Shown here: piece by piece, positions 1 through 64,000 of the stretch
Position numbering within the stretch: position 1 is the stretch's first letter
How the letters are laid out: every line of letters begins with the position of its first letter
Program-made: the position numbers and the translations under genes
Notes under the pieces: model-generated
Seen by the model: only the letters and a program-made list of their open reading frames with translations
Database searches by the model: none
What the model was told of the DNA's origin: nothing
Assembly: GCF_003790525.1 (NCBI RefSeq)
Contig: NZ_CP033635.1
Reading direction: 5' to 3' (one strand)
Source: Escherichia coli
GTDB taxonomy: Bacteria > Pseudomonadota > Gammaproteobacteria > Enterobacterales > Enterobacteriaceae
DNA: 64,000 bases

Positions 1-93
1 CTGATTATCGCTTAACGGGCGCGTCAGGTCGGCACCCGAAATTTGTGCGCCGATATACGGCCCCAGCGGGGTAATGCTCAGACGTTCACTCAT
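1..93 (-). CDS. tauD: taurine dioxygenase, N-terminal 31 codons only (gene continues beyond window start)
   Basis: Reverse complement of 1-93 translates [31 protein letters not shown]; ATGA start/stop overlap with tauC at 90-93. Confidence 0.75.
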   Translation of the reverse strand, partial: MSERLSITPLGPYIGAQISGADLTRPLSDNQ

Positions 94-917
94 TGTACTT
101 CTCCATGCCAGGGCGTCAGACGGCGCTGTAACGCGCGCAAACCCAGTTCTAAAAGAAAGGCGATAATCGCAATCACCGCGATCCCCGCCAGCACCACGTC
201 AGTCGCGAGAAATTCACCCGCTGACTGAACCATAAATCCTAAACCGCGCGTCGCGGCAATCAGCTCCGCCGCTACCAGCGTAGACCAGCCCACACCCAGA
301 CCAATGCGTAATCCGGTGAGGATTTCCGGCAGCGCGCCGGGCAAAATGACAAACCACAGCACCTGCGCACGGCTGGCACCCAGCGACTGGGCGGCACGAA
401 TGCGAACCTGCTGCGCGCTTTTCACCCCCGCCAGCGCCGACATCGCTACCGGGGCAAAAATCGCTAAATAGATCAGTAAGATCTTCGAAGTTTCACCAAT
501 ACCAAACCAGATCACCATCAGCGGCAAATAAGCCAGCGGCGGCACCGGACGATAAAGCTCGATTATCGGATCCAGAATGCCGCGCACCGTCGGGCTTAGT
601 CCCATGGCGATCCCGACCGGAATGCCGATCAACACCGCCGCGAGTAGCGCCAGCAAAATGCGCGTCAGGCTGGCTGCCAGATGCTGCCACAGCGTGGCGT
701 CCATAAATCCCTGCGGTCCGGCAATGGTGAGCAGTTTTGCCAGTACCTGTTGCGGTGGCGGCAAAAACAGCGGGCTAATCAGTTGCAGCGCCGCGACTGC
801 CCACCATACAGTGAGCAAAACCGCTAACGTACCAATGCTTAAGGTCACCTGACGCGAGAGCGGCCAGCGCCATTTCAGCCGATGCGAATGCAGTTTTTCA
901 TTAATGAGCACACTCAT
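90..917 (-). CDS. tauC: taurine ABC transporter permease
   Basis: 275-aa hydrophobic ORF; position in tauABCD order; 4-nt overlap with tauB. Confidence 0.9.
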
Positions 918-1681
918 GAGAATGCCTCCCGTTGCTCAAATACGCGGCTTAAAACATATTCGCGCATGGCGATGAATTGTGGATCGGACTTGATGCTGCG
1001 GCTCGGTTCCCCGGCAACAAAGCGGCGAGCAAAGTTGAGCGGCAGCCGCTCCAGCACGCGGCCAGGGCCGGATGAAAGCAGAACCAGTTCAGTCGCCATA
1101 AACACCGCTTCTTCTATATCGTGGGTAATCAACAGCACCTGCTTGCCCGTCTCCTGCCAGAGTTTCAGCAGCAGGGTTTGCATCTGATCGCGGGTGAAGG
1201 CGTCCAGCGCGCCAAACGGTTCGTCGAGTAATAACAGCTGGGGATTCGCCGCCAGCGCGCGGGTAATCCCCACCCGCTGACGTTGACCGCCGGAAAGCTG
1301 CCAGATGTAGCGTTTTTCCGCCCCTTCCAGGCCGACTTTTTTCAGCATCTGGTGCGCGATTTCCAGTCGCTGCATTTTCTCTACGCCTGCCAGTTGCAGG
1401 CCGAATGCCACGTTGTCCTGTACATTGCGCCACGGTAGTAGCCCTTCATTCTGAAAAACTACGCCACGCTCTGCTCCCGGTCCCTCAATACGCTTACCCG
1501 CCAGTTGAATGCTGCCATGCTGATAAGGCACAAAACCGGCAATCAGATTCAGCAAGGTGGTTTTGCCGCAGCCAGACGGTCCCAGAACCACCAGAAGCTC
1601 GCCGCTTTCCAGCGTCAGGTTGATATCTTCCAGTGCCGGTTTGCCGCCATAATCGGCGTAAAGATGAGAGATTTGCAGCAT
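914..1681 (-). CDS. tauB: taurine ABC transporter ATP-binding protein
   Basis: Walker [13 protein letters not shown] signature LSGGQRQR, Walker B LLLDEPF in 255-aa ORF. Confidence 0.92.
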
Positions 1682-1694
1682 CTGCTGCCTCCTT

Positions 1695-2657
1695 TTATTG
1701 CACGAAGCGCGAGGTCACGTACTGGCTGTAATCATTCGCCACGGCAGGGACTTTACCCTGATCTTTCAAAAACTGCGCGGTATCGATGATCGCTTTATTC
1801 ACCGGTCCGGTCAGTTCTGCCGTTTGTTGCTGCGGCGTCAGATAGGTATTCCCCTTCACCAGCCCCGGAACGTCACCTTCAGGCACGCCGCTTAACCGCG
1901 CCAGTTTGCTGATGTTTTCCGGCTGTTTCAGCCACGCGTCTGGGTTAGCAATGTACGGTTGCTGAGCATCGATGGCGCTTTTAGCGAACGCTTTCACGAC
2001 CTCAGGATGTTTCTCGGCAAAATCTTTGCGCACTACCCAGACATCCAGCGTCGGCGCACCCCACTGCCCGACCTGTTCAGAATCGGTCAGCACCTTGCCG
2101 TCTTTTTCCAGGGCGTTAACCGCCGGTGCCCAGACATAAGCACCATCAATGTCTCCCCGCTGCCATGCAGCGATAATCGCGGGCGGCTGCAGGTTCACAA
2201 TCTCCACTTGCCCGGGTTTAATACCCCAGTGTTTCAGCGCCGCCAGCAGGCTGTAGTGGGTGGTGGAGATAAACGGTACGGCGATGCGCTTGCCAATCAG
2301 ATCTTCCGGTTTGCTGATAGTTTTCTTTACCACCAGCGCTTCGGAGTTACCCAGTTTTGACGCCAGCAAGAAGACTTCAATCGGCACCTGTTGGCTGGTT
2401 GCAACCGCTAACGGGCTGGAACCGAGGTTGCCGATTTGCACGTCGCCTGAAGCCAGCGCCCGCACGATGCTGGCTCCGCTGTCAAACTTACGCCAGTCCA
2501 CGGTTGCTCCGCTTTCTTTAGCAAAGGTGTTGTCGGCCTGAGCCACTTTCGCCGGTTCGGCGGAGGTTTGATACGCCACGGTGACGTTCACCGCCTGCGC
2601 CTGAAAAGCGATGAATGCCAGTGCGGCAAGAAGTGTGTTACGCGATGAAATTGCCAT
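1695..2657 (-). CDS. tauA: taurine ABC transporter periplasmic binding protein
   Basis: ORF 1695-2714; likely start at internal ATG giving signal peptide [22 protein letters not shown] and 320 aa. Confidence 0.85.
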
Positions 2658-3272
2658 GATTGTCTGCTCCCCTGTCTTGTTATGGGAGCAGTATTCAGGA
2701 ATAAAAACATTCATTAAAAGAATTAGTCGTTATCGCACAGATGATTTTATTCTTAGCAAAAAAACGGCAAAGGAAAGATTAAATATGCAATTACTCCGTT
2801 CTAACAATTGGGAAAATTACTACACTTCATTTTAGTGATGCATAAACAACCACATTACGAGATTTATTACTTCATTATTTCTATCAATATCAATACATAT
2901 AATAAAACTATTATATTCGCATTGTATATATCACTGTATCATTCTCAATCACTCGCATATTACATTCACATAATGTATATAAACAATACTTGTTCACAGA
3001 ACATATTTTTTAAATGCAATTAATTGACAAACTAAATCACATCTAAATACAATGTATAAAACAAAATAACTATACATACCAAACATACAAACACTTAACA
3101 TATGAATTGCATAAAAACATTACCCAGTCGAACCTCCGGGTCTGAAAGCCCTTGCTTTTCAGTTATTAGCAACATTTAACATTTATAAATTAACATCTGG
3201 CTGCGCCAGAGATTACGTCTCTGAGTGCATCGTTGTGCTTGTAGTATAATAAATAAAATGGAGTGTCATTAA

Positions 3273-3944
3273 GTGGATAAGGTTTTAGATTCAGCCCTCC
3301 TTTCTTCGGCAAATAAAAGAAAGGGTATCCTTGCTATTGGCGCACATCCTGACGATATAGAATTAGGCTGTGGCGCATCGCTTGCTCGTCTTGCGCAAAA
3401 AGGAATTTATATCGCAGCCGTGGTGATGACTACCGGCAACTCTGGCACAGATGGAATAATCGATCGCCATGAAGAATCGCGCAACGCCCTAAAGATATTA
3501 GGGTGCCACCAAACTATTCATCTTAATTTTGCTGACACCCGCGCTCATTTACAGCTCAATGATATGATTTCCGCCCTGGAAGACATCATTAAAAATCAAA
3601 TTCCTTCTGATGTTGAAATCATGCGGGTATATACCATGCATGATGCTGACCGCCATCAGGATCATCTTGCAGTCTATCAAGCCTCAATGGTTGCCTGCCG
3701 AACTATTCCACAAATTCTCGGCTACGAAACCCCAAGTACCTGGCTTTCATTTATGCCTCAGGTTTTTGAATCCGTTAAAGAAGAATATTTCACAGTCAAA
3801 CTTGCTGCATTAAAAAAACATAAAAGCCAGGAACGACGCGATTATATGCGTCATGATCGCCTGCGTGCAGTTGCACAATTTCGCGGGCAACAGGTCAATA
3901 GCGATCTGGGTGAAGGCTTTGTAATTCATAAAATGATTCTTTGA
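3273..3944 (+). CDS. yaiS: LmbE/PIG-L family putative N-acetylglucosaminyl deacetylase
   Basis: GAHPDDIELG motif near N-terminus and HDADRHQDH metal-site-like motif; GGAG 9 nt upstream of GTG at 3273; start uncertain. Confidence 0.7.
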   Translation: MDKVLDSALLSSANKRKGILAIGAHPDDIELGCGASLARLAQKGIYIAAVVMTTGNSGTDGIIDRHEESRNALKILGCHQTIHLNFADTRAHLQLNDMISALEDIIKNQIPSDVEIMRVYTMHDADRHQDHLAVYQASMVACRTIPQILGYETPSTWLSFMPQVFESVKEEYFTVKLAALKKHKSQERRDYMRHDRLRAVAQFRGQQVNSDLGEGFVIHKMIL

Positions 3945-3953
3945 GCAAATTGC

Positions 3954-5150
3954 ATGAAAACCTGGATATTTATCTGTATGGCCGTAGCAATATTGCTATG
4001 GTTCCTGAGTACGTTAAGGCGTAAGCCCAGCCAAAAAAAAGGCTGTATTGACGCCATTATACCTGCTTATAACGAAGGCCCGTGTCTGGCGCAGTCACTG
4101 GATAATCTGCTGCGTAACCCTTATTTTTGCCGGGTAATTTGCGTTAACGACGGCTCCACGGACAATACCGAAGCGGTCATGGCGGAAGTCAAACGCAAAT
4201 GGGGCGACCGCTTTATTGCCGTCACGCAAAAAAATACCGGTAAAGGTGGTGCGCTGATGAATGGCCTCAATTACGCCACCTGCGACCAGGTTTTTTTAAG
4301 TGATGCCGACACCTATGTTCCGCCCGATCAAGACGGAATGGGCTATATGCTGGCAGAAATAGAGCGCGGTGCTGATGCCGTAGGCGGCATTCCCTCTACT
4401 GCGTTGAAAGGCGCGGGTCTGTTACCGCACATCCGCGCGACCGTAAAGTTGCCGATGATTGTTATGAAGCGCACGCTACAGCAGCTCCTGGGCGGCGCAC
4501 CGTTTATTATCAGCGGTGCCTGCGGGATGTTCCGTACTGATGTATTGCGTAAGTTCGGTTTCTCTGATCGTACTAAAGTCGAAGACCTTGATCTCACCTG
4601 GACATTGGTGGCAAACGGCTATCGTATTCGGCAGGCGAATCGCTGCATCGTATACCCACAGGAATGCAACAGCCCGCGTGAGGAATGGCGTCGCTGGCGG
4701 CGTTGGATTGTGGGCTACGCGGTCTGTATGCGCCTGCATAAAAGACTTTTATTTAGCCGCTTCGGTATCTTCAGTATATTTCCTATGCTGTTGGTTGTGC
4801 TTTATGGCGTTGGGATTTATCTCACTACCTGGTTTAATGAATTCATCACCACCGGGCCGCATAGTGTGGTGTTGGCAATGTTTCCGCTTATCTGGGTCGG
4901 CGTAGTTTGTGTTATTGGTGCTTTTAGCGCCTGGTTTCATCGTTGCTGGTTGTTGGTGCCTTTAGCGCCGCTTTCCGTTGTGTATGTATTATTAGCTTAT
5001 GCCATCTGGATTATTTATGGACTTATTGCCTTTTTTACTGGACGCGAACCTCAGCGCGACAAACCCACCCGCTATTCCGCACTGGTGGAAGCGTCAACCG
5101 CTTATTCCCAACCTTCTGTCACAGGAACTGAAAAACTTTCTGAAGCTTAA
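3954..5150 (+). CDS. yaiP: membrane-embedded family-2 glycosyltransferase (synthase-like)
   Basis: 398 aa; N-terminal TM helix, IPAYNE, NDGSTD, SDADT (DxD), EDLD, REEWRRW (QxxRW-like) motifs, then C-terminal TM helices. Confidence 0.8.
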   Translation: MKTWIFICMAVAILLWFLSTLRRKPSQKKGCIDAIIPAYNEGPCLAQSLDNLLRNPYFCRVICVNDGSTDNTEAVMAEVKRKWGDRFIAVTQKNTGKGGALMNGLNYATCDQVFLSDADTYVPPDQDGMGYMLAEIERGADAVGGIPSTALKGAGLLPHIRATVKLPMIVMKRTLQQLLGGAPFIISGACGMFRTDVLRKFGFSDRTKVEDLDLTWTLVANGYRIRQANRCIVYPQECNSPREEWRRWRRWIVGYAVCMRLHKRLLFSRFGIFSIFPMLLVVLYGVGIYLTTWFNEFITTGPHSVVLAMFPLIWVGVVCVIGAFSAWFHRCWLLVPLAPLSVVYVLLAYAIWIIYGLIAFFTGREPQRDKPTRYSALVEASTAYSQPSVTGTEKLSEA

Positions 5151-5709
5151 TGTTAAAGAGAAAAATATTCAGATTGCAGACCAGGTAATTATTGATGAAA
5201 CTGCAGGTGAAGTTGTTATCGGCGCGAATACCCATATTTGTCACGGTGCCGTTATTCAGGGTCCGGTAGTGATTGGCGCAAACTGCCTGATAGGTAATTA
5301 TGCGTTTATTCGTCCTGGCACAATAATCAGCAATGGCGTAAAAATTGGTTTCGCCACCGAAATTAAAAATGCGGTTATTGAAGCGGAAGCAACGATTGGT
5401 CCGCAATGTTTTATTGCCGACTCGGTAGTCGCAAACCAGGCATATTTGGGCGCACAAGTACGTACCAGTAATCATCGTCTGGATGAACAGCCCGTGTCTG
5501 TTCGAACTCCAGAGGGAATTATCGCTACCGGATGCGATAAATTAGGTTGTTATATCGGACAGCGTTCACGCCTTGGCGTACAAGTTATTATTTTGCCTGG
5601 GCGAATTATTTCCCCGAACACGCAACTTGGCCCGCGCGTGATTGTAGAACGTAATTTACCTACCGGAACTTATTCACTCCGACAAGAACTTATCCGTACA
5701 GGAGATTAA
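4999..5709 (+). CDS. yaiX: hexapeptide-repeat (left-handed beta-helix) acyltransferase; true start uncertain
   Basis: Maximal ORF overlaps yaiP by 150 nt; repeated [LIV]G-x4 hexapeptides (VIGANTHI, VIGANCLI, ISNGVKIG); first canonical start after the yaiP stop is GTG at 5269. Confidence 0.55.
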   Translation: MPSGLFMDLLPFLLDANLSATNPPAIPHWWKRQPLIPNLLSQELKNFLKLNVKEKNIQIADQVIIDETAGEVVIGANTHICHGAVIQGPVVIGANCLIGNYAFIRPGTIISNGVKIGFATEIKNAVIEAEATIGPQCFIADSVVANQAYLGAQVRTSNHRLDEQPVSVRTPEGIIATGCDKLGCYIGQRSRLGVQVIILPGRIISPNTQLGPRVIVERNLPTGTYSLRQELIRTGD

Positions 5710-5710
5710 A

Positions 5711-6484
5711 ATGATAAAACGGACGTTATTAGCGGCGGCCATTTTTAGCACATTGCCCGCTTATGCCGGGTTAACTTCCATTACCGCGGGCTACGATTTT
5801 ACCGATTATTCTGGCGATCATGGCAATCGTAATTTAGCGTATGCTGAACTGGTGGCGAAAGTTGAAAACGCAACGCTGCTTTTTAATCTTTCCCAGGGGC
5901 GTCGTGATTATGAAACTGAACATTTCAATGCCACTCGCGGTCAGGGTGCGGTCTGGTATAAATGGAATAACTGGCTGACAACCCGAACGGGTATTGCCTT
6001 TGCGGATAATACGCCGGTCTTTGCCCGCCAGGATTTTCGTCAGGATATTAACCTGGCACTGTTGCCAAAAACGCTTTTCACGACCGGTTATCGCTACACT
6101 AAATATTACGATGATGTCGAAGTCGATGCCTGGCAAGGCGGCGTATCCCTCTATACTGGCCCGGTGATCTCCAGCTACCGCTATACCCATTATGACTCCA
6201 GCGATGCAGGTGGTAGTTACAGCAATATGATTTCCGTGCGTCTGAATGACCCGCGCGGCACTGGTTATACGCAACTATGGCTAAGCCGCGGAACAGGCGC
6301 TTACACCTATGACTGGACGCCAGAAACACGCTACGGCAGCATGAAGAGCGTCAGTCTGCAACGTATTCAACCGCTGACTGAGCAACTTAATCTCGGGCTG
6401 ACGGCAGGTAAAGTGTGGTACGACACCCCAACCGATGATTATAACGGTCTGCAACTTGCAGCCCATCTGACCTGGAAATTCTGA
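5711..6484 (+). CDS. yaiO: outer-membrane beta-barrel protein
   Basis: Signal peptide MIKRTLLAAAIFSTLPAYA, alternating aromatic-rich strands, C-terminal TWKF; starts 2 nt after yaiX stop. Confidence 0.8.
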   Translation: MIKRTLLAAAIFSTLPAYAGLTSITAGYDFTDYSGDHGNRNLAYAELVAKVENATLLFNLSQGRRDYETEHFNATRGQGAVWYKWNNWLTTRTGIAFADNTPVFARQDFRQDINLALLPKTLFTTGYRYTKYYDDVEVDAWQGGVSLYTGPVISSYRYTHYDSSDAGGSYSNMISVRLNDPRGTGYTQLWLSRGTGAYTYDWTPETRYGSMKSVSLQRIQPLTEQLNLGLTAGKVWYDTPTDDYNGLQLAAHLTWKF

Positions 6485-6592
6485 TTGCTTCTGCCGCCCG
6501 CTATCCGGGGCGGCCTTCCCTGTCGATTAGGCCCCTCTTTCCTTTTTGTTATCCGACTACATTCACCGGATAAATTTTATTCTCCAGTGTTA

Positions 6593-6644
6593 TATACTAT
6601 AGGGGGGTATGCATTGACATATAGCATACCCCCCTATAGTATAT
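6593..6644 (+). promoter_or_regulatory. frmRAB promoter with large palindromic operator (FrmR/RcnR-type TACT-G6 ... C6-AGTA)
   Basis: TATACTATAGGGGGGTATGC-attgacatata-GCATACCCCCCTATAGTATA; 20-bp arms enclosing a TTGACA hexamer. Confidence 0.6.
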
Positions 6645-6668
6645 TGCGTGCAGATGATGAGGTGCGAA

Positions 6669-6944
6669 ATGCCCAGTACTCCGGAAGAGAAGAAAAAGGT
6701 CCTTACTCGAGTTCGTCGTATTCGGGGGCAAATTGATGCTCTGGAACGGTCGCTGGAGGGTGATGCCGAATGCCGTGCCATACTCCAACAGATCGCTGCC
6801 GTTCGGGGCGCGGCTAACGGGCTGATGGCAGAAGTGCTTGAAAGCCATATCCGGGAAACGTTTGACCGAAATGACTGCTACAGCCGCGAAGTCAGCCAAT
6901 CCGTTGACGACACTATTGAACTGGTTCGTGCCTATCTTAAATAG
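6669..6944 (+). CDS. frmR: formaldehyde-responsive transcriptional repressor (CsoR/RcnR family)
   Basis: 91-aa product [29 protein letters not shown]...; upstream of frmA. Confidence 0.85.
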
Positions 6945-6948
6945 CTGA

Positions 6949-8088
<1,140 letters not shown>

Positions 8089-8179
8089 TTTCCCGCAGGT
8101 TTACCCGTCCAGTTCAGACGGGGTTCTTAATACTCTCCCCGGGCAGCCGTCCGGGGGATTAACCGTGAGATAATGACTG

Positions 8180-9013
8180 ATGGAACTCATTGAAAAACAT
8201 GCCAGCTTTGGCGGCTGGCAAAATGTGTATCGGCATTATTCCCAATCACTGAAATGTGAAATGAATGTCGGCGTCTATCTCCCACCAAAAGCCGGGAATG
8301 AAAAATTACCGGTGCTGTACTGGCTTTCGGGCCTGACCTGCAACGAGCAGAATTTCATTACTAAATCGGGGATGCAGCGTTACGCGGCTGAGCACAACAT
8401 TATTGTTGTTGCGCCGGACACCAGTCCGCGAGGCAGTCATGTCGCAGATGCCGACCGTTACGATCTCGGGCAAGGTGCCGGGTTTTACCTGAACGCAACG
8501 CAAGCGCCGTGGAATGAACATTACAAAATGTATGATTATATCCACAACGAGCTGCCGGATTTAGTGATGCAACATTTTCCGGCAACGACCAGAAAGTCTA
8601 TCTCAGGTCATTCTATGGGCGGACTGGGCGCGCTGGTGCTGGCGTTACGTAATCCAGATGAATATGTCAGCGTCTCGGCATTTTCGCCCATTGTCTCCCC
8701 ATCGCAAGTACCGTGGGGACAGCAAGCCTTTGCCGCATATCTTGGTGAAAATAAAGAGGCCTGGTTGGATTACGATCCGGTGAGCCTTATTTCACAAGGT
8801 CAACGCGTTGCGGAAATCATGGTTGATCAGGGGTTGAGTGATGATTTTTACGCAGAACAGCTGCGGACTCCAAATCTTGAAAAGATCTGCCAGGAGATGA
8901 ATATCAAGACGTTAATCCGTTATCACGAGGGTTATGATCACAGCTATTATTTTGTCTCCAGTTTTATTGGCGAGCATATTGCGTACCACGCCAATAAACT
9001 GAATATGCGTTAA
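8180..9013 (+). CDS. frmB: S-formylglutathione hydrolase (esterase D family)
   Basis: 277 aa; GHSMGG nucleophile elbow. Confidence 0.9.
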   Translation: MELIEKHASFGGWQNVYRHYSQSLKCEMNVGVYLPPKAGNEKLPVLYWLSGLTCNEQNFITKSGMQRYAAEHNIIVVAPDTSPRGSHVADADRYDLGQGAGFYLNATQAPWNEHYKMYDYIHNELPDLVMQHFPATTRKSISGHSMGGLGALVLALRNPDEYVSVSAFSPIVSPSQVPWGQQAFAAYLGENKEAWLDYDPVSLISQGQRVAEIMVDQGLSDDFYAEQLRTPNLEKICQEMNIKTLIRYHEGYDHSYYFVSSFIGEHIAYHANKLNMR

Positions 9014-9021
9014 TAATAGTG

Positions 9022-9126
9022 CACGACTGCCGGATGCGGCGTGAACGCCTTATCCGCCTACATTTCGCCTGGAAACCGTAGGCATGATAAGACTCGCAAA
9101 GCGTCGCATCAGGCATCTGCACACGA
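9022..9126. repeat. REP/BIME-type palindromic unit cluster
   Basis: gccggatgcggcgtgaacgccttatccgcctac followed by gcgtcgcatcaggcatctgcacacg. Confidence 0.6.
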
Positions 9127-9137
9127 TTTATCTATGT

Positions 9138-9677
9138 TTACCACATCAAATCATCAGGCACTTTGAAGTCAGCATACGGATCGTCTTCATCCTGCTCTTC
9201 GGCGCTGAGCGCGCTGTGCAACGCAATACTGCTGGCATCACGCTGAGCAATTTTATCGGCAACGCTGGCGGGAATAATGGCGTATTCACCCTCACTATTG
9301 TTATCGACCAACAAGCGGGCAATCGCCAGACGACCATTAATCAACTGCGTTTGCGTGAGCTTATCGACAAAAATCTTCTTAATCAGATTGCCGTCAGTGA
9401 AGTTAAAACCAATATCGCCATTGGCAATGGTAATTCGGTTCATTTCAATGAGCTGCTTCACCTGGGCTTTATATTCTTTCGCCAACGCCGCTTGTTTTTG
9501 TTGTTCGCTAAGCTGTTTATCACGCTCAAGCTGTGCCTTTTTATTTTCTTCTACCGCCGCCCGAGCTTCACGCGCCTGAACGCGCGATTTTTTCGCCGTT
9601 CTCTCGACCTTCGCCGCTTTTTTGCTGGTGACTAATCCTGCTTTGAGCAACTGCTCTTGTAAGGTAAGTTTTGCCAT
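9138..9677 (-). CDS. yaiL: DUF2058-family protein
   Basis: ORF 9138-9794; internal start MAKLTLQEQLLK gives 179 aa; lysine/glutamine-rich low-complexity N-terminal half. Confidence 0.7.
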   Translation of the reverse strand: MAKLTLQEQLLKAGLVTSKKAAKVERTAKKSRVQAREARAAVEENKKAQLERDKQLSEQQKQAALAKEYKAQVKQLIEMNRITIANGDIGFNFTDGNLIKKIFVDKLTQTQLINGRLAIARLLVDNNSEGEYAIIPASVADKIAQRDASSIALHSALSAEEQDEDDPYADFKVPDDLMW

Positions 9678-9769
9678 CTTTGTTTCCAAACCCGCTGAAT
9701 AATTTTTAGCGAGTATACCTGTAAACGCCGTAGGTGTATTGGGGGGAAGTCCCTTTCGCCCCTGCTTAA

Positions 9770-9802
9770 TAAGGCGCGTCAGGCATCTGCACACGGCTGC
9801 AT
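9770..9802. repeat. REP-like palindromic unit overlapping the mhpT stop
   Basis: gcgcgtcaggcatctgcacacggctgcat, near-copy of the unit at 9101-9125; encodes the mhpT C-terminus MQPCADA on the minus strand. Confidence 0.5.
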
Positions 9803-10990
9803 TCGTGATCTCCGGCTCATCAAAATAAACACTGCCAGGCCGGCAACAAGAATACCCGGCGCAGAAGCGGCCATTACGCCAACCGTGCCAGTGCCTAATG
9901 CCAGCATTTTCCCGGCCAGTAACGGACCGCTCATAGCCCCCAGACGCCCTACCGCCACGGCTGTTCCCACACCTGTTGCGCGGATCTGCGAACTGTAAAA
10001 CAACGGTGCCAGGGCATACAAAACGCTTTGCCCACCTGTCGCAAACAACCCCGCGACGAATCCCGCCAGCAACATACCGTTAAATGACGACACCGTTCCC
10101 AGCGCCAGCAGCGAAGCTAACATGCCGCTATAAATCAGTAGCGACATGGTTACTGGACGCAGCTTATCCATCAATGCGCCCAACATTAACGTCCCGCTTG
10201 CCGCCCCCATTTGCAGTGCAAACATCACCCCTGCCGCCTGCGATGGCTGGAATCCTTGCTCCACCAAAAGCAGCGGTAGCCAGTTGATCAACATGTAGAC
10301 CACCAGCAGAGTGAAGAAATAACACAACCACAGCAGCAGCGTCGCGGTAGCCGTTTCTGGCGCAAATAACGCACGCAGTGGTGGCGCGGCCTGTTTTTCG
10401 CCAGCGAACACCGCCGACTCCGGCAGCCAGCGCATTAACAGCGGCACCAGAATCAACGGCACCACACCACCTACCCAAAACACCGTTTGCCATGCTAAGT
10501 TTGCCCCCGCGAAACCCAGTGTCGCCGCCAGCGCCGCGCCAATGGGAACACCGCAATACATCAGGCTCACTGCCGTCCCACGAAAACGTGGACCCGCGGC
10601 TTCAGACGTCAGGGCGATCAGATTCGGCAACGCCGCCCCCAGCCCGACACCGGTCATCAGCCGCGCAAAGACCAGTGAGGGGAAATCCCAGGCAATCGCC
10701 GTTGCCAGTGAGAACAAACCAAACAGCGCAACTGAGCCAATCAAAATGCGCTTGCGACCATAACGGTCCGCCAGCATCCCGCCAACCAGCGCGCCGGGTA
10801 GCAAACCGAGTATTCCGGCGCTGAATATCCAGCCCATTTGCATTTTATCGAGTGCAAAAGCCTGGGCGATGCCACCCGCCGCAATGCCAGCCGCCTGAAG
10901 ATCCAGCCCTTCCATCAGAGCGACCAAAAAACAAAGCCCGATGGTCAGCATCAGGCGGGATGAAGATGATGAAGGGGTACGAGTCGACAT
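9779..10990 (-). CDS. mhpT: 3-hydroxyphenylpropionate MFS transporter
   Basis: ORF 9779-11059 trimmed to MSTRTPSSS start (403 aa); 12-TM MFS-like hydrophobicity. Confidence 0.85.
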   Translation of the reverse strand: MSTRTPSSSSSRLMLTIGLCFLVALMEGLDLQAAGIAAGGIAQAFALDKMQMGWIFSAGILGLLPGALVGGMLADRYGRKRILIGSVALFGLFSLATAIAWDFPSLVFARLMTGVGLGAALPNLIALTSEAAGPRFRGTAVSLMYCGVPIGAALAATLGFAGANLAWQTVFWVGGVVPLILVPLLMRWLPESAVFAGEKQAAPPLRALFAPETATATLLLWLCYFFTLLVVYMLINWLPLLLVEQGFQPSQAAGVMFALQMGAASGTLMLGALMDKLRPVTMSLLIYSGMLASLLALGTVSSFNGMLLAGFVAGLFATGGQSVLYALAPLFYSSQIRATGVGTAVAVGRLGAMSGPLLAGKMLALGTGTVGVMAASAPGILVAGLAVFILMSRRSRMQPCADA

Positions 10991-11065
10991 AAGATGAACC
11001 TCGTTGCGAGTGCAGGTGAGTCGCGGCTGATACATTGCCAGCCGCGTAATCAGAACCATTTAATG

Positions 11066-11125
11066 ACTGCCTACGGGCGAAATATAGGCCGGACAAGACG
11101 TTTACGCCGCATCCGGCAGTCGTGC
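11066..11125. repeat. REP palindromic unit
   Basis: ggccggacaagacgtttacgccgcatccggcagtcgtg between mhpT and mhpE. Confidence 0.55.
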
Positions 11126-11165
11126 TGGGATGGGCATACAAAATGCACGTTCTCGGCAGTCATCA

Positions 11166-12175
11166 TTATTTGTTGTTGCGCAGATCCAGCGCCACGTCGA
11201 CGATCATATCCTCCTGGCCGCCAACCATCCGGCGTTTGCCCAACTCAACGAGAATATCCACCGCGCTTAAGCCATAACGCGCCGCCGCCGTTTCACAGTG
11301 ACGCAGGAAGCTGGAGTAAACACCGGCGTATCCCAGCGCCAGCGTTTCGCGATCGACTCGTACCGGACGATCCTGCAACGGACGCACCAGGTCGTCAGCG
11401 GCATCCATTAACGCATAGAGATCGGTCCCATGCTGCCAACCCAGTTTATCCGCGGCGGCAATAAACACTTCCAGCGGCGCGTTACCTGCGCCCGCGCCCA
11501 TTCCCGCGAGACTGGCATCGATTCGGTCGCAGCCCTCTTCCACCGCCGCGATAGAGTTCGCCACGCCAAGACTCAGGTTATGGTGAGCGTGTATGCCGGT
11601 TTGCGTTTCTGGTTTCAGCACTGCTTTCAGGGCGCGGAAACGGTCACGGATATCGCTCATGTTCATCGCACCGCCAGAATCCACCACATAAATACAGGTC
11701 GCACCGTAGCCTTCCATCAGCTTTGCCTGCTTTGCGAGATTCTCCGGCGTGGTCATATGGCTCATCATCAGAAAGCCAACGGTGTCCATTCCGAGCTCGC
11801 GGGCATACTGAATATGCTGGGCGGAAACATCAGCTTCGGTACAGTGCGTAGCCACACGAACCACCCGCGCGCCAGCCTGCCAGGCATTTTTCAGATCGTG
11901 AATAGTGCCGATTCCAGGCAGCAACAACGTCGCGATTTTGGCGTGCTTCACCACATCCGCCGCCGCTTCAATCCATTCAAGGTCGCTATGTGCGCCGAAA
12001 CCATAGTTAAAGCTGGAACCTTGCAAACCGTCGCCGTGGGCCACTTCAATCGAATCCACGCGGGCATCGTCCAGTGCTTTGGCAACCTGGCGAACGTTTT
12101 CCAATGAATACTGATGACGAATGGCGTGCATACCATCACGCAACGTGACGTCCGAGATATAAAGTTTTTTATCGT

Positions 12176-12179
<4 letters not shown>
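11166..12179 (-). CDS. mhpE: 4-hydroxy-2-oxovalerate aldolase
   Basis: 337 aa, DRE_TIM/HMGL-like N-terminus [14 protein letters not shown]; operon position. Confidence 0.9.
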
Positions 12180-13941
<1,762 letters not shown>

Positions 13942-14808
13942 TTAAGGGCGTGCGAGGAAATTCAGCACCAGTTGATTGAAAGCGTCGGCATGTTCCCACT
14001 GCGCCCAGTGACCACAGTCGCGGAAGATATGCAGTTCAGAACCGGCAATGCCGGACAGCAGACGCAGACCCGCATCCATCGGCACAAAGCGGTCGTTGCG
14101 CCCCCAGACAATCAGGGTTTGCGCTTTGATTTCCGCCAGCCGTGGGCCAAAATCCGGGAACTGTTTCGGATTGGCTTCCAGGCTCTTAACGAAGTTTTCC
14201 AGGTGATCGCGGCGCGACAGCATATTATTCAGACGCGCTTCAAACAGGGCGTCGGTCAAATCGCTGGTATCAAAAACGAAGATATCCATCATCAGCTTCA
14301 GGTTTTCGATAGTCGGCTGACGATAAAGCTGATTCAGTCGCTTAATACCTTCGGTTGGCATCGGCGTAAACAAACTCATGCCGCCCGTACCGCCGCCCAT
14401 CAGCACCAGTTTGCCGACGCGCTCCGGCCAGTTAAGGGTGAACGCCACAGAACTATGGCCACCCATCGAGTTGCCCAGCAGGTGGATTTTGGCGATATCC
14501 AGTTGATCCACCACGCTTTTCAGGATTCGTGCATTAAGATCCGATCGCGAACCACTATTAACGATCGAATCGCTCTTGCCCCAACCCGGACAATCCAGCA
14601 GGATCACCCGATAGCCCGCCTCTACCAGCGGATCGATATTGCGGCTGAAGTTCGCCCAGCCAGTAGCACCCGGGCCGGAACCATGCAGCAGGACAACAGT
14701 TTCGTCGCCTTGTCCGCAGTCATTAAAATGGATGCGCAGCGTTTTACCCGCTTCTTCTACATTCAGAAAACGGCTGGTGGCGGCTTCGGTTTGTGGCTGA
14801 TAACTCAT
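13942..14808 (-). CDS. mhpC: 2-hydroxy-6-ketonona-2,4-dienedioate hydrolase (alpha/beta hydrolase)
   Basis: ORF 13942-14871 trimmed to [14 protein letters not shown] start (288 aa); GNSMGG nucleophile motif. Confidence 0.88.
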
Positions 14809-14825
14809 CATCTTCTCCTGCATAT

Positions 14826-15770
14826 TCAGTTCTCTGTTCTGGCGCTTAACGAGCCAAATCCGGCAATCCACTCCGGGATTGGGCGGTAATAACGCCCTTC
14901 GCTACGCCAGTTGCCAAACGCAGAAATAGCGGCAAAAGCGGCGACCCAGGTTTTGATTTCATGTGTCGACTTTCCGGCAATGGCGGAAAGCTCTTCGTTA
15001 CTGACGGCATCCAGTTCCTGTATGCGTCCCTGCTCCAGCAAAGTCATGAACTGGTTATCCCAAATCGGGTTGAGCGGATGCAGCGTTCTCTGATCCTCAA
15101 CAAACTTCTCAGCGGCGCTAATCACCCGTTGCTGACGCAATTCGCGCTCACTGGCGGGTAAATCTTTCCCGCTCCCCAACAGACGGTCGCGCATATGGGC
15201 ATCGGCTTTCGCCAGTTCGGGCACCGGCGGCTGATGGGAAAGCCCACCGGACCCCAGGAACAGCACGCGTTTATTGAGAGTACTGGTGAAACGTCCAATG
15301 GCTTCCCCCAACATGCGGGTACGCTGGAAACCGGGCAGCGGCGTGGCGACACCGTTGATGAACACCGGCAGTACTGGCACCTTATCCAGCCCACCGAGCA
15401 GGAACTCCAGCGGCTGGGCGAACCCGTGGTCCACCTGCATACAGTAAGAAACGGCAAGATCGATCCCGCTCTTCATGACGGCATGCGCACAGGCCTCCGC
15501 CAGCTCCACAGGCACGGGCAGCTCTCCTGCCGCACTGCCGAAATCACCAATTGCCGTCGCTCCAACGCCTAAACAGAACGGTGGCATCACGTCATAGAAA
15601 AAGCCGTTGTAGTGATCTGGCGCAAACAGCACCACCAGTTCAGGGGAGAAAGCCGCAATACGCTCGCGGGCGCTGGCAATCACGCCATTGACCTCATCGA
15701 GTACCTCTTGCGCCGGGTCGACATATCCCACCAGCGGCGAGTGGGAAAGACAGTGAAGATAAGCGTGCAT
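14826..15770 (-). CDS. mhpB: 3-(2,3-dihydroxyphenyl)propionate extradiol dioxygenase
   Basis: 314-aa [22 protein letters not shown]; conserved operon position. Confidence 0.9.
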
Positions 15771-15771
15771 A

Positions 15772-17436
15772 TCAGGCTACCTTTTCGACAGAAACGTCGG
15801 CATCAGGGCGGGTCAGCGTCATCACCGACGCCAGTTTATTCAGGGTCTTGCCCAGGGTTTGCGGAATGGCGGTGGCGGCAACAAAGCGATCCGGGCGCAT
15901 CACCACCAGCGAAGCATTGTGTTGCGCGAACCAGCTACGCAGGCGACCTTGCGTATCGCCCACGCGTAGTACGCCGTCGTGGTTATCCTGTGCGGTATGA
16001 ATTTGCACTTCCGGCACCACCTGAATGAAGCGTGTGCCCAACGCGCGCCACTGCTGGATTTGCTCGTCGCTCATCCCCCACAGTGGATTGCATCCCCAGC
16101 CAATTACCGCGAAGTTCGCGCCGATCGCGTTATCGAGCAGCGTCACGTCGCCGTTTTCCAGCGTGACTTTCGGCTGAATAAACATCTTGCCGACCGGAGA
16201 GTGCTTCGCTTCGCCCTCACGCACCAGCGCACCGCCGTAATATTGCGGCATCGGCTTGAAGCGCATTTCGAGGAAGTAGCGTTTTACTGGCGGCAGATAA
16301 TTCAACAGCCAGGAAACGCCGTCACGTAACGTACCCTGCCAGCGTTTCGGCGGAGCCAGCACGTTGCCCGCCGTCACGGACAGGTCAATCATCGCTTTGG
16401 CGTGATCGCGACGTTCTTGTTGATAGGTATCGAGCAGCGCATCGCGGGCTTTCCCCTGGATAACCAACGCCAGTTTCCATGCGAGGTTAAAGGCGTCGCG
16501 CATACCACTGTTATAGCCCTGCCCCTGCCACACCGGCATGATGTGCGCGGCATCGCCCGCCAGCAGTACGCGATCAATACGAAAACGTTGCGCCAGTCGC
16601 GCGTTGTGGGTGTAGACACGCTGGCGAATCAATTCAACATTGTCCGGATTAGGCAGCACTTTGCTTAACAGCTTGCGCATATTTTGCGGCTCACGCAGCT
16701 GTTCTTCGGTTTCTCCCGGCATCACCATAAATTCAAAGCGACGTACCGCATGAGGCAGCGCGGCAGAAACATACGGGCGCACCGGATCACAACACAAATA
16801 GATATGCGGCGTACTTAACGGATCGTTGGCGATATCTACCACAATCCACTGATTTGGCGCAGTTTTACCTTCAAACGGCACATTCAGGGTGCGACGGACA
16901 AAACTTGCCCCACCATCACAGGCCACCAGCCACTGGGCTTTGACCGTTTCCCGCTGCCCTTCTTCCGTTTTTAGGTGCAAGGTCACTTCGTCATCTTGCT
17001 GGCTGAAGGCCTCCAGCTCGCGGGAAAACAGGCAGCGCACATTCGGAAAACGCGACAATCCTTCCAGCATCACCGCATCGACCTGAGGCTGAATAAAGGC
17101 GTTACGGCGCGGCCAGCCAAATTCATCGGTCATTGGCTGAATATCAGCAAAACAGCGACCTTTTGGGGTGAGAAAACGCATCGCGTGCCACGGCGTAGTG
17201 TGCGGCAGAACATTATCGACCAGGCCAACCGACTGCATGGTGCGCAGCGCCTCGTCATCAATACCAATCGCACGCGGGTAGTCGATCAACTTATCGAGTT
17301 TCTCCACCACCAGCACGTCAATGCCCATCTGGCCGAGATAGTTCGCCATCATCAGCCCGACCGGACCGGCACCAGCGATCGCCACCTGAACGCTATGGTT
17401 AACAGCAGGCTGGATGTCAGGGTGTTGTATTGCCAT
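15772..17436 (-). CDS. mhpA: 3-(3-hydroxyphenyl)propionate hydroxylase (FAD-dependent monooxygenase)
   Basis: 554 aa; N-terminal FAD-binding motif [15 protein letters not shown]. Confidence 0.9.
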
Positions 17437-17577
17437 TTCAGTACCTCACGACTCGGACAAAATGCCGTTGCGCGCACAGTACAGCGCAACTTGTTTTGTT
17501 AAAAACATGTAAATGATTTTTTATTGTGCGCTCAGTATAGGAAGGGTGTTTTCGGCTACAATCAAAACATGCCCGAA

Positions 17578-17594
17578 TGTGCACCAGGTGCACA
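17578..17594. promoter_or_regulatory. 17-bp perfect palindrome, candidate MhpR operator in divergent mhpR/mhpA control region
   Basis: TGTGCACC-A-GGTGCACA between mhpA and mhpR starts. Confidence 0.55.
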
Positions 17595-17626
17595 ACGTTG
17601 TTTTAACTATATAAATGTCAATTAAT

Positions 17627-18460
17627 ATGCAGAACAATGAGCAGACGGAATACAAAACCGTGCGCGGCTTAACCCGCGGTCTAATGTTATTAAATATGTT
17701 AAATAAACTTGACGGCGGTGCCAGCGTCGGGCTGCTGGCGGAACTCAGCGGCCTGCATCGCACCACTGTGCGGCGACTGCTGGAGACGCTGCAGGAAGAG
17801 GGATATGTCCGGCGTAGTCCCTCCGATGATAGTTTCCGTTTGACCATCAAAGTGCGGCAATTAAGCGAAGGATTTCGTGACGAACAGTGGATTTCTGCAC
17901 TGGCTGCCCCACTGCTGGGCGATCTGTTGCGCGAAGTGGTATGGCCGACAGATGTGTCCACGCTGGATGTTGATGCAATGGTGGTACGCGAAACCACCCA
18001 TCGTTTCAGCCGATTATCCTTTCACCGGGCAATGGTCGGGCGACGGTTACCGCTTCTGAAAACCGCCTCGGGCCTGACCTGGCTGGCCTTTTGCCCGGAA
18101 CAAGAACGCAAGGAATTAATCGAGATGTTAGCCTCCCGCCCCGGTGATGACTATCAACTGGCACGAGAACCGTTAAAGCTGGAAGCCATTCTGGCGCGCG
18201 CGCGCAAAGAGGGGTACGGACAGAACTACCGCGGCTGGGATCAGGAGGAGAAGATCGCCTCTATCGCCGTACCGCTGCGCAGTGAACAACGGGTGATTGG
18301 CTGTCTGAATCTGGTGTATATGGCGAGCGCAATGACCATCGAACAGGCAGCGGAAAAGCATCTTCCGGCGCTGCAACGGGTGGCAAAACAGATCGAAGAA
18401 GGGGTTGAATCGCAGGCTATTCTGGTAGCGGGAAGGCGAAGCGGCGTGCATTTACGCTGA
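17627..18460 (+). CDS. mhpR: IclR-family transcriptional activator of mhp operon
   Basis: ORF 17615-18460; start at MQNNEQTEYKTVRGL gives 277 aa; N-terminal wHTH and C-terminal IclR effector domain pattern. Confidence 0.88.
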   Translation: MQNNEQTEYKTVRGLTRGLMLLNMLNKLDGGASVGLLAELSGLHRTTVRRLLETLQEEGYVRRSPSDDSFRLTIKVRQLSEGFRDEQWISALAAPLLGDLLREVVWPTDVSTLDVDAMVVRETTHRFSRLSFHRAMVGRRLPLLKTASGLTWLAFCPEQERKELIEMLASRPGDDYQLAREPLKLEAILARARKEGYGQNYRGWDQEEKIASIAVPLRSEQRVIGCLNLVYMASAMTIEQAAEKHLPALQRVAKQIEEGVESQAILVAGRRSGVHLR

Positions 18461-18536
18461 CACCATCGAATGGCGCAAAACCTTTCGTGGTATGGCATGA
18501 TAGCGCCCGGAAGAGAGTCAATTCAGGGTGGTGAAT

Positions 18537-19619
18537 GTGAAACCAGTAACGCTATACGATGTCGCAGAGTATGCCGGTGTCTCTTATCAGACCGTTTCCC
18601 GCGTGGTGAACCAGGCCAGCCACGTTTCTGCGAAAACGCGGGAAAAAGTGGAAGCGGCGATGGCGGAGCTGAATTACATTCCCAACCGCGTGGCACAACA
18701 ACTGGCAGGCAAACAGTCGTTGCTGATTGGCGTTGCCACCTCCAGTCTGGCCCTGCACGCGCCGTCGCAAATTGTCGCCGCGATTAAATCTCGCGCCGAT
18801 CAACTGGGTGCCAGCGTGGTGGTGTCGATGGTAGAACGAAGCGGCGTCGAAGCCTGTAAAGCGGCGGTACACAATCTCCTCGCGCAACGCGTCAGTGGGC
18901 TGATCATTAACTATCCGCTGGATGACCAGGATGCCATTGCTGTGGAAGCTGCCTGCGCTAATGTTCCGGCTTTATTTCTTGATGTCTCTGACCAGACACC
19001 CATCAACAGTATTATTTTCTCCCATGAAGACGGTACGCGACTGGGCGTGGAGCATCTGGTCGCATTGGGTCACCAGCAAATCGCGCTGTTAGCGGGTCCA
19101 TTAAGTTCTGTCTCGGCACGTCTGCGTCTGGCGGGCTGGCATAAATATCTCACTCGCAATCAAATTCAGCCGATAGCGGAACGGGAAGGCGACTGGAGTG
19201 CCATGTCCGGTTTTCAACAAACCATGCAAATGCTGAATGAGGACATCGTTCCTACTGCGATGCTGGTTGCCAACGATCAGATGGCGCTGGGCGCAATGCG
19301 CGCCATTACCGAGTCCGGGCTGCGCGTTGGTGCGGATGTCTCGGTAGTGGGATACGACGATACCGAAGACAGCTCGTGTTATATCCCGCCGTTAACCACC
19401 ATCAAACAGGATTTTCGCCTGCTGGGGCAAACCAGCGTGGACCGCTTGCTGCAACTCTCTCAGGGCCAGGCGGTGAAGGGCAATCAGCTGTTGCCCGTCT
19501 CACTGGTGAAAAGAAAAACCACCCTTCCGCCCAATACGCAAACCGCCTCTCCCCGCGCGTTGGCAGATTCTTTAATGCAGCTGGCACGACAAGTTTCCCG
19601 ACTGGAAAGCGGGCAGTGA
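18537..19619 (+). CDS. lacI: lactose operon repressor
   Basis: GTG start giving VKPVTLYDVAEYAGVSYQTVSRVVNQ...LESGQ, 360 aa; classic lacI promoter sequence upstream. Confidence 0.95.
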   Translation: MKPVTLYDVAEYAGVSYQTVSRVVNQASHVSAKTREKVEAAMAELNYIPNRVAQQLAGKQSLLIGVATSSLALHAPSQIVAAIKSRADQLGASVVVSMVERSGVEACKAAVHNLLAQRVSGLIINYPLDDQDAIAVEAACANVPALFLDVSDQTPINSIIFSHEDGTRLGVEHLVALGHQQIALLAGPLSSVSARLRLAGWHKYLTRNQIQPIAEREGDWSAMSGFQQTMQMLNEDIVPTAMLVANDQMALGAMRAITESGLRVGADVSVVGYDDTEDSSCYIPPLTTIKQDFRLLGQTSVDRLLQLSQGQAVKGNQLLPVSLVKRKTTLPPNTQTASPRALADSLMQLARQVSRLESGQ

Positions 19620-19632
19620 GCGCAACGCAATT
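19612..19632 (+). promoter_or_regulatory. lac auxiliary operator O3
   Basis: ggcagtgagcgcaacgcaatt at 3' end of lacI. Confidence 0.8.
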
Positions 19633-19634
19633 AA

Positions 19635-19650
19635 TGTGAGTCAGCTCACT
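19635..19650 (+). promoter_or_regulatory. CRP (CAP) binding site of lac promoter, variant half-site
   Basis: tgtgagtcagctcact (the K-12 form I recall has tgtgagttagctcact). Confidence 0.8.
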
Positions 19651-19667
19651 CATTAGGCACCCCAGGC

Positions 19668-19697
19668 TTTACACTCTATGCGTCCGGCTCGTATGTT
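19668..19697 (+). promoter_or_regulatory. lacZYA promoter -35 (TTTACA) and -10 (TATGTT), 18-bp spacer
   Basis: tttacactctatgcgtccggctcgtatgtt. Confidence 0.85.
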
Positions 19698-19703
19698 GTG
19701 TGA

Positions 19704-22816
<3,113 letters not shown>

Positions 22817-22822
22817 TAATAA

Positions 22823-24121
<1,299 letters not shown>

Positions 24122-24127
24122 GCAATC

Positions 24128-24162
24128 AATGTCGGATGCGGCGCGAGCGCCTTATCCGACCA
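24128..24162. repeat. REP palindromic unit in lacY-lacA spacer
   Basis: aatgtcggatgcggcgcgagcgccttatccgacc. Confidence 0.55.
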
Positions 24163-24186
24163 ACATATCAGGACGGAATGATCGCA

Positions 24187-24798
24187 ATGAACATGCCAAT
24201 GACCGAAAGAATAAAAGCAGGCAAGCTATTTACCGATATGTGCGAAGGCTTACCGGAAAAAAGACTTCGTGGGAAAACGTTAATGTATGAGTTTAATCAC
24301 TCGCATCCATCAGAAGTTGAAAAAAGAGAAAGCCTGATTAAAGAAATGTTTGCCACGGTAGGGGAAAACGCCTGGATAGAACCACCCGTCTATTTCTCTT
24401 ACGGTTCCAACATCCATATAGGCCGCAATTTTTATGCAAATTTCAATTTAACCATTGTAGACGACTACACGGTAACGATCGGTGATAACGTATTGATTGC
24501 ACCCAATGTTACTCTTTCCGTTACGGGACACCCTGTACACCATGAATTGAGAAAAAACGGTGAGATGTACTCTTTTCCGATAACGATTGGCAATAACGTC
24601 TGGATCGGAAGTCATGTGGTCATTAATCCAGGCGTCACCATCGGGGATAATTCTGTTATTGGCGCGGGTAGTGTCGTCATAAAAGACATTCCACCAAACG
24701 TCGTGGCTGCTGGCGTTCCTTGCCGGGTTATTCGCGAAATAAACGAGCGGGATAAGCACTATTATTACAAAGATTATAAAGTTGAACCTTCAGTTTAA
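24187..24798 (+). CDS. lacA: galactoside O-acetyltransferase (hexapeptide repeat)
   Basis: ORF 24136-24798 trimmed to MNMPMTERI start (203 aa). Confidence 0.9.
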   Translation: MNMPMTERIKAGKLFTDMCEGLPEKRLRGKTLMYEFNHSHPSEVEKRESLIKEMFATVGENAWIEPPVYFSYGSNIHIGRNFYANFNLTIVDDYTVTIGDNVLIAPNVTLSVTGHPVHHELRKNGEMYSFPITIGNNVWIGSHVVINPGVTIGDNSVIGAGSVVIKDIPPNVVAAGVPCRVIREINERDKHYYYKDYKVEPSV

Positions 24799-24815
24799 AT
24801 AAGCACTGAAATAAA

Positions 24816-24848
24816 TGTCGGATGCGCCATTGGGCACATCCGACAATA
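24816..24848. terminator. hairpin between convergent lacA and cynX, likely bidirectional terminator / REP-like
   Basis: tgtcggatgcgcc-attgg-gcacatccgaca inverted repeat. Confidence 0.4.
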
Positions 24849-24885
24849 ATTCACTCTTCCATTATCTGGCGAAACAAGCATCGCA

Positions 24886-26040
24886 TCATGCCTCTTTGAC
24901 CCACAGCTGCGGAAAACGTGCTGGTGCAAAACGCAGGGTTATGATCATCAGCCCAACGACGCACAGCACATGAAACGCCCAGTCCATCAGGTAATTGCCG
25001 CTGATACTACGCAGCACACCAGAAAACCACGGGGCAAGCCCGGCGATGATAAAACCGATCCCCTGCATAAACGCCACCAGTTTGCCAGCAATAGCGGGTT
25101 GCGCAGAGTGATCGAGCGCCAGCAGCAAACAGAGCGGAAATGCGCCGCCCAGACCTAAACCACACACCATCGCCCAGAAGACCGGCAATTGCAGCGGCAG
25201 CCAGATAAAGCCGCAGAAACCCACCAGTTGTAACGCCAGCGCCAGCATCAAAAGTTTGCGCCGATCCTGATGGCGAGCCATAGCAGGCATCAGCAATGCC
25301 CCCGCAGCTTGCCCAAGCGTCATCAACGCCAGCAAGGAACCGCTGTACTGCGCGCTGGCACCAATCTCAATATAGAAAGCGGGTAACCAGGCAATCAGGC
25401 TGGCGTAACCACCGTTAATCAGACCGAAGTAAACACCCAGCGTCCACGCGCGGGGAGTGAATACCACGCGAACCGGAGTGGTTGTTGTCTTGTGAGAAGA
25501 GGCGACCTCGCGGGCGCTTTGCCACCACCAGGCAAAGAGCGCAACAACGGCAGGCAGCGCCCACCAGGCGAGTGTTTGATACCAGGTTTCGCTATGTTGA
25601 ACTAACCAGGGCGTAATGGCGGCACCAAGTCCACCGCCGCCCATCAGAGCCGCGGACCACAGCCCCATCACCAGTGGCGTACGGTGCTGAAACCGCCGCT
25701 TAATTACCGAAGGCATCACTGCCTGAATGATGCCGATCCCCACTCCACCAAGCAGTGCGCTGCTAAGCAACAGCGCACTTTGGGGGTAAAGCTCACGCAT
25801 CAATGCACCGACGGCAATCAGTAACAAACTGATGGCGACGCTGCGACGTTCGCTGACATGCTGATGAAGCCAGCTTCCGGCCAGCGCCAGCCCGCCCATG
25901 GTAACCACCGGCAGAGCGGTCAACAGGGCAGCCACGCTAAAGCTCATTCCGCTTGCCTGGCGCAATTGCGGTAGCAGTGGCCCGACGGAGGTGAGCAGTG
26001 GTCGCATATTAAGACCAATCAGCACCAGAACCAGCAGCAT
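24886..26040 (-). CDS. cynX: cyanate MFS transporter
   Basis: ORF 24886-26067 trimmed to MLLVLVLIGLNMRP start (384 aa). Confidence 0.85.
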   Translation of the reverse strand: MLLVLVLIGLNMRPLLTSVGPLLPQLRQASGMSFSVAALLTALPVVTMGGLALAGSWLHQHVSERRSVAISLLLIAVGALMRELYPQSALLLSSALLGGVGIGIIQAVMPSVIKRRFQHRTPLVMGLWSAALMGGGGLGAAITPWLVQHSETWYQTLAWWALPAVVALFAWWWQSAREVASSHKTTTTPVRVVFTPRAWTLGVYFGLINGGYASLIAWLPAFYIEIGASAQYSGSLLALMTLGQAAGALLMPAMARHQDRRKLLMLALALQLVGFCGFIWLPLQLPVFWAMVCGLGLGGAFPLCLLLALDHSAQPAIAGKLVAFMQGIGFIIAGLAPWFSGVLRSISGNYLMDWAFHVLCVVGLMIITLRFAPARFPQLWVKEA

Positions 26041-26072
26041 CGTGAACGTCTTTTGATGGTTACGCATGGCTG

Positions 26073-26561
<489 letters not shown>

Positions 26562-26573
26562 TTAAAAATAAGG

Positions 26574-27233
26574 TTACGCTGCGGTCGGTTGGCGTAGCGG
26601 TATGGCACAAACGCGAGGATTAGCGGCCAGTGGCACAAACTGGCGGGTTGCGCCGTCAAAAGCTGCGATGCTGCCGCTTGCAATGTCGTAGACCCAGCCG
26701 TGCAGGGCGATCCGCCCCTCTTCGAGCGCCAGGCGCACCGATGGATGAGTTTGCAAATTAGCCAACTGAGCAATGACGTTTTCACGTACCATCGCCGCAG
26801 CTTTTGACGGTAAATCGGGATGCGGGCGCGCCTCATTAACGACGCGGGCTGAATCGGCATAACGCAGCCAGTGGGAGACGGCAGGCATATGGTCCATGCA
26901 CTGACAGCTGGCAATGGCGGTCATCGCGCCACAGTTGGAATGACCGCAAATCACAATGTCAGATACCCGAAGCGCAGCGACGGCGTACTCCACCGAAGCA
27001 GAAACGCCACCGGGTTCCGGCCCGTAGGAAGGGACGATATTGCCCGCGTTGCGAATAACGAACAGATCGCCAGGCTCACGTTGCGTCACCAGCTCAGGGA
27101 CCAGACGGCTGTCGGAGCAGGAGATAAAAAGTGTGCGCGGGCTTTGCTGTGTCGCCAGCTGTTTAAACAAGGCTTCCCGCTTCGGAAATGCCTCGCGCTG
27201 GAATTTAAGGAATCCATCAATAATCTCTTTCAC
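26574..27233 (-). CDS. cynT: beta-class carbonic anhydrase
   Basis: 219 aa; CSDSR and HSNCGA zinc-ligand motifs. Confidence 0.92.
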
Positions 27234-27342
27234 CGTTAACCTCTGTCTGTCTCTGGAATGAGAGGCAGACTACTCGCCGATTGTCATAAGGTAAAAGTCT
27301 CATTTATGATGAGTTCTATTGGATTTACTTATAGGTTGGCGA

Positions 27343-28242
27343 ATGCTCTCTCGACATATCAATTATTTTCTTGCCGTGGCTGAACATGGCAGCTTTACCC
27401 GTGCCGCCAGTGCGTTGCACGTCTCCCAGCCTGCGCTTTCCCAGCAGATTCGCCAGTTAGAGGAGAGTTTAGGCGTGCCGCTGTTTGACCGTAGCGGGCG
27501 AACGATTCGTCTCACTGATGCGGGAGAAGTCTGGCGACAGTACGCCAGCCGGGCGTTACAGGAACTGGGGGCGGGTAAACGGGCGATTCATGATGTTGCC
27601 GATCTGACGCGAGGATCGCTGCGTATCGCCGTCACTCCCACCTTTACAAGCTACTTTATCGGCCCTTTAATGGCGGATTTCTATGCGCGCTACCCCGGCA
27701 TCACGCTCCAGCTACAGGAAATGTCGCAGGAGAAAATCGAAGATCTGCTTTGTCGCGACGAGCTGGACGTTGGGATTGCCTTCGCGCCTGCGCATTCGCC
27801 GGAGCTGGAGGCAATTCCTTTACTGACAGAAAGTTTAGCGTTAGTCGTGGCGCAACATCATCCGCTGGCTGCCTGTGAACAGGTGGCGTTGAGTCGCTTG
27901 CATGATGAAAAACTGGTCCTGCTCAGCGCGGAATTTGCCACCAGAGAGCAAATTGACCACTACTGCGAGAAAGCGGGGCTACATCCACAGGTGGTCATTG
28001 AGGCGAACTCAATTAGCGCGGTTCTGGAGCTGATTCGCCGCACTTCCCTTTCCACATTGTTGCCAGCAGCGATTGCCACACAACATGACGGGCTTAAAGC
28101 GATTTCTCTTGCCCCACCGTTACTGGAGAGAACGGCGGTTTTGTTGCGGCGGAAAAATAGCTGGCAGACAGCCGCCGCGAAGGCATTTTTACACATGGCG
28201 TTGGATAAATGCGCGGTTGTTGGCGGAAATGAATCGCGGTAA
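27343..28242 (+). CDS. cynR: LysR-family regulator of cyn operon
   Basis: ORF 27319-28242 trimmed to [40 protein letters not shown] (299 aa); divergent from cynT. Confidence 0.88.
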
Positions 28243-28249
28243 CCACTGA

Positions 28250-28342
28250 CACAATTGCCTGATGCGCTACGCTTATCAGGCCTACGAGTTCAGTGCTCTA
28301 CGTAGGCCGGATAAGGCGTTCACGCCGCATCCGGCATAAACT
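28250..28342. repeat. REP/BIME cluster between convergent cynR and codA
   Basis: gcctgatgcgctacgcttatcaggcctac ... gtaggccggataaggcgttcacgccgcatccggc. Confidence 0.6.
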
Positions 28343-28374
28343 ACGCTCGCTTTGTCAACACACAGCCCAGCCGA

Positions 28375-29658
28375 TCACCGTTTGTAATCGATGGCTTCCG
28401 GCTGCTCCAGATACACGGTGGTTTGTGCCGGTTTCGTGCTGGCAATCACCTTACCACCACGTACCGAATAGCGTACCGGAACCTGACGGCGCAGCGCGTC
28501 AAACCCATTTTCAGCCGGTAGGATAATCAGGTTAGCGCTTTTTCCGGCGGCAATGCCGTAATCCTGCAAATTCAACGTCCTGGCACTGTGGTGGGTGATT
28601 AAATTCAGGCCATCGTTAATCTGCCCGTAGCCCATCAGCTGGCAAACATGCAGCCCCATATGCAGCACTTGCAGCATATTCGCCGTTCCCAGCGGATACC
28701 ACGGATCGAAGACATCATCGTGACCAAAGCAGACGTTAATGCCGGACTCCAGCATCTCTTTAACGCGCGTGATGCCGCGACGTTTTGGATACGTATCGAA
28801 ACGCCCTTGCAGATGAATATTGACCAGCGGGTTGGCGACAAAGTTAATACCGGACATTTTCAGCAAGCGGAACAGGCGCGAGGTATACGCCCCGTTATAG
28901 GAGTGCATTGCCGTAGTGTGGCTGGCGGTGACTCGCGCGCCCATGCCTTCACGGTGCGCCAGGGCGGCAACGGTTTCAACAAAGCGCGACTGTTCGTCAT
29001 CAATCTCATCACAGTGAACATCGATGAGACGGTCGTATTTTTGCGCCAGGGCGAAGGTTTTATGCAGCGACTCCACGCCATATTCACGGGTAAATTCAAA
29101 ATGCGGAATCGCCCCCACTACGTCTGCCCCTAAGCGTAACGCCTCTTCCAGCAACGCTTCACCGTTGGGATACGACAAAATCCCTTCCTGCGGGAAGGCG
29201 ACGATTTGCAGATCAATCCACGGCGCAACTTCCTGTTTCACTTCCAGCATCGCTTTCAACGCAGTCAGCGTTGCGTCGGAGACATCGACATGGGTACGCA
29301 CATGCTGAATGCCGTTGGCAATCTGCCATTTCAGCGTTTGCCAGGCGCGTTGTTTCACATCGTCATGGGTTAATAACGCTTTGCGCTCGGCCCAGCGTTC
29401 AATGCCTTCAAACAGCGTGCCGGACTGATTCCAGTTCGGTTGTCCGGCGGTTTGCGTGGTGTCCAGGTGAATATGCGGCTCCACAAACGGCGGTATAACT
29501 AAACCTTGTTCGGCATCCAGGCTGTTTTCAGTTATGGGCATCACGCCGGATTGCGCATCAATGGCGCTGATTTTTCCGTCCTGCAGATAAATCTGCCACA
29601 GCCCCTCTTTGCCAGGTAACCGGGCGTTAATAATTGTTTGTAAAGCGTTATTCGACAC
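28375..29658 (-). CDS. codA: cytosine deaminase (amidohydrolase superfamily)
   Basis: ORF trimmed to GTG start [16 protein letters not shown] (427 aa); HIHLDTTQT metal-binding motif. Confidence 0.92.
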
Positions 29659-30907
29659 TGTTAGCCTCCACATGCGTCATTGCTGCTGTCGTTTTACGAT
29701 TCAAAATCGGGTTAAGGATCAGATAGCTCAGCGCGCCACCTAATACCGCGTTGACCGGAACAATTCCCGGTAACCAGTGGCCTGCGGCAATCCCCAAGGC
29801 GACCGCCAGAATCGCCACCCAATTGACACTCATCATACGCGTGGTCGCAAAGTGCTCATAGCGGCGACGGTTCATCAGATAGTCAGCGATGATCACGCCC
29901 CCTACCGGAGGAATAGCTGCCGAAAGGAAGGTCAGCCAGCCGACAAAATTGTTATACAGCCATAATGCGCAGACCGTACCGATAATACCGTTGATTACCG
30001 AAAGGGTTTTGCTCGACATCCCGGTAATGTTGGCGAAACCTAAGCCCGACGCATAGAGCGCGTTATCGTTGGTGGTCCAGATATTCAGCCCCAGCACCAC
30101 AATCGCAGGCAGCAGCAGACCCTGAGCAATCATCACATCAGAGATATCCGCCATCCCCAGTGCCGCCGCGCCCGCTGCACCGAAAATAAACATCAACGAG
30201 TTGCCGAGGAAAAAGGCCACCATCGCCACCAGCACCGCCAGTTTGGCATTACGACCAAACCGGACAAAGTCAGCGGTGAGCGTGCCCGCACTGATAAATG
30301 ACCCCACAACCAGCGCCAGCGCGACATTGAAATCTAACGGTTGTGCGGGAACGACCGCTTTTAATGCGTCCAGGCCGCCCATGCCGTTAACGGCCAACCA
30401 CACGGAATAACCGCCAAGACAGGCGATAGCCGGAACTGCAATCACCGAAAGAACCGTCAGCGCCGAAATGCCAAAGAAGACGGTTACGGTCATCAGTAAA
30501 CCGGAAACGGCAATCAGCAAATTAATATCCAGCCCAGTTGCCTTGCCCACCGGAATAGCAAACATCGCCACGCCAACGCCAAACCAGCCAACCTGAGTTC
30601 CGCCCAGTAGCAGTGAAGGCAGCCATGAGCCTTTAACACCAAAAGAGAAGCGAGCAAGAAGATGAGTGGTCAGGCCGGTTTTTGCGCCAATGTAACCAAG
30701 AAATGAAGTGTAAATACCGAGGAGAAGATTACCGATGAGGACTGCGAGGAAGAAATCATGATAGCTAAGACCGGTTCCGAGAGTGCCGCCGGTCCACATA
30801 CTGGCGGAAAAGAAGGTTAATCCCAGCATGACGAACGTCAATGCCAATACCCCTTTCCGCGCCGACTGCGGGACTGGCCCCTGGCTAAAGTTGTTATCTT
30901 GCGACAC
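29648..30907 (-). CDS. codB: cytosine permease (NCS1 family)
   Basis: 419 aa [33 protein letters not shown]; overlaps codA start by 11 nt. Confidence 0.92.
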
Positions 30908-31059
30908 GAAATTCCCCCTTTTTGCTGTTTGAAACCCAAAAAATCCGCCGCATTCTATTCATCTGAAGATAAAAAGCAATCGTTTTCGTAGGGGAATATA
31001 TTTTTTATATGAATGAGTGCAAAAAGGTGGGGGAAAAATTATCGGTGTAAAAACAGTGG

Positions 31060-31142
31060 GTAGGCATAATAAGACGCGGTAAGCGTCGCATCAGGCATCG
31101 GCGCATGGTGTCGGATGCGCCAGGCGACGCATCCGACAATAA
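31060..31142. repeat. REP/BIME cluster between prpE stop and codB promoter
   Basis: gtaggcataataagacgcggtaagcgtcgcatcaggcatcggcgcatggtgtcggatgcgccaggcgacgcatccgaca; related to units at 9079-9125 and 24816-24848. Confidence 0.6.
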
Positions 31143-31143
31143 C

Positions 31144-33030
31144 CTACTCTTCCATCGCCTGGCGGATCTGATCCAACGACGCAGGATCATCAATGGTCGT
31201 CAGATCCCCAGGATCGCGTCCTTCGCAAATCGCCTGGATCGTGCGGCGCAGCATTTTTCCGGATCGCGTTTTCGGCAATTGCGAGACAAACCAGACGTGC
31301 GCCGGGCGGCCAAAGTTGCCAATCTGGCTGTCCACCAGCGCCATAATCGCCTTCTCTTGCGAATGCGCCACCTCACGATCTTCCAGACTGTCGCTCTCTT
31401 TCGGAATGACAAACGCCACCGCCACCTGCCCTTTCAGCGCATCTTTCACCCCAACCACCGCCACTTCGGCAACGCCCGGATGACTGGAGATACTCTCTTC
31501 AATCTCGCGCGTCCCCAGCCGATGCCCGGCAACGTTAATCACATCATCAGTACGCCCCAGGATAAAGTGATAGCCGTCAGCATCGCGGATGCCCCAGTCA
31601 AAAGTGGCGTACACCGGACGGGAAAACAGCGACCAGTACGTCTTCACAAAGCGGTCGTCGTCGCCCCAGATGGTCTGAATACAGCCTGGCGGCAATGGCC
31701 CCTCCACCACCAGCATCCCTTTCTCATTGACGCCACACGGTTCGCCGGTGACTTCATTAAGCAACTGCACGTTATAGCCATACATCGGCACGCCGGGGCT
31801 TCCCAGACGCGTCGGCCTGTCGTCCAGACCGCGAGCAATCGCCATAATCGGCCAGCCGGATTCGGTCTGCCAGTAGTTGTCGATGACCGGCACATCCAGC
31901 GTATTGCTCACCCAACTGGCGGTCGGCTCGTCCAGCGGTTCTCCAGCCAGATAGAGCACTTCCAGCGACGAGAGATCGTGTTTGCGAATTTCAGCGGTAG
32001 GGAATTTTTTCAGCACGCGAATGGCGGTCGGCGCTGAGAACATCCGACTAACCTGATATTTCTCGACGATTTTCCACCACACGCCGCAGTCCGGCCAGGT
32101 CGGTAATCCTTCGTAAACGATAGTCGCCATCCCCGCCAGCAGCGGCGCGTAGACGATATACGAATGCCCCACCACCCAGCCGATATCCGACGCACAGAAG
32201 AACACACCGCCCGCTTTGCCGCCAAAAATGGTGTCCATCGAGGTCGCCAGCGCCACCGCATATCCGCCAACGTCACGTTGCACGCCTTTAGGTTTGCCGG
32301 TCGTGCCGGAGGTGTAGAGAATGCAGGAGGTTTCGTTGGATTCCAGCCACGCCACCGGTACCCGCGCGCCGATGTGTTGATGGCGCAATGACGCGAAATC
32401 GACATCCCGTCCGGTAACGCGCGCCATTTTCGCCAGCCCGCGATCCACCAGTAAAACGTGGCGCGGCTGATGATGCGCCTGGCTTATCGCATCGTCGAGC
32501 AATTTTTTATACGGAATAATTTTGCCACCGCGCGCTCCGGCATCAGCCGAGACAATCAGCACCGGTTTAGCATCATCAATTCGCGCCGCCACGCTGTGCG
32601 AGGCAAATCCACCAAACACCACCGAGTGAATAGCGCCAATGCGCGCGCAGGCCAGCAGAGTAATATGCGCTTCGGCAATCATCGGCATATACACCAGCAC
32701 CCGATCGCCACGCCGTACGCCCAGTGAGCGCAGCATTGACGCCACTGCGTTCACTTCGTCATGCAGCTGACGAAAGGTAAAGGTGCGCTCTTCTTCTGTT
32801 TCCGAAGAGACGGCAATCAGCGCCAGCGCCTCTGGCTGTTTCTCCAGCCAGCGGTCGATAGCGTTGTGACACAAGTTGGTTCGGCCTTCACAAAACCAAC
32901 GGGCAAACGGCGGATTGCTGTGATCAAGCGTTTGCGTAAAGGGCGTCTGCCAGTCAATACGCCGGGCCTGCTCGGCCCAGAACTTCTCCGGTTCGTTAAT
33001 CGAACGCTGATAAAATTCGCTAAAAGACAT
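31144..33030 (-). CDS. prpE: propionyl-CoA synthetase
   Basis: 628 aa; AMP-binding signature YTSGTTGKPKG. Confidence 0.92.
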   Translation of the reverse strand: MSFSEFYQRSINEPEKFWAEQARRIDWQTPFTQTLDHSNPPFARWFCEGRTNLCHNAIDRWLEKQPEALALIAVSSETEEERTFTFRQLHDEVNAVASMLRSLGVRRGDRVLVYMPMIAEAHITLLACARIGAIHSVVFGGFASHSVAARIDDAKPVLIVSADAGARGGKIIPYKKLLDDAISQAHHQPRHVLLVDRGLAKMARVTGRDVDFASLRHQHIGARVPVAWLESNETSCILYTSGTTGKPKGVQRDVGGYAVALATSMDTIFGGKAGGVFFCASDIGWVVGHSYIVYAPLLAGMATIVYEGLPTWPDCGVWWKIVEKYQVSRMFSAPTAIRVLKKFPTAEIRKHDLSSLEVLYLAGEPLDEPTASWVSNTLDVPVIDNYWQTESGWPIMAIARGLDDRPTRLGSPGVPMYGYNVQLLNEVTGEPCGVNEKGMLVVEGPLPPGCIQTIWGDDDRFVKTYWSLFSRPVYATFDWGIRDADGYHFILGRTDDVINVAGHRLGTREIEESISSHPGVAEVAVVGVKDALKGQVAVAFVIPKESDSLEDREVAHSQEKAIMALVDSQIGNFGRPAHVWFVSQLPKTRSGKMLRRTIQAICEGRDPGDLTTIDDPASLDQIRQAMEE

Positions 33031-33069
33031 AATGCTCTCCTGTTGAACTTACGCCTTACCGCTGTTTGC

Positions 33070-34521
33070 TTAAATGACGTACAGGTCGAGATACTCATTG
33101 ACCGGCATCTGTTCCAGGCGAGCTCTGTCGAGAGAAACCTCCAGAATGCGCTGCTGTTGGCGAGTCGGGAACTGGCGCGCGAGATTGATTTTGAATTTAT
33201 CGACCAGCTTCGGAATTCCATCCTGACGGCGGCGAGCATGACCAATTGGGTACTCCACCACCTCTTCTTCAAAGCGCGTGCCGTCGGTGAACTCAAGGGT
33301 TATGGCATTGGCGATGGCGCGTTTTTCCGGGTCGTGGTAGTCAGCGGTAAACGCCGGATCTTCAAAGCAATTGATCTTCTCGCGCAGGGCGTCGATGCGT
33401 TTATCTTGCGCAACGTTGTCCTCGTAATCTGCCGCCGTTAAGCGCCCGAACAGCAGCGGGATCGCCACCATGTACTGAATGCAGTGGTCGCGGTCAGCCG
33501 GGTTATTGAGCGGCCCTTTTTTGTCGATGATGCGAATACAGGCTTCGTGGGTGCGAATGGTCACTTTTTCGATATCCGCCGCCGTTTTGCCTGCTGCCTG
33601 CATCTGTTCATAGAGCGTCATCGCCGCTTCAACTGCCGTCTGGGAGTGGAACTCCGCCGGGAAGGAGATTTTGAACAGCACATTCTCCATGACGTAAGAA
33701 CCGTACGGGCGCTGGAAGCGGAACGATTCACCTTTAAAGGAGACGTCGTAGAAACCCCACACAGGCGCAGTCAGGGCTGACGGGTAGCCCATTTCGCCCG
33801 TTTTCGCCATCAGTGCCAGACGTACCGCGCGGGACGTGGCATCGCCCGCCGCCCAGGATTTACGCGTGCCGGTGTTCGGCGCATGGCGATAGGTGCGCAG
33901 CGACTGACCGTCCACCCACGCCAGCGAAACAGCGTTGAGGATTTCATCACGGGTCAGGCCAAGCATTTCGGCGACCACGGCGGTGGAAGCCACTTTCACT
34001 AACAGAACGTGGTCAAGGCCGACGCGATTAAAGGAGTTTTCCAGCGCGATGCAGCCCTGAATTTCATGGGCTTTAATCATTGCGGTCAGCACCTGTTTCA
34101 TGGTCAACGGCGCTTTGCCGCTGGCGACCGCGTTGCGCGAAAGCCAGTCCGCCGTTGCCAGAATGCCGCCGAGGTTGTCGGAAGGATGGCCCCACTCCGC
34201 CGCCAGCCAGGTATCGTTGAAATCGAGCCAACGGATCATCGCGCCGATGTTAAATGCCGCCTGGACGGGGTCGAGCTGGAACTGAGTTCCGGGGACGCGC
34301 ACGCCGTTAGGTACGACGGTGCCGGGGACAATTGGCCCCAGCAGTTTTTTACAGGCTGGGTATTCGAGAGCTTCAAGACCGCAGCCGAGCGTGTCGAGCA
34401 GGCAGTAATGTGCAGTGTCGTAGGCTACTCTGGAGCTGATTTCGTAGTTCATCACGTAATCGACGATATCAACGATTTCACGATCAAATTCCGGGCGGAT
34501 GTTGTTGATTTGAGCTGACAT
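33070..34521 (-). CDS. prpD: 2-methylcitrate dehydratase
   Basis: 483-aa MmgE/PrpD-family ORF in prpBCDE order. Confidence 0.92.
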
Positions 34522-34554
34522 TGGGTACGTTTCCTTATTGTTATTCGTAGAGGT

Positions 34555-35724
34555 TTACTGGCGCTTATCCAGCGCGACAAACTGGCGGTCTTCCGGTCCA
34601 ACATAATTGGCGGAAGGACGGATAATTTTGTTGTCCTGACGTTGTTCGATAATGTGCGCCGCCCAGCCGGTGACGCGGGCGATAACAAACAGTGGTGTGA
34701 ACATCTCGGTGGGAACGCCCATCATTTTGTAGGAAACAGCGGAGAACCAGTCGAGATTGGGGAACATCTTTTTGCTCTCCCACATCACCGTTTCCAGGCG
34801 ATCGGCGATGTTGTACATCTTCAGCGAGCCGCCTTCCTGCGAGAGCTGCTTCGCCACGCGTTTGATCACCTGATGACGCGGGTCAGCGATGGTATAAACC
34901 GGATGTCCAAAACCAATCACCACTTCTTTGTTTTCCACGCGCTTGCGGATATCGGCTTCGGCTTCGTCCGGCGTTTCGTAACGTTGCTGGATCTCCAGCG
35001 ACACTTCATTCGCCCCGCCGTGTTTCGGCCCGCGCAGTGCGCCAATCGCGCCGATAATCGCTGAATACATGTCAGAGCCGGTGCCCGCAATCACCCGGCT
35101 GGTAAAGGTGGAGGCGTTAAACTCGTGTTCGGCGTACAGCACCAGCGAAATATGCATCGCCTTTTCCCAGCTTTGCGACGGCTTTTCACCATGCAGCAGA
35201 TGCAGGAAATGACCGCCTATAGAATCGTCATCGGTTTCCGGCTGGATGCGTTCGCCGTTGTGGCTGTAGTGATACCAGTAGAGAAGAATCGAGCTCAGCG
35301 ACGCCAACAGTTTGTCGGCAATATCACGCGCGCCGGAGACGGTATGCCCCTCTTTTTCTGGCAGCGTGCAGCCGAGCGCGGAAACGCCGGTGCGCATAAC
35401 ATCCATCGGGTGTGACGCCGCCGGTAAGGCTTCCAGCACGGTACGCACGTTAGCCGGTAAACCGCGCAGGGCTTTCAGTTTCGTTTTGTAGGCGGCGAGT
35501 TCGTCACGGGTCGGCAGTTTGCCGTGGATCAGCAGATGCGCTACTTCTTCAAATTCGCAATGTTCCGCCAGATCAAGAATGTCGTAGCCGCGGTAATGCA
35601 AATCATTGCCGCTTTTACCCACGGTGCAGAGCGCTGTATTGCCCGCCGGAACGCCAGAAAGCGCCACCGATTTTTTCGGTTTAATGACATGGGTACTGTT
35701 TTGCAGGATCGTTGTGTCGCTCAT
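34555..35724 (-). CDS. prpC: 2-methylcitrate synthase
   Basis: 389 aa citrate-synthase-like. Confidence 0.92.
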
Positions 35725-35768
35725 GTTGTCCTCGTCATTTGTAGGGTCGAGATATTTTTCGTTGTGTT

Positions 35769-36659
35769 TTATTTCGCCTGGTTACGGGCAAACAGGTCGT
35801 CGAGCTTCTCTTCGTACTGGTAGTAGTTGATGCTTTCGTACAGCTCGTTGCGGGTCTGCATGGTGTCGATGACGCTTTTCTGCGTGCCTTCCTGACGCAG
35901 GACGTTGTAGACATGTTCGGCGGCGCGGTTCATGGCACGGAACGCTGAAAGTGGGTACAGCGCCATTGCGACATGGGCGCTGCGTAATTCGTCGGTGGTA
36001 AACAGCGGTGTTGCGCCAAATTCGGTAATGTTGGCGAGGATTGGCACCTGCACCGCATCAGCAAACTGGCGGTACATGGCGAGTTCGGTAATCGCCTCCG
36101 GGAACAACATCTCGGCACCCGCTTCAACATAGGCCTGCGCGCGCTCGATCGCGGCGTCCAGCCCCTCTACCGCCAGCGCATCGGTGCGCGCCATGATCAC
36201 AAAATCAGGATCGGTTTTCGCATCCACCGCCGCGCGGATCCGATCCACCATCTCCTCTTTCGAGACGATCGCTTTGTTCGGACGATGACCGCAGCGTTTC
36301 GCACCAACCTGATCTTCAATATGCAATCCTGCCGCACCGGCTTTAATCATCGATTTCACGGTGCGCGCCACGTTAAAGGCCGAAGAACCAAAACCGATAT
36401 CCGCATCCACCAGCAGCGGCAGCGAACAAACGTCGGTAATACGGCGAATGTCAGTCAGCACATCATCAAGAGTAGAAATACCGAGATCGGGCAGCCCCAG
36501 CGATCCTGCCGCCACGCCACCGCCGGAGAGATAAATCGCCTGATATCCGGCACGCTGCGCCAGCAGCGCATGGTTAGCGTTGATGGTGCCAACAATTTGC
36601 AACGGGGTTTCTTTGCTAAGTGCAGCGCGAAACGCTTTACCTGGAGAGTGTAGAGACAT
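35769..36659 (-). CDS. prpB: 2-methylisocitrate lyase
   Basis: 296 aa; isocitrate lyase/PEP mutase family. Confidence 0.92.
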
Positions 36660-36706
36660 AGCCCATCCTTTGTTATCAACTTGTTATTTGCGTTGATAAA
36701 GACAAA

Positions 36707-36723
36707 GCAATGAGTGTGCCACA
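36707..36723 (-). promoter_or_regulatory. sigma-54 (-24/-12) promoter of prpBCDE
   Basis: minus strand reads TGTGGCACactcaTTGC (GG-N10-GC), about 50 bp upstream of prpB start. Confidence 0.7.
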
Positions 36724-36831
36724 ATTGCCTTAATAAAATTAAACATTTAATTTCAATGAGTTAAAGATAAAGTCATGAAGTAATCCGCAAATATGCGTTT
36801 CAGTTAACGTTTCAGGCAATGTTTCACCGCG

Positions 36832-36855
36832 TTTCATTGCAACAATTATGAAACA
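36832..36855. promoter_or_regulatory. candidate PrpR enhancer palindrome
   Basis: GTTTCAT-tgcaacaatt-ATGAAAC, preceded by additional gtttca repeats at 36795-36830. Confidence 0.45.
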
Positions 36856-36897
36856 AGACTAAACCCAATATTCGGTTTCTTAACTTTGCGGTGCGCT

Positions 36898-38484
36898 ATG
36901 GCACATCCACCACGGCTGAATGACGACAAACCGGTTATCTGGACAGTATCGGTGACGCGCCTGTTCGAGCTGTTTCGCGATATCAGCCTCGAGTTTGATC
37001 ACCTGGCGAATATCACCCCTATTCAGCTTGGCTTTGAAAAAGCGGTGACCTACATCCGCAAGAAACTGGCAAACGAACGCTGCGATGCCATCATCGCTGC
37101 TGGCTCTAACGGCGCGTACCTGAAAAGCCGCCTGTCAGTGCCAGTTATTTTGATTAAACCGAGCGGCTACGATGTATTACAGGCACTGGCAAAAGCCGGA
37201 AAACTCACCTCTTCTATCGGCGTTGTCACTTATCAGGAAACTATTCCGGCACTGGTGGCGTTTCAAAAAACCTTTAATTTGCGCCTCGACCAACGTAGCT
37301 ACATTACCGAAGAAGACGCGCGCGGGCAGATTAACGAGCTGAAAGCTAACGGCACCGAAGCGGTGGTCGGCGCGGGGCTGATTACCGATCTGGCAGAAGA
37401 AGCCGGAATGACCGGAATTTTTATCTATTCCGCCGCCACCGTACGCCAGGCATTCAGCGATGCGCTGGATATGACGCGCATGTCGTTACGCCATAACACT
37501 CACGATGCCACCCGCAACGCCCTGCGTACTCGTTACGTGCTGGGCGATATGCTCGGTCAATCACCACAGATGGAACAGGTACGGCAGACTATTTTGCTGT
37601 ATGCCCGCTCCAGTGCGGCGGTGTTGATTGAGGGGGAAACGGGGACGGGCAAAGAGCTGGCGGCCCAGGCGATTCATCGGGAATATTTTGCCCGCCACGA
37701 TGCGCGACAGGGCAAAAAGTCGCATCCGTTTGTTGCCGTCAACTGCGGGGCGATTGCTGAATCTCTGCTGGAAGCGGAGCTGTTTGGCTATGAGGAAGGA
37801 GCGTTTACCGGCTCGCGACGTGGAGGTCGCGCCGGGCTGTTCGAAATTGCCCACGGCGGTACGCTGTTTCTGGATGAGATTGGCGAAATGCCGCTACCTT
37901 TGCAGACTCGCCTGTTACGGGTGCTGGAAGAAAAAGAGGTCACCCGCGTCGGCGGGCATCAGCCTGTTCCGGTGGATGTGCGAGTCATTAGCGCCACTCA
38001 CTGCAATCTGGAAGAAGATATGCGGCAAGGGGAGTTTCGCCGTGATCTGTTTTATCGGCTGAGTATTTTGCGTCTGCAATTGCCACCACTGCGCGAGCGG
38101 GTGACGGATATTCTGCCGCTGGCGGAAAGCTTTTTGAAAGTGTCTCTGGCGGCGCTCTCCGCCCCGTTTTCTGCCGCATTACGCCAGGGGTTACAGGCAA
38201 GCGAAACCGTGCTGGTGCACTACGACTGGCCGGGCAATATTCGTGAACTGCGCAATATGATGGAGCGACTGGCGCTGTTTTTAAGTGTGGAACCGACGCC
38301 GGATTTAACGCCGCAATTTTTGCAGCTGCTACTGCCGGAACTGGCGCGCGAGTCGGCGAAAACTCCCGCTCCACGCTTACTGACACCACAACAGGCACTG
38401 GAGAAATTTAATGGCGATAAAACAGCAGCGGCGAATTATTTAGGTATCAGCCGGACGACGTTCTGGCGGCGGCTGAAAAGCTGA
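36898..38484 (+). CDS. prpR: sigma-54-dependent transcriptional activator of prp operon
   Basis: ORF 36886-38484 trimmed to [15 protein letters not shown] (528 aa); AAA+ motifs [24 protein letters not shown]-terminal HTH. Confidence 0.9.
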
Positions 38485-38522
38485 ACTGCCGAATGCAGCG
38501 CGAACGCTTTATCCGGCATAAA
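38485..38522. repeat. REP palindromic unit
   Basis: ctgccgaatgcagcgcgaacgctttatccggcat. Confidence 0.5.
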
Positions 38523-38584
38523 TTTCAATAGATGATGATCACCGATAAACTTACGCATCGGGGATGTTTACATAGGATTCAGAA

Positions 38585-38860
38585 TTACTTCTTCTTATAA
38601 ATATTTGCCGTGCCGTGGATCTTATTGTCAGTTTGACCGGAGGTCAGTACCAACACATCAGCCCCTTTTTCATCGGCTTTTTTGATCAAATCTTCTTTCG
38701 CATCTGCGGTCGACATTTCATTACTGGTTGAAATATCACCTATTTTTTCATATTGCGATGCAACCTTTTCAAATTCCGCTTTGGTCATTAATTCTGCGGC
38801 ATAGACATTGGTAACGGCAAACGCTAACGCACCGACTAACATTTTAGAGATTATTTTCAT
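38585..38860 (-). CDS. yahO: small periplasmic DUF1471 (YdgH/BhsA/McbA-like) protein
   Basis: 91 aa with signal peptide [21 protein letters not shown]. Confidence 0.8.
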
Positions 38861-39006
38861 ATTACGGCTCCAGAGTTGTTATCACACTATCACCCACCCA
38901 CATTATTGGGTTGATTAATAATTAGTTCAGTCAGGGCATAAACGCCAGTAACCGGAAATAAGACACTTTGTGATCTCTCTCGCACCCGATTATTTTTGGT
39001 AGAAAT

Positions 39007-39678
39007 ATGATGAAGTTACTTCACTTATTTATGGATGAAATCACTATGGATCCTTTGCACGCCGTTTACCTGACCGTAGGACTGTTCGTGATTACTTTTT
39101 TTAATCCGGGAGCCAATCTCTTTGTGGTAGTACAAACCAGCCTGGCTTCCGGTCGACGCGCAGGGGTGCTGACCGGGCTGGGCGTGGCGCTGGGCGATGC
39201 ATTTTATTCCGGGTTGGGTTTGTTTGGTCTTGCAACGCTAATTACGCAGTGTGAGGAGATTTTTTCGCTTATCAGAATCGTCGGCGGCGCTTATCTCTTA
39301 TGGTTTGCGTGGTGCAGCATGCGCCGCCAGTCAACACCGCAAATGAGCACACTACAACAACCGATTAACGCCCCCTGGTATGTCTTTTTTCGCCGCGGAT
39401 TAATTACCGATCTCTCTAACCCGCAAACCGTGTTATTTTTTATCAGTATTTTCTCAGTAACATTAAATGCCGAAACACCAACATGGGCACGTTTAATGGC
39501 CTGGGCGGGGATTGTGCTCGCATCAATTATCTGGCGAGTCTTTCTTAGTCAGGCGTTTTCTTTGCCCGCAGTGCGTCGTGCTTATGGGCGTATGCAACGC
39601 GTTGCCAGTCGGATTATTGGTGCAATTATTGGTGTATTCGCGCTACGCCTGATTTACGAAGGGGTGACGCAGCGGTGA
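39007..39678 (+). CDS. yahN: LysE/RhtB-family amino-acid exporter
   Basis: 223 aa, 6-TM hydrophobic profile. Confidence 0.8.
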   Translation: MMKLLHLFMDEITMDPLHAVYLTVGLFVITFFNPGANLFVVVQTSLASGRRAGVLTGLGVALGDAFYSGLGLFGLATLITQCEEIFSLIRIVGGAYLLWFAWCSMRRQSTPQMSTLQQPINAPWYVFFRRGLITDLSNPQTVLFFISIFSVTLNAETPTWARLMAWAGIVLASIIWRVFLSQAFSLPAVRRAYGRMQRVASRIIGAIIGVFALRLIYEGVTQR

Positions 39679-39694
39679 GCAGATAATTTACTCT

Positions 39695-39940
39695 CTACGT
39701 AATCAACCTGATTTGCCGGATCCCGACCATCGGCGATGATAGCCCCCGTAATGCGTGGTCCTTATTTCCGATAAGTTTACTTGAGTCTTTAGCTTCCCAT
39801 TTCAGCCCACTCTCCCCTGTGTGGGCTTTTTTCATTGCTCTGACCCGTCCTGAATAGCCAAACAATGGCAATGTTTCACTTTGCAGGGATGATAATAAGG
39901 GGATCTGATTCAGAAGAGTTATGAAAAGTTGGACCGCCAT
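39695..39940 (-). CDS. yahM: small uncharacterized protein (81 aa)
   Basis: ORF 39695-39970; internal start MAVQLFITLLNQ gives the 81-aa length I recall for yahM; weak evidence. Confidence 0.35.
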   Translation of the reverse strand: MAVQLFITLLNQIPLLSSLQSETLPLFGYSGRVRAMKKAHTGESGLKWEAKDSSKLIGNKDHALRGLSSPMVGIRQIRLIT

Positions 39941-40353
39941 CGAGGCCTCGAACCCCGTACCATACAACAATCCTGGTTGTCGTCTGCTCTTCCTGATGAG
40001 CTAATGGCGGTTTTTGATATGAGCCTTACAGCATATTTTCTGTCAGGCTTGAGTGCGATGCGTAAGATACAGAAAAGCCCCCACACAAACATGATGGAAT
40101 TATGATTTTTTTCATATGAATGTCAACCCACACATTCACAAAACATCTGCATGAGATCATTTTTTTATACACCGTATAGCTGCGAAACCACTGCTGATGC
40201 TTTTTTAAGCGAAGCGTCGCCGATCACAACAAAATATCGGCGAAAAAGGCGGTGGAATGCCATTTGGCATACGGATATACAGATGAAATGATCACCTGCT
40301 TTGCGATTCACTCTCTGGTGGAATAACAACTCGCAGGTGGAACCCTTTCTGAA

Positions 40354-41169
40354 CTAAAGAGTGTAGCGGATTTTAACGTGCTTATTTACAGGATAATATC
40401 TGTCACCTAACTCCTGCACTCTATTAGATATCCATTCATTTAATCGCGCATCATCTCTGTATGTTTTTACGTCCAGAACAGAGAGCAATAACCTCACCAG
40501 TGATTCAGGAAAAACAGGGTAGATATTTTTTAAGTGTAATAATAATCCATGCGCAAGCGCCTGCTTAATGGGCGCGTCGGTCTCCGGGATAGACGACATT
40601 TCGCGAAGCCATTTTTCCACATGCATACACTCTTTCCCTTTAGGGAAAAGTCTCAGCAAAGGCATATGGTGTTCAAGAAGAATACATTTGCAATCTGTTC
40701 GCACTGAATCGATAAACTGCTCTAATTTCTTAAGCCCGGTAAAGCGTCCAGCCTGCACATTTGCTTTAATATCAAGAAACGCATCATCCTGGTCATATAC
40801 CCAAACTGTCCCTTTTTGATTTTCAAGTATGCGAAAAACAAACTTAACCGGGTGATCAGGGTAATCCATCCAGTCATAAAACCCAGGGAAATCATTAAAC
40901 TGCACATTTATGGTGAGTGCGTTATCGTCTGACCACTCACAGTCTCGTACGGCAGCCATGAGATGAATGAGTTTGTCGTCATCGACTAAATCATCACGAC
41001 AATCATAAGGATAATCATAATATTGTTTAATCAAAACCTTGAATATATCGACACAGGAGACCAGGGAGCTTTTGATATCCTCTGATAACTGATTGTTTTT
41101 AACAGTATTAAGTATGCTTTGTTGCGTATATGGCATCAAATTATTGTGCGGAGCTTTTAATGATATCAT
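40354..41169 (-). CDS. yahL: uncharacterized 271-aa protein in AT-rich segment
   Basis: Long ORF with no recognisable motifs; low GC relative to neighbours. Confidence 0.7.
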   Translation of the reverse strand: MISLKAPHNNLMPYTQQSILNTVKNNQLSEDIKSSLVSCVDIFKVLIKQYYDYPYDCRDDLVDDDKLIHLMAAVRDCEWSDDNALTINVQFNDFPGFYDWMDYPDHPVKFVFRILENQKGTVWVYDQDDAFLDIKANVQAGRFTGLKKLEQFIDSVRTDCKCILLEHHMPLLRLFPKGKECMHVEKWLREMSSIPETDAPIKQALAHGLLLHLKNIYPVFPESLVRLLLSVLDVKTYRDDARLNEWISNRVQELGDRYYPVNKHVKIRYTL

Positions 41170-41411
41170 CGCGATCTCTCTTAAATAAAAATAAACGTCG
41201 CAGATAATAAAGCCCTGATTAAACCAGGCACTATCAGAAATCGCTCATAACTAACGTGTGAAGTATTGTGTACTGGAGGGAGTTAATTTAACAATTTGAA
41301 TTTACGTTATAGGTTTTACTGCTACTTTGATATTATTTCGCTCTCCTTAACTAAAAAGTTAAGTGGAGAGCGAAGTTAATATGTTAAACCACAGGATATT
41401 TATTAATTGTT

Positions 41412-42461
41412 TCAGTCTGTTAGTGTGCGATTATCGATAACAAAACGATATTTCACATCACCTCGCAGCATTCGCTCATAGGCTTCATTAATTTGATCGG
41501 CCCGAATCATCTCTATATCAGCCACGATGTCATGTTCGGCGCAAAAATCGAGCATCTCCTGTGTTTCTGGAATGCCGCCAATCATAGAGCCGGCTATCGC
41601 ACGGCGTTTCATGATCAGGTTGAAAACTTCCGGTGATTTATGCGGTGTCGCAGGCGCACCAACCAGCGTCATGGTGCCATCACGCTTCAGCAAGGTGGTA
41701 AAATCGTCGAGATTATGTGGCGCAGCTACTGTATTCAAAATGAAATCGAAACTCTTGAGATGAGCCGCCATCTCATCGGCATTGCGTGAGTTAACAACTT
41801 CATCGGCCCCCAGGGCTTTTGCCGCTTCGCGTTTTGCCTCAGAAGTGGTAAATGCCACCACATGCGCCCCCATCGCGTGGGCCAGCTTAATCCCCATATG
41901 TCCCAGACCGCCGATGCCGACCACGCCCACTTTTTTTCCCGGCCCGGCCTGCCAGTGACGTAGCGGCGAATACGTGGTGATCCCTGCACACAACAAAGGT
42001 GCCACCGCCGCCAGCTGCTCTTGCGGGTGACGAATACGCAGAACATATCGCTCATGAACGACGATCTGTTGTGAGTAGCCGCCCAGAGTATGGCCCGGTT
42101 CGTCCGGCGTCGGCGAGTTATAGGTGCCGGTCATGTGATCACAGTAGTTTTCCAGCCCGTCTTCACACTCTTCGCAATGTTTACAACTGTCGACAATGCA
42201 GCCGACACCGACCAGATCGCCCGGCGCATGTTTTTCTACCTGATCACCAACGGCTACCACACGCCCCACAATTTCATGACCCGGCACACAGGGGTAAACC
42301 GTCCCCGCCCACTCGGAACGGACCTGGTGGATATCGGAATGGCAGACGCCACAGTAAGCGATTTCGATTTTGACATCATGCGGTCCCGGTTCACGCCGGG
42401 TGATATCCATCGGTTCCAGCGGTTGTTTAGCGGAATATGCACCAACAGCTTTGATCTTCAT
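41412..42461 (-). CDS. yahK: Zn-dependent NADPH aldehyde reductase (MDR/cinnamyl-ADH family)
   Basis: 349 aa; GHEIVG, CxxCxxCxxxxxxxC structural-Zn motif (CKHCEECEDGLENYC), GIGGLG Rossmann motif. Confidence 0.9.
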   Translation of the reverse strand: MKIKAVGAYSAKQPLEPMDITRREPGPHDVKIEIAYCGVCHSDIHQVRSEWAGTVYPCVPGHEIVGRVVAVGDQVEKHAPGDLVGVGCIVDSCKHCEECEDGLENYCDHMTGTYNSPTPDEPGHTLGGYSQQIVVHERYVLRIRHPQEQLAAVAPLLCAGITTYSPLRHWQAGPGKKVGVVGIGGLGHMGIKLAHAMGAHVVAFTTSEAKREAAKALGADEVVNSRNADEMAAHLKSFDFILNTVAAPHNLDDFTTLLKRDGTMTLVGAPATPHKSPEVFNLIMKRRAIAGSMIGGIPETQEMLDFCAEHDIVADIEMIRADQINEAYERMLRGDVKYRFVIDNRTLTD

Positions 42462-42731
42462 TGTGTTTACTCCTGATTAGCTATGTGTATTTGGCGATGC
42501 CTGATATGTCATCGCGGCAAAACGCGTCCATTGAATATAGCCAATATTTAAACCACCCGATCCAGCCCCAACATGCCGCGAGCCTGAATGAAACAGAGCA
42601 GCAACGTTCCCCATAAGGCGAGCGCCTATAAGTGTGATATTTGCTATCCGTAAAAGACAAAAATCGGCAAAACTGATGATATTTTCACGTAGACAAATAG
42701 TTATCTACACAACGTTGGTAATGACTCCAAC

Positions 42732-43235
42732 TTATTGATAGTGTTTTATGTTCAGATAATGCCCGATGACTTTGTCATGCAGCTCCACCGATTTTGAGAA
42801 CGACAGCGACTTCCGTCCCAGCCGTGCCAGGTGCTGCCTCAGATTCAGGTTATGCCGCTCAATTCGCTGCGTATATCGCTTGCTGATTACGTGCAGCTTT
42901 CCCTTCAGGCGGGATTCATACAGCGGCCAGCCATCCGTCATCCATATCACCACGTCAAAGGGTGACAGCAGGCTCATAAGACGCCCCAGCGTCGCCATCG
43001 TGCGTTCACCGAATACGTGCGCAACAACCGTCTTCCGGAGCCTGTCATACGCGTAAAACAGCCAGCGCTGGCGCGATTTAGCCCCGACATAGCCCCACTG
43101 TTCGTCCATTTCCGCACAGACGATGACGTCACTGCCCGGCTGTATGCGCGAGGTTACCGACTGCGGCCTGAGTTTTTTAAGTGACGTAAAATCGTGTTGA
43201 GGCCAACGCCCATAATGCGGGCTGTTGCCCGGCAT
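42732..43235 (-). CDS. insB: IS1 transposase InsB
   Basis: 167 aa [26 protein letters not shown]... Confidence 0.9.
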
Positions 43236-43429
43236 CCAACGCCATTCATGGCCATATCAATGATTTTCTGGTGCGTACCGGGTTGAGAAGCGGTGTAAGT
43301 GAACTGCAGTTGCCATGTTTTACGGCAGTGAGAGCAGAGATAGCGCTGATGTCCGGCGGTGCTTTTGCCGTTACGCACCACCCCGTCAGTAGCTGAACAG
43401 GAGGGACAGCTGATAGAAACAGAAGCCAC
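43154..43429 (-). CDS. insA: IS1 InsA
   Basis: 91 aa [43 protein letters not shown]; overlaps insB in the -1 frame. Confidence 0.9.
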
Positions 43430-43614
43430 TGGAGCACCTCAAAAACACCATCATACACTAAATCAGTAAGTTGGCAGCATCACCCACAACGTCAATAAGG
43501 GCATATTCTTCAAAGATAATGTCCATTTCTGCCGACACACTCATACTCAGGCCGCCCCACTCCCTGGGGCTTAAATCTCTTACTGTTCACCGTTGCAGAT
43601 ATATCAAGTTCGTA

Positions 43615-44997
43615 TCAACCTGCCACACTCCCCCACACCAGTTGCCCTTTATGGAACGTTGCGGTTCTCGGCGAGATACGCGCCACCGCCTCGGCGGAAC
43701 AGGAGGCGTCCACCAGCACAAAGCTGGCGTCATCCTGCGCTTTGGGCCACACGCGCTCGCCTTTTTCGTTGAGCGGCAATACATCGCCAGTGGCTAAAAA
43801 CAGCGAACGGGACAAATTCTGTTCGTTAGGACGAATATAGAGCTGCGCGTAGAGATTGGCTTTTTCCAGCATGTCGCCCAGGCCGTAGGGAGACCAGTGG
43901 TCGATAACGCTGTCGGTGCCGGTCATGACTTTTACGCCTTTGTCGTGCAACTGTTTGAGCGGCATATGCAGCGTGTCAATCGGCACCGTCGAGGCGATAG
44001 AAATTTGCTGCGCCGCCATCCGGTGCGCCAGTTCATCTACCTGTTGTTCGTTGAGCGTTGCCAACGCAAAGGCGTGACTGATGGTCAGCTTGCCCTTCAG
44101 CTGTGGCGTTTTCTCTACCGTTTCAACCATATAATTGATGGCTGCCACGCCCGACGGAGTGGTTTCGTGCAGGTGAATATCGACGCCTTTGTCGTAGTCC
44201 AGCGCAATCTGGAACATGGTGTCGAGGGATTTTTCCATCGCGCCATCAACACTGGTCGGGTCCAGCCCGCCGACGTAATGCGCCCCCGCCTGCATCGCTT
44301 CGCGCATTAAGGCTTCCGATTTCGACAGCAGCAAACCGTGCTGCGGGAAGGCGACAATTTCACACTCGAAGCCCGCCTGACGTCGCGCCAGCACCGCCTG
44401 CAAATTTTGCAGATTTTTCAGGCCGGAAACCGGTTCGATATTGCAATGGCTGCGGGCAATGGTGGTGCCTTTCGACTGCAATAAATCGATCAGTTTTTCC
44501 ACCCGTTCCTGCGTGTACGGTTGCAGTTCCGGCAGCATTTTCTGCTCGAGTTTGATCATGTCCTGGATAGTGGTGCCTGCCGGACGATTGAGCGAGCGCC
44601 ACGGCCCGCCGTAGAAGGTTTTGTCGAGATGAATATGCATGTCGCGGGTGGTGGGCAGCATCAGCTTACCGCCAGCGTCATAGTGCGGTAGCGTGGCGTC
44701 CGGATGCTGCTTGTTCTCGCGCAGGGCAACAATTTTACCGTCCTGAATCTCCACGGTCTGGCGCGCCGTGCGGGTCTGTACCGCCACGCCATTTTCGTAG
44801 TCAAAACCGGTTTCCAGCAGCACGTTATCGAGATAGTAATGCGGGTCAGTGATTTTCATGGTGTTGTTCGCTTCGCAGTTTAGGGTGCCAGCTACCCCCG
44901 CATGGGCGAGCGGCACTGAGGTACCAAACAGCGCGGCGGCGGTAACCATCTTACCGCTCTGGCTCAGAAATTCACGGCGGCTATTGTTTTCTTTCAT
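43615..44997 (-). CDS. yahJ: Tat-exported amidohydrolase, cytosine-deaminase-like
   Basis: 460 aa; twin-arginine signal SRREFLSQSGKMVTAAALFGTSVPLAHA; HIHLDK metal-binding motif paralleling CodA HIHLDT. Confidence 0.85.
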   Translation of the reverse strand: MKENNSRREFLSQSGKMVTAAALFGTSVPLAHAGVAGTLNCEANNTMKITDPHYYLDNVLLETGFDYENGVAVQTRTARQTVEIQDGKIVALRENKQHPDATLPHYDAGGKLMLPTTRDMHIHLDKTFYGGPWRSLNRPAGTTIQDMIKLEQKMLPELQPYTQERVEKLIDLLQSKGTTIARSHCNIEPVSGLKNLQNLQAVLARRQAGFECEIVAFPQHGLLLSKSEALMREAMQAGAHYVGGLDPTSVDGAMEKSLDTMFQIALDYDKGVDIHLHETTPSGVAAINYMVETVEKTPQLKGKLTISHAFALATLNEQQVDELAHRMAAQQISIASTVPIDTLHMPLKQLHDKGVKVMTGTDSVIDHWSPYGLGDMLEKANLYAQLYIRPNEQNLSRSLFLATGDVLPLNEKGERVWPKAQDDASFVLVDASCSAEAVARISPRTATFHKGQLVWGSVAG

Positions 44998-45006
44998 CTT
45001 ACGTCC

Positions 45007-45957
45007 TTAGGTTTTAATAATATGGGTGCCCGTTTCGCCGCGTAGCGCCGCAGGCAGGCATTCCGGCGTGGTGATAATCACTTCTTTACCGCCCTGCTCC
45101 AGGAACGTCAGGCTGGCGATGATTTTTGGCAACATGCTGCCGGGTGGGAAATGCCCTTCCTGCATATAGCGGGTCATGGTGGCAATATCCACCCGATCCA
45201 GCACCTGCTGCTGCGGTTTGCCAAAGTGAATACACACTTTTTCCACGCCAGTGGTGATCACCAGAATGTCGGCGTGAATTTCACGGGCCAATAGCGCGGT
45301 AGAGAGATCTTTGTCGATAACCGCGTCCACGCTTTGGTAATCCCCCGCTTCAGTACGCACTACCGGAATTCCACCGCCGCCCGCGCCAATCACCACAAAA
45401 CCTTGTTGGATCAGCGCCTTAATGGCAGGTGCTTCGACAATACGTTTCGGTTCCGGCGAGGCGACCACGCGGCGATAGCCCCGTCCGGCATCTTCAACAA
45501 AACGCCAGTCAGGGTTTGCCTTTTGTAGTTCGTCACGCTGGCTTTCACTAAAGAATGCGCCGATGGGCTTGGTGGGATGGGCAAACCCCGGATCGTTTTT
45601 ATCCACTTCCACCTGAGTCACCACGGTGACGGCTTTTTTCTCGCCGTGACGCGCCAGCCGGTTATTCAGCGCCTGCTGGATCAGATAGCCAATGCCGCCT
45701 TGCGTATCCGCCACACAGTTCGCCAGCGGCGTTAAGGGCAGCCCTTCGCGCTCGTGGGCAATCTCCGCGCGGCGTAAATCTAAACCGACCTGCGGTCCGT
45801 TGCCGTGGGTCAGCACAATGTCGTAATCGGAAGCCAGCATTTCCAGCACCGTATCGGCGACGGCCTTCACCGCCTCCGCCTGATGCTCAATCGACTGGCT
45901 GGCGTTATCTTTGATAATGCTGTTGCCACCAATGGCAACGACCACAAGTTCTTTCAT
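45007..45957 (-). CDS. yahI: carbamate kinase-like protein
   Basis: ORF 45007-46131 trimmed to MKELVVVAIGGNSI start (316 aa), amino-acid-kinase fold N-terminus. Confidence 0.85.
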   Translation of the reverse strand: MKELVVVAIGGNSIIKDNASQSIEHQAEAVKAVADTVLEMLASDYDIVLTHGNGPQVGLDLRRAEIAHEREGLPLTPLANCVADTQGGIGYLIQQALNNRLARHGEKKAVTVVTQVEVDKNDPGFAHPTKPIGAFFSESQRDELQKANPDWRFVEDAGRGYRRVVASPEPKRIVEAPAIKALIQQGFVVIGAGGGGIPVVRTEAGDYQSVDAVIDKDLSTALLAREIHADILVITTGVEKVCIHFGKPQQQVLDRVDIATMTRYMQEGHFPPGSMLPKIIASLTFLEQGGKEVIITTPECLPAALRGETGTHIIKT

Positions 45958-46051
45958 GTTGTTATGTCCGCTACAGAGGGTGATGGGGTTATGAGAGTGA
46001 GGTTGCCCTTCTCCCCAAAAGGGAGAAGGTATCGTAAGGTGCGTTTGCAGG

Positions 46052-47470
46052 TCAGACGCCGTAACGTTCGCACCAGCCAAGAATGGCTTTTTCGAAGCAG
46101 GCGAATGGTGGATGCACAATGCCCGCGCCAATCATGCCGACGCCCGCATCTTTATGGGCAATGGCGGTGTTGATCACCGGCAGAATGCCGCTGCTACCCA
46201 CGCGGGTGATGTCGATTGCCGACGGCACGCCCATAAAACCGAGCAGCGGAATGGTGACGTTGGGGTTTTCGCCGAGAGTGATTTCGCGCATCTGACGGGA
46301 GAAATCGATAGCCTCTTCCACCGTACCGCCCACCAGCGCGACGATTGCAGGCGCGGTCGCCATAGCAAATCCGCCAATGCCGTAGGTTTCGGTGATGGCG
46401 CTGTCGCCGATATCCAGCCCCGAATCTTCCGGCTTATAACCGGCAAACATCGGGCCGATCACCTGCTGCGCCGGACCGGTAAACCATTGCCCCGGTAATC
46501 CGCTGACCCGCAGACCGAACTCGACGCCGTTACGCGCCATGGTGGTCACCACAGTGCTGTATTCGATGCCGTGCGCCGCATCCATCGCCGCTTTACACAT
46601 CGCCATCCACGTCGGGCCGGAGAAGTAGTCACTGCTGGCGACAAACTCAAACACTTCGCGCTGTTGCTCGACGGAGTAGCCCGCCTGAATAATCCCCGGC
46701 GTCAGCGCCTGAATCAGCAGCGTCGTCCCGGCGTTATTGCGGTTATGGCACTCATCGCCCATATGCAGCGCCTGCGCCAGCATTAAGCGCAGATCGATTT
46801 CGCCGATAATTTTCATCGCGTCGCGCAGCATGGGTCCCTGCACATCGCGCATCCAGTTGAGGCGGTCGATCACGCTCTGGTCGTTAGCGCCCATACGCAA
46901 AATCTTCGCCATCTGCTCGCTCATGTTGGTATAAGCGATGTTGCCATAGGTTTTGTTTTTCACGATGTGCATAAACATCGAGGCCGAGGTAACACCCGCC
47001 ATCGATCCCACACAGTCATGTTCGTGGCACGGCGAGAAAGTGATCTCACCGGAAGCCGCCAGTTCAGCCGCCTCGTCGAGATCTTTCGCCAGTCCTTCAA
47101 ACACCAGCGCTCCGGTGACCGCGCCTTTCATCGCGCCGCACATTTTTTCCCAGGTGACCGGCGGCCCGGCGTGAAGAATGGTTTTCGGCGTCATGCCCGG
47201 CACCACGTTAATCGCCTGATCAAAACCAATCAGCACCGGATGTGACTGAATAATGCGCTCCGGCGCCTGCTGATTCGCGGCGGCGATTTTGTCTGCCAGC
47301 GGCGAATCAGCAATGTTATCCAGCGCCTGCACCACCTGCATATTGCCCTGCCCCGGCGGCGTCCAGTCGAGTTGAGTCACTTCTACATGCTGCTTTTTCA
47401 GGTCATCGCTAAACATGGCGATGCCGACGTTAATAACGTTCAATGGTTGGCTAAACAGTGACTGGCTCAT
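46052..47470 (-). CDS. yahG: DUF1116-family protein (YlbE paralogue)
   Basis: 472-aa ORF immediately downstream of yahF. Confidence 0.8.
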   Translation of the reverse strand: MSQSLFSQPLNVINVGIAMFSDDLKKQHVEVTQLDWTPPGQGNMQVVQALDNIADSPLADKIAAANQQAPERIIQSHPVLIGFDQAINVVPGMTPKTILHAGPPVTWEKMCGAMKGAVTGALVFEGLAKDLDEAAELAASGEITFSPCHEHDCVGSMAGVTSASMFMHIVKNKTYGNIAYTNMSEQMAKILRMGANDQSVIDRLNWMRDVQGPMLRDAMKIIGEIDLRLMLAQALHMGDECHNRNNAGTTLLIQALTPGIIQAGYSVEQQREVFEFVASSDYFSGPTWMAMCKAAMDAAHGIEYSTVVTTMARNGVEFGLRVSGLPGQWFTGPAQQVIGPMFAGYKPEDSGLDIGDSAITETYGIGGFAMATAPAIVALVGGTVEEAIDFSRQMREITLGENPNVTIPLLGFMGVPSAIDITRVGSSGILPVINTAIAHKDAGVGMIGAGIVHPPFACFEKAILGWCERYGV

Positions 47471-49017
47471 CAGGCTTCCTCCCCTTTGCAGATAAATTCA
47501 CGCGCCAGCAATCCGGTATTGGTGCTGCTGCTCGCCAGAATCACTCCGGCATCAAGCAGCATCTGGCTTTGTTGTTCTAATGATGGCGTATCAAGATCGG
47601 TACCCAGCACATAGGCGAGAATGATCAACTCACGTCCTTCGGCAGCGGCGATCGCTTTCGCCTCTTTGATCGCCTCGATGGTGGAACCGACCGGATCTTC
47701 ATGCGATCCAAACCCGAGCACAAAATCCATCACGATCAACGCCACTTCTGGATCGCGCGCCTCTTCGATCAAGCGGCTGATACGGTTGGTGGGGTCAATC
47801 ATTGGATGCGGCTTGCCGTTGGTAAAATCGTCATCGCCAAAGTCGAGGAAGGTATGTTTGACGCTGCGGTTGATATCTTTCAGGCGGAATTCAGGATCGG
47901 GCTGGATGTTGCTGTAGACATCGCCGTGTTTTTCCATCACCGCGAACATGGTTTCGTCACACAGCGTACCTCCGCAGAACAGGCCACGAATGTATTTCTG
48001 TTGCGGCTTCAGGCGAGCGCGCACGTCAGCAATCAATGGCTGGTTCAGGGTATGCAGATCGAGATGTTCCTGTTTCACGCCGGAGAGCATTACCGCTTTC
48101 AGCGCCGCCTCTTTGCTGCCGCGAGCAAACTGTAGCCCTTGCTCATCCACTGGCGTTTCGCCACGACCGAGGAAGCAGACCACCACCGGCTTGCGGCAGG
48201 CACGTGCGCGTTCCAGCACTTTGCGGGCCACCGCAGGCGCAGGCGGTTTGGAGATAAGCACAATGATTTCAGTTTGCGGATCGTTTTCCAGCATCCCGAT
48301 GGCGTCGAACATCATCAGGCCGCCGATTTTCTCGCTCAGGTCGCGCCCACCGGTGCCAATCAGTTGCGAAACGCCGCCGCCAAATTCATGGATACGGACG
48401 CTCAGTTCCTGGCTACCGGTGCCGGATGCGCCAACAATACCGATGTTGCCGCGACGCACGGCGTTACCAAAGCAGAGCGCCGCGCCGTTGATAATCGCCG
48501 TGCCGCAGTCTGGCCCCATCAGCAGCAGCCCTTTTTCATGGGCCAACTGTTTGAGCGCCAGTTCATCTTCAACCGAGACGTTATCGGAAAACAGCATCAC
48601 GTTAAGATCATTTTGCAGCGCCTGACGCGCTTCGCGAGCGGCAAACAGACCGTTGACCGAAATCACTGCCAGGTTACTTTCCGGGATATGCTTTTTGGCG
48701 CTGGCAATAGTGGCGTAACGCGCCTCGTGCGAGCCGCTTTGCGCTTTGGTGTTGAACAGTTCTTCAATCTCCACCAGCAACTGCTCGTTGTCTGCGCCCG
48801 CTTTGCCGTTGATGACAATCATCAGGTCGCCGTTTTTCGCCTGCTCCAGCTCCGGCGTCAGCAGCCCTAAATTCTTCAGCACGCCTTTGTTCATTTCGGT
48901 CGCCATCGCCACAAATGCCTGCTCGACGCCGTCGAGTTTATTTGCACGTGTGGAGATAGACATCAGCGAGACAGAATCAAAATAGGTATTCGGTTTAATG
49001 ACTATTTTAACTGACAT
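47470..49017 (-). CDS. yahF: FdrA-like protein with succinyl-CoA-synthetase-alpha-like CoA-binding domains
   Basis: 515 aa MSVKIVIKPNTYFDSVSLMSIS; glycine-rich IGIVGASGTGSQE segment. Confidence 0.8.
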   Translation of the reverse strand: MSVKIVIKPNTYFDSVSLMSISTRANKLDGVEQAFVAMATEMNKGVLKNLGLLTPELEQAKNGDLMIVINGKAGADNEQLLVEIEELFNTKAQSGSHEARYATIASAKKHIPESNLAVISVNGLFAAREARQALQNDLNVMLFSDNVSVEDELALKQLAHEKGLLLMGPDCGTAIINGAALCFGNAVRRGNIGIVGASGTGSQELSVRIHEFGGGVSQLIGTGGRDLSEKIGGLMMFDAIGMLENDPQTEIIVLISKPPAPAVARKVLERARACRKPVVVCFLGRGETPVDEQGLQFARGSKEAALKAVMLSGVKQEHLDLHTLNQPLIADVRARLKPQQKYIRGLFCGGTLCDETMFAVMEKHGDVYSNIQPDPEFRLKDINRSVKHTFLDFGDDDFTNGKPHPMIDPTNRISRLIEEARDPEVALIVMDFVLGFGSHEDPVGSTIEAIKEAKAIAAAEGRELIILAYVLGTDLDTPSLEQQSQMLLDAGVILASSSTNTGLLAREFICKGEEA

Positions 49018-49870
49018 AATTCCCTCCGTAGGTTTGGCTCAGCGCACAACCATCGGCCATGCCATACAGCATGTCGCAGCCGGAACTGGAGCCAATATGT
49101 TTAATTTTTTCTATTGCCTGAGTTGCGTTCCCAGGGATGTCATAAATAATGTTATGAATAAAACGATGAATATTTTCCCGGCAGCGTTGTTGTAATGCGG
49201 CTTCCAGCGTTATGGCACTTAATAACGTGGTATTATTTCTGCCGCGTTGCAGACCGAGATAAAATTCCTCTTTGTATTTTTCCGCCGGATGTCCGGAAAT
49301 AAATAAAACAAGCGCCAGACCTGTTAAATAATCGTCGGCTGATGGCGTAAGGCCAATCCCTAAGCCCATCATACTGGCGACTGCTGAGGCGATATTTTGT
49401 TTATCGTTTACGGCCTGAATAACTGCCCGTCGTTTAATATGTAATTCTTTATTTAACGCCTGATAAAACGGACTATCGCCGCGATAATTAAACAGGGTTT
49501 CATTTTCCCCCAGGTGCTGATGAATTATGTCGTGCCACTGTTGCCAGGCGATAAAGTGAAAATTCACAGCGGTCATTTGCAAGGTTGGGGACAGCCAAAG
49601 CCGACAACGACTCATCTCTATATGAAGATGTTGACCAACCGTAATGCCTTGATCGTCAAACTGAACCTTATCACCATGCCGGAACAGACCATCAAAGTGA
49701 GTGAGTGCCAACCGACAACTGTTTGGCGCATTGTCGTACTCTTCACAAAGCAGCGTTAGCAACTGCTGGCGAGCCGGGAGTGCGATATTTACCGCTCTGG
49801 CAAAGAGCTGTTCAACCTGTCCTTGCCCCCGCTGCGCCAGAAAATCCGCATCCGCAGTTAGCGCCCACAC
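49007..49870 (-). CDS. yahE: DUF2877-family protein (YlbF paralogue)
   Basis: 287-aa ORF overlapping yahF start by 11 nt. Confidence 0.75.
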   Translation of the reverse strand: MWALTADADFLAQRGQGQVEQLFARAVNIALPARQQLLTLLCEEYDNAPNSCRLALTHFDGLFRHGDKVQFDDQGITVGQHLHIEMSRCRLWLSPTLQMTAVNFHFIAWQQWHDIIHQHLGENETLFNYRGDSPFYQALNKELHIKRRAVIQAVNDKQNIASAVASMMGLGIGLTPSADDYLTGLALVLFISGHPAEKYKEEFYLGLQRGRNNTTLLSAITLEAALQQRCRENIHRFIHNIIYDIPGNATQAIEKIKHIGSSSGCDMLYGMADGCALSQTYGGNYVS

Positions 49871-49909
49871 ACACCGTCTTTCTGGTGTGTTGATAGCAAG
49901 CCTCCCGGT

Positions 49910-50515
49910 TTATGCGCCTGCGGCAATCAGTAACTGCGCAATCTCTTCAAAGCCTCGTTCCCGCGCCAGTTCCAGCGGCGTTTTGCCATATTTATCCGTC
50001 ATGTGCGGGCTGGCACCGTGTTCCAGCAATAACTGGACAATCGCCTGCTGTTTAATCCCGCCATCATTAAGCACAATTGCTTCCAGTAGCGGCGTCCAGC
50101 CAACATGGTTGGTCTGGTTAACGTTAATCTCCGTATGCGCCAAAAGCTCTTTTACAATACTTAAATGGCCTTTTTCACAGGCAGGCGTCAGGCCGACACC
50201 GCCAAAACGGGTTACGCAATTAAGATCGGGTTTAGCCGGTAAAATAATCCGTAACAGGGTTAAATCGCCGGTCAGGCAGCTAATTAAAAAAGGATTTGAA
50301 CATATCTGATCTTGCTTATTAATATCCGCTCCGGCGTCAATTAATGCCTGAACGCAAGCATATTGCTGATATAAACTTGCCAGCGTAATTGCCGTTTTCC
50401 CCTGACGATCGCAGGTATTAATATCGACACCCAGCGCAAGGCAGGTTTTTACTTTATCGATATCACCCTGTTGCGCAGCCAATAAATAGTCGGCAGGTAG
50501 ATTTTTTATAGTCAT
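49910..50515 (-). CDS. yahD: ankyrin-repeat protein
   Basis: 201 aa; repeated ankyrin-like units GxTPLxxAxxxGHxxxVxxLLxxGA (e.g. GKTAITLASLYQQYACVQALIDAGADIN). Confidence 0.8.
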   Translation of the reverse strand: MTIKNLPADYLLAAQQGDIDKVKTCLALGVDINTCDRQGKTAITLASLYQQYACVQALIDAGADINKQDQICSNPFLISCLTGDLTLLRIILPAKPDLNCVTRFGGVGLTPACEKGHLSIVKELLAHTEINVNQTNHVGWTPLLEAIVLNDGGIKQQAIVQLLLEHGASPHMTDKYGKTPLELARERGFEEIAQLLIAAGA

Positions 50516-50772
50516 TCACATTCCCCTGGTTTTTGTGGCTGTTTTCGATGAATTGAGAATAGCAACGATAATCTGATAAAAGAACCCGCTTAAATTTAAT
50601 TCGCCGTATTTCGCCTTTTTGTTGAATGATGTTCAACAATCTTTTCGCAGTGTGCGGTAATGCAATATTTGTTTCTTTGACCCGATACCCTTTCACTCAA
50701 TCAGGTTTTATTTCTCTATAGTCTGCACATGTAAGAGTAGCTTTCGTCCATGTCTAACCAGAGGGGAACAAG

Positions 50773-51270
50773 ATGAACGGACTCACGGCAACGGGTGTCA
50801 CCGTCGGTATTTGTGCAGGGCTTTGGCAGTTAGTGTCTTCACATGTCGGGCTCTCTCAGGGATGGGAATTATTAGGAACCATTGGCTTCGTCGCCTTTTG
50901 CAGTTTTTATGCCGCAGGCGGCGGTAAATCGGGGTTTATCAGAAGCCTGGCGGTTAATTATTCCGGGATGGTGTGGGCGTTTTTCGCCGCGCTGGCTGCC
51001 GGTTGGCTGGCCTCGGTGAGTGGATTGTCCACGTTCTGGGCGAGCGTGATTATGACTGTACCCTTCTCGGCGGTGGTGGTCTGGCAAGGACGTTTCGGTT
51101 TATTGTCTTTTATTCCCGGAGGCTTTCTCGGCATGACGCTATTTTTTGCCAGCGGGATGAACTGGACGGTGACGTTACTGGGTTTTCTGGCGGGTAACTG
51201 CGTGGGGATAATTTCAGAATATGGCGGACAAAAATTAAGCGAAGCGACGACTAAACGCGACGGGTATTAA
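50773..51270 (+). CDS. yahC: small inner-membrane protein
   Basis: 165 aa, four hydrophobic segments. Confidence 0.7.
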   Translation: MNGLTATGVTVGICAGLWQLVSSHVGLSQGWELLGTIGFVAFCSFYAAGGGKSGFIRSLAVNYSGMVWAFFAALAAGWLASVSGLSTFWASVIMTVPFSAVVVWQGRFGLLSFIPGGFLGMTLFFASGMNWTVTLLGFLAGNCVGIISEYGGQKLSEATTKRDGY

Positions 51271-51361
51271 AAGTTATTCAAAAATGATTATCTATCTTTA
51301 ACCGATACCTCTACAGTCATGGCTGGAGAAATTCATATTCGATAATGGCGGGAATGGTTTA

Positions 51362-52294
51362 ATGAACTCAATTTTTACCGAAGAGAATCTGTTGGCATTT
51401 ACTACCGCTGCGCGTTTTGGCAGTTTCAGTAAAGCAGCAGAAGAGTTGGGTTTAACCACTTCCGCCATTAGCTACACCATCAAGCGAATGGAAACAGGGC
51501 TGGATGTGGTGCTGTTCACTCGCAGTACCCGAAGCATTGAGTTAACGGAGTCCGGGCGTTATTTTTTCCGCAAAGCTACCGACCTGCTGAATGATTTTCA
51601 CGCCATCAAACGCAGCATCGATACTATTTCGCAGGGTATAGAAGCACGGGTGCGCATTTGTATTAACCAACTGCTTTATACGCCCAAACACACCGCACGC
51701 TTATTACAGGTACTGAAAAAGCAGTTTCCAACCTGCCAGATTACCGTGACGACCGAAGTGTATAACGGCGTCTGGGATGCGATTATTAATAATCAGGCGA
51801 ATATTGCTATCGGCGCGCCCGACACACTGCTGGACGGCGGCGGCATTGATTACACGGAGATTGGCGCGATTCGCTGGGCTTTTGCTATCGCCCCGGATCA
51901 CCCGTTAGCCTTTGTGCCGGAACCCATCGCCGAAAGCCAGCTGCGTCTCTATCCTAATATCATGGTGGAAGACACCGCGCATACGATTAATAAAAAAGTG
52001 GGCTGGTTGCTGCATGGGCAGGAGTCGATTCTGGTGCCAGATTTCAACACCAAATGTCAGTGCCAGATTTTAGGTGAAGGAATTGGTTTTTTGCCGGATT
52101 ACATGGTCCGTGAGGCGATGGCGCAATCCCTGCTGGTTACCCGACAAATCCATAATCCGCGCCAGGATTCACGCATGTTACTCGCAACTCAGCATTCTGC
52201 TACGGGTCAGGTGACGCAGTGGATTAAAAAGCAATTTGCGCCAAATGGCATATTAACGGGGATCTATCAGGATTTACTGCATCGGGAGAATTAA
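51362..52294 (+). CDS. yahB: LysR-family transcriptional regulator
   Basis: 310 aa; N-terminal HTH LLAFTTAARFGSFSKAAEELGLTTSAISYTIKRME. Confidence 0.85.
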   Translation: MNSIFTEENLLAFTTAARFGSFSKAAEELGLTTSAISYTIKRMETGLDVVLFTRSTRSIELTESGRYFFRKATDLLNDFHAIKRSIDTISQGIEARVRICINQLLYTPKHTARLLQVLKKQFPTCQITVTTEVYNGVWDAIINNQANIAIGAPDTLLDGGGIDYTEIGAIRWAFAIAPDHPLAFVPEPIAESQLRLYPNIMVEDTAHTINKKVGWLLHGQESILVPDFNTKCQCQILGEGIGFLPDYMVREAMAQSLLVTRQIHNPRQDSRMLLATQHSATGQVTQWIKKQFAPNGILTGIYQDLLHREN

Positions 52295-52335
52295 TCGCTG
52301 CCAACCTCCCGATGCGCTGTGAATAGCGGTTTACA

Positions 52336-53424
52336 TCAACCACCTGCTTTCATTACCCATTCAGAGATAAATTTATTACCCGGTACTGGCGGAGAGTACA
52401 AATAGCCCTGCAAAAAGTGAACTCCTTTGCCGATCATTAAATCCGCCTGCTCCTGGGTTTCTACCCCTTCCGCCACGATACTCAGACCAGGCTTACGCGC
52501 CAGTTCGACAATATTGTCCACAATATGACCGGATATTTCGTCCACGCTCGCCATTTGCACAAATGACTTATCGATCTTAATAAAATCGACCGGGAACGCC
52601 TGCAAGTAACGATAGGTCGCATAACCCGTACCAAAGTCATCCAGCGCAAAGGTAATGTTGTGCTGATGAAGGCTGTCAAATATCGCTCTGGCTTCTGGCG
52701 TTACCGGAATAGGGTTACGTTCCGTCAGCTCAAGAACCAGTTTGATTTTATCGTTACCTAATTTCTTAACCAGGTTCAGACACTCTTTTTCAAATCCTGC
52801 GGCCAAAAAACAACCCGCCGAGACGTTGATGCCAATATGGAAATTGTCCGGCAGCAAATGTTTTACCGGCATCAGAATATCCGCAGTCTGTTTCATCAAC
52901 TGGCGAGTCATTATGACGATAAGACCAGATGACTCCGCCAGAGGAATAAACTGATCCGGTGGGATAATTCCCGTTTGTGGATGTTCCCAGCGGACAAGCA
53001 CCTCACAGCCCGTCAGTACCCCAGTCTGCGCGCAGAAAACCGGTTGGATCCACGGTTTAAATTCATGGTTTTCCAACGCCAGACTGATGGCTTCAGGCGT
53101 GACGATATGGTGATAGTGATTATCATTAATATATTTGTGACTATTATTACCCGTGGCGGATATGATCTCCGGATTGTACTGAAAGAAAATATCCCGCCAG
53201 AAAGTAATATCGCTCTGAATCCCCAGTTTCTCAAAGAGCTGTTTCTTTTGATGTGAAATGGTCTTTGCACTGCGATTTCTGTACTGTGATATTTCTGTTA
53301 CAGACATTCCCTGCATCAGCAGCTTGAGTAGCAGTCGTTCTTTCTCGGATACGCTACCAGGCAATGACAAATGAACCGTTGTACCGAACTCTTGCAGAAA
53401 AACACGAAAATCACATGAATTCAT
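52336..53424 (-). CDS. pdeL: c-di-GMP phosphodiesterase with LuxR-type HTH and EAL domain
   Basis: ORF 52336-53430; LuxR HTH LSEKERLLLKLLMQGMSVTEISQYRNRSAKTISHQKK; EAL-domain motifs ELTE and DDFGTG. Confidence 0.85.
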   Translation of the reverse strand: MNSCDFRVFLQEFGTTVHLSLPGSVSEKERLLLKLLMQGMSVTEISQYRNRSAKTISHQKKQLFEKLGIQSDITFWRDIFFQYNPEIISATGNNSHKYINDNHYHHIVTPEAISLALENHEFKPWIQPVFCAQTGVLTGCEVLVRWEHPQTGIIPPDQFIPLAESSGLIVIMTRQLMKQTADILMPVKHLLPDNFHIGINVSAGCFLAAGFEKECLNLVKKLGNDKIKLVLELTERNPIPVTPEARAIFDSLHQHNITFALDDFGTGYATYRYLQAFPVDFIKIDKSFVQMASVDEISGHIVDNIVELARKPGLSIVAEGVETQEQADLMIGKGVHFLQGYLYSPPVPGNKFISEWVMKAGG

Positions 53425-54299
53425 GAACACACCTTTTATCTTTTATCGCTGTTCAGTATGAGTGATTACCTGTGGATTCCTGAGCACACATAAGGGGTAA
53501 CCATAAACATTAGCGATGCCATACGTATAACATCCCACATCACTATCAAGAAGATTATCTTTACCTCTGATGCTCGCTCAAAAACAGTTACGCTAAATAC
53601 CTTAAAAAGGTAATCACAAGTCAAACTCAGGAGATAATCACGCAAGAATGCAATATTAAAATTCAGATACTCATTTTTGGTAATAAAGAAGTAGTTGGAC
53701 TATTTCGATATTTATAATTTCCCACTACGTATTGACGCCCATTCATGAGTAAAGGCGCATTATATGAATTTAACAATCCAGATCAACTGAAAATACCTCA
53801 ACCTCATAAACACATAGCGTCAACATTCAATGACATAATGAGTAAAGATGTTGGTTATGCATACACGTCATTACTCTATGCCTATCCCTTAACAACCTGC
53901 TTTTTAAGACTGAATCCATTCAGCAATAGATAGCCAACATTATAACAATGACAATAAAAACAATATTTAAAACAATCAATAAAATATCAGACACAGACAA
54001 TTAAACCTTAAACAACAAACGGTTACATTGATTTTAGTTGATTTGCGCTACGCGTTCCCCATGAATAAAGCGTCATTTCAAATTAGCACCAATATTTACA
54101 TTAAATAAGACTAAGCTTATTGAACATTCACAACAGTCCAAACGTAGGTTTTGGGCTTCAATAGTTCTTTTCTTTTTTATTATCTGTTGCCTGGCAATCA
54201 TCAATCGATACTAAGGGCTTAACTGTACAGATATAACGTATCAAGAGGTAAGAGAAACCGCGCCATATGCAGACATGGCGCGGTTTTATGCAAAAACAA

Positions 54300-56333
54300 T
54301 CACGCGTCCGGGAACATCACGCTATGGCCCGGCGCTTCACGATGGAGATGGATAAAGTTAAGATGCCGCTCGTACTGGTCAAGAATATCGGTGATCACCT
54401 GCTCTTTGCTGTAGTCCATCAGGTCGTTGCCCTGGCTGCCTTCTAACAGGAAGGTTTCCAGCCGGTAGTAGGTCGATTTACCGCTACGTGCGCGGTAGGT
54501 AAAGCCCGGCACCGAATATTGCTGCGGCCAAATCTGATAGACAAAGTTTTGCTCTTCGCCCATATGCACCAACAAATCCAGATGCCCCAACTGTTGTCCC
54601 TCTTCCGGCGGCAGGCTTTTTAGCTCCACGTACGCGCCGCGCAACCGCAACTCCTGCGCCACTTCTTCCATTGCCGGGTAACAGACCGTCTCCATCATCT
54701 GTTTAGTGTAACGCGTGCCCGGATAATTCATCAGGCGCGAGAGACGTTTTTTCCAGCTCAGGCGATCCTGAAGCCCCAGCGGTCGCGGTGCGGTATCGCG
54801 GTTGGCACTTTCACGGCGGTAATCTTCTACCTTCAGAGATTTATACAACCCCGCCATCACGAAGAAGATCACAAAGCTGAACGGCAGGCCCATAATCACC
54901 GTGGTGTTTTGCAGCGCGGATATCCCGTTGGTCATCAGCATGCCGAGCGTCAGCAGGCCAATCGCCACCGACCAGAAGACGCGCAGCCAGCCGGGGGCGT
55001 CGCTGTTGATATCTTTAAGCTGCGAGGTGAAATTCCCCAGCACCAGCGCCCCGGAGTCCGCCGAGGTCACATAAAACAGCAGGCCAGTAATGGTGGCGAC
55101 GGAGGCGCTAAAGGTAAACGCCGGATACTGCGCCAGCAGGCTGTAGAAGCCGCGCTCCGGATGGACCATCGCTTCCTCGGCAAATGCCGCGCCGCCGTGG
55201 ATGATTTCATACAGCGCGCTATTGCCGAACACCGAGAGCCATAACAGCGTGAAGGTAAACGGAATAATCAACGTGCCCAGCACGAACTGGCGAATGGTAC
55301 GCCCACGCGAGATACGCGCCAGGAACAAGCCAACAAACGGCGACCATGCCACCCACCATGCCCAGAAGAAGAGCGTCCAGTTATTCATCCACTCAACCGG
55401 ACGGTCGAAGGCAAAACTGTTGAGCGTCATGCCCATAAAGCGATTCATATAGTCGCCAACGTTCAGCACCAGCGCATTAAGCAGGAACGAGGTGTCGCCC
55501 ATAAACAGCACGAAAAGGATCAATCCCAGCGCCAGCGCAACGTTAAGTTCCGATAACACACGAATCCCCTTATCGACACCGGAGGTGACAGAGATCGTGG
55601 CGATGATCACCGACAAGGCGATCAGTGCCGCTTTCGCCGCCATTGAATCGGGAATATCAAACAGTACGCTCAAGCCATAGTTAAGCTGCACCACACCGAT
55701 ACCGAGCGTAGTGGCAATACCGAAGATGGTGCCGATCACCGCTGCAATATCCACTGAGTGACCTATCGGCCCGTTAATCCGTTTACCGAAGATCGGGTAC
55801 AGCGCCGAGCGGATGGTGAGCGGCAAATTATAACGATAACTAAAGTATCCGAGCGCCATGCCCATCAGCGCATACATCGACCAGCCGGTTAAGCCGTAGT
55901 GAAACAGCGTCCAGACCATCGCCTGACGCGCGGCCTCAATCGTCTGACCCGCGCCTTCCGGCGGCTGCATATACTGCGTTACCGGTTCGGCTACGGAGAA
56001 GAACATCAGGTCGATACCGATCCCGGCAGCAAACAGCATCGCCGCCCAACTCAGCAGACTGAATTCCGGTTTTGATTGTTCTGGCCCGAGCTTCACCGAA
56101 CCAAAACGCGAACAAGCGATGCAGACCACAAAGACAATATAGAGCGTTGCCGCCAGCAGATAGTACCAACCGAAGGTTTTAGAGACCCAGTCCAGCGTGC
56201 GTCCAATCCACAGGGCCGAGAAGTCGCGAAACAGGATCGTTGTCAGGGAAAACAACAAAATCAGTCCGGCGGAAGTGTAAAACACCACCGGATTGATTTT
56301 GTCCTTTTCCCTGCTGTGTGAAAGGTCTGTCAT
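54300..56333 (-). CDS. betT: choline transporter (BCCT family)
   Basis: 677 aa, 12-TM core plus cytoplasmic C-terminal extension. Confidence 0.92.
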   Translation of the reverse strand: MTDLSHSREKDKINPVVFYTSAGLILLFSLTTILFRDFSALWIGRTLDWVSKTFGWYYLLAATLYIVFVVCIACSRFGSVKLGPEQSKPEFSLLSWAAMLFAAGIGIDLMFFSVAEPVTQYMQPPEGAGQTIEAARQAMVWTLFHYGLTGWSMYALMGMALGYFSYRYNLPLTIRSALYPIFGKRINGPIGHSVDIAAVIGTIFGIATTLGIGVVQLNYGLSVLFDIPDSMAAKAALIALSVIIATISVTSGVDKGIRVLSELNVALALGLILFVLFMGDTSFLLNALVLNVGDYMNRFMGMTLNSFAFDRPVEWMNNWTLFFWAWWVAWSPFVGLFLARISRGRTIRQFVLGTLIIPFTFTLLWLSVFGNSALYEIIHGGAAFAEEAMVHPERGFYSLLAQYPAFTFSASVATITGLLFYVTSADSGALVLGNFTSQLKDINSDAPGWLRVFWSVAIGLLTLGMLMTNGISALQNTTVIMGLPFSFVIFFVMAGLYKSLKVEDYRRESANRDTAPRPLGLQDRLSWKKRLSRLMNYPGTRYTKQMMETVCYPAMEEVAQELRLRGAYVELKSLPPEEGQQLGHLDLLVHMGEEQNFVYQIWPQQYSVPGFTYRARSGKSTYYRLETFLLEGSQGNDLMDYSKEQVITDILDQYERHLNFIHLHREAPGHSVMFPDA

Positions 56334-56397
56334 CCAGTATCCCCACTGTTATTGTTACCATTTAAAATCAAATTCGTAACAATTAAGACACATTTTA

Positions 56398-56417
56398 TAT
56401 TGAACGTCCAATCAATA
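56398..56417. promoter_or_regulatory. candidate BetI operator in divergent betT/betI promoter region
   Basis: TATTGA-acgtccaa-TCAATA inverted repeat. Confidence 0.4.
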
Positions 56418-56461
56418 ACCGCTTTAATAGATAAACAACGCTGATGAATGGAGTGGCGAAA

Positions 56462-57049
56462 ATGCCCAAATTGGGGATGCAGTCGATCCGGCGCAGACAA
56501 CTGATCGACGCCACGCTGGAAGCAATAAATGAAGTGGGCATGCACGATGCAACGATCGCGCAGATCGCCCGCCGTGCAGGCGTTTCTACGGGGATCATCA
56601 GCCACTATTTCAGGGACAAAAATGGTCTGCTGGAAGCAACCATGCGCGATATCACCAGTCAGCTGCGTGACGCGGTTTTGAATCGATTACATGCACTTCC
56701 GCAGGGCAGTGCAGAGCAGCGATTACAGGCGATTGTTGGCGGAAACTTCGACGAAACGCAGGTGAGCAGTGCGGCGATGAAAGCCTGGCTGGCGTTCTGG
56801 GCCAGCAGTATGCATCAGCCGATGCTCTATCGCTTGCAGCAGGTCAGTAGCCGCCGCTTATTGTCGAATCTGGTGAGCGAATTTCACCGCGAGTTACCGC
56901 GCCAACAGGCGCAGGAAGCGGGCTACGGACTTGCCGCGCTGATTGACGGATTATGGCTGCGCGCGGCACTGAGCGGCAAACCGCTGGATAAACCTCTCGC
57001 ACACTCGCTGACCCGTCACTTTATTACTCAGCATTTACCCACCGATTAA
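56462..57049 (+). CDS. betI: TetR-family repressor of bet genes
   Basis: ORF trimmed to [50 protein letters not shown] (195 aa). Confidence 0.9.
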
Positions 57050-57062
57050 CCGAGGAGACGTG

Positions 57063-58535
57063 ATGTCCCGAATGGCAGAACAGCAGCTTTATATACATGG
57101 TGGTTATACATCCGCCACCAGCGGTCGCACCTTCGAGACCATTAACCCGGCCAACGGTAACGTGCTGGCGACCGTGCAGGCCGCCGGGCGCGAGGATGTC
57201 GATCGCGCCGTGAAGAGTGCCCAACAGGGGCAAAAAATCTGGGCGGCGATGACCGCTATGGAACGCTCGCGTATTCTGCGTCGGGCCGTTGATATTCTAC
57301 GTGAACGCAATGACGAACTCGCAAAACTGGAAACCCTCGACACCGGAAAAGCATATTCGGAAACCTCAACCGTCGATATCGTTACCGGTGCGGACGTGCT
57401 GGAGTACTACGCCGGGCTGATCCCGGCGCTGGAAGGCAGCCAGATCCCGTTGCGTGAGACGTCATTTGTTTATACCCGCCGCGAACCGCTGGGCGTAGTG
57501 GCAGGGATTGGCGCATGGAACTACCCGATTCAGATTGCCCTGTGGAAATCCGCCCCAGCGCTGGCGGCAGGCAATGCAATGATTTTCAAACCGAGCGAAG
57601 TCACCCCGCTTACCGCGTTAAAGCTGGCCGAAATTTACAGCGAAGCGGGCCTGCCGGACGGCGTATTTAACGTGTTGCCGGGCGTGGGCGCGGAGACCGG
57701 GCAGTATCTGACCGAGCATCCGGGCATTGCCAAAGTGTCATTTACCGGCGGTGTCGCCAGCGGCAAAAAAGTGATGGCTAACTCGGCGGCTTCCTCCCTG
57801 AAAGAAGTGACCATGGAGCTGGGCGGTAAATCACCGCTGATCGTTTTTGACGATGCGGATCTCGATCTCGCCGCCGATATCGCCATGATGGCGAATTTCT
57901 TCAGCTCCGGTCAGGTGTGTACCAACGGCACCCGCGTCTTCGTTCCGGCGAAATGCAAAGCCGCATTTGAACAAAAGATTCTGGCGCGCGTTGAGCGCAT
58001 TCGCGCGGGCGACGTTTTCGATCCGCAAACTAACTTTGGCCCGCTGGTCAGCTTCCCGCATCGCGATAACGTGCTGCGTTACATCGCCAAAGGCAAAGAG
58101 GAAGGCGCGCGCGTACTGTGCGGCGGCGATGTACTGAAAGGCGATGGCTTCGATAACGGCGCATGGGTTGCACCGACCGTGTTCACCGATTGCCGCGACG
58201 AAATGACCATCGTGCGCGAAGAGATCTTCGGTCCGGTGATGTCGCTTCTCACTTATGAATCTGAGGACGAAGTGATTCGCCGCGCTAACGATACCGACTA
58301 CGGTCTGGCGGCGGGTATCGTGACGGCGGACCTGAACCTCGCGCATCGCGTCATTCATCAGCTGGAAGCGGGTATTTGCTGGATCAACACCTGGGGCGAA
58401 TCCCCGGCAGAGATGCCCGTTGGCGGCTACAAACACTCCGGCATTGGTCGCGAGAACGGCGTGATGACGCTCCAGAGTTACACCCAGGTGAAGTCCATCC
58501 AGGTTGAGATGGCTAAATTCCAGTCCATATTCTAA
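57063..58535 (+). CDS. betB: betaine-aldehyde dehydrogenase
   Basis: 490 aa; aldehyde dehydrogenase motifs ELGGKSP and [13 protein letters not shown]. Confidence 0.92.
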
Positions 58536-58548
58536 CCAGGAGGTTTAT

Positions 58549-60237
58549 TTGCAATTTGACTACATCATTATTGGTGCCGGCTCAGCCGGCAACGTCCTCG
58601 CTACCCGTCTGACTGAAGATCCGAACACAACCGTGCTGCTGCTTGAAGCAGGCGGCCCGGACTATCGCTTTGACTTCCGCACCCAGATGCCCGCCGCGCT
58701 GGCGTTCCCGCTACAGGGCAAACGCTACAACTGGGCCTATGAGACGGAACCCGAACCGTTTATGAACAACCGCCGCATGGAGTGCGGACGCGGCAAAGGT
58801 CTGGGCGGTTCATCGCTGATCAACGGCATGTGTTACATCCGTGGTAACGCGCTGGATCTCGATAACTGGGCGCAAGAACCCGGTCTGGAGAACTGGAGCT
58901 ACCTCGACTGTCTGCCCTACTACCGCAAGGCCGAGACTCGCGACGTGGGCGAGAACGACTACCACGGCGGCGACGGCCCGGTGAGCGTCACCACCTCCAA
59001 ACCCGGCGTCAATCCGCTGTTTGAAGCGATGATTGAAGCGGGCGTGCAGGCGGGCTACCCGCGCACGGACGATCTCAACGGCTATCAGCAAGAAGGTTTT
59101 GGCCCGATGGATCGCACCGTCACGCCGCATGGCCGTCGCGCCAGCACCGCGCGTGGCTATCTCGATCAGGCCAAATCGCGCTCTAACCTGACCATTCGTA
59201 CTCACGCCATGACCGATCACATCATTTTTGACGGCAAACGCGCGGTGGGCGTCGAGTGGCTGGAAGGCGACAGCACCATTCCGACCCGCGCGGCGGCGAA
59301 TAAAGAAGTGCTGTTATGTGCAGGCGCGATTGCTTCACCGCAGATCCTGCAACGCTCCGGCGTCGGCAACGCTGGACTGCTGGCGGAGTTTGATATTCCG
59401 CTGGTGCATGAATTACCTGGCGTCGGCGAAAATCTTCAGGATCACCTGGAGATGTATCTGCAATATGAGTGCAAAGAACCGGTTTCCCTCTACCCTGCCC
59501 TGCAGTGGTGGAATCAGCCGAAAATCGGTGCGGAGTGGCTGTTTGGCGGCACCGGCATTGGTGCCAGCAACCACTTTGAAGCAGGCGGATTTATTCGCAG
59601 CCGTGAGGAATTTGCGTGGCCGAATATTCAGTACCATTTCCTGCCAGTGGCGATTAACTATAACGGCTCGAACGCAGTGAAAGAGCACGGCTTCCAGTGC
59701 CACGTCGGATCGATGCGCTCGCCAAGCCGTGGGCATGTGCGGATTAAATCCCGCGCCCCGCACCAGCATCCAGCGATTCTGTTTAACTACATGTCGCACG
59801 AGCAGGACTGGCAGGAGTTCCGCGACGCAATTCGCATCACCCGGGAGATCATGCATCAACCGGCGCTGGATCAGTATCGTGGCCGCGAAATCAGCCCCGG
59901 TGTCGAATGCCAGACGGATGAGCAGCTCGATGAGTTTGTGCGTAATCACGCCGAAACCGCCTTCCACCCATGCGGTACGTGCAAAATGGGGTACGACGAG
60001 ATGTCCGTTGTGGATGGCGAAGGCCGCGTGCACGGGCTGGAAGGATTACGCGTAGTCGATGCGTCAATTATGCCGCAGATTATCACCGGCAATCTGAACG
60101 CCACGACGATTATGATTGGCGAGAAAATGGCGGATATGATTCGCGGGAAGGATGCGTTGCCGAGGAGCACGGCGGGATATTATGTGGCAAATGGGATGCC
60201 GGTGAGAGCGAAAAAAATGAGTCGTGATGTGAACTGA
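58549..60237 (+). CDS. betA: choline dehydrogenase (GMC oxidoreductase)
   Basis: Apparent TTG start giving (M)[20 protein letters not shown]; FAD-binding GxGxxG; GGAGG Shine-Dalgarno 7 nt upstream; C-terminal residues may differ from K-12. Confidence 0.85.
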
Positions 60238-60768
60238 CTCAGGAACCTATCAGATTGAGAGTTACCGTTCTACTATGAGGACCGAATCCTTATATAAAAC
60301 ACTGAGGTAACTCTCATGCTTCATATCCAGTATTCATGATGCTGGCTTTTTGCTGATATTTAACCCGAACATTCCTGATACAGACTATTAATTCATTTAT
60401 CTGCGGCAGATTTTATTTTCTGGATATATTATGAGTGAACAAATCAAACAGGATATCGATCTGATTGAGATTTTATTTTATCTGAAGAAAAAGGTAGATG
60501 AATACCAACAAAACTCTGGGCAGTAATAAACAGCATTCTGATAGAGAGTGCCTGTATAAAGCTGAAGTGACAATGACCGGGAAGGGAACCCGTTTTCAGG
60601 AATGGATGCCTGTCTTTTTCAATTTAAATATCCTGGCATTAGTAATGCCAGGATATTTACAGAAGAGCAGCATAACCATGACGGAACGGGGTTAAGTCAG
60701 GTTGTCCTAAACGCTATTTTCAACCTCGTATGCCTTCTTCAGGTTTATGTCCAGACTTCATATCTCTC

Positions 60769-61464
60769 TCAACAATCCTCAATAATCAGATACACCGCTT
60801 TCACCGGGCCATGAACTCCGACGACTTTGATAAGCTCAATATCCGCCGTTGAACTGGGGCCGCTAATGATGTTAATGCAGGAAGGCATTCGTTCACCGGC
60901 CTGCGCTTTCTGATGCAATTTTTCTGCGAGTTGCGCTACACGCGGCAGGATAGTGCTTTTACGCAGGATAAAAAGAGAAGATTCCGGGAGCAGGCTCAAT
61001 GAACGCCCGCGCCCGGCGGCGGAAAAAAGAACCACGCCTCCCGATTCGGTTAAACCATATTCAGCATATACGACGCCCACTTTAGCCTGCTCTGCTTGTG
61101 ATATGTTCTCAATACCTTTCGCCGGATCCCAAACAACGGCATTGCATTCCTGCTGCAAACGTTCGCTAATCCCCAATTCCTCCAGCCTCGTGTCACCGCT
61201 AATCACGATCGACTGATCTCCCAGCTCTTTACACAGACGTATTGCAGCTTCTGCGGCCTGCGCCTCGCTGGTCAGTTCACAGCGCGTCAACATAACATCG
61301 CTGGCAAACTGGATAAACGCGTCACAGCGCTGCTGTTGGTTAAGTTCGGTAAGCCGCTCGTTAGCATAGTTGTTAAGCGGCGCATCTTCTGCTTGCGGTT
61401 CAAGTCGCTGCGGGCGACCCAGTGCCTGAGCAACGTTATTCAAAAATTCGCTCCGATTATCCAT
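60769..61464 (-). CDS. ykgG: LutC-like (DUF162) protein
   Basis: ORF 60769-61611 trimmed to MDNRSEFLNNVAQALG (231 aa); 8-nt overlap with ykgF. Confidence 0.8.
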   Translation of the reverse strand: MDNRSEFLNNVAQALGRPQRLEPQAEDAPLNNYANERLTELNQQQRCDAFIQFASDVMLTRCELTSEAQAAEAAIRLCKELGDQSIVISGDTRLEELGISERLQQECNAVVWDPAKGIENISQAEQAKVGVVYAEYGLTESGGVVLFSAAGRGRSLSLLPESSLFILRKSTILPRVAQLAEKLHQKAQAGERMPSCINIISGPSSTADIELIKVVGVHGPVKAVYLIIEDC

Positions 61465-62884
61465 TCTTTTTCTCCTGCGCCTGATGTTTCTTAAACCAAC
61501 TACGGAAACTCTCTCCGTCAGCTTCAGGAAGATCGCGTGCTTCCATCCAGTCGCTAATCGCGCCAAATTTGAGTGGTGTTTTGCCGCCATTGATAAACCA
61601 GCTTGCCGCATGAGCGCCGGCCATCATCCCGACTTTCCACAATCCTGGATGACTATTGGCATAAGCGAACATTTTTATCGCCCGTTGCTCTGCTTTTGCG
61701 GTGATCCCTTTTTCAGCCATCACCCGACGATGACGCAAAATCAGTTTTGACAGCGGAATACGCACCGGACACACGCTGTCACAAGCGGTGCATAAAGAGC
61801 AGGCGTAGGGTAAATCTTTAAAATCTTTATAGCCGCCAAGTAGCGGAGAAATCACCGCACCAATTGGCCCTGGATAAATAGAGCCATATCCATGACCGCC
61901 AATATGGCGATATGCCGGACAAGTATTCATACAAGCCCCGCAGCGAATACAGCGCAGCACATCCCGAAATTCAGAGGCCAGCACCTCAGAACGCCCGTTA
62001 TCGACAATAACCAGATGAAACTCTTCAGGACCATCAACGTGCCCCGCTTCGCGCGGTCCTGTCAGCCAGGTGTTGTATCCCGTCAAACGTGCACCAACGG
62101 CACTGCGCGCCAGCATGGTGATCAATACATCTACCTCGGCAAACGTGGGGGCAATACGCTCCATTCCCATCACTGCAATATGCGTTTTAGGCAGCGTGGT
62201 ACACATTCGCGCATTACCTTCATTGGTCACCAGGCATACCGAACCGGTCTCTGCCACCGCGAAATTACAGCCGGTAATACCTATTTCAGCACTGAGGAAA
62301 TCTTCGCGGATTTTTTGCCGGATGAATAAGGTCATTGCTTCAGGCGTTTCCGACCCCTCATAGCCCAGACGTTCGTGTAGCACCCGACGGATCTGATGGC
62401 GATCTTTATGAATTGCCGGGACCACAACATGAGAGGGCGGATCTTGATCCAGCTGGAGAATGTATTCACCCAGATCGGTTTCAATCACCTGAATGCCAGC
62501 ATCCTGCAACACATGATTGACACCAATCTCTTCGGTCACCATCGATTTAGATTTCACCACCTTCCGGGCATTTTTGCGTTGGGCAACCTGTAAAATGTAG
62601 CGGGTAGCGTCTTCTTTGGTTTTTGCAAAATAGACGTGACCGCCGTTTTGCGTCACTTTTTCTGAGAGCTGGTACAGATAAGCGTCGAGATTACTCAGAA
62701 CATGATCACGTATCTGGGCGGCCCGATCGCGCCACTCCTCCCAGTGCCCCAATTCATCGACCATTTTTTGCCGATTTGCCCCGATACGCTGCTGCGCGTT
62801 TGCCACCGCTTTGCGCATGATCGGATCTTCAATTTGCTGACGGATGCGTGTCTTAAAATCTGTATTACTGGTTTTGATCGACAT
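61457..62884 (-). CDS. ykgF: LutB-like iron-sulfur protein
   Basis: 475 aa; two 4Fe-4S ferredoxin motifs CIRCGACMNTCP and CSLCTACDSVCP. Confidence 0.85.
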   Translation of the reverse strand: MSIKTSNTDFKTRIRQQIEDPIMRKAVANAQQRIGANRQKMVDELGHWEEWRDRAAQIRDHVLSNLDAYLYQLSEKVTQNGGHVYFAKTKEDATRYILQVAQRKNARKVVKSKSMVTEEIGVNHVLQDAGIQVIETDLGEYILQLDQDPPSHVVVPAIHKDRHQIRRVLHERLGYEGSETPEAMTLFIRQKIREDFLSAEIGITGCNFAVAETGSVCLVTNEGNARMCTTLPKTHIAVMGMERIAPTFAEVDVLITMLARSAVGARLTGYNTWLTGPREAGHVDGPEEFHLVIVDNGRSEVLASEFRDVLRCIRCGACMNTCPAYRHIGGHGYGSIYPGPIGAVISPLLGGYKDFKDLPYACSLCTACDSVCPVRIPLSKLILRHRRVMAEKGITAKAEQRAIKMFAYANSHPGLWKVGMMAGAHAASWFINGGKTPLKFGAISDWMEARDLPEADGESFRSWFKKHQAQEKKNG

Positions 62885-62894
62885 CTTTATATCC

Positions 62895-63614
62895 TCAGCG
62901 GCTCATCAACACTTCAGCAATATGCATCACTTTGACTTTCTGCCCTTCCCGTTGTAATCGCCCACTGATGTTCAGCAGGCAACTCACGTCAGCACCTATT
63001 AAATACTCAGGGCGGACTTCCATCAGGTGCGCAACCTTTTCTTGCACCATCTCGCCGGATATTTCGGCCATTTTAACCGAGAACGTGCCGCCAAATCCGC
63101 AGCAGGTATCCTGTTCAGCAAAGGTCAACAGCTCCAGTCCACGCACATTTTTCAGCAGCGTAAGTGGTTCGTCCTTCACCCCCAGCTTACGGGCCAGGCT
63201 ACAAGATGGGTGATACACCGCTCTCCCTTGCAAACTGGCACCTACATCGACTACCCCTAATGTATTAACAATAAAAGAGGTGAGATCCTGCATACGCGCG
63301 GCAACCTTTTCGGCACGTGATGCCCATTCAGGTTCATCCGCCAGATACGTCGGGTAACTTTTTACGGCATAGGTGCAAGAGCCAGCCGGTGAAATAATGG
63401 GATCGTCGTTATCCTCCAGTGCGGCGATCAGATTTTTCATCCCTGGAATCGCTTCTTTGATATAACCACTATTGATCGCAGGCTGACCGCAGCATCCCTG
63501 TTTCTCCGGGAAATTTACGCGACAGCCGAGTTTTTCCAGTAGCAGCACGGAGTCTCGTGCCATTCTTGATTTCAGGGCGTCACCAATACAGGTGACAAAG
63601 AAATTGACATTCAC
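62895..63614 (-). CDS. ykgE: LutA-like Fe-S oxidoreductase (cysteine-rich CCG domains)
   Basis: 239 aa; CCGQP and CCGFGG motifs. Confidence 0.85.
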   Translation of the reverse strand: MNVNFFVTCIGDALKSRMARDSVLLLEKLGCRVNFPEKQGCCGQPAINSGYIKEAIPGMKNLIAALEDNDDPIISPAGSCTYAVKSYPTYLADEPEWASRAEKVAARMQDLTSFIVNTLGVVDVGASLQGRAVYHPSCSLARKLGVKDEPLTLLKNVRGLELLTFAEQDTCCGFGGTFSVKMAEISGEMVQEKVAHLMEVRPEYLIGADVSCLLNISGRLQREGQKVKVMHIAEVLMSR

Positions 63615-64000
63615 AACTAATACTCCATTACTTCATACCCATTTATGCCCGATGGTTCCCCCCTTCCGGGGGATCAATCATCAATAAATATGGCGTTCTT
63701 TTTTAATTGGCTAGCAACATACCACCCCTCATTTGTATGACAAATGATAATCTTTCATCTAAACTTCAAATGCAATAACTAATTTTATTTCTTTCGGCAT
63801 CGCTCACATTTTATAGGGAAATCGACGATCATTTTTGGCATAAGAAATCCATTTAAAAAGGCTACATCCCTTATACCTATTCAGAGCTACTTATTCAGGG
63901 GTTATTGAGATATACACTGATGGTGTACAAAAAAATCACCGACAATAATCACGTATCAAGTAATAGTCGGGATTTTAGTTAATTGAAGCAATTTAGTTTG

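Follow-up and report, generated by a model that had tools for sequence, protein, structure and literature searches.

The prpBCDE promoter was dissected genetically and biochemically between 1997 and 2005, and it is now in routine use in pPro vectors and in propionate biosensors. The boundaries of the PrpR footprint are assumed here from a secondary citation. In Salmonella, the PrpR enhancer has the published consensus CGTTTCATGAAACG, with 2-methylcitrate as the signal, according to the entry in Table 1 of PMC4987338, which cites Palacios & Escalante-Semerena 2004; the same entry gives PrpR footprinting in Salmonella as the origin of this consensus. Requirements for rpoN and ihf are cited in passages of PMC5566544 and PMC2965739, the former citing ihf as genetically required for the expression of Salmonella prpBCDE. 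A looping model is stated in PMC13213109, and a CRP site was reported to overlap the PrpR operator (Lee et al. 2005, as described in a citing paper). With regard to the promoter itself, in vitro selection with the RpoN holoenzyme (gSELEX) gave a binding peak in the prpR/prpB spacer of K-12 (PMC8743547), and the orthologous Salmonella site was found by sigma-54 ChIP-chip, with a wild-type to delta-rpoN ratio of 45-fold for prpBCDE when the constitutively active bEBP DctD250 was expressed (PMC3844500). The association of a sigma-54 promoter with a PrpR enhancer upstream of prpBCDE is already known and belongs to textbook knowledge.

Here, the prpB-prpR intergenic region was analysed in a 64-kb stretch of E. 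coli DNA (hereafter, the window), which is 100% identical to the chromosome of E. coli SMS-3-5. Positions 36660-36897 correspond exactly to the 238-bp spacer that separates prpB, on the minus strand, from prpR, on the plus strand, the two genes being divergent. The NCBIfam equivalog scores of PrpB, PrpC, PrpD, PrpE and PrpR were all far over the cut-off, and the gene names match the RefSeq annotation of the identical SMS-3-5 sequence. The spacer is very probably the divergent control region of the E. coli propionate (2-methylcitrate cycle) genes, this confidence applying to the whole model of a sigma-54 promoter, a PrpR enhancer and looping assisted by IHF. The sequence elements themselves (Table 1), their non-random clustering, their conservation and the identities of the genes are established directly by the present analysis.

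Table 1. Position of the genes and of the observed or predicted elements of the prpB-prpR region in the window
Feature	Position	Strand	Basis and remarks
prpB, methylisocitrate lyase, gene 1 of prpBCDE	35769..36659	-	NCBIfam NF008455 equivalog, 560 bits; RefSeq annotation, identical sequence; ATG at 36659
prpB Shine-Dalgarno sequence, AAGGAT	36665..36670	-	Read from sequence; GGA invariant in enteric alignment
Direct repeat TTGTTATCAACTTGTTAT resembling an ArcA box; two TGTTA cores at 11-bp distance	36670..36687	+	Matrix match, 15.8 bits
Leader inverted repeat TTATCAAC-N11-GTTGATAA	36673-36680 / 36692-36699		Exact repeat; about -4 to +23 of predicted start
Degenerate third repeat TTGATAA, one turn further	36693-36699	+	Sequence; right arm of the inverted repeat
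Predicted prpB transcription start	36694..36696	-	About 12 nt past the -12 GC; predicted from the fixed geometry of sigma-54 promoters
Sigma-54 promoter TGGCACactcaTTGC (TGGCACACTCATTGC)	36707..36721	-	All 10 core bases match; GG 36720-19, GC 36708-07
IHF-like site TTTCAATGAGTTA, between enhancer and promoter	36751..36763	+	Consensus match, one mismatch to WATCAANNNNTTR; centre about -62
Direct GTTTCA half-sites H5 (36797-802), H4 (36809-814), H3 (36821-826)	36797..36826	+	TGAAAC when read towards prpB
Distal PrpR dyad GTTTCAT-N10-ATGAAAC, half-sites H2 and H1	36831-36837 / 36848-36854		Exact palindrome; near-invariant in enterics
Second ArcA-matrix match TTGTTTCATAATTGTTGC	36839..36856	-	Matrix match, 15.9 bits; overlaps the distal PrpR dyad; ambiguous
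prpR, sigma-54-dependent activator (PrpR_N sensor domain, AAA+ domain, C-terminal HTH)	36898..38484	+	NCBIfam NF011953 equivalog, 1010 bits, full length; ATG at 36898

Besides this spacer, the comparison included those of E. coli K-12 and four other E. coli strains, of E. marmotae, E. albertii, four Citrobacter species and Kluyvera, and, further away, of two Photorhabdus species, three Oxalobacteraceae/Burkholderiaceae and one Xanthomonas. The homologue search yielded E. coli clusters almost exclusively, and no Salmonella occurred among the matches listed in a scan of the genome collection with PrpR. Four Salmonella-type contigs were obtained via a metagenome scan using the published 18-nt prpB promoter of strain LT2 (PMC3844500), a scan that returned 120 matches, mostly due to chance. 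Across the orthologues from Escherichia to Oxalobacteraceae, the HTH motif of PrpR, YLGISRTT(F/L)WR(R/K)L, is kept (with a final I in Herbaspirillum and as QLGVSRTTLWRWL in Xanthomonas), which fits a half-site common to these lineages.

The first-pass annotation had placed a TGGCAC-N5-TTGC element on the minus strand, about 50 bp upstream of prpB. This element was indeed found at 36721..36707, with its 3' end 47 nt upstream of the prpB ATG and its GG and GC dinucleotides exactly 10 bp apart, and it is the single match to this pattern in the window. The pattern by itself is not rare, with 0.25 matches expected per window and at least one in 22 of 100 shuffles; being statistically unremarkable alone, the -24/-12 element draws its weight from its position and its conservation. 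TGGCA(C/T)-N5-TTGC occurs 40-50 nt before prpB in all 15 species (15/15), and in the enteric alignment the core is invariant. The 5-nt spacer inside the promoter drifts even within E. coli, where it reads ACTCA, ACCCA or ACCCC. An invariant core around a free spacer is what a genuine -24/-12 element should show, and the orientation of the site and its distance to prpB point in the same direction. The start predicted near 36695 implies a leader of about 36 nt.

Upstream of this promoter are five copies of GTTTCA/TGAAAC within 58 bp (36797-36854), four of them on the plus strand (starting at 36797, 36809, 36821 and 36831) and the last one inverted (36849-54). The GTTTCAT-N10-ATGAAAC palindrome described in the earlier reading is exact (36831-36854), and the three additional direct copies that it mentioned are those starting at 36797, 36809 and 36821. 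Their distance had been given as 110-190 bp further upstream, which is only approximate: measured from the -24 element, the palindrome is 110-133 bp away and the direct copies 76-105 bp, a distance of 190 bp being already inside prpR. The centres of the half-sites are found about 80-132 bp upstream of the -24 GG, with spacings of 18, 10, 12 and 12 bp that describe one wide dyad followed by three direct repeats. The window contains 43 GTTTCA hexamers in total, which is about the expected number, and outside the prp cluster no two copies occur within 60 bp of each other anywhere in the window. The largest cluster obtained in 1000 dinucleotide-preserving shuffles of the window had three copies, and none of 5000 shuffles of the spacer only reached five.

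Fourteen prpR-prpB spacers out of 15, from Escherichia to Oxalobacteraceae, combine a -24/-12 element with a half-site cluster, and the remaining one, which is the most distant, has the promoter without the cluster; the shuffle expectation for half-site arrays adjoining prpR is 0.1-0.2 per spacer. These sites are thus clustered, non-random, conserved, located at least 70 bp upstream of the promoter, and adjacent to the gene of a cognate activator, PrpR, that possesses both a sigma-54-interaction AAA+ domain and an HTH, as would be expected of a PrpR enhancer. Of 5220 E. coli records, 4653 have an identical 67-bp enhancer, while just 24 have at least 99% identity over the surrounding 441 bp, and 2041 have 90-95%; the enhancer is an island of constraint. 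The Salmonella-type contigs contain CGTTTCATGAAACG as an exact 14-mer where the E. coli repeats align. Taken with the published PrpR consensus, this 14-mer, the gSELEX and ChIP-chip data and the 14 of 15 spacers uphold the initial interpretation of the region as a sigma-54 prpB promoter with a PrpR enhancer.

The alignment distinguishes a stable and a variable part in this enhancer. The distal dyad, including its spacer TGTTGCAAT, is near-invariant in Escherichia, Citrobacter, Kluyvera and Salmonella. The half-sites H4 and H5 are kept in all enterics as TGAAACG and TGA(A/C)ACG 12 bp apart, H5 being TGACAC outside Escherichia. In Salmonella and Citrobacter, a GTTTCA abuts TGAAACG and forms a compact palindrome, so that the full 14-bp CGTTTCATGAAACG is present at the aligned position, with a degenerate GTTTTG there in Kluyvera. 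None of the Escherichia sequences examined has the full palindrome, the element that defines the footprinted site of Salmonella, which speaks against the model; E. coli has the (C/T)GTTTCA half-site five times, and the wide distal dyad; the left half of the compact dyad reads ATTG(C/T)C in Escherichia and AGTGTC in E. albertii. An extra TGAAAC (H3) is located 12 bp further upstream in all Escherichia but E. albertii, where it is TGAAAT. On the basis of this alignment, the left half of the compact dyad has been lost in Escherichia, which has three direct TGAAAC copies instead, a point that may be new. The E. coli enhancer also lies about 25 bp nearer to the promoter than that of Salmonella (centres at -132 to -80 versus -157 to -117). 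In Oxalobacteraceae, the arrays comprise two leftward and up to four rightward half-sites with a spacing of 7-11 bp. Given such varied arrangements across lineages, PrpR seems to read loosely arranged half-site arrays rather than fixed dyads.

A consensus scan of the region detected no sigma-70-like promoter for prpB or prpR. By our own reading of the conserved columns, a weak candidate for a prpR promoter, TTGCAA-17-TAAACC, is located within and after the distal dyad, and the TTGCAA of the invariant dyad spacer could be the -35 element of prpR.

Between the enhancer and the promoter, sites resembling the IHF consensus WATCAANNNNTTR occur with one mismatch only (36737-36763). A pattern of the IHF type, YAA-N4-(T/C)TG-www, is found at the same alignment columns in other enterics, with a loose conservation. 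A scan of the spacer for a CRP site (TGTGA-N6-TCACA) gave at best 6-7 of the 10 core positions, which is the background level, and did not locate the site reported by Lee et al. 2005. The PrpR footprint on the motif, the requirement for rpoN and ihf, the 2-methylcitrate signal and the CRP dependence come from the Salmonella and K-12 literature, and would apply to this strain by analogy. In such a scheme, RNA polymerase with sigma-54 would bind the prpBCDE promoter and would be unable to open it alone. PrpR would occupy the upstream activating sequence made of five (C/T)GTTTCA half-sites (36797-36854) and, upon binding 2-methylcitrate, would turn into an active AAA+ oligomer. The A+T-rich DNA carrying the IHF-like site (36751-36763) would bend and let PrpR meet the polymerase, and ATP hydrolysis would then open the promoter.

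The leader between this promoter and prpB raises a further question. The first-pass annotation had noticed an inverted repeat there, and the two arms, TTATCAAC and GTTGATAA, are exact (36673-80 and 36692-99). In the enteric alignment, the leader columns without any variation belong to a pair of TAACA pentamers, to two T's located between the pentamers and to the GGA of the Shine-Dalgarno sequence. On the opposite strand, the pentamers correspond to TTGTTATcaacTTGTTAT, which contains two TGTTA cores 11 bp apart, the architecture described for ArcA boxes by Park et al. 2013. An ArcA matrix was rebuilt from the 115 boxes of Table S3 in Park et al. 2013; it reproduces the published scores, the training boxes ranging from 9.2 to 21.3 bits (mean 15.4). 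With direct TGTTA repeats at 11 bp centre-to-centre, the leader site scores at the level of validated boxes, and the chance expectation of a 15.8-bit score in the spacer is 0.0096. Only four sites of at least 14 bits were detected in the window, namely the mhpA and betT boxes, which are known and belong to the training set, and two in the prp spacer.

In all the Enterobacterales examined (Escherichia, Citrobacter, Kluyvera, Salmonella and Photorhabdus), the leader site is found at -28/-29 from the prpB ATG, with 12-19 bits, its TGTTA cores being conserved in the orthologous regions of taxa that contain ArcA. In Salmonella, it reaches 17.8-18.9 bits despite differences at four spacer bases and the loss of the inverted repeat. 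In Photorhabdus, three repeats at 11-bp steps are present at the same -29/-40 position. No match to the ArcA matrix was detected in the beta-proteobacterial prpB leaders examined. This distribution suggests that the feature under selection in the leader is the direct repeat rather than the inverted one. The TGTTA repeats can be read as a predicted operator of the ArcA-P type that would extend over the start site and the first transcribed bases, a reading whose probability we place just below even.

The second ArcA-matrix match of the spacer has to be considered with more reserve. A PrpR half-site array of Oxalobacteraceae also matches the ArcA matrix (13.6 bits), and, because the matrix recognizes PrpR arrays in this family, the 36839-36856 match may be a cross-match with PrpR sites. 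Published data are divided. Park et al. 2013 list a site scoring 15 bits or more on the ArcA matrix upstream of prpR, whose expression rises 2.9-fold in an arcA mutant, but report no ArcA ChIP peak at prp, which counts against a role of ArcA. In the available portions of Federowicz 2014, the sole prp entry is prpR in the regulator/effector list of the supplements, with none in the main text.

Two other functions can be envisaged for the leader element, an ArcA operator being the best-supported of the three readings. It might be an IHF site, since 36674-36686 is a perfect match to the core consensus WATCAANNNNTTR in E. coli and since prpBCDE expression in Salmonella depends on IHF on genetic grounds, according to the passage of PMC5566544 mentioned above. 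However, the site is downstream of the promoter, where bending cannot aid the contact between enhancer and promoter; its Salmonella orthologue has two mismatches to the IHF core while the ArcA score rises; and, across species, conservation falls on the TGTTA cores and not on the IHF core. We regard an IHF site as highly improbable. The repeat might also act at the RNA level, as a 5'-terminal stem-loop of the prpB mRNA that would stabilise the message or modulate its translation. Transcription of the entire repeat would yield an 8-bp stem of about -6.6 kcal/mol, and Escherichia, Citrobacter and Kluyvera share its 6-bp core, ATCAAC/GTTGAT. Yet a start 12 nt past the -12 GC leaves just CAAC of the left arm in the RNA, and the fold is no better than those of shuffled sequences, with z-scores of -1.28 when the full repeat is folded and +0.62 when folding begins at the predicted start. 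Compensatory pairs are absent (0), Salmonella breaks 6 of the 8 pairs, Photorhabdus has no inverted repeat, and no Rfam match was found for the leader. We regard such a stem-loop as highly improbable, and the inverted repeat, rather than working as a hairpin, is probably a by-product of two or three TGTTA direct repeats placed 11-12 bp from each other on the opposite strand. A structured 5' leader RNA was rejected on the folding z-scores, the lack of covariation and the lack of an Rfam match.

A rival explanation also exists for the GTTTCA/TGAAAC repeats, which might be mainly operators of another regulator (Cra/FruR, ArcA or an OmpR-like protein), or serve only in prpR autoregulation, instead of forming an enhancer for prpBCDE. 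TGAAAC resembles the half-site of the published Cra motif gcTGAAtCGaTTCAgc (TGAAtCGaTTCA), and the distal dyad has 15.9 bits on the ArcA matrix. The motif is nonetheless equal to the footprint-derived PrpR consensus in the table of PMC4987338, and it co-occurs with prpR and a sigma-54 promoter both in enterics and in beta-proteobacteria (Oxalobacteraceae). As for Cra, the order of its half-sites, TGAAtC then GaTTCA, is opposite to that seen in the compact dyad of PrpR, the fit of the right halves is poor, and the main text of the Cra ChIP-exo paper makes no mention of prp. Cra/FruR was rejected as the binder of TGAAAC for its poor fit to TGAAtCGaTTCA. Autoregulation is suggested by the location of the sites over the likely prpR promoter region and by the annotation of K-12 PrpR as a "dual regulator", but it is not mutually exclusive with an enhancer role. 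This rival explanation of the repeats is extremely improbable.

Returning to the proposed ArcA operator, its effect on the operon can be sketched as follows. When the quinone pool is reduced, ArcA-P bound to the leader operator would shut prpBCDE off, acting as a repressor roadblock on an enhancer-dependent promoter. In the broader proposal, ArcA-P would gate prpBCDE through the two or three TGTTA repeats (36670-36699), possibly with a second box at the distal dyad and prpR promoter, and, as a separate event, Escherichia would have rewired its proximal PrpR dyad into three direct repeats; we put this forward tentatively, as falling somewhat short of probable. In anaerobic Salmonella, propionate alone induces prpR, while prpB and prpC also need nitrate, a need that would be explained if ArcA gated the operon.

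The ArcA-type leader repeat and the rearrangement of the proximal site in Escherichia are modest additions to a well-described system, and may be new. If the ArcA reading is true, it would provide a testable mechanism linking propionate catabolism to the availability of electron acceptors in enterics, with a bearing on the fitness of Salmonella and E. coli in the inflamed gut, and cloned PprpB sensors used in the low-oxygen intestine would carry a hidden oxygen or redox input. The lineage-specific rearrangement of PrpR half-sites represents a small data point on the flexibility of enhancer-binding-protein sites.

One of the closest described systems is the prpR-prpBCDE region of Salmonella enterica (Horswill 1997; Palacios & Escalante-Semerena 2000, 2004). 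Both loci have divergent genes, a -24/-12 promoter 47-49 nt before the prpB ATG, a distal dyad with an identical spacer core TGTTGCAAT, the TGAAACG and TGA(A/C)ACG half-sites 12 bp apart, and the TGTTA-N6-TGTTA leader repeat at -29. They differ in the compact palindrome CGTTTCATGAAACG, which of the two only Salmonella possesses, Escherichia having ATTGCC at the left half and a gained TGAAAC 12 bp upstream. They also differ in the leader inverted repeat, which is present in Escherichia, Citrobacter and Kluyvera, and not in Salmonella. The Salmonella system is also about threefold stronger. The PprpB of E. coli K-12, as used in pPro vectors and propionate biosensors (Lee & Keasling 2005; PMC9452892), has identical half-sites (all five), ArcA-like boxes (both), -24/-12 core and leader. 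The differences between SMS-3-5 and K-12, namely a promoter spacer of ACTCA versus ACCCC and several substitutions in the A+T-rich bend region, are at unconstrained positions.

With the ArcA-P operators of Park et al. 2013, which are composed of two to four direct repeats, the leader site shares the 11-bp spacing of TGTTA, an A/T-rich spacer and a weaker third repeat one turn away. Its 15.8 bits compare with a mean of 15.4 for validated boxes, and it overlaps the predicted start of a carbon-oxidation operon. Unlike the described ArcA targets, which are sigma-70 promoters, prp would be a sigma-54 target, and no ChIP occupancy has been reported at prp. The region can finally be compared with promoters of the NtrC/glnAp2 type, with which it shares activator sites located about 100 bp or more upstream and would share looping assisted by IHF or an intrinsic bend, as well as the formation of the open complex driven by an AAA+ activator. 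PrpR sites are nevertheless unlike the two fixed dyads of NtrC: they are arrays of 6-bp half-sites in mixed orientation, with 0, 3, 6 or 12 bp between dyad halves depending on the lineage and direct repeats at 10-12 bp. The signal also differs, being a bound metabolite for PrpR, whereas promoters of the NtrC/glnAp2 type respond to phosphorylation.

Across E. coli, the 67-bp enhancer upstream of prpB (36792-36858), which carries the five GTTTCA/TGAAAC half-sites, is a sharp island of constraint within an unusually polymorphic prpR-prpB spacer. Of 5220 E. coli records, 4653 carry it without a single change. The 441-bp surroundings (36560-37000), by contrast, reach at least 99% identity in only 24 records and fall at 90-95% in 2041.

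Part of the invariant spacer of the distal PrpR dyad (TGTTGCAAT) may be accounted for by a second match to the ArcA matrix rebuilt from published boxes, for which the mhpA and betT boxes, both recovered in the window, served as positive controls. This second match is ambiguous, however, because beta-proteobacterial PrpR arrays also match the ArcA matrix. The same dyad spacer contains TTGCAA, a possible -35 element of prpR, and the near-perfect palindrome AAACCCAATATTCGGTTT may correspond to the prpR -10 region or leader. The palindrome is kept in Escherichia and Kluyvera and in part in Citrobacter, but not in Salmonella. As regards the prpR start codon, a mechanical ORF list begins the gene at an in-frame TTG (36886), which precedes the annotated ATG (36898) by 12 nt; the family model and RefSeq favour the ATG. 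On the prpB side, the -12 element of the sigma-54 promoter is overlapped by one copy of a 17-nt direct repeat (TAAAGACAAAGCAATGA / TAAAGATAAAGTCATGA), probably a chance occurrence.

Sequence features of the prpR-prpB spacer and ArcA boxes used as controls
Feature	Coordinates	Strand	Description
Second ArcA-matrix match TTGTTTCATAATTGTTGC	36839-36856	-	overlapping the distal PrpR dyad, with a score of 15.9 bits
mhpA ArcA box, published	17496-17513	+	19.5 bits, rebuilt ArcA matrix
betT ArcA box, published	56376-56393	-	14.2 bits, rebuilt ArcA matrix
17-nt direct repeat TAAAGACAAAGCAATGA / TAAAGATAAAGTCATGA	36697-36713 and 36762-36778		82% identity, 65 bp apart
Near-perfect palindrome AAACCCAATATTCGGTTT	36861-36878		between distal dyad and prpR ATG

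Some E. coli genomes harbor two copies of the prpR-prpB spacer, and nine copies in the E. coli genome collection were found on plasmid-annotated records, such as NZ_AP023209.1 (68.5 kb). In strain SCPM-O-B-9504 (NZ_CP144930.1), the region is split into two matches that lie on opposite strands with about 1 kb between them, and one of them carries the annotation "PrpR N-terminal domain-containing protein"; this arrangement suggests an insertion or rearrangement disrupting the control region or prpR.

Outside this setting, PrpR orthologues with 59-61% identity occur in Massilia (L007 and L009) and Janthinobacterium (L008 and L010), with no prpB found within 2.5 kb upstream of the PrpR gene. In Massilia, a pattern search within 360 bp found no canonical -24/-12 element, and the gene divergent from the PrpR gene encodes a small membrane protein. 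GTTTCA/TGAAAC dyads are still retained in Massilia.

Follow-up and report, generated by a model that had tools for sequence, protein, structure and literature searches.

The low-GC stretch that carries yahM and yahL in Escherichia coli is probably a composite of three unrelated things at a variable junction beyond prpR-yahO-yahN. In this three-part explanation, which as a whole we favour with some reserve, 'yahM' would be a non-coding transcription unit and not a protein gene, yahL a lone AT-rich accessory gene, a cassette whose origin is foreign or unknown and which is barely expressed in the laboratory and readily lost, and the hairpin between yahL and yahK the 3'-end stem-loop of the yahK mRNA. 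A more tentative proposal, for us a real possibility rather than a probability, concerns the core of the yahM unit: a tRNA of a lambdoid phage may have been captured in an Escherichia ancestor and become the core of a promoter-driven non-coding RNA mis-annotated as yahM. This non-decoding, invariant tRNA mimic might act as a decoy or ligand that engages tRNA-binding enzymes or toxins, or as a module for processing and anti-termination by which antisense transcription into yahN is tuned.

Base composition of the locus

The window analysed (64,000 nucleotides of contig NZ_CP033635.1, to which all coordinates refer) holds the E. coli prpR-yahO-yahN-yahM-yahL-yahK region. The features on the yahL side of the junction are:

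41412..42461, minus strand: yahK coding sequence, NADPH-dependent aldehyde reductase, of normal composition (ORF scan and annotation)
41189..41248, minus strand: conserved region preceding yahL, with the core ATGAGCGATTTCTGATAGT and then TATTAT, nearly constant in E. coli lineages and L008
40354..41169, minus strand: yahL coding sequence, 271 aa, an AT-rich orphan
40341..41175, unstranded: 835-bp present/absent segment, the yahL ORF extended by 13 nt at the 3' end and 6 nt at the 5' end (BLAST junctions against BRG214)
40127..40353, unstranded: fast-evolving spacer from the yahL stop to the yahM promoter, at the edge of the variable slot

The span 39695-41411 has a GC content of 40.7% versus 52.5% for the whole window and falls in the 1st percentile among 1717-bp windows, so that GC profiling sets it apart from its surroundings. 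Low GC and odd codon use had been attributed in the preliminary description to yahL and yahM alike. For yahL they are pronounced (39.6% GC, GC3 40.1% and the lowest codon fit among the 47 non-overlapping window ORFs of at least 200 aa), while for yahM the effect is weak, its values (46.7% GC, GC3 51.2%) being near those of yahN (49.4% and 50.0%). It should be noted that yahN makes a poor 'normal' comparator, because its own codon fit ranks second-worst among the same 47 ORFs. On the other side yahK has 53.6% GC, a GC3 of 54.3% and a dN/dS of 0.019 versus a divergent lineage. The low-GC stretch is real but ordinary.

yahL and the variable slot

A dN/dS of 0.16 at dS ~0.68 indicates that yahL is a real gene under purifying selection which evolves quickly. 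The protein had been described as having no recognisable motif, and indeed Pfam, NCBIfam, PHROGs and PADLOC all returned no significant match; a Pfam SDH_protease match (E = 0.003, 17 bits versus a cut-off of 31) was dismissed as noise. PADLOC gave no defence-protein match for YahL, for P0027 or for the E. albertii relative, and YahL had no tblastn match among 50,697 phage records. The predicted structure is a confident alpha/beta plus helical fold with no match to known folds.

In exhaustive searches homologues of YahL were confined to Escherichia, apart from a single 26%-identical full-length protein elsewhere, the gene of which has 31.5% GC in a host of ~47% and stands in an unrelated genomic context. 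In E. albertii a relative of 25% identity lies in another intergenic region. P0010, which with 51% identity looked like a divergent homologue, was rejected as E. coli itself in an error-rich assembly, and a 19-nt motif shared with a region far upstream of P0027 is, taken alone, at chance level (E = 4.5). Among complete E. coli genomes yahL is present in 75% and absent from 25%, hence not universally conserved; in most genomes without it a clean block of 835 bp has been excised. The horizontal origin suggested earlier is supported by composition and codon use, by the near-restriction of homologues to Escherichia, by this patchy presence, by the low GC of the distant relative and by the different location of the E. 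albertii one. yahL is nonetheless old, as it occupies the same site in the divergent lineage at dS ~0.68.

An origin within Escherichia, in which yahL arose or diverged from AT-rich non-coding or decayed DNA and owes its low GC to weak selection and low expression, is in our judgement unlikely. It would fit the orphan distribution, the relaxed constraint, the very low expression (published values are <1 ppm) and the lack of mobility genes or junction repeats at yahL. It accounts poorly, however, for a full-length relative that is compositionally foreign in its own unrelated context too, for an E. albertii relative that lies elsewhere together with a homologous upstream block, for a confidently predicted fold and for a dN/dS well under 1.

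The slot itself is variable in several ways. Against BRG214 the indel junctions are at 40340 and 41176, with no repeat at them, and AZ146 is in the same state; about 1150 genomes match only 52% of the region. Against lineage L008 the spacer shows 65% identity, no more than the neutral level, and synteny with E. albertii and L031 stops at ~40148. The prpR-yahO-yahN block is conserved and the variable junction lies directly past its yahN side, with slot contents that differ among E. coli, E. albertii, L008 and L031. In L031 the slot holds ZorD and an EH-signature gene. Because a sister species has a Zorya defence system at the same slot, which is circumstantial, we make the low-confidence guess that YahL might be a conflict-type accessory protein.

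The conserved block upstream of yahL shows 78% identity to DNA upstream of the E. albertii YahL-like gene, the proteins being 25% identical, and is kept in yahL-less strains; probably it serves the yahL cassette as promoter or operator region. A terminator-like site at 41228-41214 was discarded since it is not conserved. Atypical composition and patchy distribution recall a tRNA-associated island. The locus lacks the integrase and the direct repeats of a tRNA 3' end at its borders (no integrase ORF was found between yahN and yahJ), and the variable DNA sits on the promoter side of the tRNA-like element described below, not at the element's 3' end.

The yahM reading frame

The features of the yahM unit are:

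40099..40126, minus strand: yahM promoter, TTGACA-16-CATAAT, 11/12 matches (promoter scan)
40011..40092, minus strand: 82-nt leader with two predicted hairpins (fold prediction)
39930..40010, minus strand: 81-nt tRNA-like element (ARAGORN call Ser-GGA; cloverleaf minimum free energy fold)
39954..39954, minus strand: dominant published 3' end of the leader RNA, K-12 345390, equal to G57 of the element (Adams et al. 2021, supplementary files 1 and 3)
39695..39940, minus strand: annotated yahM ORF, 81 aa, with its ATG in the 3' acceptor strand and a GAGG Shine-Dalgarno sequence in the T-loop of the tRNA-like element
39804..39832, plus strand: terminator-like hairpin carrying a T6 run, enclosed by the yahM ORF but on the other strand (-14.8 kcal/mol, z = -3.1)

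The place given to yahM in a protein-coding island did not hold up: three lineages carry a broken ORF and a fourth has lost most of it. O157 has a stop at codon 12; the yahL-less strains BRG214 and AZ146 carry a -1 frameshift (PGAP label 'frameshifted'); L008 has a stop plus +4/-1/-1 indels, and a stop and indels are found likewise in L009 and L012; in L031 positions 39714-39921, most of the ORF, are deleted. Between the window and K-12 we counted 7 nonsynonymous changes, R>W and A>P among them, and 1 synonymous change, small counts that nevertheless include no synonymous excess. Neither this excess nor the preserved frame of a protein gene is thus seen in yahM, and profile searches gave no family match for the peptide. 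Adams et al. 2021 report a Rho termination region within the ORF (K-12 345585, about window 39759), and a yahM fusion is published as >2-fold higher in rhoR66S. The yahM ORF is probably not translated. The 81-aa ORF is intact in K-12 and the window and preceded by GAGG 5 nt before its ATG, so strain-specific translation may occur. A leaderless 57-aa ORF from the transcription start was dropped as a candidate, having a stop at codon 4 in L008. Since a scan of genome contigs with YahM peptides gave two loci only, outgroup loci were recovered via YahN.

We regard it as quite unlikely that yahM is a genuine small-protein gene, with the tRNA-like element as its 5' UTR, for example a translational or Rho-dependent attenuator. 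Many clusters besides the window and K-12 have the intact ORF and are named 'protein YahM', the Shine-Dalgarno sequence is well placed, and Adams et al. 2021 handled the region as a 5' UTR and ORF with premature Rho termination. Against this reading stand the lesions in O157, the yahL-less strains, L008 and L031, the 7:1 ratio of nonsynonymous to synonymous changes, the missing family match, a Rho termination inside the ORF that is typical of untranslated RNA, and a start codon and Shine-Dalgarno sequence that both lie inside helices of the predicted tRNA-like fold.

Promoter, transcript and tRNA-like element

The start of yahM transcription is placed at the A at 40092, the very position at which the 5'-UTR clone of Adams et al. 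2021 begins (ATGTTTGTGTGGGG), and a Reg-Seq preprint confirms the promoter and reports its repression by IHF. The promoter is 97% identical in L008 and L031, and in L031 it has been kept together with the tRNA-like element though the downstream sequence is deleted. This strong promoter and the element, the conserved core of yahM, had been overlooked in the preliminary description. Across species the leader is 84-88% identical; among its 5 distinct sequences most changes are pairing-compatible and one pair has changed on both sides, a covariation that is not significant.

In the data of Adams et al. 2021 the K-12 345390 end is seen in all three growth conditions and carries a 'Yes' beside a ratio of 1.85, which we read as a Rho call. 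Together with the start at 40092 it delimits an RNA of about 139 nt, in the fold of which G57 lies one nt beyond an alternative closing helix. The same study lists no 3' end near the encoded CCA (K-12 345414), in a dataset not designed for tRNAs. On the opposite strand the hairpin at 39804..39832 is most likely the yahN terminator; it has a weak Rfam match to its terminator part only and lies in a 43-nt invariant run versus L008, and it escaped the automatic scan because its loop exceeds 8 nt. The yahM unit adjoins yahN, an amino-acid exporter gene, in all Escherichia loci examined, with the other side variable, and the convergent excludons listed for MG1655 include yahM-yahN.

The minimum free energy fold of the element is a cloverleaf with a 7-bp acceptor (CCGCCAU/AUGGCGG), a 4-bp D stem and a T arm (CGGGG-UUCGAGG-CCUCG), then UCCA with its 3' CCA. 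The anticodon arm departs from the canonical one (5-bp stem, 7-nt loop, U33, purine 37): this fold has a 7-bp stem and a 6-nt loop there, and the ARAGORN register gives the loop CAGGAUU with A33 and U37 and five nt, instead of the usual one, between the D and anticodon stems. Rfam RF00005 did not match over 4.3 kb (E<=5) nor over 141 nt (E<=10), so that ARAGORN alone calls the element a tRNA, and Rfam scans of the region returned sub-threshold noise only (REP-like naRNA4, terminator-only and snoRNA). As the main Term-seq end is at G57, inside the T stem, and none lies near the CCA, which is indirect evidence on maturation to a 3' CCA, the element is probably not matured like a tRNA. The cloverleaf, itself a modelled structure, may not be the in vivo form. 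The element never varies enough to yield covariation evidence for any fold.

Conservation of the element is extreme. L008, E. albertii and L031 all match it at 81/81 positions, while yahN third positions are 60-66% identical across the same lineages and identity is 65% in the spacer that precedes the promoter. With E. coli this makes four lineages, which is what 'every Escherichia lineage' stands for here, E. fergusonii and the named cryptic clades lying outside the sample. Of 5426 E. coli genomes 5168 carry the element, and the 91-nt invariant run that contains it in L008 is the second longest in the 5.8-kb locus. The sole variant seen, in O157, turns a G.U pair into a G-C pair. Such very strong purifying selection points to the element as the functional core of the yahM unit.

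Sequence comparison shows the element to be homologous to the argN tRNA of lambdoid phages, from which it derives. In the phage argN copies of phiP27, PhiR49_2 and plasmid pHX138.261ft_1 the acceptor, D and T arms and the CCA are near-identical to it. Overall identity to phage and plasmid copies is 76-86%, with stems identical in the alignment, and reaches 85% for the 'tRNA-OTHER' genes in the ileZ-argN-argO arrays of phiP27 and pHX138. An extra GAAGAGCAGACGACA stretch is common solely to the degenerate 81-nt 'tRNA-OTHER' form of phages, and the element's own version of the anticodon arm and variable region does not occur in 2.9 million viral contigs. Outside the element there is no similarity to phage DNA or proteins, and 38000-43000 contains no other tRNA. 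A literature search returned nothing on argN, ileZ or argO, nor on 'tRNA-like' together with yahL-yahM.

Could the element be an inert pseudo-tRNA, a relic of an old lambdoid prophage that owes its invariance to chance, low mutation or recombination and has an incidental promoter? Failure of the Rfam tRNA model, the abnormal anticodon arm, the lack of a mapped mature CCA end and the equal degeneracy of phage copies would be expected of a relic. We find it improbable all the same: the element is unchanged in four lineages with flanks that are 12-40% different, a recombination tract would have to match it independently in each of them, the invariant run in L008 ranks second in the locus, the lone O157 variant replaces a G.U by a G-C pair, and promoter and element are retained together even where the sequence downstream is deleted.

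For the reading that we prefer, the following sequence of events may be envisaged. From a near-consensus sigma-70 promoter, reportedly repressed by IHF, RNA polymerase would transcribe the 82-nt leader and the 81-nt tRNA-like element, the latter a putative domesticated argN tRNA. The untranslated transcript would run on antisense toward yahN until stopped by Rho, and termination would leave a stable 5' RNA of ~139 nt. The element could quite plausibly, if short of probably, be the structured part of a small RNA which works in trans or binds protein, and mimic tRNA for tRNA-binding enzymes. Rather less likely, though conceivable, it would be a cis module that sets processing and Rho read-through of the antisense RNA and in this way modulates yahN as an excludon.

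The hairpin downstream of yahK

Two features are concerned:

41339..41372, minus strand: stem-loop in the yahK 3' UTR, 14 bp with a 2-nt bulge and a UUUU loop, beginning 39 nt past the yahK stop
41332..41334, minus strand: yahK mRNA 3' ends, equivalents of K-12 344013 and 344011 (Adams et al. 2021, supplementary files 1 and 3)

The hairpin between yahL and yahK had been spelled correctly, with an end at 41374 that has to be corrected: it spans 34 nt, 41339-41372. As RNA of the yahK strand, in a 90-nt context, it has -23.2 kcal/mol (z = -5.3), and 0/200 shuffles were as stable. All E. coli lineages examined conserve it, and yahL-less strains have a perfect stem. In L008 two changes in the outer stem produce U.G wobbles, which pair solely on the minus-strand RNA. 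E. albertii has a degenerate copy tied to a remnant of the yahK 3' end, with no yahL at that site.

The idea that this hairpin is the yahK terminator was essentially right, since Term-seq of Adams et al. 2021 maps yahK 3' ends 5-7 nt past the stem, with 61-nt contexts that contain the hairpin; window positions of Term-seq ends are estimates by coordinate transfer from K-12. Ends just past the stem are what an intrinsic terminator would leave. The stem is followed by AAAUAAUAUC instead of a U-tract, and the terminator scan did not report it. Given the missing U-tract and the Rho termination region that comes next (K-12 344049, about window 41296; Adams et al. 2021), the structure is more like a 3'-end protecting stem-loop than a classical terminator. 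RNA polymerase would pass the hairpin, Rho would terminate transcription roughly 40-80 nt later, and 3' exonucleases would presumably trim the RNA back to the stem, which would then shield the yahK message.

That the palindrome instead belongs to the yahL leader as a structure or serves a dimeric regulator as DNA operator, as its location 170 nt upstream of the yahL ATG, its near-perfect inverted repeat and its failure to be a textbook terminator for want of a U-tract might suggest, is hard to credit in view of the published 3' ends just beyond it, its retention in perfect form where yahL is lost, the L008 changes that keep pairing solely in yahK-strand RNA and the E. albertii remnant that stays with the yahK 3' end and not with yahL.

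Discussion

The yahK hairpin resembles the stabilising stem-loops of Rho-terminated mRNAs in being a stable hairpin near the stop codon, with 3' ends a few nt on and a Rho region next. It differs from intrinsic terminators in the U-tract that it lacks, the trimming being our reading of these ends.

More comparisons are needed to place the yahM unit. In lambdoid and Stx phages argN is the middle tRNA of an ileZ-argN-argO array in the late region. While phage argN lies in this array, between Q/methylase and stx/lysis genes, the chromosomal element is solitary, has no surrounding phage genes, possesses its own strong promoter and is fixed beside yahN; unlike phage argN, it does not vary between Escherichia species. 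Standard tRNA annotation skips the pseudo-tRNA remnants that lie at prophage attachment sites and are known in K-12 as ptwF, pawZ and pauD. These are promoterless, partial 3' duplications of host tRNA genes that resulted from integration. They share with the element a tRNA-derived, phage-related nature, whereas the element is full length, of phage-type sequence, promoter-driven and strongly constrained.

Modules that are tRNA-like, or leaders that mimic tRNA, occur in the bacterial Y RNA YrlA, in tmRNA and in the thrS operator. As in these RNAs, a tRNA-shaped fold is predicted within a longer non-decoding transcript at yahM. The yahM unit differs from them in having no Rfam family match, Ro-binding stem or tag frame, and in a 3' end that falls inside the T stem. 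Convergent excludons and Rho-terminated antisense RNAs offer another parallel, yahM-yahN being a listed excludon with Rho termination inside yahM; what sets it apart from other excludons is that the antisense partner opens with a conserved tRNA-like element, an effect on yahN being a candidate function.

Neither the hairpin nor the low GC is out of the ordinary, and both now have an explanation; new are the reading of yahM and the tRNA-like element. One practical consequence concerns yahL, which has been proposed elsewhere as a universal qPCR marker for E. coli and Shigella, but which a quarter of complete E. coli genomes lack. As to yahM, a K-12 y-gene listed as 'completely uncharacterized', the consequences would go further if it is indeed a non-coding RNA with a phage tRNA-like core. 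The y-ome would be shorter by one mis-annotated protein, and to the annotation would be added a conserved, directly testable RNA gene whose promoter is known and whose ends have been mapped. It would also make a clear case of a host keeping a phage tRNA for a non-decoding role.

Sequence composition and gene content

The locus is the E. coli yah region; its minus strand also holds yahO, one IS1 copy and yahJ, and a 1733-bp query of the region finds matches in 5176 of 5426 complete E. coli genomes. The features discussed are:

36886-38484, plus: prpR
39007-39678, plus: yahN
39695-39940, minus: yahM, as annotated
40010-39930, minus: tRNA-like element of 81 nt, reported by ARAGORN
40354-41169, minus: yahL
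41412-42461, minus: yahK

The preliminary description presented 39695-41411 as a low-GC yahM–yahL island of suggested horizontal origin; its observation is largely correct and its interpretation partly supported. GC of the span is 40.7% versus 52.5% for the window (1st percentile among equal-sized windows), and yahL is indeed atypical (GC 39.6%, GC3 40%), with the poorest codon fit among the 47 window ORFs of at least 200 aa. For yahM the claim holds only mildly (GC 46.7%, GC3 51%), and yahN, taken as the comparator for normal composition, has the second-worst codon fit among the same ORFs. Two further stretches match the yahL region in low GC, about 2150-4600 and about 52200-54900; 1717-bp windows there fall to 0.40 at about 2601 and 0.397 at about 52551. 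The IS1 copy, with insA/insB in minus orientation and its two terminal inverted repeats, lies between yahK and yahJ (42718-43484); the K-12-like genome lacks IS1 there. Between prpR and yahO, a REP-like palindrome (38460-38518, minus) scores below threshold as naRNA4 (27 bits versus a 59.5 cut-off); it is probably the yahO terminator, since a strong 3' end maps there (K-12 346858; Adams 2021, PMC7815308).

yahL as an accessory gene

yahL is a real gene. It occupies the same site in a divergent Escherichia lineage (L008/L012), against which its dN/dS is 0.16 at dS 0.68, where yahK gives 0.019 and yahN 0.048. It is not a core gene: universal presence, which was to count against foreign origin, is not what we see, as the ORF is detected in only 4075 of 5426 complete genomes and missing from 1351. 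About 1150 genomes retain the flanks of the region yet cover 52% of it; in the two examined, BRG214 and AZ146, exactly 40341-41175 is missing, that is, the yahL ORF with 13 nt on its 3' side and 6 nt on its 5' side, and no repeat was found at the junction. Strain names among the yahL-less or yahM-truncated genomes (ED1a, 83972, AZ146) may point to phylogroup B2. Published work describes YahL as a signature protein specific to E. coli/Shigella, with expression below 1 ppm, and a 2024 paper puts yahL forward as a qPCR marker conserved in E. coli/Shigella; such an assay would overlook the yahL-less genomes.

YahL has no match in Pfam, NCBIfam, PHROGs or PADLOC families, among solved-structure sequences or in phage genomes. 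A word-indexed search and an exhaustive one over 1.84 billion representatives each found a single relative outside E. coli sequences and fragments (P0027, full-length, 26% identity), whose gene lies in an unrelated context at 31.5% GC versus a background of ~47%.

Synteny across species, anchored on YahN, shows a prpR-yahO-yahN block common to E. coli, Citrobacter and Salmonella bongori, while the sequence past yahN depends on the species. In E. albertii (L030) the yahM unit, comprising promoter, leader and tRNA-like element, is followed almost directly by yahJ, and beside yahJ (L030 6210-6287) lie a degenerate version of the yahK hairpin and a 23-nt piece from the 3' end of yahK, which shows that yahK was deleted there rather than inserted in E. 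coli. No yahL stands past the E. albertii yahM unit; instead, a YahL-like ORF lies between yahO and yahN (L030 4163-4789; 25% identity over 170 aa, pairwise E = 1e-12). It belongs to no annotated family and probably starts near 4729, giving about 188 aa. Its upstream 60 nt share 78% identity with 41189-41248 in front of yahL, a block thus much more conserved than the proteins themselves. In another Escherichia species (L031/L032) ZorD and an EH-signature gene fill the slot where E. coli has yahL-yahK; in L031 (5955-10633) these two genes, ZorD being a helicase of Zorya type (PADLOC E = 0), lie immediately upstream of the tRNA-like promoter. L031 also has an 878-aa protein between yahO and yahN with no family match. 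The far flank of yahK varies too: in L008 (1-2623) ABC-transporter genes precede it in place of yahJ. Given the species-dependent content past yahN and the relative at a different site, yahL behaves like a small accessory cassette within a variable slot; this supports foreign origin, although no mobility machinery is visible around the gene.

The hairpin downstream of yahK

The hairpin reported between yahL and yahK is present as spelled, but ends at 41372 rather than 41374. As RNA of the yahK strand it has z = -5.3, and 0 of 200 shuffles are as stable. It is kept in every E. coli lineage examined, with a perfect stem in yahL-less strains; two outer-stem changes in L008 give U.G pairs, possible only on minus-strand RNA. 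In Adams et al. 2021 (PMC7815308), Term-seq 3' ends fall at K-12 344011 and 344013, the sequences as printed stopping 5 and 7 nt past the stem, and a Rho termination region is given at K-12 344049. Because no U-tract follows the stem and the Rho region lies downstream, we read the hairpin as a stem-loop that sets and shields the 3' end of yahK mRNA once Rho has ended transcription a short way downstream; the transcript would be trimmed back to the stem. The low-GC gene yahL and the hairpin are ordinary and now explained.

A tRNA-like element overlapping annotated yahM

yahM, annotated as a protein gene, does not appear to be one. Its reading frame is not maintained across lineages: codon 12 is a stop in O157, yahL-less strains carry a -1 frameshift (PGAP label 'frameshifted'), L008 has a stop and +4/-1/-1 indels, and in L031 39714-39921 is absent with promoter, leader and tRNA-like element retained. 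Between window and K-12 there are 7 nonsynonymous changes and 1 synonymous. Adams et al. 2021 (PMC7815308) place a Rho termination region in the yahM 'ORF' (K-12 345585, p = 3e-33) and report a yahM fusion up >2-fold in rhoR66S (printed 'yhaM' in their text; yahM is the only construct existing). yahM-yahN has been listed as a convergent excludon, and the yahM ORF contains, on the plus strand, a hairpin and T6 run (39804-39832) that most likely form the yahN terminator.

The tRNA-like element overlaps the yahM start codon. Its fold is a cloverleaf, its UCCA end is encoded and its anticodon arm is abnormal; the Rfam tRNA model does not recognise it. At 85% identity it matches the middle member of the ileZ-argN-argO array that lambdoid phages carry in their late region. 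In phiP27 and plasmid pHX138.261ft_1 this member is a degenerate 'tRNA-OTHER' of the same length as the chromosomal element, whereas the PhiR49_2 copy is a functional tRNA-Arg(UCG). The chromosomal form has its 5' half in common with 14 prophage contigs; its own version of the anticodon arm and variable region does not occur in the viral collection searched.

The element does not differ between the four Escherichia lineages examined. Against L008 a 91-nt run (40014-39924) is unchanged, the second-longest such run in 5.8 kb, and all 81 nt are identical in E. albertii and L031/L032; identity to other lineages is 84-88% for the leader, 65% for the spacer upstream of the promoter and 60-66% at yahN third codon positions. 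Within E. coli, a 100-nt block with the element occurs in 5168 of 5426 genomes, at 99% identity or more in 4751 records; the only variant seen in O157 replaces a G.U pair by G-C. Covariation is silent on which fold matters because the element never varies, and its support for leader hairpins is not significant (n=5 sequences).

Upstream lies a near-consensus promoter (TTGACA-16-CATAAT) with a predicted start at 40092, 82 nt before the element's 5' end. The yahM 5'-UTR clone of Adams et al. 2021 (PMC7815308) begins at this position, and a yahM promoter under IHF repression is confirmed in a Reg-Seq preprint. A leaderless 57-aa ORF (39919-40092, minus), with its ATG exactly at the inferred start and spanning the element, is probably meaningless, having a stop at codon 4 in L008. 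The dominant leader-RNA 3' end, found at K-12 345390 under each of the three growth conditions of Adams et al. 2021 (PMC7815308), is window 39954, nucleotide G57 of the element, and none of the published mapped ends is listed near its CCA, so tRNA-like maturation of the RNA is unlikely. Within the 139-nt species, AUGGUACGG, the variable region peculiar to the chromosomal form, is predicted to pair with the 5' acceptor strand, and G57 falls one nt past the resulting alternative closing helix. AUGGUACGG, within 39954-40010 on the minus strand, resembles the element's own 3' acceptor strand AUGGCGG.

We found no mention of the element in the searchable literature, itself incomplete. The edge of 39695-41411 carries a promoter-driven tRNA-like element derived from phage, currently annotated within a protein gene that is apparently none.

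Follow-up and report, generated by a model that had tools for sequence, protein, structure and literature searches.

Results

The yahJ-yahK locus and the inserted element

The window – the whole stretch of Escherichia coli DNA analysed here, 64,000 nucleotides in length – contains an IS1 element in the spacer between yahJ and yahK, two genes whose names are taken from the annotation of the identical sequence in E. coli SMS-3-5. Genes, element and flanking repeats are arranged as follows.

41412–42461, minus strand: yahK, NADPH-dependent aldehyde reductase, intact; the downstream neighbour, 100% identical to the SMS-3-5 yahK locus
42708–42716, unstranded: copy of the target-site duplication on the IRR/yahK side, CACAACGTT; its final T, at 42716, stands against an ancestral C
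42717–43484, minus strand: complete IS1 of the IS1A type, 768 bp, with IRL forming its yahJ-side end (high coordinate) and IRR its yahK-side end (low coordinate)
42717–42739, minus strand: IRR, the right 23-bp terminal inverted repeat, reading GGTAATGACTCCAACTTATTGAT on the plus strand; the same as the IRR of K-12 IS1A
42732–43235, minus strand: insB frame, 167 aa, giving with insA and a -1 frameshift the 232-aa InsAB'
43154–43429, minus strand: insA, 91 aa, GTG start, repressor and inverted-repeat-binding protein; the protein is the same as K-12 InsA
43172–43180, minus strand: TTAAAAAAC (A6C), the -1 programmed frameshift site, in the insA frame at IS positions 305–313
43450–43477, minus strand: the element's own promoter-like site, CTGCCA-16-TATGAT, partly within IRL and 5' of insA
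43462–43484, minus strand: IRL, the left 23-bp terminal inverted repeat, reading GGTGATGCTGCCAACTTACTGAT on the minus strand
43485–43493, unstranded: copy of the target-site duplication on the IRL/yahJ side, CACAACGTC, the same as the ancestral target
43615–44997, minus strand: yahJ, amidohydrolase, intact; the upstream neighbour

The element interrupts no coding sequence. It is separated from the yahK ATG by 255 bp (42462–42716) and from the yahJ stop codon by 130 bp (43485–43614), so that the location given by the first-pass annotation is right and its distances of 256 and 131 bp are each to be corrected by one. That annotation had also placed IS1 in the same orientation as both genes, and insA, yahJ and yahK do all lie on the minus strand, with IRL towards yahJ and IRR towards yahK. 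The sequence within 25 bp either side of the target is 70% A+T, compared with 47.5% for the window. IS1 is said to prefer AT-rich targets (work attributed to Zerbib et al. in 1985), and the target fits that preference. The spacer also holds, 86 bp upstream of yahK, a 75-bp fragment of a pseudo 'hypothetical protein' (42548–42622, minus strand; LALWGTLLLCFIQARGMLGLDRVV*) that PGAP annotates in the identical sequence of SMS-3-5 and XDL, and which IS1 leaves untouched.

Anatomy and identity of the IS1 copy

Reading of the sequence and extraction of the element show that 42717–43484 is a complete 768-bp IS1 on the minus strand, and that 42708–43493 corresponds exactly to this element together with both 9-bp repeats. 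On the plus strand ctaCACAACGTT is followed directly by GGTAATGACTCCAACTTATTGAT, the start of IRR, and at the other end ATCAGTAAGTTGGCAGCATCACC, the reverse complement of IRL, is followed directly by CACAACGTCaataagg. The two terminal 23-mers match one another at 18 of 23 positions and are the same as the IRR and IRL of K-12 IS1A. After a conceptual -1 shift at the A6C motif, InsAB' is open over 232 aa. Its InsA part matches the NCBIfam transpos_IS1 model (E=7.5e-26, profile positions 1–81) as well as an IS1/IS1595 zinc-binding domain, and its InsB part scores 145.6 bits against NCBIfam NF033558 transpos_IS1, for which the cut-off is 100.

The length, IRL, IRR, InsA, A6C site and 232-aa InsAB' architecture are all shared with K-12 IS1A/IS1E. 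Relative to K-12 IS1A, 765 of 768 nucleotides are the same (99.6%), the substitutions being C>T at IS position 369, T>G at 444 and T>G at 486, and the two InsAB' proteins differ by the single substitution S130R. We class the element as an IS1 of the IS1A type on its length and ends, the insA-insB' frameshift, the match to the transposase model, the 8- or 9-bp duplication and the near-identity to IS1A; PGAP likewise labels copies identical to it 'IS1-like element IS1A family transposase'. Known features of IS1 include the A6C frameshift, repression by InsA and a weak promoter, PIS1, which overlaps IRL and with which the promoter-like site at 43450–43477 agrees in position; IS1A/IS1E represents the 'consensus' type that accounts for >99.9% of IS1 transposition in K-12 (PMC12428005). 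The description of the element as a complete 768-bp IS1 with both 23-bp ends and intact insA and insB is thus borne out by the extraction, the open frames and the IS1A match, and this copy appears, from its sequence, to be transposition-competent.

The target-site duplication and the empty site

The repeats abutting the two ends, CACAACGTT and CACAACGTC, agree at eight of nine positions, for which the chance probability is ~1e-4 (28/4^9). Empty sites are present in SMS-3-5, XDL, K-12, B1 and 4CC, each of which has CTACACAACGTCAATAAGG once, with CACAACGTC as a single copy. If IS1 and the left repeat are removed, the window is exactly the same as SMS-3-5 and XDL over 3.4 kb, whereas retention of the left copy does not give this identity. 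Because removal of IS1 and the left repeat restores the empty-site sequence, the target is CACAACGTC, and the repeats beside the element did arise by its duplication, whether as 9 bp of which one base fails to match or as 8 bp to which a further base was added. Target duplications of 8 or 9 bp are both on record for IS1 (PMC12428005).

The first-pass annotation had taken the direct repeats as the signature of transposition and had proposed comparison with empty sites in other E. coli genomes; with that comparison made, and with the single CACAACGTC found in SMS-3-5, XDL and K-12, its reading holds apart from the one-base imperfection, and coincidental repeats are refuted. Its suggestion that K-12 lacks an IS1 at this position was also correct, the K-12 site being empty.

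We considered whether the assembler could have misplaced an IS1 that is not truly at this locus. IS1 is a multicopy element, with a median of 11 matching places per E. coli genome having any, and misjoins are possible in drafts. A misassembly, however, would not yield two copies of precisely those 9 bp of which the empty site has one, nor place them so that they abut both IS ends, and collinearity with SMS-3-5 is otherwise perfect. We therefore regard misplacement as very improbable indeed.

Distribution and age of the insertion

Neither junction is found in one piece in any of 5,426 complete E. coli genomes searched with 140-bp queries centred on each junction. A k-mer for the yahK-side junction, in which the odd base of the duplication was replaced by N, has no match in either the GTDB species-representative contigs or the JGI metagenome contigs. 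The insertion is private to its source strain in all collections searched. It had been called strain-specific in the first-pass annotation, which is what these searches find, and the universal presence in E. coli that would have spoken against this did not occur.

Two groups of genomes appeared to be candidates for sharing the insertion and were rejected. With a 1.8-kb locus query, 13 of the 5,426 complete genomes gave at least 80% coverage, all of them joined from three pieces over a span of 2.5–3.0 kb; several of these were inspected and have an IS1 between yahK and yahL or inside yahL. The ST361 genomes have their IS1 48 bp away, with an adjacent deletion.

The age of the insertion is constrained by comparison with SMS-3-5, which we take to be an ST354 strain of phylogroup F. 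Local BLAST against the syntenic 65.5 kb of this genome gives no mismatches over window positions 1–42715, where identity ends, and one mismatch over the 20,516 bp of 43485–64000. Over the whole 64 kb, the window thus departs from SMS-3-5 in three respects: IS1 with the duplicated target, the T at 42716, and a single SNP. The SNP is the one difference in 63,231 flanking bases. The SNP lies inside betA, where window position 59879 is G and SMS-3-5 has A (record position 351163). More than 20 further complete genomes are ~100% identical over the flanks (44.5 kb in all, of which 19.5 kb and 25 kb lie on the two sides), and the alignments of the 100%-identical relatives end at base 24,999 of 25,000, which is window position 42715. 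Because the window is otherwise near-identical to SMS-3-5, the insertion post-dates a very shallow split and is very recent; 'relatively recent', as it had first been put, understates this.

One further genome, NZ_CP158311.1 (CS5L), matches window positions 17717–42716 at 100% in two pieces, with a span ~1.3 kb beyond that of the query, and must therefore have its own ~1.3-kb insertion somewhere in the lac-prp-yah region.

Other IS1 events near yahK

The yahK-side junction query is covered in two pieces in 33 complete genomes, and the matches listed, which include ST361-type EC20, share the same spacing. In EC20 (NZ_CP084900.1) an IS1A-type IS1 occupies approximately positions 3066–3833 of the extracted locus, equivalent to window position ~43541. 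Like the window IS1 it lies in the yahJ-yahK spacer with IRR towards yahK, although 48 bp further from yahK; unlike it, it has no target duplication and differs by 3 nt in the IS1 copy, and it represents an independent event. Its IRL abuts a truncated pdeL, which indicates an IS1-adjacent deletion in which yahJ through part of pdeL was lost.

An IS1B-type copy truncates yahL in strains B1 and MMC-J-0085. B1 retains the GAATATATC duplication of this copy, and the annotation of B1 lists yahK as a pseudogene containing an internal stop; MMC-J-0085 has the same yahL IS1, followed by a deletion removing yahK entirely. The events in these two strains indicate that the yahK neighbourhood has been struck repeatedly by IS1 and that yahK is dispensable.

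Identical copies elsewhere and the possible donor

The exact 768-bp variant (100% identical, protein WP_103215986.1) is present in 4 of 20,395 records, three of which are plasmids of 145–151 kb: pMTY9803_IncBOKZ, pEF5-18-41_2 and pPKF11-144kb. The fourth is the EF5-18-41 chromosome. The variant adjoins colicin M/B genes on pMTY9803 (IncK2/Z) and on pEF5-18-41_2, lies in an IS-rich region near tra genes on pPKF11-144kb, and is near yehL on the EF5-18-41 chromosome, where it has a perfect CAATAAATG duplication. It is thus found at at least four different loci with fresh duplications. Perfect 9-bp duplications flank three of the database copies, in contrast to the one mismatch in that of the window IS1.

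Because EF5-18-41 has both a plasmid and a chromosome copy, each with its own flanks, the variant is mobile, and the two copies suggest plasmid-to-chromosome spread. Their IRL-side flanks are similar; a shared origin was considered for these and rejected, the plasmid flank being the endpoint in cbi of an IS1-adjacent deletion. On pEF5-18-41_2, 1.1 kb is deleted into the colicin B immunity gene at the IS1, relative to pMTY9803.

The window copy probably came from another, identical IS1 in the same cell, and it is a reasonable guess that the window's strain carries a colicin B/M-type plasmid with the exact variant. The database copies are at other loci and illustrate candidate donor types only.

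The odd base at 42716

The one mismatch between the two repeats is at the base touching IRR, where the window has T at 42716 and the ancestral base is C. As the duplication is imperfect in this way, a textbook 9-bp duplication alone leaves a base unexplained. From the background of 1 difference in 63,231 bases, ~3e-4 unrelated substitutions are expected in the 18 duplicated bases, and because background divergence is so low the T is more likely a by-product of transposition or a sequencing error than an unrelated mutation.

We incline slightly to the view that the event was a plain 9-bp duplication and that the T is a sequencing or assembly error or a point mutation acquired after insertion. 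Consensus and polishing errors typically occur at repeat boundaries, no spontaneous transition is commoner than C-to-T, and the rest of the insertion is ordinary. The mutational form of this explanation is weakened by the divergence of 1 difference in 63 kb, at which a chance strike on exactly the junction base is very unlikely.

More tentatively, the T could be a footprint of transposition, in which the duplication was of 8 bp (CACAACGT) and a single donor-flank nucleotide came along with the element, or in which a base was misincorporated opposite G. The same low background divergence from SMS-3-5 (1 in 63,231) speaks for this, as do the reports of 8-bp as well as 9-bp IS1 duplications (PMC12428005). 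In IS orientation, the base directly after IRR is A in all three plasmid copies of the exact variant, which is the same as the odd base; since such agreement arises by chance about 1 time in 3 or 4, it is weak support for carry-over, and the fourth exact copy, on the EF5-18-41 chromosome, has C after IRR. Misincorporation would be consistent with the position of the base, as in the standard DDE geometry plus-strand position 42716 would be the last to be filled before the 5' end of the IS. The Ohtsubo laboratory reportedly described circular and linear IS1 intermediates with flanking nucleotides. Our literature search nonetheless returned no paper describing 1-nt flank carry-over by IS1, and a footprint would look no different from an error of sequencing or polishing at the edge of a repeat.

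The T also falls in a terminator-like hairpin that spans the junction at 42714–42731 (plus strand, antisense to the genes), consisting of GTTGG-N8-CCAAC and a T-rich tail. It supplies one of the five pairs, and the ancestral C would be unpaired; the hairpin is probably meaningless.

Promoters, RNA and the possible effect on yahK

A strict sigma-70 scan of 42300–43750 has a single match, the element's own IRL site at 43477–43450. The relaxed scan used a position-weight matrix of our own, with a consensus score of 17.3; over the 255 bp nearest yahK, its list of promoter-like sites is the same for the filled allele as for the empty one. In neither the strict nor the relaxed scan is there a new promoter-like site at or above threshold across the IRR junction facing yahK. 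All of the yahK-proximal candidate promoters are weak, with scores of at most 8.1 against 17.3 for the consensus. The best of them, ATAACT-17-TATCAT, scores 8.1 and has its -35 hexamer at 42704–42699, 13 bp from the IS1 end; if this is a real promoter, its upstream region is now replaced by IS1 DNA. The insertion had initially been described as lying between yahJ and the yahK promoter. Its place in the yahJ-yahK spacer stands, whereas the promoter location had been assumed, and no strong consensus occurs in the spacer.

No Rfam family is found anywhere in the window. The RNA from yahJ to IS1 has a short GCCCCA/UGGGGC hairpin with no U-tract, and over 141 nt it folds no better than shuffled sequence does (z = -0.94); for both reasons there is no evidence of an intrinsic terminator parted from yahK by IS1. 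The literature searched contains no experimental yahK transcription start site or regulator; what it returned for yahK was genomic SELEX peaks inside yahK-yahL and metabolic-engineering uses of yahK.

These data bear on a rival reading, in which the insertion is a regulatory mutation, perhaps a selected one, with a substantial effect on yahK expression. The first-pass annotation had raised an effect on yahK, by displaced regulatory DNA or by read-through, as a possibility. Higher expression could result if transcription read out of IS1 or if silencing DNA upstream had been removed; lower expression could result if IS1 exerted polarity on transcripts reading through from yahJ, or if an activator site or UP element had been displaced. 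Classical genetics holds that IS1 is polar whichever way it lies. The orientation of insA towards yahK, the best promoter-like site of the spacer abutting the insertion point, and the second, independent IS1 in the same orientation 48 bp away in the ST361 lineage all lend this some plausibility, and an upstream IS1 is a documented activator, for example of blaTEM, acrEF and bgl (PMC9330008, PMC12428005). Yet the likeness to the IS1 hybrid promoters and activation at blaTEM-1, blaTEM-6, acrEF and bgl (PMC9330008; bgl assays PMC12428005) is positional only: there too IS1 is upstream and on the same strand, whereas here no -35/-10 pair spans the IRR junction, which is 255 bp from the start codon. 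The IRR junction forms no hybrid promoter and the yahK-proximal promoter-like sites are unchanged, while the element's own promoter is extremely weak and repressed by InsA (PMC12428005). Presence in a single genome gives no sign of selection, the ST361 insertion with its adjacent deletion into pdeL is not a comparable clean promoter event, and the literature offers no yahK start site or regulator to mark anything functional as displaced. A regulatory role is, on these grounds, unlikely.

The element itself may also respond to transcription: transcripts that enter IS1 from its upstream side increase both the expression of transposase and the rate of transposition (PMC12428005). Since yahJ is transcribed towards IRL, any read-through could give the window copy a modest stimulus.

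Discussion

We conclude, with a probability of roughly 0.9, that a complete IS1 of the IS1A type inserted very recently, and privately to this strain, into the yahJ-yahK spacer, and that it is most likely a neutral or nearly neutral passenger. The host is an E. coli strain almost sequence-identical to SMS-3-5, and the target an AT-rich non-coding spacer. The element's own DDE transposase, InsAB', made through the -1 frameshift at A6C, would perform the insertion; a staggered cut of the target by InsAB', followed by repair, would then duplicate CACAACGTC. Alternatively, 8 bp may have been duplicated and one extra T added. At most, transcripts reading through from yahJ would be stopped by the insertion, and any regulatory DNA far upstream would now lie 777 bp further off. 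Neutrality or near-neutrality is most likely because the insertion spares every gene and known RNA, leaves the yahK-proximal 255 bp as they were, and forms no new promoter. The comparisons show how the element is built, that its target was duplicated, that other genomes lack it and that it is recent; its donor, its neutrality and the source of the T are inferred. We give little credence to the bolder view that the T at 42716 is a real footprint, from an 8-bp duplication with one donor nucleotide, or that the insertion is a selected change in yahK expression.

This is a routine IS1 transposition into an AT-rich spacer by a kind of element that is already known, and its significance beyond strain typing is very small. 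If yahK expression were changed, aldehyde detoxification could alter slightly, and nothing here points to such a change. The imperfect duplication is the sole unusual detail of the insertion and a minor curiosity of IS1 end processing; were it a true footprint, natural IS1 insertions might sometimes record their donor site. For typing, this isolate can be told from near-identical SMS-3-5-like genomes by the junction, which is unique to it. For the family, the insertion suggests, as far as can be judged from sequence, activity in the SMS-3-5-like lineage of an IS1A-type variant whose other known copies are mainly on colicin B/M-type plasmids.

Follow-up and report, generated by a model that had tools for sequence, protein, structure and literature searches.

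Between betT and pdeL in Escherichia coli lies a long gap of AT-rich DNA, and the question it raises is whether so much sequence serves to control pdeL, hides an unannotated gene, encodes a regulatory RNA, or is left over from the loss of something else. We addressed this question in a stretch of 64,000 nucleotides from E. coli (GCF_003790525.1, NZ_CP033635.1; "the window"), with positions counted from its first letter. In the RefSeq annotation of CFSAN061771, which is 100% identical to the window over the gap, pdeL (encoding a LuxR-type HTH and an EAL domain) occupies 52336-53424 and betT, also present in our ORF list, occupies 54300-56333, so that 53425-54299 is exactly the 875-bp betT-pdeL intergenic region, hereafter the spacer. 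The first-pass annotation had placed this gap correctly to the base; it had also described both flanking genes as transcribed away from it, and this geometry was wrong, as the ORF list, the RefSeq annotation and the K-12 annotation all put betT and pdeL on the minus strand. Because both genes lie on that strand, the 3' end of betT faces the spacer, and it is from the spacer that pdeL is transcribed. In the RefSeq records of both CFSAN061771 and K-12, the order is betI, betT, spacer, pdeL, yahB. We tried to extend colinearity between the window and CFSAN061771 across 50 kb and this failed; the coordinates of the genes flanking the spacer coincide exactly. The spacer is 99.7% identical to that of Nissle 1917 and 93% identical to that of K-12 (875 versus 874 bp), with 97% identity in the leader of pdeL and ∼89% in the betT-proximal upstream half.

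The spacer stands out in both length and composition. Among 42 gaps annotated over a 50-kb stretch of CFSAN061771 that includes the locus, it is the longest (875 bp, the next being 413 bp), and its G+C fraction is 0.347 against 0.525 for the whole window. The G+C minimum of the 64 kb for segments of 875 bp falls within it, and only 0.2% of such segments are as low. A/T tracts of at least 5 nt number seven, relative to a mean of 3.1 across the window (top 8%). The first-pass description of an unusually long, AT-rich gap with many A/T tracts was therefore accurate on each point. The sole other stretch of the window that is equally AT-rich, at ∼2654-3575, falls, in matching genomes, in the area of tauA and a gene of the PIG-L deacetylase family.

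The same DNA is already known and dissected in K-12, and the spacer is ordinary rather than new. In the preprint by Reinders et al. (bioRxiv 10.1101/2021.10.01.462762), the K-12 "pdeL promoter region" comprises the betT-pdeL intergenic region in full (reporter primers 4398/4399); a Cra box overlaps a Cra-dependent PdeL box (CDB), and a distal palindrome forms a Cra-independent PdeL box (CIB). Several H-NS sites are described there, one overlapping CIB, where H-NS and PdeL compete in vitro, and IHF and Fis sites lie between CIB and CDB. The preprint also reports that an hns mutant strongly derepresses pdeL, that expression is lost without Cra or PdeL, and that pdeL autoregulation is c-di-GMP-dependent and bistable. 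ChIP-chip found FIS, H-NS and IHF at the regulatory region of yahA (the same gene as pdeL), with RNA polymerase bound there without moving into the gene (Grainger et al. 2006, PMC1636352).

From sequence alone, the first-pass annotation had proposed dense regulation upstream of pdeL and silencing by nucleoid proteins. For the former, K-12 offers the Cra box, two PdeL boxes and the H-NS, IHF and Fis sites, and we located the Cra box, CIB and the CDB position in the window; for the latter, it offers derepression in the hns mutant, the competition between H-NS and PdeL at CIB, and the ChIP-chip occupancy. The functional interpretation is thus supported despite the wrong geometry, and it was already established for K-12: a long AT-rich spacer correctly pointed to a heavily regulated, H-NS-silenced promoter. 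Expression of pdeL in CFT073 is higher at 37 °C than at 23 °C, as is often seen with H-NS control. We conclude, with a probability of about 0.9, that 53425-54299 holds all of the cis-regulatory DNA of pdeL together with its 5' leader, and that the betT terminator sits at the upstream end of this interval; for this allele, we infer protein binding, silencing and the start sites from K-12 by sequence identity.

The upstream end carries an intrinsic terminator hairpin for betT (54255-54286, minus strand), a perfect 12-bp stem (AAACCGCGCCAT/ATGGCGCGGTTT) with an 8-nt loop followed by UUUCUCUU. It folds at -24.3 kcal/mol (z = -4.6 relative to shuffles), it was recovered as an inverted repeat in a repeat search of the spacer, and it combines a G+C-rich hairpin with a U-tract directly after the betT stop, as Rho-independent terminators do; a simple scan for a strict terminator consensus gave no call at this hairpin. 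In E. coli FORC_028, one of the genomes that carry the adhesin gene ehaA at this junction (see below), the betT hairpin is followed by GAATCATT, not by the T-rich TTTCTCTT (locus L004, 5001-5050, against window 54250-54299). Because of this replacement, betT termination may be weaker in ehaA-carrying genomes, where read-through into the ehaA promoter region would be possible. In Escherichia sp. E1V33 (locus L005, 3000-6200) and E. whittamii (locus L008, 140-2330), the upstream gene has no nucleotide match to betT; a terminator-like hairpin related to the betT hairpin is still kept in both, and E. whittamii retains the last ∼26 nt of betT.

Comparison of divergent alleles provided a footprint of the remaining DNA. 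Full-length PdeL orthologues were found only in Escherichia, in a scan of one genome per species. The same ehaA-less spacer is carried by Escherichia sp. E1V33 (75% identity) and by SCPM-O-B-8794 (71%), the latter a GTDB species representative labelled E. coli, and it is this low identity that makes the two alleles usable for footprinting. An alignment of five alleles leaves these islands invariant: the left half of CIB, the Cra box, two short blocks at -92 to -64, the region of the main promoter P1, and the end of the leader. Of these, CIB, the Cra box and the promoter coincide with sites defined experimentally in K-12, while every open reading frame is broken in at least one divergent allele.

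We reconstructed the positions of the K-12 sites from the oligonucleotide and strain tables of the preprint and then mapped them to the window. CIB is the perfect palindrome AATAAG-N6-CTTATT (AATAAGcttagtCTTATT) at 54104-54121, placed both by the K-12 oligonucleotides and by a motif search; in those tables, the "CIB fwd/rev" EMSA oligonucleotides 4991/4997 bracket a fragment containing AATAAGtttagtCTTATT (Reinders et al.). A search for PdeL binding sites had been suggested by the first-pass annotation, and it returned CIB as the sole zero-mismatch match in the 64 kb. The half-sites are the same as in K-12, with one base different in the centre; the left half, TTCAATAAG, is invariant among alleles that are only 71-75% identical overall, and the palindrome lies ∼200 bp upstream of the Cra box, as in the K-12 pdeL region.

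The Cra (FruR) box, GCTGAATGGATTCAG at 53910-53924, is, with all alleles compared, the longest invariant upstream block, and the region upstream of ehaA has it too. When the window was queried with a palindrome of the Cra consensus type, this box was the only match at up to 3 mismatches. The 15-mer is identical to that of K-12, where, according to the tables, the CB- reporter (primer 5030, strain AB2400) has GCTGAATGGATTCAG replaced by a scrambled sequence (Reinders et al.). The putative proximal PdeL box adjoins it at 53896-53908. In K-12 this box, CDB, was defined by a scrambling primer (5028, strain AB2402) that, as tabulated, replaces CTTAATGAGTGGG immediately downstream of the Cra box (Reinders et al.). 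The window has CTTAAAAAGCAGG at this position, which matches K-12 at nine of 13 bases and differs at four, and the box has no conservation in the divergent alleles. Because the box is changed at 4/13 positions and is not conserved between clades, PdeL autoregulation, and with it the c-di-GMP switch, may differ quantitatively in this allele type, which is shared with Nissle 1917.

Two further invariant blocks, TTACTCATT and ATGTTGACGC, were revealed by the alignment footprint at 53817-53845 (approximately -92 to -64 from the P1 start), and the parts of the pdeL literature available to us describe no matching site there. The classic high-affinity H-NS 10-mer, TCGATAAATT, has two matches in the spacer at up to 2 mismatches, with no local enrichment.

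The main promoter of pdeL, P1, lies at 53759-53786 on the minus strand, with a -35 element TTGATC (53786-53781) and a -10 element TATAAT (53764-53759), both mapped from K-12, separated by 16 bp. It ranked first in our promoter scan (10/12 matches). The K-12 oligonucleotides listed in the preprint point to the same place: the "RNAP interaction" oligonucleotide ends at catataatgcgcctttgctc, at P1, and the primer for the "P1" reporter alters the bases on either side of TTGATC and those between it and TATAAT (Reinders et al.). Across the divergent alleles, the -35/-10/start-site region is 85% invariant, and it is conserved upstream of ehaA as well. Transcription start site mapping, another check that the first-pass annotation had suggested, was available for the pdeL direction from Cappable-seq in MG1655, where a start is listed at U00096.2 331267 with a score of 8.9 (PMC4782308). 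This main start corresponds to 53753 in the window, 6 nt after TATAAT. Weaker starts in this direction are listed at 331353 and 331503, which map to 53667 and 53517. The start itself was measured in K-12, and the sequence from -45 to +3 around it is identical between K-12 and the window; therefore, we take the pdeL leader to be 328 nt long, from the P1 start at 53753 to the base before the ATG (53425-53753, minus strand).

A leader of this length could itself be the functional element, as a riboswitch-like structure or a small RNA controlling pdeL. Its 328 nt are unusually long, K-12 Cappable-seq places two minor start sites within it, and its last ∼100 nt (53425-53520), which include the invariant GTGCTCAGGAATC, are 82-90% invariant across the divergent alleles, as conserved as coding sequence. 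Against this stands the RNA itself: no Rfam 15 family matched at E <= 1 on either strand of 52000-56800 (4.8 kb), and the folding energy of a 358-nt sequence spanning the leader was within the range of shuffled sequences (z = -1.48). A consensus fold of the five alleles gave nothing distinctive; because these represent only three independent lineages, too few for covariation, that fold is uninformative. Our literature search found no paper linking CsrA or another RNA-binding factor to the pdeL leader. The segment 53425-53520 also contains the minor start at 53517, a palindrome at 53515-53534 and the ribosome-binding region, and any of a minor promoter at 53517, translation signals or DNA bound by protein could account for its conservation equally well. 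A post-transcriptional function of 53425-53520 is possible; as an account of the leader or spacer as a whole, we consider a structured regulatory RNA improbable, and we retain the pdeL control region as the preferred reading.

We were also concerned that the spacer might mainly be an unannotated protein-coding gene. The first-pass annotation had noted a 62-codon open reading frame as the only one in the gap. This frame exists, at 53745-53933 on the plus strand, antisense to the pdeL promoter, and no stop interrupts it in the alleles of the window, K-12 and ET479; it is not the only one, as the spacer also contains frames of 59, 43, 37, 31 and 30 codons and a 24-codon frame resembling yahV. As a gene, the 62-codon frame was rejected: it has several stops in E1V33 and in SCPM-O-B-8794, it has no annotation in any genome record inspected, and its local conservation follows from its overlap with the conserved promoter and Cra box. 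None of the spacer frames matched a Pfam or NCBIfam family, and all six that were tested, including two in the leader, are broken in at least one divergent allele.

The 24-codon frame makes the stronger case for a product. It lies at 53920-53994 on the minus strand, begins with GTG, is predicted to encode VSDILLIVLNIVFIVIVIMLAIYC, and is the positional orthologue of yahV (b4730), which is annotated in MG1655; the window-type allele was left unannotated by PGAP though the frame is open. Its stop codon falls inside the Cra box. Chromosomal tagging in K-12 detected the 24-amino acid YahV protein, whose gene lies between betT and pdeL (VanOrsdel et al. 2018, PMC6001520), and relative to that protein (PMC6001520; PMC9976479) the window version has the same position, length, GTG start and stop and the same hydrophobic predicted single-helix product, differing in that 17 of the 24 residues are identical, purifying selection leaves no sign, and the frame is lost in divergent alleles. 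Seven of the 24 codons differ from K-12, all nonsynonymously and with no synonymous change, and the identity of yahV to K-12 (89.3%) equals that of the flanking non-coding DNA (89.4%). The frame is broken in both E1V33 and SCPM-O-B-8794; directly upstream, a conserved TTAAGGTTTAATT is kept even in alleles in which the frame is dead. T-rich DNA yields hydrophobic reading frames by composition alone, which further weakens the coding case. In the Cappable-seq supplement, no K-12 start on the pdeL-direction strand lies between U00096.2 330673 and 331267, the stretch that holds yahV (PMC4782308). Because its changes are all nonsynonymous and its identity equals that of its flanks, YahV is best seen as an expressed (in K-12) but apparently unconstrained product of T-rich DNA. 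The spacer frames, annotated yahV included, thus show no sign of selection as proteins, and we regard a coding gene, whether the 62-codon frame or a selected YahV-type membrane peptide, as an unlikely explanation of the spacer. The first-pass suggestion of an unannotated small RNA or peptide accordingly divides: a peptide has been detected in K-12, and the small RNA found no support in an Rfam match or in folding beyond shuffles. We therefore continue with the spacer as the control region of pdeL.

The ehaA-less spacer is present in 3655 of 5426 complete E. coli genomes, and 1641 of the matching records are K-12-type alleles, 90-95% identical to the window. Some E. coli genomes keep only part of the spacer, and in others an IS1 element is inserted within it (NZ_AP029163.1, NZ_CM144235.1). 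The spacer also occurs on plasmids of ∼210-240 kb in laboratory K-12 strains (e.g., NZ_CP014273.1, NZ_CP053606.1), which we take to be F-prime episomes with the lac-pro region, and the few further plasmid matches are chromosome-sized records filed as plasmids. The plasmid matches are not evidence of spacer mobility.

In 1402 of the 5426 genomes (26%), a different arrangement places ehaA, a 4-kb autotransporter adhesin gene, between betT and pdeL. The sequence after the betT hairpin is then different, and pdeL begins 141 bp after ehaA, across a gap that contains a hairpin. By blastn and blastx, four segments are common to the two arrangements and nothing else is: the 42 nt that open the spacer (the terminator stem), the Cra box, the promoter core and the final 11 nt ahead of the pdeL ATG. 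Of the spacer, only the opening 42 nt are shared at high identity. We compared the region upstream of ehaA in E. coli FORC_028 (L004, 5001-5572), E. whittamii (L008, 2300-2793) and E. albertii (L007, 1-1185) with window positions 53753-53924. E. whittamii has ehaA, and in E. albertii the gene has decayed so that only the beta-barrel end is left. Upstream of ehaA, there is an identical 15-bp Cra box, and the promoter can be aligned as ATATTTT.AGTTGAT.TG...TATAATGCGC. From the Cra box to the -10 element, four ehaA-less sequences measure 159-160 bp and two ehaA-carrying sequences 157-158 bp, with the intervening DNA barely alignable between the two states. The ehaA-type region also has a CIB-like palindrome, AATAAG-N6-CTTAT (AATAAGacgattCTTAT), ∼25 bp after the Cra box. 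The region upstream of ehaA thus resembles the spacer in its position after the betT hairpin, its Cra box, its promoter core, their spacing of 157-160 bp and a CIB-like palindrome; it differs in being unrelated beyond +1, where a ∼236-nt leader and ehaA take the place of the 328-nt pdeL leader, and in being without the distal 330-bp segment that carries CIB and yahV.

This second arrangement bears on a further explanation, that the spacer is junk from gene decay or a mobile element, for instance the scar of a deleted ehaA, with a length that has no function. The occupation of the same position by ehaA in 26% of genomes, the decayed ehaA of E. albertii, the Cra box and promoter common to both arrangements, and the IS1 insertions in some spacers are what a scar might leave. 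No remnant of EhaA was found in the spacer at the nucleotide or protein level (blastn, blastx), however, and there were no repeats or mobile-element ends and no phage similarity; the plasmid matches look like large K-12-strain plasmids or chromosome-sized records. The ehaA-less form is moreover old, occurring in other Escherichia lineages with conserved islands at the defined sites, and the K-12 CIB-scrambling data argue against a functionless distal 330 bp (54257-53925). Junk is in our judgment very unlikely, the least probable of the explanations considered. An origin of the spacer by replacement of ehaA is compatible with its role as the pdeL control region and is not a rival to it.

The two states extend beyond the spacer. 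Between them, divergence reaches ∼325 nt into pdeL (72-88% identity), after which identity rises to 96-100%. The first 324 nt of pdeL cluster by ehaA state, not by species (93-98% identity among ehaA-less sequences, 89-92% among those with ehaA and ∼80% between the two groups). The EAL part groups by species, and the HTH recognition region does not differ between the two ehaA-state groups. Because the states extend this far into the gene, the DNA-binding N terminus of PdeL sorts by state; the 5' third of pdeL (window positions 53100-53424) and the spacer are parts of one deep haplotype block. These comparisons would fit an ancient two-state Escherichia locus, in which either ehaA or the spacer occupies the betT-pdeL junction, with a shared Cra box and promoter at the same spacing and states that run ∼325 nt into pdeL; we put this forward tentatively, as a reading that falls short of probable. 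If it is true and the shared module works alike in both settings, EhaA of EHEC and other carriers would be under the control of Cra, PdeL and c-di-GMP, and in the ehaA-less state a promoter for an adhesin would have passed straight to a phosphodiesterase gene. With the module also found at ehaA in a quarter of E. coli genomes, a testable prediction about adhesin regulation in pathogens follows. In our literature search, whose coverage was incomplete, we found no paper on ehaA with Cra or PdeL, nor on a two-state locus, and the sharing of the Cra box and promoter with the ehaA upstream region may be new.

Taken as the control region of pdeL, the spacer would work as follows in the window. From the betT stop at 54300, the betT transcript would end at the strong hairpin at 54286-54255. 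Some 500 bp of AT-rich DNA then carries CIB (54121-54104), yahV (53994-53920), the Cra box (53924-53910) and the adjacent putative proximal PdeL box, and the near-consensus sigma-70 promoter (53786-53759) lies 160 bp further on. Transcription would start at ∼53753 and proceed through the 328-nt leader to the pdeL ATG at 53424. By analogy with K-12, H-NS, with FIS and IHF, would coat the AT-rich DNA and keep RNA polymerase unproductive, and Cra at its box would enable PdeL to bind alongside. At low c-di-GMP, PdeL tetramers would also engage CIB ∼200 bp upstream, displace H-NS and recruit polymerase. The predicted outcome, as in K-12, is a switch-like positive autoregulation of the phosphodiesterase.

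Relative to the K-12 pdeL (yahA) region, the spacer has the same locus and flanking genes, the same Cra box, promoter and start context and CIB palindrome, and a leader that is 97% identical; it differs in the betT-proximal half (∼89%), in four of the 13 bases of CDB and in seven of the 24 residues of YahV, with yahV unannotated in the window. The content specific to this allele is minor, namely the unannotated, diverged yahV frame and the changed proximal PdeL box. More broadly, H-NS-silenced promoters that are relieved by a specific anti-silencer form a known class, with silencing of the bgl/proU type and counter-silencing of the LeuO/SlyA type as examples. On the K-12 data, the pdeL region shares with this class a long AT-rich upstream region, H-NS occupancy, trapped RNA polymerase and a sequence-specific activator (PdeL, with Cra) that competes with H-NS at a distal site. 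It differs in that the regulated gene itself encodes the anti-silencer, a c-di-GMP-degrading enzyme, which makes the loop in K-12 bistable.

Follow-up and report, generated by a model that had tools for sequence, protein, structure and literature searches.

A lineage-specific in-frame deletion within ykgH and a conserved palindrome, probably a 3'-end RNA hairpin, in the betA–ykgG spacer of Escherichia coli

In the 64,000-nucleotide stretch of Escherichia coli DNA analyzed here (the window), the stop codon of betA (60235-60237) and the stop codon of ykgG on the minus strand (60769-60771) are separated by only 531 bp, and the locus raises the question of what has become of the gene expected between them and what the repeats in the spacer are. 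A preliminary description, made from the sequence alone, had noted that the gap holds no ORF of gene size, had expected a membrane-protein gene of about 220 codons (ykgH) between ykgG and betA as in K-12, and had drawn attention to an 11-bp inverted repeat, a short ORF and a long palindrome, which together might mark a deletion scar or a decayed gene, accompanied by a terminator or a palindrome that binds protein. We conclude that the spacer is very probably the usual E. coli betA-ykgH-ykgG region from which a single deletion, specific to one lineage, has removed part of ykgH; the palindrome is probably a conserved 3'-end RNA hairpin. The features discussed below are listed in Table 1.

Table 1. 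Features of the betA–ykgG spacer and its flanking genes, in window coordinates
Feature	Position	Strand	Basis
betA (choline dehydrogenase), left flank	58549..60237	+	ORF list; RefSeq betA of 1689 nt in identical strains; K-12 alignment
11-bp perfect inverted repeat, enclosing 39 nt with a smaller inner hairpin (putative betA 3' UTR stem-loop)	60256..60316	+	repeat finder, fold, shuffles
Empty insertion site of the ~6-kb fimX(ipbA)-hyxR-hyxA-hyxB island	60323..60325		comparison with ST131 and O157:H7
Terminator-like hairpin CCAGTATTCATGATGCTGG followed by CTTTTTG	60327..60352	+	consensus scan (match 60327-60345), fold
ykgH remnant, 31-codon ORF	60431..60526	+	ORF list, alignment, translation
Deletion junction (..GAAGAAAAA-G-GTAGATG..), ambiguous by one shared G	60492..60494	+	alignment
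ykgH 3' UTR, kept intact	60527..60624	+	matches the RIL-seq "ykgH 3' UTR" candidate
35-bp perfect palindrome, 17-nt arms and 1-nt centre	60625..60659		repeat finder, fold, shuffles
ykgG (lutC-like), right flank, convergent with ykgH	60769..61464	-

The deletion in ykgH and its distribution

Both statements about the gap itself were correct: in the ORF list the largest ORFs of the spacer are of 31-70 codons and none is longer than 70, and the K-12 gene expected there is indeed ykgH, of 669 bp and 222 codons. The alignment against the K-12 interval that had been proposed as a check was run, and the lengths differ (1,123 bp between betA and ykgG in K-12 versus 531 bp in the window), K-12 having the additional gene. 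In a four-way multiple alignment there is a single 573-bp gap inside ykgH, the flanks of which are about 96% identical to K-12, and the rest of the spacer is collinear with K-12 from end to end. The deletion is in frame and covers codons 22-212 (191 codons) of ykgH; the window reads ...CTGAAGAAAAA-G-GTAGATGAATACC... across the junction, where K-12 has 573 more bases. The short ORF is present where it had been placed, at 60431-60526, and encodes MSEQIKQDIDLIEILFYLKKKVDEYQQNSGQ, which is YkgH residues 1-21 joined in frame to residues 213-222. Compared with K-12 ykgH (b0310), the first 63 nt are kept with one difference and the last 33 nt with none, and the promoter region, the 3' UTR and the position between betA and ykgG are equivalent, whereas the product is reduced to 31 amino acids without a membrane segment, codons 22-212 being absent. 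With this syntenic position, and with the 5' end of ykgH recognizable by homology on one side of the gap and its 3' end on the other, the remnant has the properties of a ykgH pseudogene, and the suspicion of a deletion scar or degraded gene has thus been borne out. In SMS-3-5, e1-39 and 2014C-3075 the NCBI annotation pipeline (PGAP) records an incomplete pseudogene over ykgH codons 1-22; the deletion is ordinary lineage-specific gene decay, already flagged by the reference annotation.

A longer ORF of 65 codons (60498-60695) was considered as a gene and rejected, as it overlaps the 3' end of ykgH in another frame, crosses the palindrome and has no family match. It is annotated in SMS-3-5 (PGAP, WP_012311773.1) and is open in all lineages, with 10 of its 65 residues differing between ST131 and the window at a regional DNA difference of about 7%.

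The spacer with 100 bp on each side was used as a 731-bp megablast query, and 5,239 of 5,426 complete E. coli genomes proved to have the region; most of these, like K-12, match the query in two parts that span about 1,305 bp and are separated by an annotated ykgH. The exact junction, taken as a full-length match to a 70-bp query centred on it, occurs in 172 of the 5,426 genomes (3%), among them SMS-3-5, while at least 80% of K-12 ykgH is kept in 4,892. When the 20 kb from 44000 to 64000 were searched, many genomes were listed at 100.0% identity, again including SMS-3-5, which we take to be a phylogroup F, ST354 strain. Very close relatives of the window carry another in-frame ykgH deletion, of 168 bp (M25631H and NRZ96052a; a 501-bp allele in IR53017), which we read as independent of the 573-bp one. 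Elsewhere ykgH has an internal stop codon (O157:H7), an IS1 insertion (MB50) or a deletion of about 118 bp as judged by its span, a length that is no multiple of three (LT599825).

How the deletion arose is suggested by its ends. Each breakpoint, as located in undeleted K-12 and M25631H, falls within one copy of an imperfect A-rich direct repeat (GAAGAAAAAG and CAAAAAAATG, identical at 7 of 10 positions), and the segment between the copies may have been lost by replication slippage or illegitimate recombination; the exact microhomology at the junction is only 1 nt, and slippage is no more than plausible. Such an event would have left the ykgH upstream region, the start codon, the 31-codon in-frame stub and the complete 3' UTR in place. 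An adjacent deletion mediated by IS1 is extremely unlikely. It would be suggested by strain e1-39, which has the window allele together with a complete 768-bp IS1 98 bp downstream of the junction, and by the attraction of insertion sequences to this region (IS1 in ykgH of MB50, IS2 at the hairpin of ETEC1747), but the e1-39 element at that distance is flanked by its own 8-bp target duplication, CGTTTTCA (window 60591-60598), and was therefore a later simple insertion into an already deleted allele, the surrounding e1-39 sequence matching the window at 100% identity along the 731-bp query. The window junction carries no IS sequence or scar, and among related genomes none was seen with an IS end abutting one of the deletion breakpoints. 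It is also very improbable, though less so than an IS1 origin, that the 31-codon ORF is a functional small-protein gene or that the deletion was selected rather than neutral. Function or selection would be favoured by the in-frame nature of the deletion, by the survival of the upstream region, start codon and 3' UTR of ykgH, and by an independent 168-bp in-frame deletion in close relatives; on the other side, an in-frame outcome has a one-in-three chance, and the stop codon, IS1 and ~118-bp out-of-frame alleles found elsewhere form a pattern that resembles neutral decay. Only 3% of the genomes have the allele, and its peptide, for which no family match was found, is made up of just the two cytoplasmic tails of a membrane protein.

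A further idea, that ykgH decays because it has been orphaned from hyxB, was weakened by the counts, hyxB being found in 1,902 genomes and ykgH at least 80% complete in 4,892.

The protein lost by the deletion

YkgH (b0310) is an uncharacterized predicted inner-membrane protein without a curated family. In a word-seeded search it is essentially confined to Escherichia; an exhaustive HMMER search gave a handful of full-length relatives with 21-31% identity. The alignment of these relatives displays an N-terminal (E/D)IDLxEL motif before the first transmembrane segment (TM1), two cysteines, a W-Y pair and a C-terminal transmembrane segment. Among ten family members, six match Pfam Wzz and five match GNVR, YkgH itself scoring below the Pfam gathering thresholds, and the YkgH profile searched against PDB matched a chain-length determinant protein (E = 0.002). 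A single-sequence AlphaFold2 prediction was uninformative outside the transmembrane helices (pLDDT 50.6) and was replaced by an alignment-based model (pLDDT 83), in which residues 22-42 and 188-220 form transmembrane helices. At E below 0.01, Foldseek matched this model to Wzc, KpsE and WzzE chains, plus one chain of an AlbEF homologue. Because of the Pfam Wzz/GNVR matches, the PDB profile match, the predicted model and the Foldseek matches, YkgH looks like a miniature two-helix membrane protein of the polysaccharide-co-polymerase kind, by sequence and predicted fold. It shares with the polysaccharide co-polymerases (Wzz, WzzE, FepE, Wzc, KpsE) the (E/D)IDLxEL motif followed by TM1, a GNVR-like C-terminal transmembrane segment and a predicted fold with Wzc, KpsE and WzzE as its top PDB matches; however, it is far smaller (its periplasmic domain has about 140 amino acids), and its neighbours are autotransporter genes and not polysaccharide loci.

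The window stub keeps none of these features: both transmembrane helices of the AlphaFold2 model and the periplasmic domain fall within the deleted codons 22-212. Since the stub has neither helix, the function of YkgH has presumably been lost in the window lineage. The existence of full-length distant homologues is hard to reconcile with the short allele as the ancestral state.

Two sets of sequences retrieved in the course of these searches were set aside. A divergent-looking YkgH (P0015, 81% identity) comes from contigs L011 and L012, which show systematic G-to-A changes (GAGAG to AAAAG, GGGGG to AAAAA) and look like chemically converted reads rather than a diverged lineage. A scan of genome contigs with YkgH for outgroup loci gave only two tiny contigs, in Nocardioides and Amycolatopsis assemblies; where they match, their identity with E. 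coli ykgH is 100%, so that they are probably contaminants, and the scan yielded no outgroup hairpin for a covariation comparison.

The betA side of the spacer

The window betA ends differently from its K-12 counterpart: it has seven A at 60211-60217 where K-12 has six, so that the stop is shifted and the protein gains six residues (562 amino acids versus 556 in K-12). Just downstream, the 11-bp inverted repeat (TGAGAGTTACC at 60256-60266 and GGTAACTCTCA at 60306-60316, 39 nt apart) was reproduced by a repeat finder at exactly the coordinates first given for it. When the spacer was shuffled 1000 times with dinucleotides preserved, seven of the shuffled sequences had a perfect inverted repeat of 11 nt or more whose loop did not exceed 60 nt. 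The window, K-12, O157:H7 and ST131 share the same arms; the 39 nt between them vary in sequence but not in orientation. The predicted fold of the 123-nt region 3' of betA has an energy of -37 kcal/mol (z = -4.1) and includes both the 11-bp stem and an inner hairpin. We regard the repeat as a conserved putative stem-loop of the betA 3' UTR. The switches fimS and hyxS are about seven times longer than the 39-bp segment, and an invertible switch of the fimS/hyxS type was rejected, the segment having one orientation in the window, K-12, O157:H7 and ST131.

Next to the repeat lies the insertion point of an island. ST131 and O157:H7 hold the fimX-hyx island between ..GCTTCAT and ATATCCAG.., and it is absent from the window and K-12. 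Compared with the fimX(ipbA)/hyxS-hyxR-hyxA-hyxB island of ExPEC and O157:H7, the window thus has, like K-12, the exact unoccupied insertion point without the island. The literature describes the fimX/hyxS/hyxR switch, and a genomic region "ykgH..betA" is listed in ExPEC strains (PMC12928451). The right arm of the 11-bp repeat ends 6-8 bp before the insertion site, and a link between the repeat and island integration is possible but unsupported. That the repeat is a relic or a recognition structure of the island (an attachment or recombination site) is unlikely in our judgment: this closeness to the island junction and the tyrosine recombinase encoded by the island would fit such an origin, but strains that have the island and strains that lack it carry the full repeat in identical form, no copy of it is present at the other island end, and there is no sign of inversion, the 39-bp segment being in the same orientation in all lineages compared.

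On the ykgH side of the insertion point is the only consensus intrinsic-terminator match after betA, a hairpin with a weak fold (-8 kcal/mol, z = -1.0). The K-12 Term-seq tables (PMC7815308) list no 3' end at 325450-325509, an interval that includes this terminator-like hairpin.

The palindrome between the ykgH and ykgG stop codons

The palindrome had been described as a 33-bp element with perfect 16-bp arms at 60626-60658. The perfect palindrome is real, but its arms are 17 nt and not 16: the repeat finder places them at 60625-60641 and 60643-60659 around a single G. No inverted repeat of at least 16 nt arose in 1000 dinucleotide-preserving shuffles of the spacer, and no other perfect inverted repeat in the 64-kb window with a loop of at most 10 nt is as long, the next ones having 13 and 12 nt. 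The element lies 98 nt past the ykgH stop codon and 109 nt past the convergent ykgG stop codon. It is single-copy, and a 95-bp segment around it is present in 5,141 of the 5,426 genomes (~95%); the second "place" reported per genome is the opposite-strand match of the same locus. Families of the REP/BIME, ERIC or MITE-like kind have many copies per genome, and here there is one locus, with no other copy in the window.

The palindrome was found in K-12, O157:H7, ST131, O145 and the other lineages sampled, with arms mostly of 20 nt, and in every lineage sampled it follows an intact ykgH. It is an older, species-wide element and no product of the deletion; the suggestion that the palindrome and the 11-bp repeat are part of a deletion scar has to be dropped, both being found with intact ykgH and thus pre-dating the deletion. 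O157:H7 has a perfect 20+1+20 form (CTGTAAATATCCTGGCATTA-G-TAATGCCAGGATATTTACAG), of which the window has lost the three outer pairs by two substitutions (60622 and 60624). In K-12, two inner substitutions produce one mismatch and one wobble on either strand, and in B2 an arm has a C-to-T change by which pairing is preserved as G-U on the ykgH strand. Whereas the arms are conserved, lineages differ in the centre base (G, T or C). Double changes that compensate each other did not turn up within the species, whose divergence is too low for a covariation test. IS1 in e1-39 and IS2 in ETEC1747 interrupt the ykgH 3' UTR or the hairpin edge, so the 3' UTR/hairpin element is dispensable at least in these two strains.

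The RNA fold predicted for the palindrome, at -26.5 kcal/mol for one strand and -24.6 kcal/mol for the other (z = -7.2 for both), is a G+C-rich stem of 16 pairs with a 3-nt loop downstream of the stop codons, as expected of a terminator stem. In the consensus intrinsic-terminator scan it fails, with no run of at least five T within 8 nt after the stem; the tail is CAGAAGAG after the full stem and AUAUUUAC (AUAUUUA) after the G+C-rich core. With no U-tract after the stem, the palindrome is not a canonical intrinsic terminator. Rfam matches over the spacer were all below the gathering thresholds (E of at least 0.6, bit scores of 11-20 against gathering scores of 38-160), those over the palindrome being microRNA precursor models and the others unrelated families.

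Data from K-12 bear on how transcripts end here. A bicyclomycin experiment located a Rho-termination region at MG1655 coordinate 324578 on the ykgH strand (Adams et al. 2021, PMC7815308, supplementary file 2), which falls inside the K-12 hairpin (NC_000913.3 324563-324597). A stronger Rho-termination region was reported on the ykgG strand at 324913, which is 316 nt past the hairpin and antisense within ykgH (Adams et al. 2021, PMC7815308), and transcription in the ykgG direction thus passes the hairpin in K-12. The Term-seq tables of the same work (PMC7815308) contain no 3' end under ykgH or ykgG or at 324540-324599, perhaps because expression is too weak. The K-12 element resembles Rho-dependent termination with trimming to a stable hairpin in that its stem is strong, a U-tract is lacking and the Rho coordinate 324578 lies within it, a likeness that rests on K-12 data and so on a lineage other than that of the window. 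The concept of 3' ends being trimmed back to a stable hairpin was reportedly put forward by Dar and Sorek in 2018.

We propose that the palindrome is probably a 3'-end stem-loop that delimits and stabilizes transcripts, chiefly the ykgH/3' UTR RNA, with termination being at least partly Rho-dependent. Where the convergent ykgH and ykgEFG units meet with their 3' ends, it would mark and protect transcript ends; transcripts would stop nearby, in K-12 at least partly through Rho, with subsequent trimming up to the hairpin. The same stem-loop would close the ykgH 3' UTR RNA that RIL-seq found associated with Hfq, and possibly also serve as a 3' end for ykgEFG on the minus strand. In our reading the palindrome is neither a protein operator nor a self-sufficient terminator. 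Of the two roles offered in the preliminary description, protein-binding palindrome or terminator, the latter fits better when taken as an RNA 3' end, given the convergent 3' ends, the folds and the K-12 Rho coordinate, and nothing supports a protein site.

The most serious competitor is a bidirectional terminator of ykgH and ykgEFG, acting intrinsically or by RNA-polymerase collision; it overlaps with the preferred explanation and is a live rival, although we consider it rather unlikely. The genes are convergent, the symmetric G+C-rich core is flanked by AAATAT and ATATTT and so has a partly U-rich tail on each strand, and elements of this kind have been reported between convergent E. coli genes (bioRxiv 10.1101/2022.10.23.513370). 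Against this, transcription in the ykgG direction passes the hairpin in K-12 (the Rho signal at 324913), the ykgH-strand signal is Rho-sensitive while the published class is Rho-independent (bioRxiv 10.1101/2022.10.23.513370), and the U-tract of an intrinsic terminator is missing. A DNA-level operator for a dimeric transcription factor or another DNA-binding protein appears improbable, even though the perfect 17+1+17 dyad would suit one and the K-12 substitutions create a shifted TGGTAATACCA core near the lactate-utilization genes ykgEFG: the site is between convergent 3' ends, about 100 nt from each stop, with no promoter to control, and arms of 17-20 nt far exceed typical operator half-sites. 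The TGGTAATACCA core of the K-12 palindrome presumably resembles a half-site pair of the GntR/FadR type. A GntR-type operator was nevertheless rejected as a general explanation, the core being present in the K-12 allele only and not in the window, O157:H7, B2 or O145. Neither alternative displaces the 3'-end stem-loop as our preferred reading.

The RNA that this stem-loop would close is itself a candidate. RIL-seq pointed to the ykgH 3' UTR as the source of a putative sRNA that associates with Hfq and has a target motif (Melamed et al. 2016, PMC5145812); it has a high sRNA score and accumulates RNA-seq reads (Bar et al. 2021, PMC8175672), and northern blots with two probes were negative in K-12 (PMC8175672). 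The published probes map to 60570-60599 and 60585-60608 of the window with 100% identity, directly upstream of the palindrome. Of the hallmarks of an Hfq-dependent sRNA, a terminator hairpin with a poly-U tail is not seen here, there being no U-run after the stem, nor did the two-probe northern blots show a discrete stable transcript (PMC8175672). Compared with the K-12 RIL-seq candidate, the window keeps the whole region past the ykgH stop, ending at the palindrome, and by position the candidate would lie about 100-230 nt from the ykgH start, versus about 670-800 nt in K-12. The deletion might then have made a compact transcript of about 230-260 nt (31-codon ORF, sRNA candidate and hairpin), a natural conversion of an mRNA into a small RNA, but we give this little credence. 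The deletion also takes out the K-12 Rho region at 324913. If the conversion had occurred, the dosage of the candidate sRNA could change in SMS-3-5-type strains, and antisense read-through from ykgEFG might now reach betA, the Rho region at 324913 being deleted.

The main practical value of these findings is correct annotation: the 31-codon ORF is a remnant of ykgH and no new gene, and the 65-amino-acid "hypothetical protein" that PGAP places across the palindrome in some of the genomes with this allele is very likely spurious. The exact junction is a handy marker for the SMS-3-5-type lineage. A by-product of modest wider interest is that the uncharacterized K-12 YkgH appears to be a mini polysaccharide-co-polymerase-like protein that recurs beside autotransporter genes. 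The conserved palindrome of 35-41 bp would provide a concrete 3' boundary for the unconfirmed ykgH 3' UTR sRNA candidate, and with it a defined element to mutate.

Antisense termination at ykgH and the betA 3' end

A strong Rho-termination region has been mapped at MG1655 324913 (+) (score 6.7, p = 2e-23), on the ykgG strand and antisense to ykgH (Adams et al. 2021, PMC7815308). This position corresponds to approximately codon 151 of ykgH and lies within the segment that is deleted in the window, and therefore ykgEFG read-through in the window's lineage may extend further toward betA. At the betA end itself, the A-run at window 60211-60217 contains seven A residues vs six in K-12, which causes a frameshift such that the stop codon is located 18 nt further downstream and six residues are gained (..AKKMSRDVN; 562 aa vs 556 aa). 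The long betA (1689 nt) is also found in O157:H7, and the short form (1671 nt) in ST131 and K-12.

Insertions, repeats and a doubtful reading frame

The betA–ykgG interval is a repeated target of insertion sequences, as observed in e1-39, ETEC1747 and MB50 (see table). The ETEC1747 element, judged from its end sequence, is IS2. At the insertion point of the fimX-hyx island, no obvious target duplication was found in the window or in the ST131 (L007) and O157:H7 (L006) loci, just 2-3 ambiguous bases. After the palindrome, the two listed inverted repeats are the longest perfect short-loop ones in the window, and the 21-nt direct repeat is probably a chance occurrence in A+T-rich sequence.

Features of the window and of the compared loci
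Feature	Location	Remark
IS1 (e1-39, L002)	window 60591-60598 (site)	ykgH 3' UTR
IS3-family element (ETEC1747, L017)		3' edge of palindrome
IS1 (MB50, hit H141)		within ykgH
Inverted repeat	window 19697 (start)	perfect; 13-nt arms, 9-nt loop
Inverted repeat	window 54255 (start)	perfect; 12-nt arms, 8-nt loop
Direct repeat, 21 nt	window 60399-60419 and 60459-60479	ATCTGCGGCAGATTTTATTTT / ATCTGATTGAGATTTTATTTT; 81% identity; either side of ykgH start
Empty insertion point	window 60323-60325	for ~6-kb ipbA(fimX)-hyxR-hyxA-hyxB island
Same island, ST131	L007 3011-9001	intact
Same island, O157:H7	L006 4054-9001	degraded
Autotransporter context 1	L007 6636-9779	hyxB-ykgH in ST131
Autotransporter context 2	ENA contig	YkgH homologue (54% identity), interrupted by a stop codon; an autotransporter-like gene on each side
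Autotransporter context 3		P0058 (29% identity to YkgH), 1.4 kb downstream of 1608-aa autotransporter

PGAP calls a 65-aa hypothetical protein, WP_012311773.1, from the ORF at window 60498-60695 in SMS-3-5, with no call in 2014C-3075 or e1-39. This annotated gene is very likely spurious, since its ORF runs over the ykgH 3' end in a different frame, passes through the palindrome, differs at 10 of 65 residues between ST131 and the window, and gave no match when a protein family was sought for it.

YkgH relatives and their neighbours

The matched parts of a 256-bp Nocardioides malaquae Y6 contig (L008) and a 272-bp Amycolatopsis orientalis contig (L009) are both 100% identical to E. coli ykgH; these contigs are probably E. 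coli contamination of actinobacterial assemblies. Two Logan contigs spanning betA-ykgH (L011 and L012, from SRR27475577 and SRR27475578) carry systematic G-to-A changes and look like chemically converted or deaminated E. coli reads; the "81%-identical" YkgH cluster P0015 was derived from them and was rejected as false.

Autotransporter genes adjoin YkgH-family genes in three independent contexts, found in the compared loci L007, L010 and L019. Considered alongside the polysaccharide-co-polymerase-like fold, this repeated adjacency suggests a possible functional connection.

What the first reader, a model, noticed from the sequence alone, without database searches (positions are those of the whole stretch)
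60769..63614. ykgEFG encodes a complete LutABC-type module
ykgE has CCG cysteine-rich motifs, ykgF has two 4Fe-4S ferredoxin motifs and ykgG is LutC-like, the same three-part architecture as lactate-utilisation LutABC. The genes overlap or abut (ykgG/ykgF overlap by 8 nt), indicating translational coupling. The physiological substrate in E. coli is not settled.
Basis: partly seen in the sequence, partly recalled or inferred. Interest (0 to 1): 0.3.

Follow-up and report, generated by a model that had tools for sequence, protein, structure and literature searches.

The report
E. coli ykgEFG lactate-oxidation operon
This is the ordinary, already annotated E. coli ykgEFG operon, an intact three-subunit iron-sulfur enzyme of the LutABC/LldEFG type that published genetics already ties to L-lactate oxidation during nitrate respiration.

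Summary
Three minus-strand genes lie at 62895-63614 (ykgE, two CCG domains), 61457-62884 (ykgF, LUD domain, two CxxCxxCxxxCP motifs and LutB_C) and 60769-61464 (ykgG, LUD domain). A 10-nt spacer separates ykgE from ykgF, and ykgF and ykgG overlap by 8 nt. YkgF passes NCBI's curated LutB/LldF equivalog model (777 bits, cut-off 445). The locus is identical to E. coli SMS-3-5, is annotated in RefSeq, and is near-complete in 5132 of 5426 complete E. coli genomes. Orthologues in Citrobacter, Pectobacterium, Proteus and Aeromonas, on IncF plasmids, and in Deinococcus and Paracoccus sit beside lactate permease and/or D-lactate dehydrogenase genes. The claim that the substrate is unsettled is partly out of date. 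Taylor et al. 2022 deleted exactly this block in E. coli MP1 and found an L-lactate-specific, nitrate-dependent fitness defect. A perfect YieP-type operator overlaps the promoter-like -35 hexamer. The open questions belong to the whole family: no flavin domain, no solved structure and an unknown catalytic site. Verdict: real, ordinary, already known, low interest.

The parts
62895..63614 (-). ykgE (LutA/LldE-type subunit), 239 aa, GTG start. It has two CCG cysteine-rich domains, with Cys 9/41/42/80 and 138/171/172/212, plus Cys31.
   Evidence: It aligns to HdrB of solved structures over residues 5-216. All nine Cys are invariant in four orthologues. RefSeq annotates it as ykgE, an (Fe-S)-binding protein.
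61457..62884 (-). ykgF (LutB/LldF-type subunit), 475 aa. It has an N-terminal LUD domain (72-294), two CxxCxxCxxxCP ferredoxin motifs (312-323, 362-373) and a LutB_C domain (386-468).
   Evidence: TIGR00273, the LutB/LldF equivalog model, scores 777.3 bits against a cut-off of 444.8. The Fe-S part hits HdrC in the PDB.
60769..61464 (-). ykgG (LutC/LldG-type subunit), 231 aa, a single LUD domain (65-228) with the conserved C-terminal GVHGP motif (216-220).
   Evidence: It matches the D. radiodurans LutC structure 2g40 at E 2.4e-9. It shows weak paralogy to the YkgF LUD domain.
61457..61464 (-). 8-nt overlap (ATGGATAA) of the ykgF stop and the ykgG start, with GGAG 9 nt upstream of the ATG.
   Evidence: The same overlap is present in the Citrobacter and Klebsiella-plasmid copies.
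62885..62894 (-). 10-nt ykgE-ykgF spacer. A GAGGA Shine-Dalgarno-like sequence overlaps the ykgE stop codon.
63729..63747 (.). Perfect inverted repeat TCATTTGT-N3-ACAAATGA. Its core ATTTGTATGACAAAT (63731-63745) equals the published YieP (GntR-family repressor) consensus. It is the putative YieP operator.
   Evidence: The consensus and roughly 10-fold derepression of ykgEFG in yieP deletion strains come from PMC7642389. The sequence is identical in K-12, where the ChIP-exo was done. It is the only exact match in the 64-kb window.
63716..63743 (-). Promoter-like site: TTGTCA, 16 nt, TG-extended TATGTT. It is overlapped by the YieP repeat.
   Evidence: This is a consensus match only, and such matches are no more frequent here than in shuffles. 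No transcription start site data were examined.
60625..60659 (.). Perfect 17+17-nt hairpin about 110 nt downstream of the ykgG stop. It is a possible end of the transcript but lacks a U-run.
   Evidence: The RNA fold gives -27.5 kcal/mol, z = -4.85. Its function was not tested.

Best explanation
ykgEFG encodes a cytoplasmic, probably membrane-peripheral, three-subunit iron-sulfur L-lactate dehydrogenase of the LutABC/LldEFG type. It oxidises L-lactate to pyruvate and passes the electrons to the respiratory chain.

Proposed electron path:
- Inferred: L-lactate is bound and oxidised at the LUD-domain module, formed by the N-terminal LUD domain of YkgF together with YkgG.
- Motifs shown, function inferred: electrons pass through the two [4Fe-4S] clusters of the HdrC-like ferredoxin domain of YkgF.
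- Inferred from HdrB homology: they then reach Fe-S centres held by the two CCG domains of YkgE.
- Inferred by analogy with GlcF and GlpC: YkgE hands them to the quinone pool, and from there they go to nitrate reductase or an oxidase. YkgF's C-terminal half plus YkgE is a split version of the GlcF/GlpC module.

Expression:
- The three genes are read from one promoter-like site whose -35 hexamer is covered by a YieP operator. The operon is therefore largely repressed unless YieP is relieved.
- The close gene junctions favour stoichiometric, possibly coupled, translation.
For: Architecture and curated-model membership:
- On the NCBIfam LdhH fusion model, YkgF aligns to positions 2-464 and YkgE to 468-705. 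On GlcF, YkgF 304-417 aligns to 16-130 and YkgE 8-236 to 175-403. The two proteins therefore form one functional unit that is fused in other lineages.
- YkgE aligns to solved HdrB and the YkgF Fe-S domain to HdrC.
- YkgG is homologous to the LutC crystal structure 2g40, including the GVHGP histidine that the LUD paper proposed as catalytic.

Genomic context:
- Orthologues at 75-93% identity lie beside Lactate_perm and/or Dld genes in Pectobacterium, Proteus, Aeromonas and Citrobacter.
- The same association appears on Klebsiella and E. coli IncF plasmids. In Deinococcus and Paracoccus it comes with GntR/FadR regulators.

Genetics:
- Deletion of this exact block in E. coli MP1 gives an L-lactate-specific, nitrate-dependent defect.

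Conservation and regulation:
- The locus is near-complete in 5132 of 5426 complete E. coli genomes.
- It differs from K-12 by only 3, 3 and 8 amino acids in YkgE, YkgF and YkgG.
Against: - No redox cofactor is known for the LUD fold, and no flavin or NAD domain is detected. The catalytic step is therefore conjecture.
- The acceptor is not uniform in the family. The H. pylori enzyme was reported as NAD-dependent.
- YkgE keeps only 4 of the 5 cysteines of each HdrB cluster motif, so its clusters may differ from HdrB's.
- No transmembrane segment or demonstrated quinone site is present.
- The MP1 mutant had no phenotype in mouse colitis models, and LldD dominates L-lactate use there.
- No enzymology on purified E. 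coli YkgEFG was found.
- The promoter is only a consensus match.
Confidence: 0.8

Rival explanations
1. The enzyme is mainly a broader or different 2-hydroxy-acid oxidoreductase. L-lactate would be only a side substrate, and the true physiological substrate would be tied to the YieP regulon (yohJK, 3-hydroxypropionate stress) or to other hydroxy acids.
For: - Lactate oxidoreductases that include ykgEFG are reported to oxidise 2,4-dihydroxybutyrate.
- ykgEFG is co-repressed with yohJK by YieP rather than controlled by LldR.
- The E. coli chromosomal copy has no adjacent lactate permease.
- No phenotype was seen in vivo.
Against: - Close orthologues sit directly next to lactate permease and Dld genes.
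- The MP1 mutant phenotype is specific to L-lactate.
- In one search, the strains whose growth was severely reduced with 3-HP were the ydcA, adiY and yohJK deletions. The ykgEFG deletion was not among them.
- The 2,4-DHB result was obtained with a triple mutant, so the contribution of ykgEFG is not separated.
Confidence: 0.1
2. The complex has a thiol/disulfide or stress-related redox role. This would follow from its heterodisulfide-reductase-like subunits and its position beside the reactive-chlorine rclR-rclABC genes.
For: - YkgE and the YkgF Fe-S domain are homologues of HdrB and HdrC.
- N. gonorrhoeae lutB and lutC mutants accumulate cysteine/cystine, lose glutathione, and grow normally on L-lactate (preprint).
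- rclR lies immediately upstream on the same strand.
Against: - The first Cys of the CxxC in each HdrB motif is missing (A77, D209).
- The rcl adjacency is not seen in Citrobacter, Pectobacterium, Proteus or Aeromonas, where the neighbours are lactate genes.
- The gonococcal lutA mutant lacked the phenotype.
- The E. coli genetic phenotype depends on L-lactate.
Confidence: 0.04
3. The operon is intact but physiologically near-silent in E. coli. It would be a repressed back-up to LldD that contributes little under natural conditions.
For: - YieP represses it about 6-10 fold in K-12 and W.
- There was no fitness effect in two mouse colitis models, where lldD did matter.
- There is no dedicated permease or regulator at the locus.
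Against: - It is conserved and near-complete in about 95% of complete E. coli genomes, with few amino-acid changes relative to K-12. This argues for purifying selection.
- A measurable phenotype exists with L-lactate plus nitrate.
- Extra copies spread on plasmids and islands.
Confidence: 0.2

Closest known systems
LutABC (Bacillus subtilis) / LldEFG (Shewanella oneidensis, Campylobacter jejuni, Helicobacter pylori): three-subunit iron-sulfur L-lactate-oxidising complex
   Same: - Same gene order, A-B-C.
- Same domain content: 2xCCG; LUD plus two ferredoxin motifs plus LutB_C; LUD.
- YkgF passes the curated LutB/LldF equivalog model.
- The L-lactate-specific genetic phenotype is reported in E. 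coli MP1.
   Different: - The E. coli chromosomal operon has no neighbouring lactate permease or GntR regulator and is repressed in trans by YieP.
- The phenotype was seen only with nitrate under anoxia.
- Direct percent identity to the B. subtilis and Shewanella proteins was not measured here.
LdhH-type L-lactate dehydrogenase (quinone) large subunit (NCBIfam NF045670, fused LutB-LutA)
   Same: YkgF aligns to model positions 2-464 and YkgE to 468-705. The two E. coli proteins together equal one LdhH polypeptide.
   Different: The E. coli genes are split, and the scores (427 and 184 bits) are far below the 800-bit cut-off. They belong to a different subfamily.
GlcF (glycolate oxidase Fe-S subunit) and GlpC (anaerobic glycerol-3-phosphate dehydrogenase subunit C)
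   Same: The HdrC-like dicluster ferredoxin followed by two CCG domains is reproduced by YkgF residues 304-417 plus YkgE. Both are presumed electron-output modules towards quinone.
   Different: GlcF and GlpC work with flavoprotein dehydrogenases (GlcD/E, GlpA/B). ykgEFG has LUD domains instead and no flavin domain. Scores are well below the cut-offs.
HdrB/HdrC of methanogen heterodisulfide reductase (PDB 5odc and others)
   Same: These are the only solved structures detectably homologous to YkgE and to the YkgF Fe-S domain.
   Different: YkgE has 4, not 5, cysteines per CCG motif (A77 and D209 replace the first Cys of CxxC). The substrate and partners are different.
LutC of Deinococcus radiodurans (PDB 2g40), LUD domain, ISOCOT-like fold
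   Same: The YkgG C-terminal half aligns at E 2.4e-9, including the GVHGP histidine.
   Different: R204 of the proposed D. radiodurans site is Val in YkgG. The NAD-docking model of that paper is untested.

Membership tests
LutABC/LldEFG L-lactate-oxidising Fe-S complex | Three adjacent co-oriented genes in the order A (CCG protein), B (LUD + ferredoxin), C (LUD) | tested here: met
   62895-63614, 61457-62884 and 60769-61464, all on the minus strand, with a 10-nt gap and an 8-nt overlap.
LutABC/LldEFG L-lactate-oxidising Fe-S complex | Subunit A made of two CCG cysteine-rich domains | tested here: met
   (PF02754, two stretches, E 3.5e-34). The C...CC...C pattern occurs twice. The cysteines are invariant in orthologues.
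LutABC/LldEFG L-lactate-oxidising Fe-S complex | Subunit B with a LUD domain, two 4Fe-4S ferredoxin motifs and LutB_C, passing the curated LutB/LldF equivalog model | tested here: met
   TIGR00273 scores 777.3 bits against a cut-off of 444.8, covering the full model length (1-432).
LutABC/LldEFG L-lactate-oxidising Fe-S complex | Subunit C a stand-alone LUD-domain protein of about 210-235 aa | tested here: met
   (PF02589, E 1.7e-30). Match to the LutC structure 2g40. About 33% identity to annotated LutC of Deinococcus and Paracoccus over the C-terminal half.
LutABC/LldEFG L-lactate-oxidising Fe-S complex | Measured sequence similarity to the experimentally characterised B. subtilis LutABC and S. 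oneidensis LldEFG proteins | not tested
   Those sequences were not obtainable. The homologue search listed only enterobacterial relatives at 75% identity or more. The only support is indirect, through the equivalog HMM.
LutABC/LldEFG L-lactate-oxidising Fe-S complex | L-lactate oxidation that depends on the three genes | not testable with these tools
   Literature only. The E. coli MP1 ykgEFG deletion has an L-lactate plus nitrate defect (PMC9701030). The deletion primers flank this block.
LutABC/LldEFG L-lactate-oxidising Fe-S complex | Accessory, non-defining feature: lactate permease, Dld or a GntR regulator next to the operon | tested here: not met
   In the window and in K-12 the neighbours are rclR and betA/ykgH. 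The feature is present in orthologous loci elsewhere.
HdrB-type heterodisulfide reductase subunit | Five-cysteine CCG motif (C...CC...CxxC) in each domain, coordinating non-cubane 4Fe-4S clusters | tested here: not met
   In the alignment to 5odc_B, 9sfi_C and 8rvv_B, the first Cys of CxxC is A77 in domain 1 and D209 in domain 2. The five-Cys definition itself rests on my knowledge of the HdrB literature.
GlcF / GlpC Fe-S subunits | A single polypeptide with ferredoxin plus 2xCCG that scores above the curated cut-off and is partnered with a flavoprotein dehydrogenase gene | tested here: not met
   The module is split over YkgF and YkgE. Scores are 99.8 and 79.5 bits against cut-offs of 333 and 278. 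No FAD-domain gene is in the operon.
LdhH fused L-lactate dehydrogenase (quinone) | A fused LutB-LutA polypeptide scoring at least 800 bits | tested here: not met
   426.7 bits (YkgF) and 184.3 bits (YkgE) on separate proteins.

The most novel reading that the evidence does not exclude
YkgEFG, like all LutABC enzymes, might oxidise lactate by a flavin-free mechanism of an undescribed kind. Catalysis would occur either at a LUD-domain heterodimer with an unknown cofactor, or directly at unusual four-cysteine CCG iron-sulfur centres. Its true role in E. coli might reach beyond lactate, to other hydroxy acids or to thiol redox balance, under control of the YieP regulator, whose effector was not identified in the sources read here. 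The data here do not exclude this. It is a property of the whole family rather than of this locus.
Probability: 0.15. Interest if true: 0.5.

Novelty: already known. Interest (0 to 1): 0.08.

Why it matters
As a genome-scan finding it adds little. The operon is annotated in RefSeq as ykgE/ykgF/ykgG (LutB/LldF and LutC/YkgG family), is close to universal in E. coli, and has published genetic evidence for L-lactate respiration with nitrate. Its remaining value is as a tractable model-organism entry point to a family-wide gap. No LutABC complex has a solved structure, and no catalytic cofactor has been identified. The electron acceptor is reported inconsistently, as NAD-independent in most species and NAD-dependent in H. 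pylori. The signal sensed by YieP, the E. coli regulator, was not identified in the sources read here.

Tried and rejected
- An Rfam scan of 60000-64000 at E <= 1 found nothing.
- Scans of the 386 nt upstream of ykgE for FNR, CRP, ArcA, NarL and PdhR/LldR consensus sites gave only matches with 3-5 mismatches, or short heptamers. The nitrate/anoxia dependence is therefore not explained by an obvious operator.
- The predicted 5' leader fold is not better than shuffles (z = -1.35). The terminator scan found no canonical terminator after ykgG.
- A hydropathy scan found no transmembrane segment in any subunit (maximum 19-residue Kyte-Doolittle mean 1.2-1.4).
- The homologue search with YkgF returned only relatives at 75% identity or more, so it could not supply the B. 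subtilis or Shewanella proteins for direct comparison.
- Pinchuk 2009, Chai 2009 and Malfoy 2024 are not held in the library. Their content is cited only through papers that quote them.
- A literature search for a LutABC structure or cofactor study found none.
- I considered that the ykgG start might be the upstream ATG at 61611 (280 aa). I rejected it because RefSeq and all homologues are 212-234 aa and the LUD domain begins at residue 65 of the short form.
- I did not run structure prediction. Sequence-level matches to HdrB, HdrC and 2g40 already place the folds.
Full report
**Observation**

The region holds three uninterrupted minus-strand genes at exactly the coordinates given:

| Gene | Coordinates | Start codon | Length |
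|---|---|---|---|
| ykgE | 62895-63614 | GTG | 239 aa |
| ykgF | 61457-62884 | ATG | 475 aa |
| ykgG | 60769-61464 | ATG | 231 aa |

- The ykgE stop and the ykgF ATG are 10 nt apart, with a GAGGA overlapping the stop codon.
- ykgF and ykgG overlap by 8 nt (ATGGATAA), with GGAG 9 nt upstream of the ykgG ATG.
- Pfam finds two CCG domains in YkgE. In YkgF it finds LUD, Fer4_8 and LutB_C. In YkgG it finds a single LUD domain. E-values range from 1e-10 to 1e-52.
- The two ferredoxin motifs are CIRCGACMNTCP and CSLCTACDSVCP.

**Identity of the locus**

- Bases 60200-64000 are 100% identical to E. coli SMS-3-5 and to at least 14 other listed complete genomes.
- 5132 of 5426 complete E. coli genomes hold at least 80% of this stretch.
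[quoted passage not shown] They lie between rclR and betA, as in K-12.
- Against K-12 the proteins differ at 3, 3 and 8 residues for YkgE, YkgF and YkgG.

**Family placement**

- YkgF passes NCBI's curated equivalog model TIGR00273 at 777 bits against a cut-off of 445, over the full model.
- YkgF and YkgE align end to end on the fused LdhH model (positions 2-464 and 468-705).
- YkgF residues 304-417 plus YkgE together reproduce GlcF and GlpC. YkgF's C-terminal half and YkgE are therefore a split version of a ferredoxin-plus-CCG module, which I presume passes electrons towards quinone.
- By sequence, the only solved relatives are HdrC (for the YkgF Fe-S domain), HdrB (for YkgE) and the D. radiodurans LutC structure 2g40 (for YkgG). 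No LutABC complex has been solved.
- In the HdrB alignments, YkgE keeps four of the five cysteines of each CCG motif. A77 and D209 replace the first Cys of the CxxC.
- All nine YkgE cysteines are invariant in the Citrobacter, Pectobacterium, Proteus and Aeromonas orthologues.
- YkgG keeps the GVHGP histidine that the LUD paper proposed as catalytic, but not the nearby arginine.
- No subunit has a transmembrane segment.

**Context elsewhere**

| Source | YkgF identity | Neighbouring genes |
|---|---|---|
| Pectobacterium | 86% | lactate permease directly upstream |
| Proteus | 77% | lactate permease directly upstream |
| Aeromonas | 75% | membrane D-lactate dehydrogenase |
| Citrobacter | 93% | lactate permease and membrane D-lactate dehydrogenase |
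| Klebsiella IncF plasmids | 94.7% | lactate permease and dld |
| E. coli IncF plasmids | 83% | lactate permease |
| Deinococcus | 38% | lactate permease, FadR/GntR regulator |
| Paracoccus | 40% | lactate permease, D-lactate dehydrogenase, GntR regulator |

- 364 plasmid records hold a match.
- Gene junctions are tight in all of these loci, from -8 to +12 nt.
- The E. coli chromosomal copy is unusual only in lacking these neighbours.

**Published function**

- Taylor et al. 2022 deleted ykgEFG in E. coli MP1. The mutant had a competitive defect with L-lactate plus nitrate under anoxia. It had no defect with D-lactate and none in two mouse colitis models.
- Their junction primers map with one mismatch each to 63631-63647 and 60749-60768. 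The deletion is therefore exactly this block.
- A 2026 paper cites Malfoy et al. 2024 for oxidation of 2,4-dihydroxybutyrate by the lldD, dld and ykgEFG enzymes, using a triple mutant.
- An engineered strain that does not consume lactate also carries a ykgF deletion.

**Regulation**

- Nguyen-Vo et al. 2020 found about 6-10 fold derepression of ykgEFG in yieP mutants, YieP ChIP-exo binding, and the consensus atTTGTaTGAcaAAT.
- The window has a perfect copy at 63731-63745. It lies inside an 8+8 inverted repeat (63729-63747) and is the only exact match in the 64 kb.
- The copy is identical in K-12.
- It overlaps the -35 hexamer of a promoter-like site, TTGTCA-16-TGnTATGTT. Repression by promoter occlusion is the likely mode, but this is an inference.
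- No convincing FNR, CRP, ArcA, NarL or PdhR/LldR site was found.
- No Rfam family matched the region.

**Mechanism, with status of each step**

- Shown: the domain content, the cysteine motifs, and the equivalence to fused LdhH and to GlcF/GlpC.
- From the literature: the L-lactate plus nitrate phenotype, and YieP repression.
- Inferred: lactate is oxidised at the LUD pair (YkgF N-terminus plus YkgG). Electrons then pass through the two YkgF [4Fe-4S] clusters to Fe-S centres in the YkgE CCG domains and on to quinone.
- Weak points: no cofactor is known for the LUD fold and no flavin domain is present. The H. pylori homologue was reported as NAD-dependent. A gonococcal preprint links lutB and lutC to thiol pools rather than to growth on lactate.

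**Rivals**

- A different primary 2-hydroxy-acid substrate (confidence 0.1).
- A thiol/disulfide role suggested by Hdr homology and the rcl neighbourhood (0.04). The rcl adjacency is not conserved, and the Hdr CxxC is incomplete.
- A largely silent back-up to LldD (0.2). This is compatible with the main reading.

**Verdict**

This is a real, intact, correctly described and already annotated member of a known enzyme family, with published genetic support in E. coli itself. Novelty is "already known" and interest is low. The open questions are the catalytic cofactor, the structure, the acceptor and the YieP effector. They belong to the family, not to this window.

Noticed in passing
window 60238-60768: Only 531 bp separate ykgG from betA, against 1123 bp in K-12. 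About 567 bp of K-12 sequence are missing, which removes most of ykgH (b0310). RefSeq annotates only two small hypothetical-protein remnants here.
   Followed up: partly
window 60625-60659: A perfect 17+17-nt palindrome (TAAATATCCTGGCATTA / TAATGCCAGGATATTTA) lies between ykgG and the ykgH remnant. The RNA hairpin gives -27.5 kcal/mol, z = -4.85, with no U-run. A BLAST match suggests a slightly imperfect copy (92% identity) in K-12. It could be a terminator, a processing site or a protein-binding site.
   Followed up: partly
L006 4271-7116 (Klebsiella IncF plasmid); L007 2665-7119 (E. coli IncF plasmid): Complete lctP-(dld)-lutABC cassettes ride on conjugative IncF plasmids. 364 plasmid records match YkgF, mostly from Klebsiella (121) and Escherichia (94), in two sequence types at about 94.7% and about 83% identity to YkgF. 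A diverged second E. coli LutB cluster (P0070/P0072, 82-83%) and a published ST127 island carrying lutABC-lutP fit the same picture of horizontally spreading extra copies.
   Followed up: partly
window 60769-61464 compared with L002 9759-10454: YkgG is noticeably more variable than its partners between this strain and K-12. It has 8 of 231 residues changed and 3% nucleotide divergence. YkgE has 3 of 239 changed and YkgF 3 of 475.
   Followed up: no
window 1-60199: The window is not simply SMS-3-5 throughout. Bases 54200-64000 carry one mismatch to that genome. A fixed-offset comparison of the first 49.9 kb (the tauABCD, mhp, lac, cyn, cod and prp region) fails, which implies indels relative to SMS-3-5. 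The source strain is a close relative, not necessarily SMS-3-5.
   Followed up: no
window 63658-63672: A short G+C hairpin (CCCCC-GGAA-GGGGG) sits in the presumed ykgE leader. Its loop differs from K-12 (GGTG). The leader as a whole does not fold better than shuffles (z = -1.35).
   Followed up: partly
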